NCBI GenBank assembly: GCA_964016885.1 | Contig: OZ024740.1 | Location: 390,724,001-390,788,000, forward strand | From: Eledone cirrhosa | Lineage: Eukaryota | Length of the DNA: 64,000 nucleotides | Direction: 5' to 3' | Shown here: one piece after another, positions 1 through 64,000 of the stretch | Layout: each line of letters opens with the position of its first letter | How positions within the stretch are numbered: position 1 is the stretch's first letter | The notes under the pieces: model-generated | Database searches by the model: none | Told to the model about the DNA's origin: nothing | What the model saw: only the letters and a program-made list of their open reading frames with translations | Translations under genes and position numbers: made by a program

Positions 1-900
1 TAGAGATCGGGATTCGCAATTTCTACGATTTCAATATTGACACAACAGTCCGTCAGGTTTTTCGGCACATGTTGCTCCGATAGGAATATCAACGTGATTT
101 TCACTTATTTCGTAAGTGTTCAGTCTTCCGTATGCTTTTATTTTTTATTGATACAACACCGACTACAATCATCTAACTTCACTTTGTAGGCTAGATGCGA
201 ATCACAAGGAAAACAATCCTCTGATATACAACCCCACCAAATTCGTTGGTCTACCTAGATTTCAATGGTTATATCCTTTGCTTTTGTACGGTTGTACATT
301 TGACAATGTCGCAAAACATTATTCCACTTGATACTTACCTTTCAGCTATGAATTGGGCAGTGCCTTAAAATCGCGGCTTATTTGCGTGTAATTTGGGGAT
401 ATCTTATGAATGGAGAATCGAAAACCCTTTTGCTCATAACCTGATACATGCGTTACACATGCTCCATGGATGTTTGTGGACTATTTTTTCAAAATGCCAA
501 TATCACAGATTGGAGCACAAAAAAAAACGTTTATTTCGGTTAAAGCATCCTGCTGGAATTTAGTGTAGACCCGTTTAAATCCAGCGCCTTATAACCGGGT
601 ACACCAGCTAGAAAGACAAATGGAAACATTGTTTCCTCGGTCCGATTTGACGAAAGTTGATTTAGTTCCACAACAAATTAACAAACCATACTTGAAGACA
701 CGTTGAGGCTGTTGCAAAGGGCAATAACCCTAGACACAATTTTGATCAACTTTTTTTCACCTATAGCAAATTTACCGGGACAGGCTTTTAGCTACTCAAA
801 TCTACTTCAGAGGTCACGCATTCATGTAAATAATGATTAAAATTGAAGCGGGAGTTCGACTTTGCGCAGAAAACAAGGCAAAGTTGCACATGGAAAACTT
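1..900 (+). mobile_element. Highly decayed hAT-like DNA transposase remnant
   Basis: Frame-broken fragments in hAT order: IDxTxD-like (~148), LIHxxxxH...KKxF.KA (~441-550), IT.GT (~591), RQS..MEN (~877-898). Read by eye only. Confidence 0.35.
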
Positions 901-1150
901 TTTACTTATATCTAGTTGGTTGAATGACCGAGTCAAGGCTCTCCGGTTGTATCTTACTAGCTGTCCGTTGCTAAATGTTAGGGCTAAACATTAGTTCTTT
1001 TGAAATCTGGATCATGAGGATTTTTTATTATGGCTAGAGTTTATTCTTTGCTTACATTTGCTGTTTAGTTATATACAAAATTGGATATATATTTGAAGGA
1101 CAAAATACAGAAAATCGAAACCCAAACTAACTTCATGGTTCGAAATAGAT

Positions 1151-1308
1151 AATTGTTTCTACTTTAGGCACAAGGCCAGCAATTATCCAGTGCATTACTG
1201 ATCCTTTATTTTATCGACCCCGTAAGGATGAAAGGCAAAGTCAACCTCGGCGGGATTTGAACTCAGATCGTAAAGGGACGTAACTATGCTGGAAAGCATG
1301 GCGTCCGA
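1151..1308 (-). mobile_element. tRNA-derived SINE (family S)
   Basis: Core ttttatcgaccccgtaaggatgaaaggcaaagtcaacctcggcgggatttgaactcaga recurs many times in the window; B-box-like gagttcaaatccc on the minus strand. Confidence 0.85.
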
Positions 1309-2029
1309 ATAAGACATCAATATATTTTATTCTTAGCAGATTTGATGACTATTCACTATAGCTAGGTGAACTGATTTTTTCTGAAACTCCAATATAGTGT
1401 AGAAGACGTTTCAAAATTGGCCTAACATCGGGCACCAGGACAAATTTGGTTTTAATACAGTGGAGAGTACCTTTTCGAGAACAAGTGAGTCAAATCCGGA
1501 ATTGCAAATTTCTCGGGGTAGGAACGTACGTATGTTTAATATGAGCGTGACTCAATTTATAAGCTAATCTGTGTGTAAGTGTGACATGCGTGTGACTTGA
1601 GTTGTAAGCTAATTATCTAAAAAATTATTTACCCCTTTACAGTAGTTCGTTACAATTGGAGATCGTAAAATGTTTACCCTTGAGGAGCCAAGGGAGGTAA
1701 TTTCTGCTAGGATACATTTATAAATGTCTGAGTGATCATTCATTTATAAATGTCTGTGGCCAGTTATTTTTAAAACATTTAAGTCTTTTCTAAAATCTTC
1801 CCAATAATTAAAATCTGAGCATGCCATAAAAAAGTTTAATTCTGAATTGTATGTGTGTTAGCTTACGTGCAATATATTATAGTGTATGTATGTGAATGTG
1901 ATATGTTTAATTGTTTGTGTGTAAATAGGTGACAGAGAGGAGTAGGTTCTTGGAGGATTTAGTAGGTCTGGTGAGGAGATCTCATGTGGTGTGGGTTTCC
2001 AGTTGAACAGGAAATAACCCCCCTGATGC

Positions 2030-2850
2030 AAACAACGTCTAAAATATTCAACTTTGGAGCTTAGATATTTGCTCTGTCAGTATAACCCTTGCAAGACCCT
2101 ATTGCTTTTATTGAAACACAGCAGGCATTTTTTCGTACCATTTATGTATAGTGTGGACTTTTCGAGTAGTTTTCATGTTATATTATGCGGTATTCCTTTT
2201 TCTTTTAGCTGCCAGACCTTTTTGCCAGCGCTGTGCTAGTTTTCATGTCGGGATTCCCGAATGAGGAGAGGTGCAAACAGAACCTTTGAATAAATCGGTC
2301 CGGGATTATACCTACATATTTTTCACGGGTTTCTGGCTGGTTGTGCTTCTGTATGTGATTTCTTCCTTTACATTACAGTTTTATTGTAATGGACAGTCCT
2401 CTTTTTTCCTGCAAGAGCATCTCGGATTCTCATCTGGTTTGTTTTTTGCGATTCTCATCTGGTTTGTTTTTTGCGGTCATCTTGCATCTTATGGGTGGTG
2501 GACAAGAATAAGATATCCTCACCGAACGTCTGTTGAAGATTTTTGTGTACCTATGTTGTGGGGTAAAGTGCTTATCAATTAGGTCTAAGAATTTCTTAGC
2601 TACATTAGTCTTTACATTAAATGAGAATTGACGCACGAACTAAATTATTTTAATTTTTCTATTTTTATTCCTAGGTGGGGGTCTATTAGGCATGTATTTG
2701 ATCTCTTCTCTGAATCTGCTATCACGAGGAACTTTGTTGTAGTACGGCGCTGCCTTCTCAAATATTTCTCTACTAGATGATAACTTCGAGATTCTACATT
2801 TGATGTGGGGCACCAGATTTGATAAGCTCTTTACCCCACAACATATGCAT
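2030..2850 (-). mobile_element. Penelope-like element remnant (RT C-terminus + GIY-YIG)
   Basis: ORFs 2640-2882 and 2430-2636 read RISKLSSSREIFEKAAPYY and NVKTNVAKKFLDLIDKHF...KIFNRRSVRISYSC; downstream CRKKEDCPL and KYVG; stops and frameshifts present. Confidence 0.8.
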
Positions 2851-2907
2851 GTCATAATGTATTTATATACACACACATACACACATACATATCTTTATAT
2901 GTGTGTG

Positions 2908-2910
<3 letters not shown>

Positions 2911-2977
<67 letters not shown>

Positions 2978-2990
2978 GAGAGAGAGAGAG
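2911..2990. repeat. (AG)n microsatellite
   Basis: Direct read. Confidence 0.95.
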
Positions 2991-3594
2991 AAAGCTAGTT
3001 GAAGCAACTAGATTCAGTGCCAATACATTATTAATTTAAGAAGAAATCGAATTCCCTAAGCAAAAGAAAAAATGTCTAAAAACCAAAAAGAAAAAAAAAG
3101 AAAAGAAGAATGAGTAAAAATAAAATAAGCTGATCAAATAGGAAGGTAAATATAATATATAATAAGATGAAAGAAAATGAATTCTAAAAATACGCTAACC
3201 GAATCTGAAAGTTTCTTTGCAAAACAAAACTTATTTAAACTCCGCATGCAATCTGTAGATCAATAATGATTTATTTTGGGGCTGACTGCGTGTATGTTTT
3301 AAACCACTTTTATCTCTCTCAAGATGTCTTTGAAAGCATTACCACTATTGATTTTACTCATGATACTACAAAATACCGTTGAGTTCTTTTAATTCAGAAG
3401 GTTTTAGTGTATCTCGAACCAATATCATTAATTAATGGGTATTTTCTTTCTAATGGAATTATCTATATATGTAAATTCATATACAAATAATCATATATGT
3501 GTTATAGGTATGCACATGCATGCATGCTACGAGTTGAGTATTTGTTTGTAGAAATAGTGTTAAGTAAGACATATTATTGTAATTACTGCTATTA

Positions 3595-3700
3595 GGGCGG
3601 GTGATTGGTCAAATAATTAGAGCGTCGAACAAAATGCTTTGCCTTATTTCTTTCGATTCTTTGTTCTGAATTCAAATCTCATTGATATTGACTTTACCTT

Positions 3701-3702
<2 letters not shown>
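3595..3702 (+). mobile_element. Diverged SINE 5' half
   Basis: ggcgggtgattgg...ttctgaattcaaatc...ttgactttacctttcat resembles family S; runs directly into (ATT)n. Confidence 0.6.
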
Positions 3703-3753
<51 letters not shown>

Positions 3754-4579
3754 TTTTGAGTCTCAGTCATTGATGTTAGTTAACTGGAAAGTTTGTTGAA
3801 ATGAATATCAAGCCACTACCTGCAGCCTCAGATATTCAGGATGTATCGGAGGGTTCTTGCTGTTCCCAGCAAGCATGCCTTTTGGAGCGTTCCAAAAAGC
3901 GTGAAGGGGCCAATTTTCTTTAACCATCCCTGGAAACTTTTTGAGATAGTCCCTAGTGCGCCTATGACAATAGGGATCACTTTGACTTCATGGCAGTTCC
4001 AAATCCTTTTTACCTCCCACTTTAAGTCCTGGTATCGGTTAATTTTCTCCCTCTCCTTCTCTTGCACTCTCGTGTCGAATGGGCAGGCCACATCCACAAT
4101 CAGGCACGATCTTTTTTCTTTGTCCAAAACCACCAGGTCAGGTCTATTGTGTTCCAGTTTATTGTCCGTCTGTATCCTAAAATCCCACAGCACCTTCACC
4201 TGATCGTTTTCTATCACCGCCTCTGGCTTATGCTCATACCACTTCTCAGAATGTAGTAAATTGTTTACTTTGCATAGGTGCCAGTGGATCACCCTGCCCA
4301 TCACATCATGTCTCCAGCCCTTATAGTGAGTCTGGGCTAGGGTGTTTACACTCGGATACAATGTGAGCCACAGTCTCCTCTCTCTCTCCACAGATCCTGC
4401 ACAGTGGGCTAGCCTCCTCCTTGTAAATGTGGTGTTTCAACCACTTCGTTTTAAGGGCCTGCTCCTGCGCAGCCATTAACATTCCTTCTGTAGCCTGTTT
4501 AAGGTCTCCTCTTTTCAACCAGTTCCATGTCTGTGGATCTCTAAATTCAGTTTTCTCAAAAAAGGTACTATGAAGGGAT
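3754..4579 (-). mobile_element. R4/Dong-like REL non-LTR retrotransposon, family A, 5'-truncated copy 1
   Basis: CRICGEREETVAHIVSEC knuckle and RPDLVVLD...IVDVACP PD-(D/E)xK nuclease; 1-bp frameshift near 4340; 3' end abuts (TAA)n. Confidence 0.9.
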
Positions 4580-4583
4580 GAGT

Positions 4584-4620
<37 letters not shown>

Positions 4621-4632
4621 GTTATTGTTATT

Positions 4633-5862
4633 CCTTGAATCTCAGTCATTGATGTTGGTTAACTGGAAAGTCCGTTGGATTGAATATCAAGCCACTACCT
4701 GCAGCCTCAGATATTCAGGACGTATCGGAGGGTTCTTGCCGTTCCAAGCAAGCATGCCTTTTGAAGCGTTCCAAAAAGCGTGAAGGGGCCGATTTTCTTT
4801 AACCATCCCTGGAAACCTTTGGAGATAGTCCCCAGTGCGCCTATGACAATCGGGATCACTTTGACTTCATGGCAGTTCCAAATCCTTTTCACCTCCCACT
4901 TTAGGTCCTGGTATCGGTTAATTTTCTCCCTCTCCTTCTCTTGCACTCTCGTGTCGAACGGGCAGGCCACATCCACAATCAGGCACAATCTTTTTTCTTT
5001 GTCCACAACCACCAGGTCAGGTCTATTGTGTTCCAGTTTTTTGTCCGTCTGTATCCTAAAATCCCACAGCACCTTCACCTGACTGTTCTCCATCACCGCC
5101 TCTGGCCTATGCTCATACCATTTCTCAGAATGTGGTAGATTGTTTACTTTGCACAGGTGCCAGTGGATCACCCTTCCCATCACATCGTGTCTCCAGCCCT
5201 TATAGTGGGTCTGGGCTAGGTGTTTACACTCGGACACAATGTGAGCCACAGTCTCCTCTCTCTCTCCACAGATCCTGCACAGTGGGCTAGCCTCCTCCTT
5301 GTAGATATGGTGCTTCAACCACTTCGTTTTGAGGGCCTGCTCCTGCGCAGCCATTAGCATTCCTTCTGTAGCCTTTTTGAGGTCTCCTCTTCTCAACCAG
5401 TTCCATGTCTGTGGATCTCTAAATTCAGTTTTCTCAAAGAAGGTACTATGAAGGGATTTTCCCTTAAGGCTGCTCTTCCTCCTTGATGTTATTTCCTCCT
5501 TGGGTATCCCCTGGCCTACTGTCCCCTCCTTCAGTACAGCTCTGAGCATTGGCTCCTTACTATAGGTCACGTATTTGTATAGGTTGTTGTTTTTCTCCAT
5601 CTGAACACAGTCCTCTATGCTGATAAGACCTCTTCCACCCTCAGATCTCCTTAGGTAGAGTCTATCGACATCACTCCTCTTGTGGAACATGTTGTAGATA
5701 GTCAATAGCTTCCTAGTCTTCCTATCCAATTCTTTTTGTTCAGCAACATTCCATCTCAGAATTCCCGCACTGTACCTAATAATAGACACAGCTCGGGAAT
5801 TTACTGCGCTTATGGCATTTCTGCTGTTCAGATGTGACTTCAATACGCTCCTTACTCTCCGA
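4633..5862 (-). mobile_element. R4/Dong-like family A, 5'-truncated copy 2
   Basis: ORF 4707-5843 (378 aa) covers RT thumb, CCHC knuckle and REL; near-identical to 15020-16246; (TAA)n on both sides. Confidence 0.92.
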
Positions 5863-5933
<71 letters not shown>

Positions 5934-5934
<1 letters not shown>

Positions 5935-8918
5935 AGTTGCATTTATCTTGCTTTATGTTCATACGAGTTATCACCAAGTCACAACCAGTGACCTCAAGAG
6001 ACAACAAGGTCCGCCATGTTCAAGAAAGAACATACATACTCACACATGCATCTTTAGTGTTTAGACTTGTGATGTACTTATATTGACAGAATCTTCCTTA
6101 GTATATGGGCAGTTCCCATTAGTACTATCTTTTGTATTTCTCCTATACGCGGGTTTCCTGGGATTTGCGATAAGTAATCATTAGACCCCTTAGGTATCAT
6201 TCCCAGAGCGCCTACAACCACTGGTATTGTTTTAGTTCTCAATTTCCACATTTTTCCAATTTCTATCTCCAGGTCCTTATACTTGCTCAATTTTTCAAAT
6301 GTTTTTATAGATACATTCTTGTCTATTGGAACAGACATATCAATTAGCAGGCATACCCTCTTTTTAAAGTCCTTCAATATTATATCAGGTCTATTTGCAT
6401 CTATTTTTCGGTCTGTTTAGATGCTAAAGTTCCACAAGATTGAGATGTGATCTTTTTCAAGTATGGGAGGTGGTTGATGCTCCCACCAATTCTTTTGATG
6501 AGGCAGGTCAAAATGCTTACACATTATCCAATGTATGTATTGTGCAGCTCTGTCATGCCTGTTTAGGTATTCGGTTGGAGCTATAGGACTGCACATTGAA
6601 ATTATATGGTCAATGGTCTCTGGTTGTTTTTTGCATACACGGCATAATGGGCTGCATCCATTTTTTATTATGTTGGCTTGGTAATTTTTTGTTGGCAGAC
6701 ACTGATCTTGTGCTGATATAATCAGCTCCGATTTCAGTCCAAAGGATGCCAACCACTGATGGGTTAAAGTTTTGTCAACATCAGGATTGTTAGCTCGCTC
6801 TGGGTATTTTCCATAGAGAGGCCTTTCTTGCCATTTCTTAGCCAGTTTCTGTAGCAGTTCTTTCTTTGCAGTTACTTTTACCTGCTTTGCTTTTTCTGTG
6901 TTTTCCATTTCAGCAGTAAATGGGACTTCTGAAATTTGTAGTCCATTACTGTATCTTTGTGCATCTTTTGTAATGGAATATGATCTTTTGATGCTTTCGT
7001 GTTTCAAAACGAGTTTGATCATCCAATCATGTGATTCCCTTAGATATGTAGATAATCCAATTGTTGCAGTTTTCAACGCAATGTCTAACTGGATTAAACC
7101 ACGTCCTCCTTCTTTCCTAGGGAGATATATTCTATCTATATCTGCCTTAGGGTGATGCATTCTGTGCATGGTTAAGAATTTTCGAATTTTTGTATCGAGC
7201 CTACGGATCTCTGTGCTTGACCAATTGATGACATTGTAACTGTAGGTTACTACTGGTATGGCAAGCGTGTTTATGGCATCGATCCTATTCCTTGCATTCA
7301 ATTCCGTTCTTAAGATTGCTCTTACTCTGCGGTAACATTCCTTCCTTATCCTTTCCCTCATTGTCGAGTGCTTGATTCCGTCTCCTTCACAAACACCTAG
7401 ATATTTGTAAGTTTTTTCTTGATCAAGTTCTCTTATCACGTTCCCCCGATCAAGATTAATGTCTGAACTCTTCAGCAGCTTTCCTCTGGTGAACGTTGCT
7501 TTGGCGCATTTATCTAGTCCAAACTCCATTTTAATGTCATCACTGAACTGCTCCACAGTGGATAATAGCCCTTGCAATTGTTCATCATTTTTTGCAAATA
7601 GTTTCAGGTCATCCATGTAGAACAAGCGATTAATGGTTTTGTCATAGACTTTATATCCATGTTTTGTTTCATTGAGCATTTTACTTAATGGTATAAGTGC
7701 GATGCAGAATAAAAGCGGTGATAAAGAGTCACCCTGAAAAATTCCACAATTAATATTAACTTCTCCAGCTTCCAGTGATTTTGTTTCACTATTCAAAAGG
7801 AGTGTCGTTTTCCATGTCTTCATACTGAATGACAAAAACCTCCTGACAACGGGGGATATTTTGAAAATCTCTAAACATTTTTCAATCCAACTGTGTGGCA
7901 AACTGTCGAATGCTTTTTTATAATCTATCCAAGCAATCGATAGATTTTTGTGTCTATTATGACAATCTTCCAGTATCATTTTGTTAACCAAAAGCTGATC
8001 CTTACAGCCATATGAGCCTCGTTTACACCCTTTCTGCTCAATGGGAAATAGGTCATTTGTTATCAGGTGGTCATATGTGTATTCAGTTAGGACTGATGTT
8101 AAAATTTTATACATTGTGGTCAAGCAAGTTATCGGTCTGTAATTTTTGGGATTGTTTGTCTCATCATTCTTCGGAAGCAGGAATGTAATGCCGTTAACTA
8201 GCCATGATGGTATCTTTTCTGGCTCCTTAACTATTTCATTGTAAAGTTGGGCTAACAGCTCATGAGACTCTGTGAAGGCATTTATCCAAAAGTTTTGTAT
8301 TTTGTCTTTTCCTGGGGATTTCCATTTGCTGGTTTTTCTTAGAGCCAAGCGCAACTGTTCAACTGTTATATTTTCCCATATTTGTTCCTCAAGGTAAGCT
8401 GTATCTTTCATTTGTCTGTCTATCCATGGGGCATGTATGTTATGAACTTTTTCTTCGGCCCAGATCTTTTCCCAGAATTCTTGCACTTCCTCCTTGGGTG
8501 GTATTGATTTAGCAGTTATTGTTGACTTACCAATTTTTCTGTAGAAGTTTCTTTGGTTGTTTTTGAACATATTATTGTCCTTATAGAATCTAGATCGTTT
8601 TTCAAAGCGCCTTATACGAGCAGCTTTGGCCGACACTTTTTGCTTGATTATTTCTATCAGCATGTCTATGTCACTTGTTGATTTTATACTGTACTTTCTT
8701 TTCAATTTTCTAAGTTTAGTTTGTTTAACATGTTCACCTACTTTATAGTTTGTTAAAATTTCTATGTCAGATCGGAGAAGGTTTATTTGGCGATTGATGT
8801 TCTCTTGCCAAGTAGATTTCTTGTGGGAATTCCTTTGTTTTTTCATCTTCACTCCACATAAGTGAGTGGTGACTTTAGCCGATGCATAATAGAGATGATT
8901 TAAATCAGTAATGTTTAG
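5934..8918 (-). mobile_element. R4/Dong-like family B, 5'-truncated
   Basis: ORF 6417-8852 (NYRPITCL, DYKKAFDS, GIFQGDSLSP, YMDD, CRVC..H..C) continues in frame past one TAA stop into RPD...IDMSVP REL (6078-6377); (TAA)n flanks. Confidence 0.92.
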
Positions 8919-9157
8919 TTATTATTATTATTATTATTATTATTGAATGCCATGGTTGACGGAGGCTCGGCTCTGTAAGGTATAGTAATTTTTAACCGTT
9001 AAAACAATTGTAAATTGTTTAAAACTTGAACCAAATTGTTGATAAAGACACCCTCCTCCTCGTGAGAGGGGTCTTTCTGTCCGTTATTTGGCCCTTCGGG
9101 GTTAAATAGCCAGTTATTGGGGTTTTGTACCCAAAATTTCATTTTAAACAAAAAAAC

Positions 9158-11251
9158 ATGGCTACCAAAAAAAAAAAATTTCATACGTCACTCCCACTCA
9201 TTCCGTCTTCTTCTTCCTCAATCATCACTACAGGAGAGAGAAGATTGTCTCTCTCCCTCCCTTCTTTAAATGTGTCTCTCTCCCTACCTTCTCTTTCGCA
9301 AGCGACGAAAGAAAAGAAAAGTCTCGTGCAAAGCGTGCAAGGTTTCTCCACGACGACGACGACAGCGACGAAACAGGTGTGCGGGAAATACGAAAACCCA
9401 GTTCATTCGTCTGACGTCAGGAATAATAGCAGTAGCAGCCGTAATAACAACAGCAACAGTGACAATGAAAACAACAGTAGCAGCCGCAACAGCATCACCA
9501 GCAGCATAAACAACAACAGCATTAGCAGCAGCAACACCAACAACAACCACAGCAACAGCGGCGGAGGCAGTAGTCGTAGTACCTGCAGCAACAACAAAAG
9601 TACCAGCAGCTCTGACGACAACAACAACAGCAGAGAAAAACCAATCTCATTTGCAGGTATTGCGAAAAACCTGGAAACAATCCTCATAACAAATGAGGAA
9701 TTAGAGGAAGCGAAGAAGATGGTGACAAAGAACGGACACCGAGCAATCTGCAAGGCAGCGAAAAATTTTTTCGAAACCCAAGAGCACTGTACGGTCACGT
9801 ACCGTACAGTAAGTACAAAATCCCGTAGGGTGGAAAGAGCCACAGAGGCCCAAATACAAAAAGCCTTGGGGTCTGTGTGGCAGAGGAAAACGCACATCAC
9901 CCGAGGCAAAAAATACGCCACCGTAGACGTACTTTTTGCCACACCCCAGGAGGCAAAGGCCCAATCAGTAGTGACCCTAAGGAGCGAGGAAATGGTGTTG
10001 GTGCCCTCCTACTGCGGGCAAAAAATTGTGAGGGTCAAACTGACCCACGTCCCCCCCGGAATGACCCCTTCTTGGCTGGCCGCGTCTGTCCTCGTCGGAA
10101 TCGAGGACAAAACAACTGTACTGCAAGTACAGAAAAAAGTAAGAGAAGATTGGGTCGGCTCCTCCATTGAGATGCTAATCCAAACCAACCAGGAGTGCAT
10201 CGAAGCTATCCCGGATGTGATAGACTTCGATAACGGCACTCAACTGCCCATAAGTGTTGAGGGCAAACGCCCGAAATGCTTTCGCTGTGGATCGAAGACT
10301 CACCTCAGGGCCTTCTGCAACGAGAAGACCCTGAGAAAGGAGAAAACCCCCCTCCTCCCGAATCCGGTTCCACGGCTACCAGCAACAGGACAAGCGGCAA
10401 CCAGGAACGATAGGTCCGTGGCACCCATACCCACTCCACGGAAATCAAAGACAGCAGCAGCAGTGGAAATATTAACAACAACAACAGCAATACCAAATGC
10501 AGCTGCAACAGAGACTCCAGTGCAAACATCACCAACAACAACAAGTGAAAGAGTGGAGCTGGTACCCCTCCCCGACCTTACAGAATCAGACATGGAGTGT
10601 GAGGTGGGAGAGGGATGGCAAAAGGTCTCAAGAAGGCACAAACGCAGAAGCAGCGCATCGTCGCCTTTGAAAAGGGAGGAAAGAAATGAGAAAAGGGTAA
10701 AGTCTACTGCAAAGAGACCCACAGCAGCAACACCACCAACACCATCACCACCCACACCAGCACCACCATCACCACCGGCGACAACCCCACCGCCAACAAC
10801 ACCTTCAACACCACAAGCACCAACATCGCAAACACAACAACAAAACACACACACCCAGCAACAACGACAAGAAAATAGCAGAACCACACCCCACCCCCAG
10901 AAAAACAAATGCACGGCAATAAACACACACAACAAGAAACTAATGACTTACATAATTGAACACACAGACATTTCACAACAGGACTACATAATACCAGCAC
11001 CAATCAAAACGCCAACTAACATAAGACTGCTAAAAATAGCACAGAAACAATACACAAACATTAAAACGAAATTCCCCAACGCAGTTGGTGATTTCAGGGA
11101 CCTAGGAGGAACCATTAATCGAAGAGTATATTCAGACATTCTCTTAGAAGAGCCGACGACCAGCCGAAGGGACGATTCAACGGTCCCTTCACCAGACGAT
11201 CAAGTGAAAAGGGATGTAAAAACCATCCCTCCTCTACCAAAAATACGGTAA
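9158..11251 (+). CDS. Tx1-like ORF1 (CCHC zinc-knuckle nucleic-acid-binding protein)
   Basis: First ATG at 9158; CFRCGSKTHLRAFC = CX2CX4HX4C; Ser/Asn- and Pro/Thr-rich low-complexity tracts. Confidence 0.85.
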   Translation: MATKKKKFHTSLPLIPSSSSSIITTGERRLSLSLPSLNVSLSLPSLSQATKEKKSLVQSVQGFSTTTTTATKQVCGKYENPVHSSDVRNNSSSSRNNNSNSDNENNSSSRNSITSSINNNSISSSNTNNNHSNSGGGSSRSTCSNNKSTSSSDDNNNSREKPISFAGIAKNLETILITNEELEEAKKMVTKNGHRAICKAAKNFFETQEHCTVTYRTVSTKSRRVERATEAQIQKALGSVWQRKTHITRGKKYATVDVLFATPQEAKAQSVVTLRSEEMVLVPSYCGQKIVRVKLTHVPPGMTPSWLAASVLVGIEDKTTVLQVQKKVREDWVGSSIEMLIQTNQECIEAIPDVIDFDNGTQLPISVEGKRPKCFRCGSKTHLRAFCNEKTLRKEKTPLLPNPVPRLPATGQAATRNDRSVAPIPTPRKSKTAAAVEILTTTTAIPNAAATETPVQTSPTTTSERVELVPLPDLTESDMECEVGEGWQKVSRRHKRRSSASSPLKREERNEKRVKSTAKRPTAATPPTPSPPTPAPPSPPATTPPPTTPSTPQAPTSQTQQQNTHTQQQRQENSRTTPHPQKNKCTAINTHNKKLMTYIIEHTDISQQDYIIPAPIKTPTNIRLLKIAQKQYTNIKTKFPNAVGDFRDLGGTINRRVYSDILLEEPTTSRRDDSTVPSPDDQVKRDVKTIPPLPKIR

Positions 11252-11286
11252 GTGGTCTTTCCCATCTTTTCCACTCTATTTTAAAC

Positions 11287-14200
11287 ATGACCTCACTCAG
11301 AATAGGCAGCATAAATGCGCGTGGCTTGGGGTCGTCATGGAAGCAGGGTCACCTGCTCAACGACCTCAGGTCACTAAACATAGATGTAGTGGCCATCAGC
11401 GAGACCAGAATCTCCGAAGCACGGGCCTTCGCACCGATCTTCGGCGGCTACGATGTGTACGCATCTCCCAGCCGTCCTGGATCCGGTGGAGGAGTTGCTG
11501 TGCTTTTTCGGAGAGGTTTGGATCTCGCCATACGGGCCATCTTCCTGGACCCAGAGGGTAAGCTGGTGGTGCTGGACGTGACCAGCGGAGACGGGCAAGC
11601 TTTCAGGCTAGTGGCCGTCTATGCCCCGACAGGAGCAGGGCGGCCTGATTTCTTCCGGCGTCTGGAGACCTTTCTTGGAACGTCCCGCTCTTTAGTGTTA
11701 GTGGGCGACTGGAACGGGATCTTAGATGCACGCTGGGACTGTGTGGGATTAGCGGATAGGGGTGGAGGGTGCAAGAGCCTCACCAACCTGCTCAGGCGTT
11801 TTGAACTGTCTGACAGGTACCGATTGGATTTCCCGAATGTGCCAATGTGGACTTGGACAAACCGCATAGGGTCATCCAGATCATATCTAGATAGAGTATT
11901 TTGTAGGGAAATAGATAGGTCTAGCATAGGCTGTCCACAATTCAAGATAGTCAGCTACACGGACCACAAATTCGTGATCTGTGTGCTTGACTTAGATAGG
12001 CTTCATAGACGAGGACCCGGCTACTGGAAGCTAAACGCGTCCTTACCAGCGCGCAAGGCCTACAGAGACCGGATTAGCGAACTAGTTAAACGGGCGTTGA
12101 CGGGGGCCATCGTCAACAACAAGTGGTGGTTTGCTCTGAAAAGAGCGATTAGAATAGAATCGATTAGGTTTAGTAAGGCTTTAGCAATAGAGAAAAATAG
12201 AGCAGAGGGAGAACTAGTTAGAAAATTAGACGAGGCGCTTAGCAAAGGCATTGCGACCGACGTGCTTGCGGCGAAATTGGCCCTTGACCAATTCTTCAAT
12301 GCAAAGCACGAAGGCTGCGTTGTCAGAGCAAGGGTGCGTGCTCTCAGACACGAGGGGACGAAAGCCGTTCAATGGGCCCGAGTGGCGGAGGCGCGTCGTG
12401 GCAACAAAGCCACGATCCGGTCTTTGGTGGACCACGACGGGCGCATGCTACTCGATCCCGGGCAAATGTGTGAAGCTTTTCAGCGACACTTCGCTCAGCT
12501 GTTCGGGGGCAGCGGGGGGCCGGGTAGAGGGATGGACTTTAGTGTCTACCTCGACGGACTGCCGCGGCTCTCGGCCACTGAGGCGAGGTGTTGCGAAAAG
12601 CCGATAACAGCCGCTGAAGTACGGGAGGCAATGACTGGCTGCACAAGGGGTAAATCGCCTGGTTTGGATGGTCTGCCCTATGAACTTTACGTACAGATGC
12701 CAGACTTGTTCGGAGGCCTCTTGGCGGACGTCTACTGCAACTGGCAACAGAACGGGAGAATTCCCAGTTCTGTGAGCCGAGGAGCGGTGGCACTGCTGAG
12801 AAAGGATCCGAACAAGGGGGATAACATAGACAATTTCCGGCCCATAACTCTGCTAAACACAGAGTTTAAGATTTTGGCCAAGGTGCTAGCAAAGAGGTTG
12901 GCGCTTGTCGTTGGTGGTCTGGTGGGAGAGGCGCAGACATGCGCCATTCCCGACAGATCCATCCACGACAACCTCCACCTCATGCGATACATCGTAGAGA
13001 GGGTAGCTAGGGAACCTGGCACGGGTGGGTCCTTGATCAATTTAGATCAGTCGAAAGCTTTCGATAGGGTCGACCATCGTTACCTAGCGGCAGTCCTGAG
13101 GGCGGCTGGCTTTGGGCCCGTCTTCAGAGGCTGGATCGCTGCCATGCACAGCGACATCTGCTCTGTGGTGAGAGTGAACGGTCACCTGTCGGAACCGTTC
13201 AACATCATGCGCTCGGTCCGCCAAGGATGTCCCCTCTCGTCCCTCTTGTACGTATTGACTCTCGAGCCATTACTGCACAAACTGGAGACGTTGAGGGGAG
13301 TCCCGCGCGAACTAGGATGCGGAAGATCCGTGTCAGCATATGCGGACGATGTCACCGTAGTGGTGTCGAACGCCAAACACATCGAAGCGATCGGCACTAC
13401 ACTAAGAGAATACGAAGCGGTGACAGGAGCAATGATCAACCAGGAAAAGTCAGTGGGCCTGCAGCTCGGCACCTGGAGAGGCAGGTCCATGCCGTCCAAC
13501 AGCGTCGTCGGGCGCTGGACGGACGGACCGGTTAAATTGCTAGGGGTCTGGTTCGGTCCGGACCTCCAGACGGACAAAAACTGGGACGAGGTGACGAGCA
13601 GGGTGGCTTCTCTCACCCAGAAATGGGCGGAGAGGAAGCTATCCCTGAAAGGTCGAGCGGAGGTGGCTAACGCGTACATCGCGTCTGTCATCTGCTACCG
13701 CCTAACCGTCGTACCTTGTCCTAAGCCTCGCCTGACTGCGCTGGAGCGTTTGCTCTTTCGCTTTTTGTGGAAGGGACGTGCTCCGATGGTCAGGCGGTCC
13801 ATCTGTTGTCAACACCCGCTACGTGGAGGGCTGGGCATGCCGTGGCTGATGATGCGCAGGCACGCGCTCAGGCTACGACATCTCCACCTCTTCCTCGACG
13901 GTGATCAGGTGTGGTCGCCGTTTGCTAGACGCGTTTTTCCCCAGCTCGTTTCCTTGACGGAGCTGCAGTCCTGGGTCAAGCGAAGACCGAGAGGGAGCGC
14001 CTGGAGACTGGAATGTCTTCAGGCGCTCACAGCCCTCGACCAATCGGGCAATGTGATCGGTGGAAACTCCACCTCGGCGTTCTATAGAGGATTAGTGGAG
14101 GGGAAGAGCGACGACGTACTTGGGGAAACTCTAGGCGTCGACGAAAATCAACTAGCCAATCTCTTCGGAAGAACTTTCGGGCCGGGGCCTATGGACAACT

Positions 14201-14706
14201 TCCAGAAATCTCTGGCCTGGCAGTGCTACCGAGGAGCCTTGCCAGTTCGGGATAAACTCTACAGGCATGGAGGTGCCGTCAGCCGGGCATGTCCGAGATG
14301 CGCGCAGGGCGACGAAACCGTCCTGCACGCACTCGTCCAGTGTCCGAAAATTGCTGACTTGTGGGTTTATGTCGAACACCTGCTGTCGCGTTTAGGACGG
14401 ATCCAGCTATCATCTGAGTCTATCGTGAGGATTGCCCCGCCCTCCTCCTTTAGCCGGGAAGGGCAGGCAGTTTTTATCTGTCTGGTGGCCATGGCGAAAG
14501 AGATAGTATGGTGGACACGTTTGAAAGGGCTGAAGACGAGCACTTACCTCTTCGGTGATGCTCTGATTGACTTTTTCAAATTTCATTTGAAAAGGAAAAT
14601 CAGAGTAGAGAGGGAAGTGCTCTCTTCCCAGCATTTTGTTGAAAGATGGGTGAGAGAAGCAAGAATGGCCCGAGTGAATGGGCCGACTCTGAGTATATAT
14701 CTGTAA
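11287..14706 (+). CDS. Tx1-like ORF2: AP endonuclease + reverse transcriptase + C-terminal Cys finger
   Basis: 1139 aa uninterrupted: SINARGL, SET, GDWN, YLDR, TDH (APE); PGYWKLN; FRPITLLN, DQSKAFDRV, VRQGCPLS, YADD (RT); CPRC...ETVLHALVQC. Confidence 0.95.
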   Translation: MTSLRIGSINARGLGSSWKQGHLLNDLRSLNIDVVAISETRISEARAFAPIFGGYDVYASPSRPGSGGGVAVLFRRGLDLAIRAIFLDPEGKLVVLDVTSGDGQAFRLVAVYAPTGAGRPDFFRRLETFLGTSRSLVLVGDWNGILDARWDCVGLADRGGGCKSLTNLLRRFELSDRYRLDFPNVPMWTWTNRIGSSRSYLDRVFCREIDRSSIGCPQFKIVSYTDHKFVICVLDLDRLHRRGPGYWKLNASLPARKAYRDRISELVKRALTGAIVNNKWWFALKRAIRIESIRFSKALAIEKNRAEGELVRKLDEALSKGIATDVLAAKLALDQFFNAKHEGCVVRARVRALRHEGTKAVQWARVAEARRGNKATIRSLVDHDGRMLLDPGQMCEAFQRHFAQLFGGSGGPGRGMDFSVYLDGLPRLSATEARCCEKPITAAEVREAMTGCTRGKSPGLDGLPYELYVQMPDLFGGLLADVYCNWQQNGRIPSSVSRGAVALLRKDPNKGDNIDNFRPITLLNTEFKILAKVLAKRLALVVGGLVGEAQTCAIPDRSIHDNLHLMRYIVERVAREPGTGGSLINLDQSKAFDRVDHRYLAAVLRAAGFGPVFRGWIAAMHSDICSVVRVNGHLSEPFNIMRSVRQGCPLSSLLYVLTLEPLLHKLETLRGVPRELGCGRSVSAYADDVTVVVSNAKHIEAIGTTLREYEAVTGAMINQEKSVGLQLGTWRGRSMPSNSVVGRWTDGPVKLLGVWFGPDLQTDKNWDEVTSRVASLTQKWAERKLSLKGRAEVANAYIASVICYRLTVVPCPKPRLTALERLLFRFLWKGRAPMVRRSICCQHPLRGGLGMPWLMMRRHALRLRHLHLFLDGDQVWSPFARRVFPQLVSLTELQSWVKRRPRGSAWRLECLQALTALDQSGNVIGGNSTSAFYRGLVEGKSDDVLGETLGVDENQLANLFGRTFGPGPMDNFQKSLAWQCYRGALPVRDKLYRHGGAVSRACPRCAQGDETVLHALVQCPKIADLWVYVEHLLSRLGRIQLSSESIVRIAPPSSFSREGQAVFICLVAMAKEIVWWTRLKGLKTSTYLFGDALIDFFKFHLKRKIRVEREVLSSQHFVERWVREARMARVNGPTLSIYL

Positions 14707-14966
14707 ACTAAAGGTGGAAAACTGGGAGAGGGCACTTGCCTTGGTGGTCAGGGTCATTGTGGCTTTTTACTGGGCTTTCTCCACAAATGTCCCTCCGAAG
14801 TCTCCCCCCTATTGGGGAATTTTTCATTGTTATTTTCATTGTTATTTTTGTTACATCCTCTGTTTTTGTTTTTTTACACGCAGAAATGCCCATTTGTACC
14901 GTCCTGCATTGTCCTGCACTGTCCTTAATGTCTACTTTATGTAAACCCTTGTGGTTAATAAAGAAA

Positions 14967-15007
<41 letters not shown>

Positions 15008-15019
15008 GTTGTTGTTATT

Positions 15020-18000
15020 CCTTGAATCTCAGTCATTGATGTTGGTTAACTGGAAAGTCCGTTGGAATGAATATCAAGCCACTACCTGCAGCCTCAGATA
15101 TTCAGGACGTATCGGAGGGTTCTTGCTGTTCCAAGCAAGCATGCCTTTTGAAGCGTTCCAAAAAGCGTGAAGGGGCCGATTTTCTTTAACCATCCCTGGA
15201 AACTTTTGGAGATAGTCCCCAGTGCGCCTATGACAATCGGGATCACTTTGACTTCATGGCAGTTCCAAATCCTTTTCACCTCCCACGTTAGGTCCTGGTA
15301 TCGGTTAATTTTCTCCCTCTCCTTCTCTTGCACTCTCGTGTCGAAAGGGCAGGCCACATCCACAATCAGACACGATCTTTTTTCTTTGTCCACAACCACC
15401 AGGTCAGGTCTATTGTGTTCCAGTTTTTTGTCCGTCTGTATCCTAAAATCCCACAGCACCTTCACCTGATTGTTCTCCATCACCGCCTCTGGCCTATGCT
15501 CATACCATTTCTCAGAATGTGGTAAATTGTTTACTTTGCGCAGGTGCCAGTGGATCACCCTGCCCATCACATCGTGTCTCCAGCCCTTATAGTGGGTCTG
15601 GGCTAGGTGTTTACACTCGGACACAATGTGAGCCACAGTCTCCTCTCTCTCTCCACAGATCCTGCACAGTGGGCTAGCCTCCTCCTTGTAAATATGGTGC
15701 TTCAACCACTTCGTTTTGAGGGGCTGCTCCTGCGCAGCCATTAGCATTCCTTCTGTAGCCTTTTTGAGGTCTCCTCTTCTCAACCAGTTCCATGTCTGTG
15801 GATCTCTAAATTCAGTTTTCTCAAAGAAGGTACTATGAAGGGATTTTCCCTTAAGGCTGCTCTTCCTCCTTGATGTTATTTCCTCCTTGGACATCCCCTG
15901 GCCCACTGTCCCCTCCTTCAGTACAGTTCTGAGCATTGGCTCCTTACTATAGGTCACGTATTTGTATAGGTTGTTTTTCTCCATCTGAACACAGTCCTCT
16001 ATGCTGATAAGACCTCTTCCACCCTCAGATCTCCTTAGGTAGAGTCTATCGACATCACTCCTCTTGTGGAACATGTTGTAGATAGTCAATAGCTTCCTGG
16101 TCTTCCTATCCATTTCTTTTTGTTCAGCAACATTCCATCTCAGAATTCCCGCACTGTACCTAATAATAGACACAGCTCGGGAATTTACTGCGCTTATGGC
16201 ATTTCTGCTGTTCAGATGTGACTTCAATACGCTCCTTACTCTCCGAATGTATTCAGTTCTTAACAATTCCTTCATTTTTTTGTTCTTTATGCCATCAGCC
16301 TCCAGAACGCCCAAATACTTGTATTCCTCCTCAGAGTCAATTTCCTTTATCATCTCACCTGTTGGTATCTGGATCCCGTTACTTGTGCTCAACCTACCCC
16401 TCCTCATCACAATGACTCCACATTTACTAATACCAAACTGCATACATATATCACTGCTGAAAATACGGACAGTGTCAACAAGCACATCCAACTCCTTCTC
16501 ACTTTTCCCGAAGAGCTTAAGATCGTCCATGAAGAGGAGGTGATTGATGGTAAGCTCTCCCTTTCCCAACTTGTATCCTGCTCTCACTTTTCGCAGCATA
16601 ATGGTCAAGGGCATCAGGGCAAGGACAAACAACAGAGGGGACAGGCTATCTCCCTGGAAGATACCTCTCTTGATCTTCACGCTTCCCAAGGATACTCCAG
16701 TTGATGTCAACTCTGTCTCCCAGGACCCCATACTCCTGCCCAGCAACTGTCTGATGTTATCTGCCACCCTGAAGATCTCCAGGCTTTTGGTGATCCAAGA
16801 ATGAGGCACCATGTCAAATGCCTTTCTGTAGTCTATCCATCCCATGGCAAGATCAGTGTGTGTCCTCCTGCAATTCCCCATTACCATCTTATCAATAAGT
16901 AACTGGTCCTGTGTACCACGTGACTTCTTTCGGCATCCTTTCTGTTCGTCCGGTAACAAGTTGTTTGTGTGGAGGTGATGGTAGATTTCCTCAGACACAA
17001 TGCTCGTCAACAGTTTCCACATTACGGACAGACATGTGATAGGTCTATAGTTGGTAACATCATTACCCTTGATTCGGTCTTTCATTATCAGAACTGTGGT
17101 ACCTTTTGTCAACCACTCTGGCACCTCACCCGACACCAAGCAGTCATTGAACATGGCCGTCAGCTTCGGGTGGAGGGATGTTAAATTTTTAATCCAATAC
17201 CCCTGCACACCATCTGGGCCTGGTGATTTCCAGTTGGTTAGTTTTTTGGCCTGCCCCTTAAGAGTTTCAACTGTGATACTCAAATCAGTTTGTTGGTGTG
17301 CCTGCTCACCGATCTCCCTCTGTACTGTCTCAATCCACCCTGCCTGGACATTATGTCTAACATCCTGCTCCCATATTCCTCTCCAGAATGTTTTAGTTTG
17401 CTCCGCCCCAGGGATCAAGTCGTTGCCTCTTTCTTTCCCCTCAAGCTGTCCAAACAGCATCTTCTGGTTGTTGTCGAACATGCGGTTCTGTTTATACTGA
17501 CTGACTCTGTTCTCGTATCGCACTCTTTGCTACAATGCGTTGCTGTTCTCGTATTGCACTCTTTGCTACAATGCGTTGCTTTAGTTCCTCTATGATAATA
17601 TTTAGCTTTTTCCTCCTAGTTTTGTACTTTATTTCCAGTCTATTTTTAGTGCCTATGTTTTTTAGTGTCCCATTCAGTAGTGACTCAAGCTTTCCTATGT
17701 CATTTCTCATTTCCCCGATTTGACCACTCAGTCGTTTCTTCCACCACGGCTCTGCTCTTTCTTGTCTGTTGTTTCCTCTCGCTTTTATACCAAGTAGTTT
17801 CCTCACCGTATTTGCTGTTGCTTTGAGGATATTGTTGCACTGGTGAAGGCTCCTCGCCTCAAGGTATGGGATGACTTTGTTTACCTTAGCTGTTGTTTCT
17901 TTTAACTTTTTCCTGTCTACAAATCTTAGGTTCATAGGTCTCCCACTATCATTGTTCAATTCATCTACCACTAAATTTAGGATGTCAACCGAATCTTGTC

Positions 18001-18898
18001 CTAGCCCGTCAGCATTCATCTCCTCAGTGGCCGTATCTCTGTTCCAGGTATTATTTATCTCAGTATTCAGATCATTGTCTTCTTCGGGTGGTTCCTCCGT
18101 TCTCAGGACCTCTTCACCTTCATTTCCCACTGGCTCGCTTGTCTGGCATACTACACCCGCCATCTCCAAGCCATTCTCTCTGCTCAGTTCCTCCAGTTCC
18201 AGCTCGCTTATCCACCCATTAGTTCTTATTACCCGAGCCTGCCCGGCCAATTTTTGTTCATCTAATTTAAATAGACCAATCTCGTTCCAGATGTTATGCA
18301 TCCGTCTCCTCTAGCCCCTCTCCTTGGGGTTACTTTTCAGGTAACATTGCATAACAGTTCTATTCAATTCTTTAGTCCAGTTGGTTCTGGCCCCTTTCCT
18401 TCTTCTTCTTCCTCCAACATCAGCAGTATTTGGTTGACAGTCAGGTTCCTGCTGCTGAGCCAGGGGGCACCTGTTGGGTGAGAGTCTGTCACATGACGTT
18501 CTAGTCTCCATTTCACCGTTATTCGAACTGTTTATGTTCGATATTTAAACACTCTTATCGAGGATTGGCGAATGTATGGTTACATAGCCATCTGTGGATT
18601 CGCCGTTCCACTTGGCCCTTGTGTGGCATTATCACCACGCTGTATACGAACACACATAAACAAACAAACACACAGGCAGAAAGGGCCCCAAAAATGAATA
18701 AGCATAAGTTTCATTGTAATGTAGTGTTCGAATGTCTGACTTAGTTTTTGTTTTTTTAGTTTTAGTTTTTCCCCCCTCTTCTCTGTCCGTCCGCCTGCTT
18801 CTCTCTTCATTCTTATTTTCTTTACGTTTTTTGTTTTTGTTTTTTGTTTTTTTTTTGTTTTTTTCTTTTTTTCTTTTTCTCTGTTTGTTTTTCTCGTT
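15020..18898 (-). mobile_element. Apparently full-length R4/Dong-like family A element, inactivated
   Basis: One ORF broken into 18311-18511 (in-frame TAG), 17492-18301 and 15094-17523 (frameshift at a 36-bp duplication); FMDD RT, CCHC, REL; (TAA)n at both ends. 5' limit approximate. Confidence 0.88.
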
Positions 18899-18919
18899 TT
18901 ATTATTATTATTATTATTA

Positions 18920-18987
<68 letters not shown>

Positions 18988-18988
<1 letters not shown>

Positions 18989-19650
18989 TTTGCCCATTTA
19001 TTCCTGGGAGGGTCAGGAGGGCAGAGTCCTTAAACACTCCATCCAGCGAGTCCTGTCAGAACCGACTACCTCCAATTAATCCATCTAACGTTAAGACTCT
19101 TCCTACTATATCAAACGTTAAACTAATACATCTTCATTGTACAGATTTTTTGTTTCATTGTTTTCTATTCTATTGAATCTAATCTATGTAATATATGTGT
19201 GTAGTGCACTCCTATTTGCCGCGTGTTAAACACCGATTAATACGAATATCGCTTTCTGTTTTCTAAATACTATCTAGACGATTTGCCTGAATCTCCCAAA
19301 TTCACTTTGCCGTTCTCTGAAAATCTTTTCGTGTGGATATATAGCACCTTCATTTTGTGTACAATATAGTCATGAAGTAACAAGTTTGATCTCTCTTACG
19401 CAGCTTCTTGGGTATATATCTTTATCTACAATCTACGAGTAAAACTCTACGGATCGCCGTTGGATAAAATGATCCCGTTTGTTGATTGTAGCTTTAATCT
19501 ATCGCATTTGAATGATAATGTTGTCCTTCCTTTCCTCCCTAAAGGCCCAGATGTTCTGCAAGAAGGTCATGGGTGTAGTCTATCGTCACACGAGAAAGTT
19601 TTATAATGCTGAACTAGTTCTCATTTCATGAAAACTTCAACTATATTAGG
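18988..19650 (-). mobile_element. Old LINE (RTE-like) 3' end
   Basis: Degenerate DRTRW-type C-terminus near 19040-19060 and a short 3'UTR ending in the (TAA)n at 18899-18987. Confidence 0.4.
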
Positions 19651-20509
19651 TCTGTATAAACAGCCACTTTTCGATGAGAGCAACCAGAAAAAAATATTAA
19701 TTATTTCTTCGTAATTTTTATACGTTTTGTTGTTATATTTTGTATTCTGTTTTTGATTTTTTAGTTTCTGGTAGGAAGTGTTTGGTTTTACGTAACAGCT
19801 AAATCCCCTTTAATGTCACCTTCGAGTTCTGTTCATTTTCTTTATCAGCTTCCATTTTCATCAGTTTTGTTGGGTAAGAGCAAGTTAGTCCATCAGTATG
19901 TAATCCCATTTACAATTTAATTTATAATTTAGTTACTCAATAGTTTCAGTTGATGATTTTCTCATCTTTCATACAGCCGTCTGTTACTTCAACTTCTGTT
20001 TTATATCGGTTGGTCTCTTTAAAAATGCTAAAATTAAGATTTTGGGTAGTCGACCAATTATAATTAAACAAATACAATTAAAAAAGGTGAACTATGGTTA
20101 ATGTGACGTTTGCGCAGAGTACTCTCATGTAAAAATTATTCATGTCATGTCTCCAGACAGAATATACATTTTTCTCTTCATCCCACCAGGTTCTGAGTAT
20201 GGGAAAGCATCCAATTTTTCCTCCAAGTCATAGAACTAACCTGCAAACAAAACGTAGGAAACGTAATCACATTTAAACTAAAAGTATTTACAAAAGAAGC
20301 TGCCAGGAGTTGGAGAATAAATACAAATATATTACTTATTGTGTGTGATAAAATTGTATTACCTGATGTGATATGATAAAATTAATTATAAAATAAAACT
20401 TATTCTATCTGTCAGAAATAACAGCAAAATCTACCTCAAATTGAAGCATATTGTTGTTGTTTTTGGGGGGGGTTTTGTGTTGTTAAATGGGGAAAATATG
20501 TGTAGTTAA

Positions 20510-20640
20510 GACGCTTGCTTCGAATCCATGAGGTTCCAGATGCGATTTCACTGTGCAGTTAGTTAGACAAGTATATTTTACCATAATCTCGAGCTACCTA
20601 TACATTTTGAGAAGAATGTGGTGTATGGGAACAGTGCGAA
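20510..20640 (+). mobile_element. Diverged SINE of a second family
   Basis: tRNA-like head gtgtagttaagacgcttgcttcgaatccatgaggttcc. Confidence 0.4.
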
Positions 20641-21541
20641 AACGAAAGTTTATTTGGTCTAAAACGTAAAGTTTTTCATATAATTGTGTAACTATTTTTA
20701 TCGTCTAGAGCAATTCATTTCTGAATATGCATCTAATATCTATTCAATATAGTAATTTACTAAGAAATACATAATAGTTCATTATCCATTATTTTTCATA
20801 GGCCACGTGATATTCTTTGTTCCGTTATGTATCAGATTGTCATTAGGATTCGTCTTACACAGTTCACAGATCTTTAATCATCATGCAAACTAAGTCGCAA
20901 CATTTTGCTTTTGATATCCATTCTCAATATAGCATTGTAACAGAAATAATGTTTACTGTCGGTTGTTTAGCATGTTCTATTGATTTATACTTTCGACAAT
21001 GGCCTGCGTACTATAGGTAACCATGGAAACTACTATCTCGTAACTTCTGTTTAGCTACGATTAGCTCCACCAGCTTCTATAGCTATCTTTTTAATGAACT
21101 ATTTTCTCATCTACTATACGATGCAAATAGTTATCTGATTCACTGAAAGTGTTCCAAAGTAAACAAAAGAAGAAAGTTTTCGGTATTGACGTGAACAGAA
21201 AAACATCCAATTCACACAAACAAACAATTGTCACACATGTAGACAAACTAGAGTGTCTATAGATAATCAATATATATAGAGATATATGAATAACAATATA
21301 CATTTTCGAACCTACGTATATATAAATGCATTGAAAGGCGTAAATATGTATAGCGGAGCAACTAAATTGGGTATCTGATATATTATTACTAGGTCAAATG
21401 CATATATATAGCGAGATGCCTTGTTAATTGTTGGCTTTGGTTTCTGAGTGTATTATTTACGTATAGGACATTCGATGATTGTTTTGCGGTTGATCTAGGT
21501 GGGTCTGCATTCGGTTTGAGTGTTTAACGGTCCAACTTGCT

Positions 21542-21676
<135 letters not shown>

Positions 21677-21839
21677 TGTAGTGTTTATATATGTATCTAG
21701 TGTATATATGGGTTATGTATATGTATATATATTTAGTGTAGTTATTAATGGTGGTTAGACCGGTTGGAGCAATAACGGTCTTATTTACGTATATATATAT
21801 ATATATGTAAATAGGAAGAAAAAGACGATTATTAGGAAG

Positions 21840-21870
<31 letters not shown>

Positions 21871-21970
21871 TTCTCTATTTTCTGGGTTAGAAAATGTTTA
21901 AAACAAAATATTTTACTTTGTGTGAAGTGTTAAGGTATTAGTTAATTTATTTATTAATTAACTATGGCAT

Positions 21971-22005
<35 letters not shown>

Positions 22006-22350
22006 TATATTTAAGAATTGTCTATTACCAGTTTCAGCATTTTATGCAATATCAAAGGGAGGAATTTGTATTGGTATAAAATGTAGGAGAGAAGATAATG
22101 TGATGTTGAACATGTTAAGGAAATGAGAAAGAATAATATTATTTACAAACAAGGTTTTTGAAGTAAAAAGAAAAAGAAAAAGAAGGGGGTGATGTGGAAC
22201 ATGACAAGGTAATGGGAAAGAAAGAATAGTGTTATTTACAGGTATAGGTCTTGAGGATAAGCAGTTCAAAAAGTGTTATTATGGCAATAATCGTCTTTTT
22301 CTTCCTATTTACATATATATATATATATTCCAACTCGTGTGCTCCTTCTT

Positions 22351-22389
<39 letters not shown>

Positions 22390-22396
<7 letters not shown>

Positions 22397-22648
22397 AAAC
22401 GTGTGAGACCCTTCGTATAGTTATATATATTTGTAAGAAGGAAAAGAATGACTTCACTTGTAGTTTGTATTATATAACAATTTAATTTTTTTTTTTTCAA
22501 TTTTATCATTTTATAACTTTGCTATGTTGCTAATTTGATCTACATAGCAAAATTATAAAATTGGAAAATTAGAAAATTGGAAAATTAAAAAAATAAATTG
22601 TTATGGAATACTACCTTCAAATGAAGTCATTCTTTTCCTTTTTTTCAA

Positions 22649-22650
<2 letters not shown>
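22390..22650. repeat. Fold-back fragment of a Penelope-type 3' end
   Basis: aaggaaaagaatgacttca ... tgaagtcattcttttcctt inverted arms; homologous to 38030-38102 and 53001-53100. Confidence 0.6.
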
Positions 22651-22685
<35 letters not shown>

Positions 22686-22813
22686 AATAGGATTTCGCTT
22701 CAAGCATAGCTTTATACAATATGTATAGAAATTTCGTATTTCGAAAGAAATACGGTTTTAGGAAGGGGGGGTGCTAACGCCCTCTGGTGTTGTCCAGCAG
22801 AAGCAAGGGGGAC

Positions 22814-22858
22814 AACCATCTATGCATTTCAGGCTTGGCTGGCCATCGTCAGGACGAT
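22814..22858 (-). ncRNA. Minimal type I hammerhead ribozyme
   Basis: Minus strand: atcgtc-CTGACGA-tggc..gcct-GAAA-tgca-TA-gatggt. Confidence 0.75.
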
Positions 22859-23075
22859 CCCTCCCACTGCTCTGCGACTGCTGGACTTGAAAACAGCCGA
22901 GATATATAGTTTTCTCGTCTGTGTAAATGAGGTGATTAATCTCATTTGCATATGAAGCTGCATAAGTTGGCTCAACTTATAATAGAAAAGAAATAAGATT
23001 TCGCTTCAAGCATAGCTTTATACAATATGTATAGAAATTTCGTATTTCGAAAGAAATACGATTCCAGTGGGATGG

Positions 23076-23119
23076 ATCGTCCTGACGATGGCCAGTCAAG
23101 CCTGAAATGCATAGACGGT
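23076..23119 (+). ncRNA. Minimal type I hammerhead ribozyme
   Basis: atcgtc-CTGACGA-tggc cagtcaa gcct-GAAA-tgca (palindromic stem III)-TA-gacggt. Confidence 0.8.
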
Positions 23120-23374
23120 TGTCTCCCTTGCTTCTGTTGGACAACACCAGAGGGCGTTAGCCCCCCCCCCCCCCCCCCCTCCCCCGCCAGTCTTCGCATA
23201 GCTACGGATTCCTAAAATCGTATTTCTTTCAAAATACGAAATTTCTATACATATTGTATAAAGCTATGCTTGAATGCTTGAAGCGAAATCCTATTTCTTT
23301 TTATTATAAGTTGAGCCAACTTATGCAGCTTCATATGCAAATGAGATTAATCACCTCATTTACACAGACGAGAA

Positions 23375-23455
<81 letters not shown>

Positions 23456-24874
23456 AAGATTTTATTGTTGAAGAACGTTTCCCTGTGTGTGATCGTAAAA
23501 TATACCGCGTAAACACCGTTGATGGAATACATTCACCCTACGATTGATCTTGGTAGTCATTTCCCACGTTTCCGTAGATTGCTTTTAACAGGGTAATAAT
23601 CTCACACCAGGGATCTTCATGCTAGATTGATCACGTTACTGCTGGAGCGAGCCTGGTTCTGGAGCTGACATTCGTTTTTGTATTTTTTTCATTGCAATAA
23701 TGAAGGTGAAGTCGGCAACCTCTTTAGCTGGTTTTTGGTTGGAATGCTTTTGCGGTCTTCTCCGCGGGGCGCAGCCTCAATACCGCCGCGGTCATCCCTC
23801 TTCCCCTTCCCCCCACCCATTCTTCTATGACACTAGAGCCCTTGCCTTTCCCTTTTTTTTCCATTTCCATAACCACAAAAGACACTTGAATATTCAATGT
23901 AACTCTACTTTGTGTAGTGAGAACTATTTTTATTTACTTATATATATTCAATACTTAAAATTGTCATCATCATAATTTCCCCCGTCGTCAGAACGAATTA
24001 AATTAAAATTGCCAAATAATATTTTAATAATACCTTTAGTTTCAATGGGTTGAAATCCTTTTCAATGGGTTTAAATCCATGTAAAATGTATTTTTATTGG
24101 ATTTCAAAAACATCTTACAATATATTTCCATATAAAGCATATATAACAGGTGCCATAAACCTGCTGCAAGAATCAAGACAGTAAATCGACGATGAAATAT
24201 AGCATATTTAATTATTGAATATACAGTAAACCGTATATTATATATTCGATATATTCTTTAACTACTTGGCATATAAAACGTTCCAGCATTCTGCTTTTTA
24301 AATCCAAGAAGTATTCACTGTAGCTAGTAGCTAACCAATAGAGTTTATGTCATTGTGAACCCTCATTCAGTGTTTTATGTTACATCTATGGTTGATCATA
24401 ACTTAGTTGCCAGGCAACGACTTTGTTGCTTTGTGAATATGTTATAAATAAGATATTGATTCTTGTTCATGCTTGTTGTAGCAAATTCATTGGGTTTGGA
24501 AATAACAATTTGTAACTTTGAAGCCTTACACATGAACATTCGAATAAGTAATTCTTTTGAAAAAAAAAACATTCAACGAGTCTGTGTTCAAAGCTACCCC
24601 CCCCCCCCTTAGCGTTAAGTTGGTGCGATAGAACTCTCTTCTTAATCAATGCTCTCATTTTTATAACAAAAATTCACCATAAAAATTCAATCTATATTTC
24701 CAACAACTAGATAAACTGAGGCAAAATATAATTCAATTTTCTGACCAGAAACGCAATGAAATGCTTGCAGTGAATTTGAAAACAGTGGCATCTCATGTCA
24801 GAAATATCAGCTGCTGTCCTTTTGCTAGTATTTTGAATTATTTATTAATTTTGTTTCACTTAGAGGGACATAAT

Positions 24875-24964
<90 letters not shown>

Positions 24965-24965
<1 letters not shown>

Positions 24966-25110
24966 ATTCTATTTAATAATGAAGGAGTAACGTTAAGATT
25001 CTTTTCCTACAACAAAGCAAACAATACAGTACAATGAAGATATATTAGCTTAACGCTTGATATAGTAGGAAAAGAAACTTAACGTTACTCCTTCATTATT
25101 GAATAGAATT
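24965..25110. mobile_element. MITE-like fold-back (~146 bp)
   Basis: Inverted arms aattctat.taataatgaaggagtaacgttaag / cttaacgttactccttcattattgaatagaatt. Confidence 0.65.
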
Positions 25111-25300
25111 GGCGATGGATTGGCAGTATCGGTAGAGAGTCGGAAGCCATGCTTTGACGCATAGAGTTACGGCCCTTGCCATTCTGAGTTCAAATCCCGC
25201 CGAGGTTAACTTTGCCTTTCATCCTTACGGGGTCGATAAAATAAAGTACCAGTAATGTACTGGGTAATTGCTGGCCTTGTGCCAAAAGTAGAAACAATTA
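25111..25300 (+). mobile_element. Full-length SINE family S
   Basis: tggcagtatcggtagag A-box-like, gagttcaaatccc B-box; probable TSD ttatt(g/a)aatagaat. Confidence 0.88.
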
Positions 25301-25999
25301 TTAAATAGAATGAAAAATAAAAGAAGTAGAAAGATAGAGGAGACTACAAAGAATGTCTAGTGTGTGTGAATTTTGAATGTAAGTTAGCTTAAAGTTGACT
25401 GCTTCAACACGAGTATTTGACTTTCAAAAATAGACAAAGTGGGGCATACAAGCACTCAGAGACGGAGGGAAAGTGGACAGATTCAGACAATGCTGTCTAC
25501 ATTTTTTTTTGTCTCTAGGTGCTTATATGGCCAACATGTTTGACTATTTTTTCTTGATCAAAATCCTACGTTGAAACAGTTAACTAAAACAGTTAACTAA
25601 AAATTCATAATTCGCTCATTACTAACAGCCCGACTTTTGGTGAAACTGGTGCTGGTTTGGGTAATTATCAACTTTATTTTGGTATTTCTACTAATTGACC
25701 CGATTATCAATTGTTTTATGTTAGCTGTATTCATTTTTGTTGATGAGCCTTATCAATTGGTGGAATATATCAATAACTTTTATGCTGTTATTCGATGATT
25801 TGGTGATCAAGTCGCTGATCATATTGATTGCTCTGGCAAATTTGTTCATATTTTGCCACGTCAATACCGAATTCCGTAATGATATGCCCTGCATCTGTTT
25901 AACCCTAGGTACCATTGAGTAGGACATTGATTAGCACGATGTTGCAGTATCGTACATTGCGTGAAGCACCTAGTGGTATTGTGATTTCATCAACATATT

Positions 26000-26076
<77 letters not shown>

Positions 26077-26610
26077 GACGTAAAATAAGAACTCTATGCG
26101 TCAAAGCATGGCTTCCGACTCTCTACCGATACTGCCAATCCATCGCCAATTCTATTCAATAATGAAGGAGTAACGTTAAGTTTCTTTTCCTACTATATCA
26201 AGCGTTAAGCTAATATATCTTCATTGTACTGTATTATTTGCTTTGTTGTAGGAAAAGAATCTTAACGTTACTCCTTCATTATTAAATTGAATTATATATA
26301 TATATATATATGTTGGTAGATGTACTAATTCTCTATATTTATCTCCAAATTATTTGTTGAGCAAAACTTGCCAAAATTTACTGCTGATTCATGGTAGTAG
26401 TAGGCTCTTGTCATAATACCACCCCGCTCCTAACTGATTAACCTCAGTGTCACGTGATTGATTCTTTAGAATCTGCCACTGACCAGAGGTAGTGAATTTT
26501 TTCAGTGCTCTGGAATTTAGTCCTCGCTAGCTTTATTCCATCCACTGAATTATTATTTTTATATGGGTTCCTAGTGTCCGCGCATCGCCTGGGAACTTAG
26601 CTGAGAATAG

Positions 26611-26692
26611 ATTCCCTGATGACGTAAGGAATTCTCTATGGTTATATTACGTAACTATATTTATACCCTTACAGAAACTAATTAGTTGGAGT
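26611..26692 (+). ncRNA. Type I hammerhead ribozyme within a 534-nt terminally redundant unit
   Basis: attcc-CTGATGA-c gtaagg...ccttac a-GAAA-ctaattag-TT-ggagt. Confidence 0.7.
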
Positions 26693-26864
26693 GAAAATTT
26701 TAGTAAGTAAGTTGATTTTTAATTTTAAAATTTTCTTATTTTACGTCTTTCATATAATTGTTCTGCATCCCCCTGCATAGAACCACAAAGGTACTAAGAC
26801 ATAACATATATATTTGCTAGCATGGGTGTACATCTGTACACATATGTTGGTAGATGTACTAATT

Positions 26865-26972
<108 letters not shown>

Positions 26973-27089
26973 CAAAAGAATTGTGGTAAGGAACCAGATG
27001 GACCATAACGCACCAGAGTACTCAATACTTAGGGTAGTAGAGTGGGAAATAGGAAAAAGTATGACCCCGATGGCAGAGCTCAAGCCGTT

Positions 27090-27139
<50 letters not shown>

Positions 27140-27142
<3 letters not shown>

Positions 27143-27475
27143 GATAACAAAATATCGTTATAGGTAATCCAGTTAGAGGTTGTGAATACTTATTATTATG
27201 GATAGTTTTAGCGTACGGCGTTGTTTGACTCAACAAGAGGTTTACGTAGGTGGCGAGTTTATGATTTCACTTGTATTCCTATGTAAGTTTATCTTGGAGT
27301 AATAAAATTGAAAAAGTGAAGAATAACATGGTCAACGGTACAAAAAAAAAGGATTTATTTACAGTCTGACAGTTGTTTCATGGATTAAGTTGTCTAAAAA
27401 TTGCTGAACACTAGAAGCAGTGCCACTCAATTTCAAATACGATGTTAGCTTAATCAGATCATCGGAGATAACTAT
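27140..27475 (-). mobile_element. Penelope-type terminal repeat with degenerate hammerhead
   Basis: Homologous to 58762-59217; minus strand tct-CCGATGA-tctgattaag...cttaatccat-GAAA-caactg-TC-aga. Confidence 0.65.
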
Positions 27476-27478
27476 ATT

Positions 27479-27510
<32 letters not shown>

Positions 27511-27987
27511 TTTGCACGGTACAACTGCGTTCCTGTTATTGCACCACCAGTCTAATCGGTTCGTTATAACTTACTCCATTCTATTTTTTCCTCGGTTACT
27601 TACTTGCATGTTCCATTGTCCCATGTCCCCCCCCCCCCCACCATTCGGTCTGTTTACCTGTTTGTCTCTCTCTTCCTCTCTCCTCACTACTTTTCCTTAT
27701 TTTCTTCTTTTTTCCTTTTCAGACTACATTTATTGTATTCAGCCATGTAGAGCGAAAATTTTCTTTTTTATTTGAATTTGACAAAGCCGGCCATTTATCA
27801 CTCGTATACAGGAAACTAACTGGCCAGTCTGTTGATATGCAAATCTAGCTAATCAGTGGCTCTGCTAATATGCAGATCTGACTGATCATCCAGTCTGCTA
27901 ATATGCAAATCAGGCCAATCAGTCACTGTGTATTTTTGAAAATAGCATATATTTTCACTAGCTCTGACAGTTTGGCAGGTGAACAGT

Positions 27988-28037
27988 GAGCTGTACTGAT
28001 GAAGGGTAATACCCAGAAACATTAGTGTCTGCAGTTC
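27988..28037 (+). ncRNA. Type I hammerhead ribozyme
   Basis: 8-bp stem I gagctgta/tgcagttc, CTGATGA, gggt-aat-accc, GAAA, cattagtg, TC cleavage site. Confidence 0.85.
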
Positions 28038-28206
28038 TGTTCACATGCCAAAACAAGAGCAAGAATGAAGTGTTCATTCTACTGACATGGCTATAAAATG
28101 GAGGCTTGTTTTCATAATTGCAAACGAATCGAATGTTATTATTAATATTCGAAAAACTCAGATTACAATTATTGTATTCAACCATGTATACGAAAATTTT
28201 CTTTTT

Positions 28207-28328
<122 letters not shown>

Positions 28329-28367
28329 AATAACAAAGAACGCCTATAGCATATGCATATCTTTACT

Positions 28368-28413
28368 TGCTAACATTGTTTCATCCGCACTATAAGTGGG
28401 ACTCATCAAAGCA
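28368..28413 (-). ncRNA. Type I hammerhead ribozyme (U at position 3)
   Basis: tgct-TTGATGA-gtcc cacttatagtg c ggat-GAAA-caatg-TT-agca. Confidence 0.7.
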
Positions 28414-28954
28414 TAAAGGTTAATTACATACCACACAAGCAATAACAAATCAAGACATTGAAGAATGAAAAATAATAGAAGATAAAGGATATTAAGGAAG
28501 TAAAAGTAAAAATAAAAATAAAAATAAAAATAAAAATAAAAATAAAAATAATAAAATAAACAATGAAAAATAAGGGGTGCTATCAGTCACAGTTGGGCGG
28601 GGTGCTGTCAACATATAGTTACATACAAGCATACACATGGATAAGAGAACAGACAAGAGTAGATAAGATAGATAGGATTAGGTAAGAGTAGGTAAAAAAT
28701 AGGTGAAAAACAGACTTATAATATATATAAGAAAATACAAAAAATATAACAAACATACATATAAAATATAAAATATACAGATAATAGTGATACAGGGTAA
28801 GGAATGAAATAAAATAATATAAAATTAAAATTAAAATTATATAAAATAGAACATAATATAATATAATCATAAAATAAGATAAAATAAGGTAAACTAAAAT
28901 AAAATAAAATAGACTAAAGTAAAATAATATAATATAAGATATAATTAAATGTAA

Positions 28955-28986
<32 letters not shown>

Positions 28987-29167
28987 AATTAAATAAATAA
29001 ATAAAATTAAAATTAAAATTAAAATTAAATAAATAAATAAATAAATAAATAAGTAAATAAATAAATAAATGAATGAATGAAATTAAATAAATAAATAAAT
29101 AAAATTAAATAAAATGAAATGAAATAAAATAAAATAAAATAAAGTAAATTGAGATAAGATATATATT

Positions 29168-29327
29168 TTTTTAGAATATATCTCTTGAATATATCAGGGG
29201 CCCACGAAGGCACTAAGTGTCACAGTTATCCGTATCACTTGACCATGTTTTTAGAATATATTTCTTGAAAATATCAGGGGCCCACGAAGGCACTAAGTGT
29301 CACAGTCACCAGTATCACTTGACCATT
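29168..29327. repeat. ~80-bp tandem duplication
   Basis: Two copies of ttttagaatatat...aggggcccacgaaggcactaagtgtcacag...cacttgaccat. Confidence 0.9.
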
Positions 29328-31528
29328 GCAAGGCAATGGAGGCGTCCCAGGTTGGGCAGTCTCAAAAGTTCACTCGAAAGTCACGGGTGTGCATTCACAC
29401 AGCTGAGCGGTGGGGTAATCACAAACCGGTTCACACCCGGGCAGGAGTCCAATGGTCAAACAGAGGTACATCGAAGGAAGGTAGGAGAATTCACGTGCAG
29501 TAGCAAGAGGCCGAAAGCAAGGTGCAGGCGGGTTAGCCAAAGCAAGCAGACACAGTTGGAGCGCATACAAAAGATATATAAAAAGACAAAAGATATATAA
29601 AAAATAGCTTCAAGAGCCATGAAGTCACCGCATTGGGACATCACAAGATTATACACACCAATATGTTCAGCACGTATATGCACATATACACACCACATGC
29701 ATATGCAGAGACGGTATACATATATATATTTTTTTTTATATACAGACATATACAACCACCTACACCCATACACATATAAATGTATACACAGACACACACG
29801 CACACACACACAGCGTAGGACACCCGGGTCAAAGCTGATATTAAACACAGAAATACCACATTAGGCAAGACCCACCACCACGGATAATACATTCAAAATA
29901 AAAACATACGATGAGATGTAGTAAAATAAAATTGAATTCCTACGGAGATAATCATGTCCGCACGTGCCATTGCCCGATTTAAGTGTACACAGACCGTTAG
30001 TAACTACGGAGGGCTATCGGGGCCAAAACGTTACTTTCGGGATCATAACAACGACCGTCAATATATGGAAGGCCGATCGTGCTAGAAAGACTACAACCCC
30101 GGGCAAGAGCTCCCAGAAGTCAGCCTGTAGATCTTAAACCACAGAATAGGAGGGCAACACGTACATGCGCCACGTATCTACTGCTTACGGCGAGATGGCA
30201 CAGGTCCGCCCACAGTTACAGGCTAAATTTCTACTAGTGCAGCCTATATCACAGTACACGCTCTACATAGATACATTACATCACAACTCATGCGCATACA
30301 GAGGTACAGATCCACAAGATACACGTCAGGATAGACCCACCAATGCACCAATGGTGGGTAGGCGAGCGTGGATGGGTTACATCCGCTGTGCCAAACAGGG
30401 GTGCTTATTAACATACACACCCACTCACCTGTACACCCCAATATCCAGATCAATATCCTCCCGCAGGCATACGTATACACTCACCGACTCATATACATAG
30501 AAGACAAACAATAGGAGACAGTTACACACAATCAGAGACAGTTACACAAGATAGCCCAACTGGAGAAATAAGGAAGTGCTAGCTAATAGGTTTAAAGTAG
30601 AAGAAAGAGCTTAATATTCGGTGGGGGCAAGAGGAAAATATTTCTGACTTTCTATTTAGTAGAGGGCATTTAGCAAATATAATAGAGTGGGATTCGGCAA
30701 GGCATAGGTTACATACTCTATTATGAGGAGTATATGGATGGGATTTAGCAACCTGCCGCCAAGTAAGTGTGTAATGTGTTCGTGCATTTTTTAAATTGTG
30801 GACGTACGCTGCCAAGGAGGTGGAGTTCCTCAGTTTATTATGTCTAAAAGTGCACTGGTGAGAGTTAAACCTGGTCTTAAAGGGGGTGGAGGTTGACCCT
30901 ATATAGGTTTTAGTGGACGCCGTAGTTACCACATCACATGCATAAACTATGTTTCTAACAAGGCAGAAACCATTCAGGGGGCAGCCTGAAGCCCTTCTAC
31001 AGTTACAACTTCTGGTGATGCTATTCTCAGAATGATCACCACTTGTGTTTCGGCCCACTCTGTCCACTACCGTGTTTTCCCCTAGGCTTAGGTTGTCCAG
31101 GCCTTCCTTTATTTTCTTATTATTAGTAATGGCCAGATGAGAGGCCAGATTTTGGGTTGTAGAATACGAAAGTTTAACAACATTCTTATTGAGGATAGAG
31201 TGGTACCTATTACCAGGAGGGAAGTTCCTTTCTAACACAGAGAATGAACTACATAGGAACTACAAAAAAACAACGCAGAGTAATTTAGATAATATTAATC
31301 TGGAGGTGTATAACATAGTGGTAAAACTAGGTCTGGATAAACACACTCAGCCTTATTACCCCAAGCAGCCTAGATTCACCCTCAAGGACCATGAATGAAC
31401 ACAAATAAATAATACAATATATCATCTCTCATCCCCGAGAGATGATATATTGTATTCCTTTTCCCATTTTCACATCTGTGATATTTACTACATATACATA
31501 GACACGCGCGCACACACTCTCACACACT

Positions 31529-31574
<46 letters not shown>

Positions 31575-31705
31575 TTATATATGAAAAGAGTCAGGACCCC
31601 GACGACTGAGCTCCATCCGTTTCGACAGCTAGATCCGAACTAAGCGACTAATATTGAGTACTGATGCGTTATGGGCCACCTGGTATCTTACCACATCCTC
31701 TTTGT

Positions 31706-32187
<482 letters not shown>

Positions 32188-32402
32188 TACTATCTGCCTA
32201 TCACTATATATATATTTGTCTATCGATCCAAATGCTCGTCTGTCAATCTATGAATTTATCTAATGTATATCTGCCTGTCTCTCTATCTGGCACTCTTTTT
32301 TTCATATTTTCAAATTGTATCTTAATCTAACTGCCATGCATGTATGCACCTGTCTATCTACGCATTCGAAGACACGTACGCACACAACCACCCACTCATA
32401 TT

Positions 32403-32484
<82 letters not shown>

Positions 32485-33428
32485 CGCGCGCGCGTGTGTG
32501 CGTGTGTGCGCGTGCGCGTTTATTTATCTATACTTATCTCTCCCTGCATCCATCCATCGTTCTTTCTCTCCTTGTCTGTCTCTCTATCCCCATGCACATG
32601 CACAAATGTTACAAGACAAATACAATTTTTTAAGAAAGCGAGATCATACCAATATATTACTAGTGTACAGATGTGTATGTATTTTCATTATTGTAATATA
32701 TAATTTCCACTAAATGTCAACATATAACCAAATGAATTGAGATTGACTGAAATGTCGACAATTCGGACTATTTTTATGATGATTTTCAAATTGTAATTCT
32801 TTCACTAGAGCTGGGGGAAGGGTGCACATTTAGGCAATTTAGTTGCAGTGATTCATTTAGCTGTTATCAAATATCAACCAGTATATAAAAAACATAACAT
32901 GTACATAAATTGTAGCGCATATACAAGTAGATGCCTTTGTCTTTGTTATCTCTATTTAATAGAAAAAGACATGTAATAATCCTTTACTCCACTTAGAAAT
33001 CGACCTAAGATAAATTAGATCAGGACGTAGGTATGATTCATAACTTCCTTATGTTGTCAACACAAATATCACGTGTTCTTAACCTGCAATATAATTCATC
33101 CATAAATCAATAATGAATAATCTTTATAATGTATATGCTCCTGTAATTTCTAATGCATTCTTGGATATATACTTTCGTTAATATGGATGCTGTTTTTTCT
33201 CTATCGATATTTTTGTTTATTCACTATTTTGTCGAATGTACTAAAATCACAGTTATACTGCTTCATAAACTATTACCATATCCAAAGAAATCATTTATTA
33301 TCAACAAGGTAAAAAGTCTGGTAGAAAGAATATAAGTGTATGTATGTGTAGATGAATGTAATCTATATGTGAGTGCACAATCTATATGTGAGACCCCATA
33401 ACTGAATGCCAAAAACGTCGATGGTGGG

Positions 33429-33459
<31 letters not shown>

Positions 33460-34646
33460 GTGAGGAAGGTGTTGAAAAAGTGTATGTGCATGCCTAAACG
33501 TATTCGAGCAAATGTATTCAATTTAAATACACTTCTTCCTCTATTGTAGTTAATTCTTGTTTAGCTTCTTATGACGCGAACAATATATTTGTTCGGAATC
33601 TTTCGATTTCAAATAGGTTTTGTGAATTTTGTAAAGATGATATGTCCTCCTCTCAAACAGATTCACTGAAGACTTTATACATTAATTTACAATATTATAT
33701 ATTTGATCATCCATAAATGTACATATTTAGAGAGTTATTGACTGAGTGGGTCAGCAAAGACCTCTTCATCCTATAGAAATCAATGTTTGACACCTGTTTA
33801 TGGAAATCTTTAATCACGAACATTGAGACAAGTTACTCTATTTGTATTGTCACATGAGTCAACAGTCAAATAGATTACTTTGAAAGAACTGAATTAAGTA
33901 TTGCACAATAAGGAAACACGCATCTGTGCAACATGAATGTCTTTGTTAACGCGCTGAAGTCTACATAATGCCTGTTATAAATTAAGTCCTTGATATAAAC
34001 AAAAAGTAGCCACAACCGATGTATATGCTAAGGGCACAAAACAGAGCTGTTCGGTGGAATAAATAAACACTCTTGTCAATAATTTTATTTCTATAGAGTT
34101 CCACTACAGAGTGACCCACGATAATCAAAACACAAAAATCAAATATAAATCTCTGAACTTTCTCCTTGAATGAAACGTAGATATAATTACGATGCAATGA
34201 TATTTAACTTATTTGTAAAGAAATAAGTAAACACATGTCAAATCATTGTACCTGAAGACACGACCATTGTACAGAATAGCGTGTTCAATGTTAGCGGTTG
34301 ACGAGGCAAATAATGCGTAGAAAACAAGGTATTCAATTAAAATAGGTTGCTTAAATAGGTTACTTAAATTTCAACAGAAATGTATGTAACTTGCCTTCTT
34401 CAATGTATTTCTCAGTTATTCTTTGTTCATTTCTATCTCTACCCTGAGGACTATTCTTTTTTGTCTTTCCAGTCTATATTTTCTCTATTTCTCTCACCAT
34501 TTCACCCAACGCCACAGTGGAGTTTTTGATGTTTCTAGAGACGAAATAAAGAAATGTATTTCGTATACAACAAAACTACGTATGTGTGCACGGTTCGACA
34601 TTATAAACACACACACACACATTCGAATATATATATATATATACAC

Positions 34647-34679
<33 letters not shown>

Positions 34680-34683
34680 TATC

Positions 34684-36165
34684 TGTGGCCTACTCCAATG
34701 CCACGGAACACCCGCCAATCGCCTTAGAGTCGAACAAAGAACTATCTTCATCTTACAGACCCACACTCCTCCCGGCCTGAACTCCCCACCCTTATTCCTT
34801 TAGCCTTCGACCCCCCCCCCCTCCCCCACACTTATCCCCCACTAACACCACTAACACACCCCTCCTTTTCACCGCCCACCCCACAACTAACAATACTAAC
34901 ACCTCCACTCCACCCCTCATCCGACCACCCTTCCCCAACTAACATACTAACATCCCTCCCTTCTTCTCCTCCCCCCTCCTTATCACACGCACACACCCAC
35001 CGGCACATATATACACGCGCTCACACTAAACACACACCCTACTACCACCACTAACCCTCACCCCCACACCTCCATCCCACCACCCCGCAACTAACCTCAC
35101 TAACACCCCCTGACCCCAAGCACACGAACACACGCACCCACTTACACCACCCACCCCACACGCATCTAACATCACTAACACCCCCCAACCCCACGCACAC
35201 GTACCCACACACCCTCGTACACCACCAACTCTACACACCCTACCACCACCAACCCCCACTCACACCTGCATTCAACCCTTTCCCCACCTCCCGTATACTA
35301 ACACCCACTAACACCCCTTCATCAAACTACACACACACCAGTACACCACACTCCCTCCATAGAACTACACACACCCTTCTCTCCCCGCTCCACCCACACC
35401 CTCGCTCCACACTCACTCATCCCACTAACACCTCTACTAATACACACACACACCCTCCTCACTCCAACTTTCACACCTACCCATCCTCGCCCCTTTACCA
35501 TTCCACCCGACTGCTGCTATGCCCTCTGACCACCTCCCAGCACAAACAGACACACAGCACTCCCACCGCTTGACCACTTCCTGTTGCGCGCGCACCCCAC
35601 ATCTCTCCTCTTCCGACCATCTCTTCATGGAATACTCGTTTGTGGAACTTGACCACCACGGAATCTACTAAACATCATAGGAATTTACCAACATTTCAAC
35701 CATCCTCTTACGGAATCACCTATATAACTCACCCACACACACACCCCCAAAAAAATGTTTTCTCCCACACGCCACCTACACCCACAACACGCTTAAACCC
35801 CACACACACGTGCTTTCCACCACCCCTACACACCCCACACCCTTCCACCACCTGTTTTACCCCTTTTTAATTTCAGTTTATTTTGATCATGCTTTTATAT
35901 TTATTTTTATTTCATTCCTTTTATTTTGATCATGCTTTATTTTTATTTTTATTTTTAATTTCATTCGCACCGTTTCCTTTCGCTATATGTCTCTCCACCA
36001 CTCCCCTACACACCCTTTGAACTCTGTTCCCACACACTTCTCACCTGAGGAAGGGCTTATGCCCGAAACGTCGTTCCCCACCACCACCCCACTCTCCAGA
36101 GCGTGAAATTAATAAACATTCGTTGTACTGCCTCTCTGTTTTGTTCCTGTTCAAATTTTTCCATT
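34684..36165 (+). mobile_element. Penelope-like 3' end with C/A-rich tail and hammerhead core
   Basis: RLRVEQRTIFILQTHTPPGLN = GIY-YIG C-terminus; CTGAGGA-agggc ttat gccc-GAAA-cgtcg at 36045-36075; AATAAA ~36111. Confidence 0.7.
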
Positions 36166-36190
36166 ATATATATATGTGTGTGTGTGTGTG

Positions 36191-36266
<76 letters not shown>

Positions 36267-37419
36267 TGCGCAAGTATGCAAGTTTTTGGTGTTTGAAGAC
36301 CGAACTGGGGATTCGTGTTACCAACAGGTTTTCGTTCTGCGCTGTATACGCAGGAGGGCACTTTTACAACCCCTTTCTAAAACACTCCTTGAACACACCA
36401 ACACCTCCCAAACCCACTACCAATCAATTATCTTGCTCTTACCATTCACTATTTTCTCTCTCTCTATATATATATACAATTCTTCTAAATCTTCATCAAT
36501 ACTCCTTCACTCCCACACTCGTTAACACCCCACCCCAAATACCTACCCACACACATATATACATATACTCACACACATACATACACATAAACATATGTAC
36601 ATACACATACATACATACATATATACATACATACAGACGTACACATACACATACATACACACATGCATATATACACGTACATAGACATACATACAAACAT
36701 ACTCACACATATGCATATAGGATATATATGTATGTGTATGAAGTATATGTATGTATAGGAGATATATATATATATGTTTATGTATAAGTACACACATATG
36801 TGTGTATGTGTGTAAAATATATATGTATGCATATGTAGGATATATATATGTGTGTATATGGAAAATATATATATATATGTATGTAAAATATGTGTGTATA
36901 TGAGATATATATATATATGTGTATGTATAAGATATGTATAATATATATGTATATATATAGTGTGTATGTGTATGGTTTATAAGATATATATATATGTATA
37001 TATATATATATGTGTGTGTGTGTGTATGTGTGTATGTGTATATAGAATATATATATGCGTGTTTGTGTAATATGTATATATGTGTATAGTGTATATGTGT
37101 ATAGTGTATATATATATATATATATATATATGGTATATATGTATTTAATGTATATATATATAATATATATATGGTGTGTGTACATATATATGTATAATAT
37201 ATATAAAATGTGTGTGTGGGTATGTGTGTGTGTATATATGTGTGTGTATGTATGTGTGTGTATATATGTATGTATAATTGTATATATATATATGTGTGTG
37301 TGTATGTGTATGTATATATATATATATACATATATATATATGTATGTAATATATATGGACTGTAGATATATTTACATATATGTGAGACAGCCTGCCCCCC
37401 CCCCCCCCACACACACACA

Positions 37420-38102
37420 CTTCCTCTCCCAAACCAATTTCAACAACACATCTTTGACACATGTTCCCAAACTATCTTTCCTTTCTTTTTTTCCTGTCAT
37501 CCCATTCTTATCAAAAGACATGTATCTTACACCTCATTAAAACCCAGACAAGCACCTAAATTCATCTTTGATATAGAAATTTGGAGAAGATATTCTTTAT
37601 AAATTTAAGAGAGTTGATACAGCTATACAATTATATACTCATCAAAGGTCAGCTAATGAAATAAAACCAGCAGGAGAGGCTATTTACAACCACCTTCTCA
37701 AACACCCTTATCTTGCAACCTCACCATTTTCTGAGTGTATATATGTGTGTGTGTGTATGTATGCTTTAATTCCTCCAAATCTTCATCATCATCAACGTTC
37801 ATTAACACCACACCTCACACCCCAGACACATCCAAATCTCTCTTATATATATAGTCACACATCACAACACAACCAGATCTCAGTTTGACAATCGCCACAG
37901 ACGAATGCGAGAAAGTTCTCCAACCAAAGTTAACCAGGAATCTTTAAAATTCTTCCCACCAAAGTTAACAAAGAACTTACTAGATCTACCAACTCATAAT
38001 TATAAAATTAAATCAAATATTTTAACACTACAAGTGAAGTCATTCTTTTCCTTTTTTTCAAATATACCTAACTGTACCAAGGATCTCACACATTTTCCAA
38101 TA
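37420..38102 (+). mobile_element. Penelope-type terminal repeat with variant hammerhead core
   Basis: Related to 57437-58200; TTGACAA-tcgc..gcga-GAAA-gttc-TC at 37885-37920. Confidence 0.55.
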
Positions 38103-40046
38103 TCATCATCATCATCATCATCAACGTTTAACGTCCGTGTTCCACGCTCGCATGGGTTTGGACGGGGGTAGTCCCACTTGAGGCAAGAGTGATTGTCTTG
38201 CTCGCATAGGACTGTCTGGCAGGTTTTCTACAGTTGGATGCCTTTCCTAACACCAACCACATTTACAGTGTGGGTCTGGGAGGTTTTTACCGTGTTGCCT
38301 ACACGGCCACATTACAGCGTGGACTGTGTGTTTTTTTGTCGTGACACCTACACGATCTCATTTGTTTCGGCCTACACGATCTCATTTGTTTCGGCCTGGA
38401 TGGCGCGGCACCAACATAACTTTACATAGAACGGGGTGGTGTGGATGGGGTGGGGGTGGGGGTGGTGGGACGGGGTGTATTTTGTTAGAGATGCCTACTG
38501 GCTGGAGTAGGTTTTACTATATATATTTAGGTAAGGCGGGTCTTCTCTGTTACTGAGTACCGCCAAAGGTCTCGGTCCAGTGACATTGTCTTGGAGAGGT
38601 GTAAGTGTGTGATGTCGGAGTTTATCAGCTCGTCCCAGGTTTTTCTAGGTCTGCCTATTCCGTGACTACCGTCTATCTTTATTGCCCTGCACTTTGTTAT
38701 ACAGCTATCGACTTTCATGCGCATCACGTGTCCATACCAACGTAGTCTTCTCTCGAGTAAACAACATCTGATCCCTCTTATCTCTAATTTTTTCCTTAGT
38801 TCGTTTATGCTTTGCCGTTCACGTATATTACTGTTACACATCCAGCGGAGCATGCAAGCTTCGTTCCTCTCTAGTCTGCGTATATCCTCTGCACACAATG
38901 CCCAGGTCTCACTGCCATGCAACATTGCTGTTCGTATGCAGGCATCGTACAACCTGCCTTTCATTTTTAGGGAGAACCCTTTAGCAGCTAATAGTGGTAT
39001 AAGCTCTCTGAACTTTTTCCAACCAGTTCTGACTCTAGCTACAGTACTTTCAGAGCACCCTCCCCCACTGCTGATTTTATCGCCCAGGTAACGGAAGCTG
39101 TCCACTATTTCTATAGAACCCTCTGCGCAATTGAAAGAGCTAGTATTTTGTGGGCACTTGCTGCTACTTATTGCACCAGAACACCGGCCACATGTAAAAT
39201 CTATGTTCTTAGTTAGCTTACCTGTGATCCCACTACATCTTTTATGCACCCATACTTTGCATTTAGGACATAAAATGGAGTTTCTACCTACGCCTTTCCT
39301 ACACACCGAGCACGACCATTTCCCAGAAGGGACCGCCGCCTTGTTTTCTTTCCTACAAACTAGAACTTTGGTCTTAGCCAGGTTAATTTTAAGTCCTTTT
39401 GACTCTAGGCCGTGCTTCCATGTTTGGAATTTCTTCTCTAGCTCGGCCATTGATTCCGCTATGAGTGTCAGGTCGTCTGCGTATAGGAGTTCCCATGGGC
39501 AGCCTGTCTTGAACTCCTCTGTTATAGCCTGAAGGGCAATAATAAATAGTAGAGGGCTGAGAACAGAGCCCTGGTGGACGCCAACTTTTACGCTAAACTC
39601 TTCACTATATTCGTTGTTAATTCTAACCTTGCTGACTGTTTCTTTATACATGGCTTGTATAGCCCTCACAAGCCATTCGTCAACGCCTAGTTTTCTAAGA
39701 GCCCACCAGATAATGGAGCGGGGGACTCTGTCGAAGGCTTTCTCCAAGTCGACAAAAGCTAAGTAGAGGGGTTTACCTTTAGCTAGGTACTTCTCCTGTA
39801 GTTGTCGTACAATGAAAAGAGCGTCTGTGGTACTTTTGCCTGACACAAACCCGAACTGCATTTCATCTAGGTCAATTCTCTCTCTGATTAGTTGCGCTAT
39901 TACTTTTTCCGTGACCTTCATGACCTGGTCGATTAATTTAATGCCTCTATAGTTACTCCTATCTAGGGCGTCTCCTTTACCCTTATAACAGTTAACGATG
40001 ATGCTGCTATGCCAGTCCTTCGGAACAACCCCATTCTGTACGACTT
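38103..40046 (-). mobile_element. RTE-clade LINE, 5'-truncated, with PHD-like finger in the RT
   Basis: ORF 38527-39921: QFGF, DLEKAFDRVP, VHQGSVLSP, YADD, C4HC3 Cys array, LHGSETW, RLRWYGHV, DRDLW; (GAT)n tail at 38103-38122. Confidence 0.9.
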
Positions 40047-40359
40047 GGATATATATATATATAAATATTTACCCCATAACACTACGTTCTGCTTCAGTGT
40101 GTATATTTTTCCCGTTATTCTATTTTATTTCTTATCTTTATTTTATTATATTTCAGCCTCGCTTTCAATTGTAATAGCCTTTGTTTTTAAATCCATATCT
40201 TACGTCCATATTACGTCTGTTGAGCTCGTCTGTCTTCGTGAAGTGAAACTTTTGGTAAATGGAATAATTGTCTTATGTTGTTTATTACGTAATTAAATAG
40301 CTCTGTAGCATACATAGAGCACTCTCCTTTCCTTTACCCTTCCTACGGAAATACTTCAT

Positions 40360-40393
<34 letters not shown>

Positions 40394-40899
40394 GAGTAAA
40401 TGTACAAGTAAAGTTTGTTTGTGTAGATAAGTGTACAAACAAAAATAAAACAAGATTGCTTGCCAAACTATTTTTCTCAACATGGTCCTTGTGGCTTACA
40501 GTAATAGACCAGTAAGAGGGATCAAATTATAGTATCCAGGTGGAAGATCCTGGAGTAATAATAGTTTTAAATGTATATGAAAAAATCTAGGCATGAAGTA
40601 TAGAAAAAAGTGAAGAATTTTATCAAAAGTTCATTCTTTAACATATGTTTCAATACAATATAAGTCTACATAATTCTGGTTGCATAATAATATTATTATT
40701 ATGCCCATTCCCGCTAGCAAACTAGCAGAGAAGATTTGTTAAAAATAACATCACTCAAAGGCGGGTGAGCAATGTGGCAGCATGCTACTACGTCCGTCTC
40801 TGGGTCAAAGGCATAGAACACACTTTTTCCTCTGTTTTTCTTTGCTTGTTTCCTTAAAGCTTACCATTATTCCGTTGGTATACATCTATTACGCAATTT

Positions 40900-40957
40900 A
40901 CTCCTGATGAGGTCACCGGGTTCTTACGCACCCTCGCCACTGAAATGTGCATAGTGT
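40900..40957 (+). ncRNA. Degenerate type I hammerhead
   Basis: CTGATGA-ggt...act-GAAA-tgtgca-TA; stem I imperfect; lies in a (TA)n-bounded block 40394-41018. Confidence 0.5.
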
Positions 40958-41014
40958 TTACAGTAATAAAAAAATTAAAGAAATCCAACGTATTTGGCCT
41001 CCTGTCATTTTACT

Positions 41015-41218
<204 letters not shown>

Positions 41219-41280
41219 CACACACACACACATATATATGTGCATGTATGTGTGTGTGTGTGTGTGTGTGAAATATATAT

Positions 41281-41860
41281 GGGTGTTAGCAAAGATGTTA
41301 GCACATTTATTGATCGTTTGCTTGCGGAAGCGTAAACATACATTAGCCAAGCAGATCTATCACGACAAACCCCACCTCATGAGATACATCATAGAGCGCG
41401 TATTGAAAAAACATGGCCTCGCTGGGACTCTGGTCAACTTTAATTAATCGAAAGTTTTCAACAGGCTCGACATATCGGACATCGCTATTCCTTAGAGTGG
41501 CCGATCTGGGTCTTGTTTTCAGGAGCTGGATCGCTGCAATGGCCAGTAGCACCTGCTCGCTCGTAAAATTAAATGACCACCAATCTGAACTGTCAGGGAT
41601 GGCTTTCTAGCTCTTGCTGTGAAAGTAACAACTGGCGAGGGACATCTCTTTCGAACTGCGACACGAGTGACACATATGAATGATGTTGCAATAAGGTGTC
41701 GGATACAATGGAATTGGAAGTATTCATCGGCGCTCTGAAGGAATATGAGCATGTGGCAGAAGCAAAGTTCAAACCGACCAAGTTCGTGGTTTTACGGTTT
41801 AGAACCTGGAGAGGCAGGTCCATGCCGTTGTACAGTAATGCATTGAGTGAGTGGACAGAT
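41281..41860 (+). mobile_element. Old decayed fragment of a Tx1 family related to 8945-14968
   Basis: VLAKMLA...IYHDKPHLMRYIIERV...GTLVN and acctggagaggcaggtccatgccgt match ORF2 at ~12880-13500. Confidence 0.8.
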
Positions 41861-42482
41861 CAATTACATTAATTATGAAAATGGAAAACTTAGATGTTGC
41901 ATGAGTAGTAAGAAAAGTCATTTCGGTACCTTCTTTCCAGAGAAAGGACAAAATCAAAATCAAAAGCAAACTTGGGGTAACAGAGAGTAGCATATTCAAT
42001 TGCATCAATACCAGCAGGATTGTTAGCAAGTGTCACAGGATGAACATTTCCTCTTTTGGGGATTATTTTACAAGCTGAAACATCAGAGAATATAACTCAA
42101 GCTAGGAAGTAGACAATGTTTTTTAATTTCCAATACTTTTACAATAGTTTTCTACTAGAGGATAAAAAAAGGCTAATAACCAGAAATGAAGTACAACCGA
42201 ATAGGCCCCATTAAAAGCAAACCAGTAAATTCGTACACACGAAACATGAACTAAATATTAAAAAATATATACTAACTAGTATTTCATTTCTCAAATTTCT
42301 TTGTGAAATGTCGCATAGAGATTCACTCAGTAATGCAGCATAGACAAAAACATTATGTACAATAGTTTCAAGCTCAATAACTTGACGGATGCTAGCAACA
42401 ATAACAACAATAGAAGCAACTATATAAATGTAACAACATCCTTTGCGAGCATGACCAGCGCCTAGATGATACTAAAGTTATT

Positions 42483-42665
42483 AATTGTTTCTACTTTTGG
42501 CACAAGGCCAGCAATTACCCTGTACATTACTGGTACTTTATCTTATCGACACCGTAAGGATGAAAGGCAAAGTTAACCTCGAGGGGATTTGAACTCAGAC
42601 CGTAATAGGACGTAACTATGCTAGAAAGCATGACGTCCAACCCTCTACCGATACTGCCAATCCAT
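42483..42665 (-). mobile_element. SINE family S
   Basis: Same core as 1151-1308. Confidence 0.85.
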
Positions 42666-42699
42666 AACAGAAATGACAATACCTGTGGTACGTTCAAAA

Positions 42700-43330
42700 G
42701 ACCATGCTACAAGTTAAATTGCTCCACTGAACAAACTGTTCAACTGCCAACATCCTCTGTTCGGCAGTCATTCAATGCTATAATTGATGCCCAGGTCAGC
42801 ACTAAAACCTCTGCATCGGTAAATAGGTATAGATGGTTATGTGTTGAGTAATAAAATAAACTATTTTGCACATTTCGTTTGGCGGTTTAAAAGGAGTTCC
42901 GGTGCTAGATCAATGTTGTATCGCTTGTAGGGGTGAGAGATTTTCTCCAAACGTTTTTGTTTGGGTTTTTGCCTGAACTGCTGCAGTACAGCTGTGAGTG
43001 ATCCAGTTGGAGGACTTGATTGTTTGATAGAAGGTGGATTTTGTGGTTAACAAAATATCAAAGGTGTTTGTAGTGTGCATGTGTGTCGGTGAAGGACGTG
43101 TGTAAGGGATTAACATAATTGATATTAAGTGTTGAGTATATCTTCTCCGGTGGCATCAGTATGAGATGACTGTGAAGTCTCTGGCCACCGGGATCGATAA
43201 CCTATATGCAATAGATGCCTTCGATGCAGGAAATGATTGGTCGAAAAGTTCTTTGTTTCTGGATAAGTTTTGGGGGTGATGTTAATGGTTTTCTTCTTTT
43301 GCTCATATTTTGTAGATCTTTATGAGATAT
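42700..43330 (-). mobile_element. Decayed Penelope-like RT fragment
   Basis: PKLIQKQRTFRPIISC followed by FYQ and TGSL.AVL remnants. Confidence 0.45.
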
Positions 43331-43357
43331 ATTTGATATTATTTGTTTAGTTGTAGG

Positions 43358-43570
43358 GCGTTGGATAGGCAGTATCGGTAGAGCGTCGGATAACATACTT
43401 TGTGGCATAGAGTTATGTCCCTTTGCGTGCTGTGTTCAAATCCCGTCGAGGTTAGCTTTGCCTTTCATCCTTACGGGGTCGATAAAATAAAGCACCAATA
43501 ACGCACAGGGGTTGATTTAGTTGACTTTCTCCTCCCCCAAAATTGTTCACCTAAATCAGAAATTATTATT
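43358..43570 (+). mobile_element. SINE family S
   Basis: gttcaaatcccgtcgaggttagctttgcctttcatccttacggggtcgataaaataaa. Confidence 0.85.
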
Positions 43571-45119
43571 TAGTTGTAGAAGATACCGATCATTTTACAG
43601 TCATGGTATATATAATCTTTCTATATCGACTTTTGTGTGGCTTACTCTACAGGAATTAAGTATTTTCCATGTTTTCCTGTCTAGATTTGGTAATTTACTT
43701 ACCTTCCTGTTGAGAATATAACTATATTTTGTTTCTAAAAGAGTTGTTCTTATCGTTTTTTTTAATATTTAATTCTGTTTTAAATATTAATGTAATGCGT
43801 CTTTGCAATATTATTTTCCTTTTGCTTGTATTATACGTTGTCTAGTTCATTAATTCTCAAGAATTTGTAAATATGTGTTTGTTCTAATCCTCCTTCCTTT
43901 GTTTCTTTATCTAACATGATAGTACTAATCCTCCTCTCTTCAAGTTTTATTTAACCTATTTATCTAAAACAGATTTCGTTTCAATCCTACTAGTGTATCT
44001 GTGCAAACTAAAGTTTCTAGTTGTTTATCATCAGCTGCTTATAAACGATAAAACAAAATATATTGAACTAAAACTATATAAATATCATCGTAGGAAGTAA
44101 TGGTATTTGGAGATTTATTTTTGAATTTTCAGCTGTACAATTTTACATGATAGTAATGTAGATCACAAAGTAATTCACAATACGCAATACAATATATTCG
44201 TTCTTAAAATGTTAAAGTCATTTAAAGAAACGTCATTTCAATACCGAACGATTCGGAGGATAAAGAATCATTATGTATTTCAAAACAGGATTTTACCCTC
44301 TGTCATTTTGAAAGTAGACTGAAACGATTTGAAGAAATTATATCTAAATACATAATATAGCGTTATCTAATGTTCCTTTGAAAATAGAGTGAAATAGTTT
44401 GAAGAAAGGTTATTCCAATATCGAACGTACTATCAAACATGTTAACTCTCCCCGTCGGACGGGGAGATCTCCCACACACTTTGGGGTGGGTAAGCGATGT
44501 CTTCTCTTGTGAAAATAGGTATAGCTTTCATTATGTAAAAACTCCCCATTTTGCTTCATTTCTCCCCGTTTTGGAGAACTTTTTTTCATGGTACTCGTTG
44601 TATGGGTTTTTAGAGGTTGGCAAGTCTGGTACCATTATCCTTTGTTTTAAGAAACAATATCACGAAACTAGGATGTTCAGGTAGAGAGTACCTGGATATC
44701 CGGCAGAGGCATTCTTAGGAATGATTCTCACCTGATTCTCACTTCTGGCTGTGTGACATTTTTCAGTCACGTCCCTATGACTGCTTCTGCTGACAGACTA
44801 ATCTTAATGAGGGACTACTAGATACTTGAAGAGAAGATGGCCATCGCCAAGTATTTCTAAGGCCCTCTGAAAGACTGGATGATCACATAGTCCAACATCT
44901 ACAATGGCACCGCTACGACTGGATGCACTAGTTACGAGAACTTAATCGATTGATTAAATGATTGTTTATAAATTGAGGTCATACAAATACGCAAGCTGAT
45001 TTATTGTTCTACTCTAGCATGTCTAATCTGATTTAAGATGCTGATTAATAGTGTAAAACTTTAGAAGAGAGAAAGAGAGAATAATCTTGAAATATTCCTC
45101 TTCTAATAAGAATGTAACC

Positions 45120-45420
45120 CATTGATTGATCGGTAGAGGGTCGGACGCCATGCTTTGACGCATAGAGTTACGGCCCTTTCAATTCTGAGTTCAAATCCCG
45201 CCGAGGTTAACTTTGCCTTTCATCCTTACGGGGTCGATAAAATAAAGTACCAGTGATACACTGGGTAGTTGCTGGCCTTGTGCCAAAAGTAGAAACAATT
45301 ATTATAAATCATTTTAGTGAGGTGGGTTTGCACAATTGTTAGAGCCTCGATCAAAATGCTAAGAAGCATTTGGTTACGGCTCTTTGTGTTGTGAGATCAA
45401 ATACCGCCGAGGTCAACTTT
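45120..45420 (+). mobile_element. SINE family S followed by an older partial SINE
   Basis: 45120-45302 matches 25111-25300; 45318-45420 is a diverged 5' half. Confidence 0.8.
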
Positions 45421-45767
45421 TTTTGTTACTTTCCCTGTGATATTTGAACGTTAATCATGATATTGAAATCAAATAAATAACTCAAGTTAAAATCTCATAT
45501 TTGAATAAGAAACAAACTTATCTGCTTTAAACCAATGAACTATCGACATTTTATATCTCTGATAAAGTCGAAAACAATAATTTTCATGACATATCTATAA
45601 CTGCTGTTTAAAAATCTTCGTTTTAGTTAATTTCATACAGTGATAGTAAAACACAAATGATTTATTTGTATTATAGCAGAATAATAAACAACAGATTGTC
45701 CCAAATAGCCGTAGAAAATATTCTGGTTTGAATTTCTAATACAGAACAATAAAGGATTTAAGCGTTG

Positions 45768-46197
45768 TACAGGGTGGTTCGAAAGTCTTGTCACCCCCTA
45801 CCAAAAAGTAATAAGAAACAGTTTATGTTCCCATCGCAGTATCGTCCTCTTCGGAGGAGGTGGTGTGCACAATCTTGCAGTGAAGTCATGTCGCACATCC
45901 TCCATGCTCTTGCCAGCATGCACACGATCATGTGTCCATACACTTGCAAGCAGCCTCTCTTCCAAACTGTAGGAGCTCTGAAATAGAAAAGTATATTATA
46001 ATTAATTGTTTCTACTTTTGGCACAAGGCCAGCAATTACCCAGTGCATTACTGGTACTTTATTTTATCGACCCCGTAAGGATGAAAGGCAAAGTTAACCT
46101 ATATTATAATTAATGATATTATATATTATATTATTAAAACAAAAAATAATGAAACTTAAAACAATATGTGACAAGGGGTGACAAGACTTTCGGACCA
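45768..46197. mobile_element. Tc1/mariner-type MITE with inserted SINE 3' piece (46003-46100)
   Basis: TIRs tacagggtggttcgaaagtcttgtcacccc / ggggtgacaagactttcggacca. Confidence 0.7.
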
Positions 46198-46664
46198 TAT
46201 ATTTCTCTTTCCTTCTTAAATTTGTATGTGATGTTTCTTTTTGTTTCATACTGAAATTCTCAAGATAACAAAAATATGGGTTGCTTACCTTTAGGGAAAT
46301 TTTGATCGAGCAGATCTGCGATCAAATACATTAAATATTCGAATATATTGGAATATATTATATAATGTGTATTTGGCTTTTTTTAAGATGGTAAAGAGAG
46401 TGTTGATGAAATTTTATTGCCACTCCATACAATATGAAAAGTTAGATTTTTATTCCCTCATTCTGAATTTTAAAATAGTATTTTATTTCTCACAAGCAAT
46501 AACATACATACTAGTAATATGTCGTTTTCTATTCTGTCGACTGTTTCAGCTTCCATGTGGAAATGTTGTTTGTGCCTAAGTAACATATAAATGATAACGC
46601 AAAAAGAACGTGGCATGGCAAATCATATTTTGATGCATTACTTATAGAAGCGAAAGTATGGTCA

Positions 46665-46745
<81 letters not shown>

Positions 46746-48960
46746 TTTTGGAAAAGAATGAAACGAAATTTCATTTCTCACTCTTAGTACGGCTGATACT
46801 TAAATGTAAGTATGTATGTATACGTACATACATATATGTATACAGAAGTACAGTAGTATGTATATATATACATACATGCACACATATATATATATGTACG
46901 TATGGGTTTACCGAACATTTATTATAATGTTCGGTGTGTTTGTTTGTAAACAAACAAACAGCCCGAATTACGCCGTACAGTGTTCAGGCAACCATCGTCG
47001 CCCTTTTGTTCAACACTGACACAGGAACGATGTACTAGTTTCAAGCTTATTAGCTATCGTCAGCATCGTATATTGTGGCGAAATGTGAATTACTACCTCA
47101 TTCTAGAAGAACTTGGTAAAAATCATTATTTGAGATTGTATCGGGCATTTCTAATAAATATCTATGAACTTACAGCTGCAATTCATCATGATCAGCTTAA
47201 GCTCAGTTTTGTTATAGTTAACTAATAATAACAAAAAGTTATATAAATCTGGATTTCTGCATTTAATTATCGCATCACGAGAATATTTTATAATAGTAAA
47301 TATACAAGGAAGTGTAGTGTCAGTAGAAAAGTAATGAATAGCTAAAGAAAAGACTGATAATAATATATAATATTGCTAATAATATAGGTAATAATTTATA
47401 ACATAGTCATAATACCAGAAATTTAATGGGAGGGCACAGTAGATTATTAGATTATATCACTGCCGTCACTAGATATTTTATTGATTAAATGCCGGGAAAA
47501 ATACCACAGAAGGTTTCCCACAGCCAATCCACTGATCTTACATCTAAAATTAATAATAAATATTAAGTGTGTGTTATTAATAAGGTGGCATAGTTATTTT
47601 TAATGGTTAATAATACTGCCCCGATTCAGTCGTTATAATTCCTATACAATCTCGATTCAAAGCAATTGCCAATCAAGTATATCAATGGAATATTGATTTA
47701 GTGTTTAATCGGAAGCCAGGACAAAATCTACAATATCCACAAACCAAAGCTAATTTTATGAGACCTACACTTAAATGCAAATTTATTTTTAAAATCATAA
47801 ATATAATAACAACACGCATGTGAAAACAAATGTGAATCCTGTGTTCAATATAAAATGATTCTATATTCAGGTTTCTAGTCTACATCTAGAAATTTTCGAA
47901 ATATTAAGTAAATTATTTTCTGATTAAACAAAAATGCCTATGCCATCCTAATAATTTGTAGATTGATGATACAAAAATATCATTTTAACACGAGACTATA
48001 TGATCAATGTGTTGAGAAAAAAATTAATTGTGAAAATTATTTGTATTCATTTTTTATGTTTATTCAAGTAATTTCCGAAAAGCGATATTGTATTCGCATA
48101 GAGAATCGATTTTGCTACACTTGTTGTTCAGTACAATCTAATGTTAATCTTCAAATCAGTGTAGGGATAATGATAAATACGACGGCGGATATTCTATTCA
48201 ACTGAATTTATTTTTACACTGTTTACACAGATTCCAAATCAACTCTATTATTTGAGATTTTAACTGCACCACTATTATTGCAGTCTATCATTGATATTAC
48301 TACTAATATTATCTGCAACGAGCTTTGAAAAGTCAGTATAGTTCAACAGAAAGTCAAGCTATCGACACCGATCGATAATCCGTACGCATAATGCTATTCT
48401 TCGCTAAGTTAAAATTTTCTTGTGGTATTTCCGTTAGTATTTTCTCTGTATTTAATTCCACGCGTATTCTATGTTTAAACACTGAAAGATATCAAATATA
48501 TGCAAGCGCAACAATTGTATCCTTTAAAATAATCTCTAATGGGAGATGAGTAAAGGGGCTACCAAAATTATACGATGCCAAATTACTCAATTTATAGTAT
48601 TTAGATGAATTCCACTTAATTTTGAGTGACAATCTCACAGATATAAGACTCTATCGTTTCTTTCATCAAAATCACTATACACCCAGGATAAAAACTAGGC
48701 CTTCTTCAGAAAAAAGAATACAATTTGATAGTTGAACTGGCATATGATTAAATATAAATTCTGCTTTTAATTTTGTACTAAGTATTAAAATTAAAATTGG
48801 TGTATCAAATACTTATCACCATTAGCGAGTAATTTGTCTTTGGCTAATAAAGCGTTTAGAAGCTTAAAAAAAATAGTAATTTAATTCCTTCTTAAAATGA
48901 ATATTTCTCTCACTTAATGTTGAATTATAAATGTGAGTCTCGCATAATGTTCTGCTGTTT

Positions 48961-49061
<101 letters not shown>

Positions 49062-49122
49062 CATACATACATACATACATACATACATACATACATACAT
49101 ACATACATACATACATACATAC

Positions 49123-50125
49123 ATGGTGGCTGCCAACTCGTTTTCGAGTACGGCCACTACTTTATATCCATGTAGGAGAACCCCTACCGATGCGCTGAAT
49201 GAGTGTGACTTTTTAGTCCAGCCAGCGACTTGAAAACTCTGGTACAAACACTACACTTGTGACAATTATTGACACATAGTGCTGGGCCCATGGTACCATG
49301 TGGCAACAAGTGCAGAGAGATCTCCAGATATAAAGCAATGCCTGTGCCGTGAAGCTTTTATAGTGACCAAAGGCGCTGCACAAAACCAGTCCCACTCTCT
49401 TAACCAAGATGATATTTACCAAAAAGAAGAACAAGTCAACATCATTGGATACCATCAGGGTTGCAGGTGTTATATCAGAGTTTTCCTTCTCCTAGAATTC
49501 TGCCTTGACAAAGGCTAAGGGGTCATCATACATACATGCATACATACATACATACATGATGGCTGCCCCCTCGTTATCGAGTATGCCCATTGCACGATAT
49601 ACCATTATTAATAATTATTAATTAATTCTATCGTGCAATGCCTGTGCGTGTAGATTTTTTTTAAAGTGAGGAAAGACTGTGCACTGAACCAATCCCAGGC
49701 TCTAAGCGACAGTAGCTATAACCCGAAAAGAAGAAAAGATCAACATCATCGGTAACTACTGAGCCGCAGGCTTTTTGTCGGAGTTATCCCAGTCTCCTGA
49801 GTTGCCTTCTCCTAGAAAAAGGCTAGGTGTCCTTCACTCCCAGTGGTTTAACCGCGCGATCGGGTATCCAGCCCGACTATTTCTATGTCCCCGCGCATAC
49901 ACATACATATGCACACATGTATATACATATATACATATGCAAACATATGTACATGTGTATACACATATTTAAACATTTTTGGATGGCCGTTGACTCTTAT
50001 GAGTTCTTCCGCCCTTTGTCAGGTTTTTTCTTTTGTCCTGCAGGGTGTACAAAATCAATTGCCGGTTTAGTCGCCGACGACCTGACCATGCGACAGGTTG
50101 TACTGGGTTGCATGTTAGCAAGAGT
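49123..50125 (-). mobile_element. Non-coding RTE-5'UTR-like interspersed repeats
   Basis: Two related units ending ccttctcctaga...ggcta; inverted homologues at 56671-57233. Confidence 0.5.
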
Positions 50126-50343
50126 GACCCGATATACACATACATACATATGTATTTGTATATATATATATGTGTGTGTGTGTATATATATATATATATC
50201 AGAGAGAGTATGGTAAGATACCAGGTGGACCCTGACGGCTGAGCTCTGGCCGTTTCGACAGCTAGATTCGGATCTAGCTGTCGAAACGGCCGGAGCTCAG
50301 CCATTGGGGTCCTGAATCTTTTCATATATGTATATATATATAT

Positions 50344-50398
<55 letters not shown>

Positions 50399-50419
50399 TG
50401 CGTGTGTGTGTGTGCGTGC

Positions 50420-50476
<57 letters not shown>

Positions 50477-50520
50477 CGCGCGCGTGCGTGTGTGTGTGTG
50501 CGTGCGTGTGTGTGTGTGTG

Positions 50521-50584
<64 letters not shown>

Positions 50585-50602
50585 TGTGTGTGTGTGTGCG
50601 CG

Positions 50603-50633
<31 letters not shown>

Positions 50634-51199
50634 CAGTAACATCATATTTTGGAACACTGTTTTACATATTATAAAATATTAAAAAAGTATTTAGTATTAT
50701 GTACTGTTGTTGAATTAGTTGAAGTAATACGATACATATATAATTCAGAACGGACAACTTTTCACTGATTATTGATTATATATGTCGCATTAATATCAAT
50801 TCGATTGTTTGTATTTACAACACACCAAATGAGAAATTCTTAAGACCTTTACAGCCTGTTGACATCAAAACAAACTCAACTTCGTACATTGTAAATGTAT
50901 AAACAAGAGACATAAGATATAGTCTATAGCAAGAGGAAATTGCAGGATCTTTCTAATCACATCATGTTCCAGAGATTAAATTCAGTAAAGGATGCTGTGA
51001 TGTGTTTTAAATCTGTTGAGGTGACTATACAGAACTAACGTTTGTATGAAGTGGTCCTCTCTGACATCAGGATATAATAATATAGGATGTAAGGAGATAG
51101 ATAGTGTAGAGTGTAGAGGAAAAGTAAGTCTTTAATGTTGCCCCAGTCTTCCTGCCTAATTATAATATATGTATCGCTTAAGGCTTTCTCTGTTTATGT

Positions 51200-51301
<102 letters not shown>

Positions 51302-51396
51302 GTTACTAAAATCCTGTGCTTGCTTTCTTGCTTGTTTGTCTGTAATGTAATACGGCCAAAAGGTATATATATACACATACACACAGGTATATATAT

Positions 51397-52130
51397 ATTA
51401 TTTTTCCCACATCTTACGTTAACTATTTTTCCCATTTTGACGCTATAGTCACTTATATACTATGGAATGCTGTTCGCTTTTCGCTGCAGTGTTTTCTATA
51501 CCTTTCATTTATATATTTATACTCGGATTTTTCCTCGAGTGCTTAAATTATTTGTGACTAATCCCGGTTTTTTTTATAAAAAACTGCGATAATATTGCAT
51601 TTTGCTGAACTCCTTACTGTAGAGTTTTTTTCGGAATGTTTTTGACTGTTGTTTCTTGTAAACAAACTTTCGTCTCATTCTGACGTCAATAGCCATTTTT
51701 TCCTCGTGTGCGTTTTTCGTGATCACGCATGATGTTGGACTGGCCAGCTTTAGAATTCCCTTTTTGGTATATTAATCTGCGAGAATCCTGGTTATCGAGT
51801 TGAGCTCTGCTGATGATGAACTCCAACCGTGACAATCTCCGCTGAAAGTTTTCATGAAATAGTCTTACGACTATACAGAGCATTTGAAGTTTTTCCAAAT
51901 TGAAGGATAGGTATCTTGAACTTTATTTTATCATGAGTTAAGGCTCTATTGATTTTTCCCTGGATTTCACTAAATTCTGTGGATGAATTTATATCCTGAT
52001 TCTCTTTAGGATGAGTTTAAATTATTTTTCCAACATCTTACGTTAACTATTTTTCCCATTTTGACGCTATAGTCACTTATATACTATGGAATGCTGTTCG
52101 CTTTTCGCTGCAGTGTTTTCTATACCTTTC

Positions 52131-52140
<10 letters not shown>
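51397..52140 (+). mobile_element. Retrozyme-like element: 624-nt unit with 120-bp terminal direct repeat
   Basis: 51397-51516 equals 52021-52140 (one mismatch seen); contains one hammerhead; TA-rich flanks. Confidence 0.8.
51804..51881 (+). ncRNA. Canonical type I hammerhead ribozyme with full stem III
   Basis: gctctg-CTGATGA-tgaact...agttttca t-GAAA-tagtc ttac gacta-TA-cagagc. Confidence 0.88.
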
Positions 52141-52182
<42 letters not shown>

Positions 52183-52708
52183 GCCTTCCAATTTCATTTC
52201 ACATTATATATGTCTGTGTATATTTTTATTATTTGAAAATTATTTTTAAGTGTACATCATATTTTTTTTTATATTTTGAAGTGAACGTGACACAATGGTG
52301 GTCTAGTATATTACAAAAAATATGTGATTGCTTGCTTGTCTGTAGTGTAATACAGCCAAAAGAACGCATAGTTGGAAAATACTTTGAAAGGAAGTTGACC
52401 CTGAAATTGGAATACAAGTTTCGCGTAAATCGAAGCACGGGTTCGCGAGATATGGGGTTTTCTGGGTACCTTCATAAACAGAGCGAGAGAGAAGGATAGC
52501 GAGAAAGAGATAGTGGTTGTGAGAGAGTAGATTGAAAGAGAGACATAGAGAGGGAGAGAGGAGACAGAGAAGGAAAATGGAAGAGAGACAGCTGTGTTGT
52601 TGTTGTATATATATATGTGTGTGTGTATATATATATGTGTGTGTGTGTGTGTGTCTATGACCAGTGCATATAGATATCAGACACCCACATATATATATAT
52701 ACACACAC

Positions 52709-52756
<48 letters not shown>

Positions 52757-52935
52757 ACAACCACACATAATTAAATATATACATACACACATGTATATAT
52801 ATGAGTCTACCAGTTTCATTTTGCATTATATACATGTCTGTGCATATTTTAATTATTTGAAAATTATTTTTAAGTGAACATGTTTTTTAAAAATATTTTG
52901 AAGTGAACGTGGCCCAACGGGTCACGGGTAGTCTA

Positions 52936-53007
<72 letters not shown>

Positions 53008-53036
53008 AAATGTGTGTAATCCTTGGTACAGTTAGG

Positions 53037-53800
53037 TATATTAAGACAGGGGGGAAGAAAAAATGGCTTCACTTGTGCTTTCAACAAATTTATTTTCTTC
53101 ACAAAATCCAAAAAGAATTTTTCTTAAAAAAATTATTTTATAAATTAAGTTGTTGGTTGTTGGTTAGGTCTTAGGAGTTCTTGGTTAACGTAGGAGGTAT
53201 TGTTTCGTTTTTAGAAAGACCTTTCACGCTGAGGTGCGCTTGTCAAACTGATGTGTATGTGGTGTGTTGTTCTATATATAGGGATTTAACATGTCTGTGA
53301 TGTGGTGGGGGTTTCTTTTCTCCCCCTTTAATAAGTGCATGGGTGTAGGTGTGTTGAAAAAGTGTTCATAGCAGTAATGAGTTGAGACAGTGAGTAGGGT
53401 TAGGTGGGGAGAAATGTAGCAAGTGCGGCCTGCCCCGGTCATTCTCGAAAAATTCCTTTATTCAGGGGAAAAAGCTTTTAGCATTGCTTTTGTGTTGAGA
53501 ATGGTCACAGGCAAATCGCACCTGTCAAGTTTGTGAATAATTATTTTTTTCTTCTTTTTTTCCTGAAGAATTTTTCTACGTCCATCCCAAAGTTAGTCCT
53601 TTGTTCAACACACACATATGTGCGCATATACGTACATACACACACGGGCATATGTAGGAATATATAGGCACACACCATCAATCACACACCCATGCACAAA
53701 TACATCCACATACATACACAAAAACATATAGAGACACCTATAAAAACACACATATACATACGTACACACACGAATATGTACTCATACCTCCACATGGGTA
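53037..53800. repeat. Left arm of ~765-bp inverted repeat (right arm 57437-58200)
   Basis: Near-identical reverse complement; ORF-track peptides 53692+ and 57123- match. Confidence 0.92.
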
Positions 53801-53819
53801 CATATATATACATACACAA

Positions 53820-55495
53820 CATAAAAGGGAAAAATACATCATACATCGAAGCACCAAAACCGACAGACTTAAAATTACGCCCCATTATTGCTGGCCCAGC
53901 CTCAAGCACACAACGTCTAAGCAACCTATTAGACATCATACTCAAGCCCCCTATGTAAAAAAGTTCCAAGCTACATCAGAGATGATATGGAATTCCTTAA
54001 CTATATCCCCCAAAAAGTACACCAGGATACAATCCTAGTCAGTTTTGATGTAATAAGCCTGTACACTAACATCCCACACGACCTAGGGATTGAAGCTGTG
54101 GCCTTTTGTATTACAAAACACTCAAGTCACATTTCAGAAAGATTCCCCAAAGAATTCATCTTGGAAGGACTTAAATTAGTATTGGAAAACAACCACTTCC
54201 TCTTTGACAACGAACTTTATCTACAAATAAAAGGAACAGCCATGGGTACCAAAGTGGCCCCTACATATGCAACGCTCGTTATGGGTCACTTAGAGGCAAA
54301 ATTATATTCCCAACTACAGATAACATTCAGTCACGACTTCGCCTTCTACATTAATAAAAACTGGAAACGTTACCTAGATGACTGCTTCATCTTCTGGAAC
54401 AGAAGCCAAACAGACCTACAAAAATGTTATTCGATCCTAAACAGGCTTCATGAAGCCATACAATTCACTATGGAATGTAACGAAAAGGAACTACCCTTTC
54501 TAGATATCCTCTTCATTAAAGAAGTGGAAAATATCATAACGGACCTATTTTGCAAACCCACTGACACACACCAATACTTAAATTTCCAGTCAGCACACCC
54601 CTCACATACGAAAAGGAACATTCCCTTCAACATGGCAAGGCGCATCTGCACTATAGCAACACACCCCGTACTACAAGAAAAAAGATTATGTGACCTGAAA
54701 AAATTCCTTAAAAAACAAGAACACCCGATGAAACTCATCAACGCAGCCATCTCCAAGGCTAAGAACATCCCAATAACAACACTGAGAAAACCAAACCCAC
54801 AACATAAAAAAGAAAACCCTGCTATCTCTTTTGTCATCACTCACAACCCAGGGAACATCAACATTGTGAAAACTGCTAAGCAGTATCTCCCGATTCTACA
54901 GCAATCTACCAAAATGAATGCACTTTTTAAAAAACACACAGATAATTTATAGCAGACGCCAAGCACCCAACCTTAAAAAACTAATTACCAAGGCAAAATT
55001 TACGACCAGCATGGAATCAATGCAAGTGACGAAATGCAAGGACCCTAGATGTGGAACCTGTGAACTCATCGAAGAGGGCAAACAGTTGTCCTTCAAAAAC
55101 CATGATAATTTCAAGGTCAATGCTAACATGAACTGCAAAACGAAAAACCTAATATATTGCGCAACATATCCACAGTGTATAGAGTATTACATTGGGGAAA
55201 CCGGAACGGGATTACATGATAGAGTCCGGGTACATAAACAACAGATTAAAGACCCCACAGTCAGAAATACCACTTTGCATCATGCGGGAAGGGAAAATTC
55301 ACAATCTTCCCTTTCTTCAAAATATGGTCGGATAACGAACATTTCCGCAGATATTAGGAAGAATTCTTCATTGAAAAATTTAAACCACTACTGAACACGA
55401 AAAAATGAATTAACACTCGGAGGTAAAATTCCATTTCACTACCCCCCCCCCCTCTTCTTATGTATACACATGAATATCTGAGTGAACGGTGAAAC
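53820..55495 (+). mobile_element. Penelope-like element RT + Cys linker + GIY-YIG, 5'-truncated and frameshifted
   Basis: LRPIIAG, SFDVISLYTNIP, GTAMGTKVAPTYA, RYLDD, LPFLDI; CKDPRCGTC, NLIY...YYIGET. Confidence 0.92.
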
Positions 55496-55630
55496 ACACA
55501 CATATATGTGTGTGTGTAGGGATGTATGGATGTATGTACGTGTGGGTATATATGTATGTGGGTGTGTGTATATGTGTGTGTGTGTGTGTGTATGTGTATA
55601 TATATATGTATGGATGTGTGTATGTTTGTA

Positions 55631-55699
<69 letters not shown>

Positions 55700-55756
55700 G
55701 TGTATGTGTGTATATATGTGTATATGTACATGTATGTATGTGTATGTTTGTATATA

Positions 55757-55803
<47 letters not shown>

Positions 55804-56120
55804 ATATATGGATAGATATGTATGTTTATGTGCGTGTGTATGTATGTGTATGTACCTATATATATGTGTGTGTGTGTATGTATGTGCATATATGTATATA
55901 TGTGTGTACATATGTGTATGTTTCTGTTTGTGTATATGTATGTATGTATGTAGATGTATGTGTATATATATGTGTATATATATGTATATGTATGTGTATG
56001 TGTATATGTGTCTTTATGTGCTCGTGTGTACGTACATATATATATATGTATATATGTATGTGTGTATGTATGTGTGTGTATGTGTGTATATATATGTATA
56101 TATATATGTATGTATATATG

Positions 56121-56152
<32 letters not shown>

Positions 56153-56204
56153 CCTGTATGTGTATGTATGTGTGTATGTATGTACTTGTATGTGTATGTG
56201 TATG

Positions 56205-56251
<47 letters not shown>

Positions 56252-56378
56252 ATATGTATGTGTATATATATATATATATATGGATATATATGTACGTGTA
56301 TGTGTATGTGTATATGTGTGTGTGTGTGTATGTGTCTGTATGTGTTTATGTGTACATATATGTATGTGTATGTGTATG

Positions 56379-56471
<93 letters not shown>

Positions 56472-56506
56472 GCCTCTCTCTTTATATGTGTATATATACG
56501 GACATA

Positions 56507-56537
<31 letters not shown>

Positions 56538-56670
56538 ATACACGTGTGAGTGTGTGTATGTGTGCGTGTATGTGTATATATGTATATTTAGTTATGTATC
56601 TTTATGTGTGTATATGTATGTATATGTATGTATGTATATGTATGTATATATGTACTTATATATATATATA
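55496..56670. repeat. Degenerate (TA)/(TG)/(TATG) microsatellite expanse
   Basis: Direct read. Confidence 0.95.
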
Positions 56671-57312
56671 TGTCTCATGGTCGGGTCGTTGGCGACTAAA
56701 CTGGCTACCCCACCAAGGTTTCTTGGTGAGGAGGGTGACTTTGGACATCCTGCAGGACTAAAAACAAAACCTGTCAAAGGGCAAAGGAGCTCTTAAGAGT
56801 CAATAGCCATCCAAAATCACCGGGAGAGATGACCCCTTAGCCTTTGTCAAGGCAGAATTCTAGGAGAAAGAAAACTCTGATATAACACCTGCAACCCTGA
56901 TGGTATCCAATGATGTTGACTTGTTCTTCTTTTTGGTAAATATCATCTTGGTTAAGAGAGTGGGACTGGCTTTGTGCAGTGCCTTTTGCTCACTATAAAA
57001 GCTTCACAGCACAGGCATTGCTTTATATCTGGAGATCTCTCTGCACTTGTCATCACATGGTACCATGGGCCCTGCACTATGTGTCAATAATGGTCACAAG
57101 TGTAGTCTTTGTACCAGAGTTTTCAAGTTGCTGGCTGGACTAAAAAGTCACATTCGTTCAGCGCATCGGTAGGGGTTCTCCTACATGGATATAAAGTAGT
57201 GGCCGTACTCGAAAACGAGTTGGCAGCCACCATATATATATATATATATATATGTGTGTTTGTATATATATGTATATATGCGTGTGTGTATATGTGTGTG
57301 TATGTGTATATG

Positions 57313-57393
<81 letters not shown>

Positions 57394-58200
57394 ATGTATA
57401 TGTGTATGTGTATGTGTATGTATATGTATATATATATACCCATGTGGAGGTATGAGTACATATTCGTGTGTGTACGTATGTATATGTGTGTTTTTATATG
57501 TGTCTCTATATGTTTTTGTGTATGTATGTGGATGTATTTGTGCATGGGTGTGTGATTGATGGTGTGTGCCTATATATTCCTACATATGCCCGTGTGTGTA
57601 TGTACGTATATGCGCACATATGTGTGTGTTGAACAAATGACTAACTTTGGGATGGACGTAGAAAAATTCTTCAGGAAAAAAAGAAGAAAAAAATAATTAT
57701 TCACAAACTTGACATGTGCGATTTGCCTGTGACCATTCTCAACACAAAAGCAATGCTAAAAGCTTTTTCCCCTGAATAAAGGAATTTTTCGAGAATGACC
57801 GGGGCAGGCCGCACTTGCTACATTTCTCCCCACCCAACCCTACTCACTGTCTCAACTCATTACTGCTATGAACACTTTTTCAACACACCTACACCCATGC
57901 ACTTATTAAAGAGGGAGAAAAGAAACCCCCACCACACCACAGACATGTTAAATCCCTATATATAGAACAACACACCACATACACATCAGTTTGACAAGCG
58001 CACCTCAGCGTGAAAGGTCTTTCTAAAAACGAAACAATACCTCCTACGTTAACCAAGAACTCCTAAGACCTAACCAACAACCAACAACTTAATTTATAAA
58101 ATAATTTTTTTAAGAAAAATTCTTTTTGGATTTTGTGAAGAAAATAAATTTGTTGAAAGCACAATTGAAGCCATTTTTTCTTTCCCCCTGTCTTAATATA

Positions 58201-58268
<68 letters not shown>

Positions 58269-58507
58269 ATATAGAGGGGAAAGACACAGAAGAGTGTGTT
58301 TTTCTTTACTGGAATTTCAAACCACCAGCGTGAAGAGAATATAAGCTAATAGAGGCATAGGAAAAACATTAAAATTAAAAGTATAAATTAAAATGAGAAA
58401 CCAACCTGATACCTAGATCACACATGTACAAACTCACCGGGAGATTGTTTCGCCATTTAAGTGGGTTCCAATTCGGCCCTGTTGGTCATCAGCATATGGA
58501 GAGACCG

Positions 58508-58579
<72 letters not shown>

Positions 58580-58730
58580 AATGGAGACGGTAAAAGCCAG
58601 TTATACCATTACTCACCAGAGTACTCGATATTTGAGGTAGTAGATATGAAAAAGGTCAGGACCCCGATGGCTGAGCTCCGGATATAGCCGTTGAAACGAT
58701 CGGAGTTCAACTGTCGGGGTCCTGAATTTA

Positions 58731-58761
<31 letters not shown>

Positions 58762-59217
58762 GGGATAACAAATTATCGTTAAAGGTAATCCAGTTAGAGG
58801 TTGTGAATACTCCGTATTGTGGATAGTTTTAACGTACGGCGTTGTTTGACTCAATAAGAGGTTTTATTAGGTAGCGAGATTGTGAGTTCTCGGGAGTTCC
58901 TATGCAGGTTAATCTTGGAGTAATAATAGTGAAAGAGTGAAGAATAACATGGTCAACAGTACAAAAAGGGTTTTATTTACAGTATTAACAATTGTTTCAT
59001 TGATTAAGTTGTCTAAAAATTGCTAATCACTTGAAGTTGTGGCACTCAATTTTAAATACAGTTTTTCTGATGATCTGGTTAAGCATACATTGTATTTAAA
59101 ATTGAGTGACACAACTTCAAGTGATTACCAATTTTTAGACAACTTAATCAATTGTTAATACTGTAAATAAAACCCTTTTTGTACTGTTGACCATGTTATT
59201 CTTCACTCTTTCACTAT
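58762..59217. mobile_element. Penelope-type terminal repeat with fold-back (arms ~58926-59060 / 59091-59217)
   Basis: Homologous to 27140-27475; CTGATGA at 59067, with the GAAA half intact only on the opposite arm. Confidence 0.75.
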
Positions 59218-59243
59218 ATATATGTGTGTGTGTGTGCGTGTGC

Positions 59244-59274
<31 letters not shown>

Positions 59275-59291
59275 AGTATGTGTGTGTGTGT

Positions 59292-59601
59292 GGTGAAATT
59301 CCGTTATAACGAAATTCACGGGATATAAAAAATATTAAAAATTCGATGTAACGAAAAATTCTTTATAACGAGATCGACCGAAACAAACCGACCATTTGTT
59401 TGTTATTACCTCATATTTAAGAATTAAACAATAAATAAATGAAAATATGCCTGCAATATGATTGTATCATGCAATAGAATATAAATATATATTTCAAATA
59501 TGTTTCTTTCGTCTGTTTTCTGTCATATTATAAACTTACGTAAAAAAAACCTCAAAAAACTTAAAATTACTTTTTAGTTATGTATTTTATGTTATAATAA
59601 T

Positions 59602-59652
<51 letters not shown>

Positions 59653-60045
59653 CAGATATGTTCTTTTGAATCATTCTCTTTCATTTGAAATTTGGAATAT
59701 TAACGAATTTAAATAATGAGTAATAAGAAAGAGCCACAAATCGTAAAGATACTTTTATTCAAGAATTGGTATGTAAGAATAATCAGTTGAAGAATCATAA
59801 ACAACAATTCGGTTTTGAATGACAATTCTGCGAGAATGAGTGAGTCGAATTTTTTTTTTTTTTTTCAGTAAGGAATTCTGACTTCTTGGGGTTCGATTTT
59901 CGGTCCTTGTACTGAAATATTCGTAATGAATTTCGTTATAACGAGATTCTTTTATCGCTGTTTTAATAAGCCGCGGATTGACAACATTTCGTTATACTGA
60001 AAAATTCATCATAATGGTATTCGTTATAACGGAATTTTACCTGTA
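59292..60045. mobile_element. Tigger/pogo-type MITE
   Basis: TIRs ggtgaaattccgttataacgaa / ttcgttataacggaattttacctg+TA; subterminal ataacga repeats. Confidence 0.75.
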
Positions 60046-60542
60046 TAATGTACAGGATGCGCCTATACGCCGAGGGGTTTTTGGCCATCATGTTGAATTT
60101 TCAGTAACTTGTAGCTAGACGTGTAAAGATCCGGATGACTTTAAAAAACGGAAAATTTGAAATGTTCACGCCCCAATGTAAGTGACTATAATATTAAGAG
60201 TCGACCTCGGTAAAATAGTTAATTGAAAATGTATAATATTTGAGAAAATCGAGAAAAGTCCGCATGGATCAGAAAAAGATTGGACAGAAACCCGCATTTC
60301 TCAAATGCCGGTTAAACCTTTTTTTCAAATAACCGACAGAGGTATCTTCATGAAATGGAACTCCATATCACTTGGATGCCGTGCAAGTGCGTTATCCATT
60401 ACTTTAATGGGTCTCTGACGCTAAAATACCGTTTTATGAGGATTTTAATCGTGTAGTATTCACTGTTCTGCAAAGTTTTGCTTTTGTCCACTGAAGAGAT
60501 CGAAGTGAGGATGAGGGAAAATTGGTGGATAGAGGGTTATAT

Positions 60543-60733
60543 AATTGTTTCTACTATTGGCACAAGGCCAGCAATTAAATCAGTGCATTACTGGTACTTT
60601 ATTTTATCGACCCCGTAAGGATGAAAGGCAAACGTAACTTCGGCGGGACTTGAACTCAGACCATAAAGGGGCATAACTCTATGCTGGAAAGCATGGCATT
60701 CGACCCTCTATCGATACTGCCAATCCACCGCCC
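60543..60733 (-). mobile_element. Full-length SINE family S
   Basis: Same core; atagagggttatata / atagatggttatata flanks are a probable TSD. Confidence 0.88.
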
Positions 60734-61021
60734 TTATAGATGGTTATATAAGGTTGAGTAAATGGTTGATTATCCGTAGGCTTTAGTTTACTTCGAATGG
60801 TAATAAGTATTGTGCTAGAATGTTCCCTTCTCCTGTATGACACGGATTTGTCAGAGTAAATGCGTGGTCAACGTTTTCTCTTGTTTTATTAATGGCTTAG
60901 TCAGAAGAAGAAGAGAAGTAGATATAGGAACATACAGAAAAGCTAGAATAAAATTTACTTAAGGATAAAGGCGATCGATTTTTGGGAAAAATCAATGTCA
61001 GTTTCTGATTTCACAGGTACA

Positions 61022-61570
61022 TACGATGGTCAGCTGAAAAGGTCATAGTCTGACTAAGATACCCTCATGAAATAACCAAATGAGGTTTATTTTTCAACAT
61101 AGCCCCTGGAAAGAAACAATGCCGTTATTAATAAGAAGAGTTAAAATTAATGCATGCACGATTTCACAGCTTTAGCATCTCTGCTTCATATTTAGCCGAC
61201 TGAAAATTACATAGGCTGAAAAGTTCATAGGCCAAGATACTCTCATGGAATGATCAAATGAGGTTTATTTTTCAACATAGCCCCTGGAAAGAAACAATAC
61301 AATTATTGATAAGAGGAGTTAAAATTAATGCATGCAAGATTTCACAGCTTTAGCATCTCTCCTTCATATTCAACCGACTGAAAAGTTCATAGGCTGACCA
61401 AGATACTCTCATGGAATGATCAAATGAGGTTTATTTTCCAACATAGCCCCTGGAAAGAAACAATGCAGTTATTGATAAGAAGAGTTGTTAAAATTACTGC
61501 ATGCAAGGTTTCACACCACTAGAAACACTCCTTCATAGTCAGCCTATAAACAGTTTAGCCAAACCTCGTA
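61022..61570. mobile_element. Mariner-type MITE with internal tandem triplication
   Basis: Ends tacgatggtcagctgaaaaggtcatagtctgac / gtcagcctataaacagtttagccaaacctcgta; three 160-185 bp units. Confidence 0.7.
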
Positions 61571-62038
61571 TATTGTAATTGGTACACTTCTCTAATTTAT
61601 TTTAACGGTCGATCTAATTCATGTTTATCTAATCATTAGTTTCTCGAGCAAATGATTTTTCTTATGAAGAGATGTTTATTTATTTAAATATTTATTTTTA
61701 TTTCGATTCAGGTTGGTTTCTTACTTGGCAACTTTTCAAGTATTTACTTACTTCCTTTCGGGATTCGTTAGACTAATCGGAAATAATAGCTTAGTAATTA
61801 AACTTGTGAGCGAATAATACACGCGTGTGTGTGTGATCGCTAAGTGATAGTGATTATGCCACCACATATTAGTCTCGATATATATGTATATATAAATATA
61901 TATATATATATGTGTGTGTGTATGTGTGTGTGGGGGGGGGGTGTATATACATATTTATTAAAATAACAGATTAAAGTTTAAGCAAAGAATATATAAATGT
62001 ATATATAAATGTATATATATATAAATATATATATATTT

Positions 62039-62087
62039 GCTTCCTGATGATTTTTCACGAATGAAACAGTTCTAGTCCAGTAGAAGC
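62039..62087 (+). ncRNA. Type I hammerhead ribozyme
   Basis: gcttc-CTGATGA-weak stem II-GAAA-c...g-TA-gaagc. Confidence 0.6.
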
Positions 62088-62341
62088 TTTTCTATTAAAT
62101 ATTTATATTCTGCTTTGTATTGAGTACCTTACTTACTGTGGTTACTCCCGATTGAACCCGGGATAAACATATACATATATATATATATATAAATTTTGAG
62201 TATATGTTGGTTGTCTACCAACACCTCAGTATGCAGATTGGAGCACTCGACGAAGTGCGCAGGTTGGTTTGGTTACTCTGGAGTAATGTAAAATAAACTA
62301 AAATAAATAAGTCAAATATTTAAAATTTGGTTTCGTTTATT

Positions 62342-62396
62342 ACTGCTATATATATTTCGGTGACAGCCATCTTTGGCTGTGACCTCTTCAGGCAGT
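62342..62396 (-). ncRNA. Type I hammerhead ribozyme (left arm of fold-back)
   Basis: actgc-CTGAAGA-ggtcacagcc..ggctgtcacc-GAAA-tatata-TA-gcagt. Confidence 0.82.
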
Positions 62397-62849
62397 CCGA
62401 ATTAGTGTGGTAGAGACGAGTACACATGTTGTTGAGGTGTTTAACTTTGTCAGTACTCTGATATGCCCAGTTCCTGGTTGGGTTGTTATTTCACTGAGGA
62501 ACTGGAATCATATGAATTTAAACAAACGTATTTTAGCGTCGAAGGACATCCTCTCCTCCCATTGGTCAGTTGTGAGAACATTCCTCAGTCAAAAGTCTAG
62601 AGAAATTCATTCTGAGGCGAGGCAATCTGTAGTGGTTGTTTTTGTTATTGTTAAGTTAAGTACATCAGACCTCTACCCTTATGTTGGTAGTAGTGTTGGT
62701 GTTGGAGTCAGCTTAATTCCAGCTGCTGCTGATTTTAGAAGGATCTGTGTGTGTGTGTGTGTTGGCATCTATCCTGCCACCATTTCTCGTGGTGGAGGTG
62801 GGATGGGGGCTCAACAACATGTGTACTCGTCTCTACCATACTAATTCGG

Positions 62850-62904
62850 ACTGCCTGAAGAGGTCACAGCCAAAGATGGCTGTCACCGAAATACATATAG
62901 CAGT
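62850..62904 (+). ncRNA. Type I hammerhead ribozyme (right arm of fold-back)
   Basis: actgc-CTGAAGA-ggtcacagcc aaagat ggctgtcacc-GAAA-tacata-TA-gcagt. Confidence 0.82.
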
Positions 62905-62950
62905 AATAAACGAAGCCAAATTTTAAATATTTGACTTATATATTTTAGTT

Positions 62951-63035
<85 letters not shown>

Positions 63036-63117
63036 TATCGAGATTAATATGTGGTGGCATAATCACTATCACTAAGCGAACACACACACATATATATATG
63101 TATATATATATATATTC

Positions 63118-64000
63118 CAGAGGTGGAACGAACACTTTCGTGAGGTCCTCAATCAGCCATCCCCAACACAGTCTTCGAGCTTGACTGGGAGGAAGCGAGC
63201 TACCGGCTGGATGTACGATTAGACGACATCACAAGAGCTGAGGTGGCCAAGGCCATCCGCTGCCAAAAGAATAACAAAGCGGCAGGGCTGGATGAGATTC
63301 CTGCAGAGCTTCTGAAGCACGGCAAGGATGTAATAGAGGAGCAGCTCACCCATTTATGCAATGTGATTTGGCAAGAAGAGGCGGTGTCGGAGGACTGGGG
63401 AAATGGAGTGATTGTACCACTACCAAAGAAGGGTTGTCTCAGCGATTGCAACAACTGGAGAGGGATCACGTTGCTATCAGTGCCAGGGAAGGTATTCTGC
63501 ACAGTCATCCTGAACCGGCTGAGAGCAGAAGTAGATCGTCATCTTCGAGACGAACAGGCTGGTTTCCGCAGTGGAAGGTCTTGTTCAGAGCAGATCTTCA
63601 CTCTCCGAAATATCATTGAACAATGTCGGGAGTTCCACAAGTCCCTTGCTGTCAACTACATTGACTTCAGGAAAGACAGTGTTCATCGGGAGTCATTGTG
63701 GAAGATTGTAAGACTCTACGGTGTCCCAGAGAAATATATTAACATCTTCAGGTAGTTGTACCGACATTCCAGGTGCTGCGTTAGGACAAAGGACGGAAAC
63801 ACGGAAATGTTTGACATCTTGACGGGTGTTCGACAAGGCTGCATCCTTTCGCCTTTCCTTTTTTCCTCATTGTCATCGATTTCATCATGAAGAAGACATG
63901 AGTGACCCTCGTTTTGGCATCAGTTGGGATGGAAGGAGATTAAGCGACCTGGACTTTGCCGATGACATCGCAGTGATAGGCCATTCCCGAGAAGACCTGC
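63118..64000 (+). mobile_element. RTE-clade LINE RT fragment, runs off the window end
   Basis: RWNEHF, KAAGLDEIPAELLK, NWRGITLLS, EQAGFR, GVRQGCILSP, DFADD; stop at 63753 and frameshifts. Confidence 0.88.

Follow-up and report, generated by a model that had tools for sequence, protein, structure and literature searches.

Which element left two hammerhead motifs on opposite strands at positions 22685-23384 of a 64,000-nucleotide stretch of the Eledone cirrhosa genome (contig OZ024740.1, positions 390,724,001 to 390,788,000; hereafter the window), and how was it inserted? An initial annotation read the locus as a 306-nt hammerhead unit in 1.2 tandem copies plus an inverted copy, made from a circular RNA by a Penelope reverse transcriptase (RT) that switched strands.

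Structure of the locus

The locus consists of two arms. With unit positions numbered from the predicted cut site, the left arm (22685-23063, minus strand) comprises 1.2 units, from position 79 to position 151 of the next unit, and has its 3' end at an end site designated B. The right arm (23065-23384, plus strand) comprises about 0.9 unit (positions ~273 to 240) and terminates at an internal TATATA (position ~240), which is neither B nor the second end site, A. The rest of the unit beyond this TATATA was not found further on in the window. The arms meet head to head at 23064, a single base that fits neither arm, without microhomology. The stretch from site A to site B (22685-22722, minus strand) resembles the tail of Penelope-like elements (PLEs) as described in the parts of PMC11167929 and PMC8557442 covered here. 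Both 3' ends enter TA repeats with TG/CA repeats beyond them, a (CA)n(TA)n microsatellite on the left (22646-22684) and a (TA)n(TG)n microsatellite on the right (23378-23454), and these are the presumed target.

The annotated layout, A-B-C-A then B'-A'-C' (letters for segments, not for end sites), was borne out by both sets of repeats. The direct repeat (22685-22757 and 22991-23063) is identical at 71 of 73 positions with a spacing of 306, and the inverted segments are 94% (22765-22869 and 23065-23169), 99% (22902-22988 and 23298-23384) and 97% (22699-22764 and 23209-23274) identical. Between the arms, 9 of 235 sites differ, and the left arm lacks ~17 nt present in the right arm, a deletion that lies near a poly-C tract with recurrent indels. 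The 306-nt spacing is real, but the family period is ~322 nt and the left-arm deletion is private. The annotated (TA)n flanks and lack of coding capacity both stand, the longest ATG frame being 75 aa apart from a 93-aa frame that enters the TA repeat. Upstream of the predicted ribozyme of the left arm (22902-22951, minus strand) are a TATA-like box at 22902-22909 and a ATGCAAAT octamer at 22944-22951, which we take to be a possible promoter.

The two hammerhead motifs are of type I and diverge, as annotated. That of the left arm (22814-22859, minus strand, core at 22852) has its predicted cut after 22821 (AUA) and that of the right arm (23075-23120, plus strand, core at 23082) after 23113. Both cores consist of CUGACGA, a 3-bp helix II over U-U and GAAA-UGCA-UA; helix I is 7 bp, and in both arms the palindrome AUGCAU stands in for helix III, in agreement with the palindromic TGCA stem III of the initial annotation. 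A 6-bp duplex of AUGCAU with a second copy is possible (computed -6.7 kcal/mol). Rfam detected no hammerhead in the window or in 22760-23200, and the folds of the isolated 63-nt motifs did not surpass those of shuffled sequences (z 0.99 and 0.08); hence, the ribozyme is called at the level of the motif. Circular folding of three units gave z values of -3.8, -2.2 and -6.6 against 60 shuffles, without strand specificity, as the antisense strand was equal or better. Covariation across 24 units gave nothing above shuffles, and two subfamily-level changes within the predicted ribozyme preserve or restore pairing (U-G/C-G and U-U/A-U). As its two ribozymes lie on opposite strands, the locus is unable to release a monomer by double cleavage.

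The window holds further hammerhead-type motifs of unrelated families, at 62391 (-) and 62855 (+), which form a head-to-head pair, at 27996, 36045, 40904 (+) and at 47063, 58492 (-); most have TA repeats within ~200 nt.

A dispersed family of ~322-nt units

A 34-nt hammerhead core had 756 exact matches in the 3.0-Gb genome and its reversed control had none, so the core is not a chance occurrence. A 20-mer from the tail gave 2,627 genome matches with at most one mismatch (control 0), and the unit used as a query against its own genome gave 2,578 candidates. This non-coding repeat with a hammerhead motif is present at more than a thousand places in the E. cirrhosa genome. The family period is ~322 nt (median 322.5, n=44 spacings), the GC content of the unit is 42-44%, no LTR is present, and each unit carries a type I motif with the full core and the 7-bp helix I. 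These values lie within those of retrozymes, small non-coding units of 150-450 bp with GC under 50% and one such hammerhead.

Divergence is ~9% between loci and ~6% between the arms of one locus. There are two main subfamilies, and the 22685-23384 locus belongs to the one that is older on average. The two arms of a pair were of one subfamily in all 80 unambiguous pairs (3 were ambiguous), which is consistent with one source per insertion event, and age may partly account for the match (median arm divergence 4.0% vs 7.0%, p 0.0009). Outside CpG sites, the sense strand has more G-to-A than C-to-T substitutions (ratio 1.26; p 0.007 in one of six tests); A-to-G substitutions, as a scar of editing at an RNA stage, are not in excess (ratio 1.09, p 0.36). 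Before counting, six near-identical segmental copies (C1:143.4-143.8 Mb), the loci L028-L030 and L227-L228, and duplicate entries of loci were excluded.

Two fixed ends and head-to-head pairs

The least biased set of insertions came from contig C1, where the first 100 of the 756 core matches all lie; the six segmental duplicates were removed. These resolved into 82 insertions, 51 head-to-head, 29 single and 2 complex, and no simple tail-to-tail pair was among them. In a larger set, to which best-BLAST, dimer, site-B-variant and tail-selected loci were added and in which the subsets were thus selected differently, 125 of 211 insertions were head-to-head (103/168 plus 22/43).

Outer 3' ends cluster at two sites ~42 nt apart, site A ~109-117 nt and site B ~151-156 nt past the predicted cut, and two intervals amounting to 15% of the unit hold 105 of the 131 outer ends. 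A dinucleotide repeat follows 93 of the 131, the TA tracts masking any target-site duplication. Among classifiable pairs one end was A and the other B in 76 of 78 (62/64 plus 14/14), the classes being assigned from BLAST ends, which can extend into TA by as much as ~10 nt; for the 62/64 the probability under independent choice is about 1e-16. At least one end lies outside A and B in 47 of 125 pairs (39/103 plus 8/22), the 22685-23384 locus included. Inner 5' ends are distributed uniformly round the unit (206 arms, chi-square p 0.61), and 2 lay near the cut site where 7.7 were expected. As the outer ends are fixed and the inner ends uniform, the circularly permuted ends expected by the initial annotation were not borne out; the scatter is limited to the inner ends, which are truncation points only.

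By BLAST, junction overlaps of 1-4 nt were seen in 28 of 51 pairs and none in 4 of 51, whereas 55% blunt junctions are expected by chance; an exact re-count, feasible for only 66 of 106, was mostly negative for microhomology. Two unlinked pairs, L092 and L094, have identical inner junction positions (195/153) with the A and B ends swapped, which suggests a junction hot spot. Seven of 214 family loci (L024, L061, L108, L208, L240, L273 and L276) carry a Helitron-like 3' end, with a hairpin and then CTAG, at one and the same A^T (unit position 115/116), in the loop of a small palindrome at site A. This A^T is an insertion hot spot.

The fixed ends, the tail at one end and the inverted 5'-truncated copies are the insertion signature of Penelope elements. 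It is very improbable that the unit is instead a DNA-level repeat (a MITE, Helitron or satellite) inverted through recombination. Loci L173 and L209 and a 10-unit array do show later duplication or conversion between units, but fixed inverted termini are absent, and 5'-truncated arms, fixed 3' ends, the tail rule and the hammerhead are features of PLE insertions.

Another possible origin of the inverted arm is a single RT that switches strand or folds back to copy the cDNA it has just made, or that primes itself on antisense RNA, the last being a proposal of PMC3846280. An early stop during such copying would account for the one-of-each ends, and the A arm is short enough to nest in the B arm in 31 of 63 A+B pairs. 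However, 25 of the 63 fit neither nesting and by their lengths are no fold-back copies, unless later deletion produced them, and inner ends are unrelated to one another (9 of 106 within 20 nt, with an even spread), so the junctions are not hairpin palindromes. We consider this route very improbable, and the single strand switch of the initial annotation was not upheld. Given the arm lengths, two primings fit better. In L1 twin priming, two primings occur on one linear RNA; in contrast, the two Eledone arms usually span the same region of the unit.

Search for a coding parent

The genome holds many elements encoding an RT with a C-terminal GIY-YIG domain, several with the Cys linker that, in the part of PMC8557442 covered, marks Neptune/Nematis. 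These coding elements end in TA repeats 76-200 nt past a hammerhead-like motif and have two end sites, and in the one head-to-head coding case, L157, just one of the two ends is tailed. The window itself holds two remnants of such families. At 21791-22392 a coding Neptune-like family of the L161/L164 type has left its terminal repeat as a head-to-head insertion, one end tailed and the other tail-less; the hammerhead-like motif of that family has U for C in the core. At 53815-55405 is a broken Neptune-like RT plus GIY-YIG ORF that is ~95% identical to L147. Between the two Penelope-type insertions, 22435-22643 forms an inverted repeat that is AT-rich and whose 70-nt arms are 83% identical.

The unit might be the pseudo-LTR of a coding Penelope, its copies being 5'-truncated. 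The neighboring insertion at 21791-22392 is such a pseudo-LTR, and the geometry of the unit (~115 nt from cut site to A, tail ~45 nt) is like that of the coding L148 family. Against this, arms run into another unit, with 168 seamless crossings, and never into an ORF or a shared 3' UTR; no RT plus GIY-YIG ORF was attached to any examined arm. Neither a PLE peptide in 63 single 5' flanks nor PLE sequence adjoining 40 tail-selected loci read ~4 kb upstream was found, and the unit had no significant match to a coding family or pseudo-LTR among 50 of the 150 listed GIY-YIG loci (10,597 candidates). No parent was found among 25 site-B variants. The few 5' flanks common to several loci are other repeats joined at differing unit positions. 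A site-A look-alike in the coding L161 family scored like shuffles (p 0.46). The pseudo-LTR reading is thus largely refuted and we consider it very unlikely. The contrary case named in the initial annotation, a unit that occurs solely as the terminal repeat of coding Penelopes, does not apply here. What was upheld of that annotation is a retrozyme-type non-coding hammerhead unit with a Penelope-like insertion signature.

The template of the insertions

Seamless crossings by arms number 275 at the predicted cut site and 168 at the site-B boundary, the longest arms are 2.65 units, and no tail-less unit was found among the 168 interior site-B crossings. Given the seamless read-through of the ribozyme and that no coding parent was found, the template is either a circle or an uncut multimer. 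A ligated monomer circle is the predicted template, at about even odds. The other serious candidate, to which we give somewhat less than even odds, is a linear tandem transcript of a master array that stays uncut and is primed twice by the same enzyme, with a passive ribozyme and without any circle.

Several observations favor the linear transcript. In vitro, the enzyme predominantly uses uncut RNA (the part of PMC11167929 covered), the cut site shows no cluster of inner ends, and an array of ~10 units that ends at site A exists (L195:6630-9934; G000:C2, 83.92 Mb). The short palindromic helix III and the U-U under helix II predict weak cleavage according to the portions consulted of PMC4209133 and PMC7229834, and 8 of 9 Xenopus retrozyme dimers lacked cleavage (10.64898/2026.07.22.740005, in the part consulted). 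Rare variants give a mixed pattern: 12 sites were common to all three copies, another 12 only to the two repeats of one arm, and a further 12 to one repeat plus the opposite arm. They were shared at 56 of 9,255 sites within arms vs 185 of 277,134 between loci; with 19 of the 56 coming from two duplication-like loci and the three-way pattern mixed, this within-arm sharing was not counted as support for a circle.

Other observations oppose it. Only 63 same-strand dimers were found genome-wide by exact anchors, none of them chained, and one array of more than three units was found among 43 + 4 loci examined. That array, L195, has units that are star-like and 8-15% apart with signs of later exchange, and its private helix I variant is present in 9 of 9 units but in only 3 of 158 dispersed observations; hence, it is not the source of the dispersed copies. 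Moreover, 5' ends lack the pile-up expected from a fixed transcript end. Master arrays may have been lost. The tandem arrangement of retrozymes is present in the family (21 of 43 dimer loci and the 10-unit array) but not at the 22685-23384 locus, with its one ribozyme per strand. Contigs from four sequencing runs of unrecorded kind covered the unit and contained the head-to-tail joint, but genomic tandems give that joint also, so these contigs are uninformative on RNA.

Relation to known elements

In the parts of PMC7229834 and 10.64898/2026.07.22.740005 covered, non-LTR retrozymes are described as tandem units of 150-450 bp with type I hammerheads and expressed circles, and PLEs are proposed as their mobilizers. 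The Eledone family shares with the animal retrozymes the non-coding 150-450-bp unit, the GC under 50%, the single type I hammerhead per unit, tandem copies with monomers dominating and co-occurrence with PLEs (both papers, parts covered). Strong self-pairing of the predicted circular RNA, another retrozyme feature, is also seen in the folded units. In the account consulted, axolotl HHR_Amex2 likewise has U-U at the base of helix II. The family differs in having mostly arms of 0.3-1.5 units rather than long arrays and in being inserted into (TA)n as head-to-head pairs whose two outer ends are fixed, an arrangement undescribed in the portions of the retrozyme papers covered. The Eledone family is known here from genomic sequence.

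PLE insertions as described in the sections covered of PMC8557442 and PMC3846280 include partial tandems, an inverted 5'-truncated copy, a tail often at one end and a (TA)n bias. Two RT start sites bound the tail, and both strands are cut and extended (PMC11167929, part covered). Like EN+ PLEs of the Neptune/Poseidon type in the descriptions covered, the Eledone family has two fixed 3' ends, partial tandems with an adjacent inverted 5'-truncated copy, AT-rich or microsatellite targets, a 30-40-bp tail at one end and a hammerhead with a palindromic helix III. Unlike them, its unit has no ORF, is self-closed and does not match the coding families examined. Hammerhead pairs on opposite strands 100-700 bp apart are reported from Schistosoma, and circular templates for more-than-unit PLE copies are raised, in the part of PMC4209133 covered. 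The MRC1-like non-autonomous elements of Chlamys are also non-coding PLE passengers with head-to-tail multicopy insertions (PMC8557442, part covered); their 3' ends resemble those of the coding partner and canonical hammerheads are mostly missing from them, whereas the Eledone unit has a hammerhead and no matched partner. Neither a counted one-of-each rule nor a retrozyme with this footprint was found in the literature covered, which consisted mostly of open-access papers, in part and without supplements.

A two-priming model

We conclude, with a probability of about 0.8, that 22685-23384 is a pair of head-to-head arms of a non-coding ~322-nt hammerhead-motif family, which is likely a non-autonomous Penelope-like element of the animal retrozyme type and was likely inserted by an enzyme supplied in trans. 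We infer that a Penelope RT-endonuclease acting in trans, probably as a dimer, would nick both strands of a (TA)n tract. Reverse transcription would be primed at site A by one of the nicked ends and at B, ~42 nt closer to the 3' end, by the other, with RNA from one source as the template of both. Each cDNA would then proceed backwards on a more-than-unit template to a random stop, and the two cDNAs would be joined end to end to give the head-to-head pair. At 22685-23384 the left arm would have started at B; the right arm would have been primed at the internal TATATA or have lost ~200 nt later.

Several points count against this reading. No coding partner was matched in 50 of the 150 listed GIY-YIG loci, 47 of 125 pairs break the two-site rule at one end at least, and the unit lacks an Rfam match, covariation above shuffles and an A-to-G excess. 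In vitro, the start sites of the anole enzyme did not differ between strands (PMC11167929, part covered), which does not predict strict pairing. A stronger and more doubtful version is that of asymmetric two-primer integration, in which the two strands would obligatorily use different start sites, on two copies or two turns of RNA from one source, while rolling round a ribozyme-made circle, and the palindromic helix III may hold the two templates together. If true, it would unify the inverted copy of PLEs, the tail at one end and the tandem growth of retrozymes.

The ~322-nt family is a new family of the animal non-LTR retrozyme, or non-autonomous Penelope, kind. A link between retrozymes and Penelope elements has already been proposed in print with the backing of phylogeny. 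What the Eledone family adds is a counted insertion footprint, in which an ORF-less 322-nt RNA obeys the Penelope two-site rule in 76 of 78 pairs. This count sharpens a rule that was previously qualitative ("tail often at one end"), and the two-site footprint links retrozyme mobility to PLE enzymes by mechanism. The unit also provides a minimal template with which circle could be compared with linear and one primer with two in the in vitro PLE system already established.

Follow-up and report, generated by a model that had tools for sequence, protein, structure and literature searches.

A 5′-truncated copy of a non-coding, (TA)n-inserting hammerhead retrozyme family in Eledone cirrhosa

Non-LTR retrozymes of animals and their link to Penelope-like elements have already been published as a class (in the parts of PMC7229834, 10.64898/2026.07.22.740005, PMC7761336 and PMC4209133 that treat them). 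According to the relevant section of a review (PMC7761336), no motif points to a helper, and cDNAs longer than one unit are only predicted. The route by which animal retrozymes return to the genome is thus an open question, and it is addressed here with a family of 624-nt units. Like the animal non-LTR retrozymes as described in PMC7229834, PMC7761336 and 10.64898/2026.07.22.740005, this family is made up of head-to-tail repeats that are non-coding and low in GC, each unit with a single type I hammerhead; as in those descriptions, monomers, dimers and multimers occur and Penelope-like elements coexist with them in the genome. For the described elements, the passages cited propose that reverse transcription of a circle yields more than one unit. 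A literature search, conducted mostly by title, returned no paper in which a fixed start is mapped, concordance between turns is tested or a helix that blocks the ribozyme is shown to covary in animal retrozymes.

Insertion, family and target

The window (the whole stretch of 64,000 nucleotides analysed) contains on its plus strand an insertion of 744 nt at 51397..52140, equal to 1.19 units, which is 5′-truncated and carries the fixed 3′ end of its family. A full 624-nt unit (51517..52140, numbered q1 to q624) is preceded by the 120-nt start of a second turn (51397..51516). The preliminary description reported near-perfect 120-bp direct repeats 624 bp apart with TA-rich flanks, and both were found: 51397-51516 and 52021-52140 differ at one position in 120 nt at a spacing of 624, the 5′ flank is TA-rich (51363..51396), and a 3′ remnant of the (TA)n target, (TA)23, occupies 52134..52180. 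Its estimate of 1.2 turns agrees with the length of the insertion and with indications in the genome, given below, that monomers were copied for more than one turn. No target-site duplication was discernible in the flanks. A 35-nt repeat 1,000 nt apart (51328/52328) was rejected as such a duplication, since its copies are only 91% alike, while the element differs from its kin by about 1%.

In the 3.0-Gb host genome 111 matches to the unit were obtained from 39 of 3,021 candidates scored. Other copies, which the preliminary description presupposed, do exist: exact searches revealed 3,350 3′-end motifs (control 0), 2,843 GAAA-stem III motifs (control 6) and 151 young-type cores (control 0). The 66 full units are 604-645 nt long and 72-100% alike, and their tree is ladder-like. 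No ORF was found in the unit, the longest sense frame having 49 codons, also when read as a circle, and the longest antisense frame 78; a coding circle (624 = 208 x 3) was ruled out by stops in all frames. The family thus appears to be large, old and without an ORF, with thousands of copies. In three sequencing runs of one sample the family was present as short contigs without an informative joint.

Copies range from monomers to multimers, head-to-tail, at many loci, and short arrays of 4-8 units also occur. At one locus (L061-L067, G000:C3:161512229-161543861) there is an array of 50.9 units, about 51, whose higher-order period is five units and whose ends, including the fixed end of dispersed copies, are those of a single insertion; judged by its sequence, this array is a satellite born from one retrozyme insertion. 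Alleles private to the array, some present in more than half of its units, occur in 0-2 dispersed passes, and the array was therefore ruled out as a master source. At another locus (L239) units of two different subfamilies adjoin, suggesting insertion beside an older copy.

Ends and flanks were compared in 89 insertions (93 found, with three inverted fragments and one local duplicate dropped; four edge rows excluded). An internal AU-rich site at q622-624, the 3′ end of the ribozyme strand, terminates 85 of the 89, and 5′ ends spread over q1 to q581, giving lengths of 0.1 to 2.7 units. The ends are thus half-permuted, with a fixed start and random truncation, as in target-primed reverse transcription; the free permutation expected in the preliminary description is ruled out. 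A TA run lies on the 3′ side in 82 insertions and on the 5′ side in 71, so the proposed homing to (TA)n held up. There is no fixed repeat: repeat length differs from copy to copy, which argues against an LTR design, as had been concluded from the position of the ribozyme outside the repeats. In the window the fixed 3′ end (52132..52140) reads UUUAUAUAU, is microhomologous to the TA target and is the putative start of reverse transcription, 265 nt 3′ of the predicted cleavage site. In a tandem or circular RNA it would be followed by a conserved block with a predicted hairpin containing CUCGG (51517..51546); q1-50, directly after the start site, is among the most conserved sequence. This arrangement fits internal initiation as described for anole Penelope in the cited part of PMC11167929. 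Many short copies, that at L177 among them, keep only 25-65 nt; 5′ ends of short copies cluster at q562, in a TATA stretch inside the unit, and in two copies the 5′ join carries reiterated slippage repeats.

The hammerhead and a competing helix

The type I hammerhead of the window copy spans 51804..51881. Stem I pairs 51804-51809 with 51876-51881 (6 bp), the core consists of CUGAUGA (51810-51816) and GAAA (51856-51859), stem III has 6 bp and a 4-nt loop, and cleavage is predicted after 51875. A descriptor demanding at least 6 bp in each of stems I and III matched once in the 64-kb window and in none of 60 dinucleotide-matched random windows; the match is not due to chance. An Rfam scan returned only simple-repeat miRNA noise and no hammerhead family at E<=1. 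The ribozyme had been called complete, with a 6-bp stem I and a stem III hairpin. Both stems are as claimed; the base of stem II is one nucleotide short (CUGAUGA-UGAA/UUCA-U-GAAA), while in older subfamilies it is fully paired. The stem II base changes from paired ACG/CGU in old subfamilies through a U-U mismatch to the one-base-short form of young ones; a U-U base also occurs in an axolotl ribozyme that cleaves weakly (as reported in the pertinent part of PMC7229834).

Stems I and III are 99% paired over 33 aligned copies, and stem I shows two double changes. In a set of 43 distinct domains, q293:q360 is G-C in 31 and A-U in 9, and q290:q363 is U-A in 34 and A-U in 8; on these alignments the stems covary across subfamilies. 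Between lineages none of 11 core positions is variable, compared to 173 of 579 other positions, and the sequence of loop III varies freely. By descriptor, covariation and core conservation, each repeat unit carries a type I hammerhead. Further hammerhead-like motifs in TA-flanked repeats were seen in the window at 26090-26760, 27719-28210, 58427-58500, 62286-62960 and 47020-47070 (spacings 534 and 439, one inverted pair); the 534-nt spacing mentioned in the preliminary description is thus present.

A consensus fold of 13 natural cleavage-to-cleavage monomers revealed that 28 nt upstream of stem I pair with loop II. In the window the conserved 5′ arm of this helix, which competes with the ribozyme fold, is at 51777..51804, and the 3′ arm, identical with loop II, at 51821..51844. 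The 21 pairs are 92% paired over 49 copies with three doubly changed pairs. The helix score was reached by 0 of 500 shuffles, a test inflated by related sequences, and three doubly changed pairs were reached by 83 of 500. The outer pair, in a set of 48 distinct domains, is U-A in 29, C-G in 18 and mismatched in one, and one middle pair is G-C in 35, A-U in 9 and G-U in 4. The competing helix is predicted to be stabler than the ribozyme in 12 of 17 copies scored (five more were unparsed). We read it, from these predictions, as a putative off-switch of the ribozyme; alternatively, the inner portion of the helix may belong to the active fold, as a pseudoknot of loop II. In the window copy a rare C>A at 51834, seen in 2 of 91 passes, breaks one pair of the helix, and this copy is predicted to fold as the ribozyme because the change weakens the competitor. 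Given the short stem II base and the conserved competing helix, efficient cleavage as a monomer appears doubtful.

Position 51821 (q305), at a G-U/G-C pair of the helix, is T/C hypervariable in all subfamilies, with C in 33 of 90 passes. The adjacent 51820 shows A>G in 9 of 90 passes, never in both turns. Editing or a misread modified base is a possible cause of this variability. The predicted cleavage site itself coincides with a breakpoint in 2 of about 13 private non-homopolymer deletions, a weak signal; at three loci (L127, L134, L218) small deletions or an insertion lie exactly there and may be ligation scars.

The window insertion holds one ribozyme, not two, and therefore cannot itself release a monomer or circle; it is likely a dead end and, lacking two complete ribozymes, is not 'active' by the definition given in 10.64898/2026.07.22.740005 (in the part cited). 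Two ribozymes are present in 13 of the 89 family insertions.

Candidate helper elements

Among the Penelope-type elements of this genome, two abundant families use (TA)n as their target. The first is marked by a Neptune-type linker, and a hammerhead was not found in it; its representative in the window (52947-58200) carries a 5′ copy in inverted orientation, a TA/TG-rich stretch of a kilobase on the 3′ side and two start sites separated by about 35 nt. Members of the second, a young family, are a median 97% alike and have frames of 844-873 codons and a hammerhead near the 3′ end. Its RWR, DKT and CxCX5C motifs match the Hydra clade as described in the relevant part of PMC8557442, an assignment made by motifs and not by tree. 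This very abundant family, with a long 3′ region, is represented at about 28400-31259 on the minus strand (L290-L334). The Hydra-type element has two start sites (used in 7 and 8 of 15 copies), each marked by UAUA with CGG within the next few bases; the distance between them, about 88 nt, exceeds the usual tail of 30-40 nt. The UAUA...CGG context, a motif defined post hoc, is common to these starts, the 624-nt unit and a 306-nt unit.

The preliminary description proposed Penelope RT as the helper. Against this, the unit showed no homology to the Neptune-type or the Hydra-type family beyond simple AT-rich words. The Hydra-type element is, on present comparisons, the best candidate helper. That the unit is non-autonomous, and not the terminal repeat of a Penelope element, is borne out in the loci examined: with one Neptune-type protein as query, no attached Penelope ORF was found in 39, 30 and 30 oldest-type loci, Penelope hits near the 39-locus and oldest-type sets being separate neighbours, and no ORF for RT plus GIY-YIG was found in the unit or attached to it. 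A search for a parent with the oldest subfamily as query found only more units.

The 306-nt unit is a real family, as had been suggested (window 22669-23384; L274-L289). It is non-coding and its hammerhead is minimal, with a palindromic helix III; partial tandems occur, and copies are often inverted. On contig C12, eight copies are spaced by about 60 kb inside a larger repeat. The window also contains several LINE-type RT ORFs (3700-18300 and 38527-40068), some of them in tandem and terminating in (ATT)n or (TTA)n.

The template and comparison with known systems

Among insertions found by the 3′ end alone (n=61), 32 reach 250 nt and two stop within 250-280. On a cleaved, linear monomer, copying would end at 265 nt; most longer copies run through. 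At eight lineage-diagnostic sites, discordance within insertions was 2 of 213, compared to about 93 expected for independent units. Turns are closer to each other than the family median in 48 of 48 multi-turn insertions, and closer than to any other copy in only 13 of 48. Thirty rare alleles are common to the turns in 42 pairs, some of them from later local duplication. Of 68 junctions, 39 are exact, 14 near-exact and 15 unmatched by the pattern, and the circular fold of the unit gave z = -2.6. Since turns share lineage alleles and run through the cleavage site, a monomer template seems to have been copied more than once, and this template was most likely a circle. Several observations count the other way. 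In the second turn, 11 of 39 products end 10-40 nt before the second cleavage site (one local duplicate counted twice), compared to 3 of 35 in the first turn, an excess that fits a linear 5′ end and argues against a pure circle. At position 51821 (q305) the turns disagree in 5 of 15 insertions, so copying of a single molecule was not faithful there, and at this and a few other sites the turns differ as if independently drawn. Two three-turn insertions show signs of later duplication at the DNA level, and young copies have spread with the shortened stem II base. In other animals, anole Penelope could insert in vitro without cleavage (PMC11167929, in the experiments cited), and 8 of 9 Xenopus dimers did not cleave (10.64898/2026.07.22.740005, in the part cited).

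The retrozyme family is real and well supported; the circle and the cleavage are what we infer. We consider it probable that 51397..52140 is a 5′-truncated copy of a non-coding, (TA)n-inserting non-LTR retrozyme copied by a Penelope-type RT round a monomeric RNA circle. Two-ribozyme copies would be transcribed and cut to a monomer of about 625 nt, which a host ligase would close; within the circle the competing helix would keep the ribozyme off. A Penelope-type protein, the Hydra-type one being the best candidate, would nick (TA)n, prime at the internal UUUAUAUAU and copy through the ligated site past one turn, and the 5′ end would be joined through TA microhomology.

The same copies, made with the same helper, might have come from uncut linear read-through transcripts of young tandem copies, with a largely dispensable ribozyme and units kept alike by DNA duplication. 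Short arrays of 4-8 units exist, local duplications are observed, the competing helix is predicted to outweigh the ribozyme in 12 of 17 copies, and for anole Penelope cleavage is not required for insertion in vitro, cleavage-dead mutants inserting normally (as cited above from PMC11167929). Progeny of such a template would never be longer than its source, yet in every subfamily across the 72-100% range there are multi-turn copies in which both turns carry the alleles of that subfamily, dispersed progeny of the one long array examined are absent, and the ribozyme core is conserved across lineages; we regard this origin as unlikely. We would put still less trust in a cleaved linear monomer with its ends held together by pairing, on which the enzyme jumps from the 5′ to the 3′ end and so mimics a circle. 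Stops enriched before the second cleavage site and not the first, two deletions at the cleavage site and predicted pairing between the monomer ends would all follow, but nearly all of 162 passes over the cleavage site are seamless, 28 of 39 products passed the second stop zone, and circles are the main form of coral, mussel and axolotl retrozymes (as described in PMC7229834).

Very improbable is a unit that is only the pseudo-LTR of an unsampled autonomous Penelope-like element. Type I hammerheads are carried by pseudo-LTRs, to which Xenopus retrozymes are related (10.64898/2026.07.22.740005, in the part cited), and the copies examined are a few per cent of the total; what lies upstream of the unit, however, is the unit again or (TA)n, and the searches with one Neptune-type protein in the 39, 30 and 30 oldest-type loci gave no attached Penelope ORF. 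Beyond the favoured reading of a Penelope-copied monomeric circle, we tentatively entertain a bolder one: a viroid-like RNA circle, maintained as one parasitic lineage through about 28% sequence change, its hammerhead silenced by a conserved helix, may hijack a Hydra-clade Penelope enzyme (UAUA...CGG start) that rolls round the circle. If so, the thousands of copies would be a fossil record of rolling-circle reverse transcription.

The family offers a mapped start and a target, a helper candidate whose young ORFs are intact, and signs of multiple turns at the level of single copies; these make the model testable in vitro. The competing helix is a possible answer to why circles do not cut themselves. 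Here this helix is supported by covariation, whereas most animal circles are predicted to leave the ribozyme unblocked, some mussel ones excepted (in the descriptions cited above). The unit of 624-640 nt exceeds the 170-400 nt described there for invertebrate circles and lies inside the 51-972 bp of the 2026 survey. Unlike the animal retrozymes in those descriptions, the family has a 6-bp helix III and a mapped (TA)n target with a single fixed internal start; no parent pseudo-LTR was found for it in the two Penelope-type families compared.

With Penelope-like elements of the Hydra and Neptune clades, as far as PMC8557442 and PMC11167929 describe them in the parts cited, the family shares 5′ truncation, partial tandems, an internal RT start, AT-rich or (TA)n targets and a hammerhead upstream of the start. 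It differs from them in having no ORF, one start instead of two (no 'tail') and few 5′ inversions; its start is microhomologous to the target, whereas that of anole Penelope is reported as not homologous (PMC11167929). Plant LTR retrozymes and hammerhead viroids, according to the account in PMC7229834, resemble it in a circular RNA of similar size (predicted here) and in complementary sequence that blocks the ribozyme. Their hammerheads are of type III, and they make use of LTRs and of Gypsy enzymes or RNA-to-RNA replication; nothing of this kind was seen here: the plant LTR retrozyme carries its type III hammerhead inside LTRs and makes a 4-bp target duplication, while in the present family a type I hammerhead lies outside the repeat.
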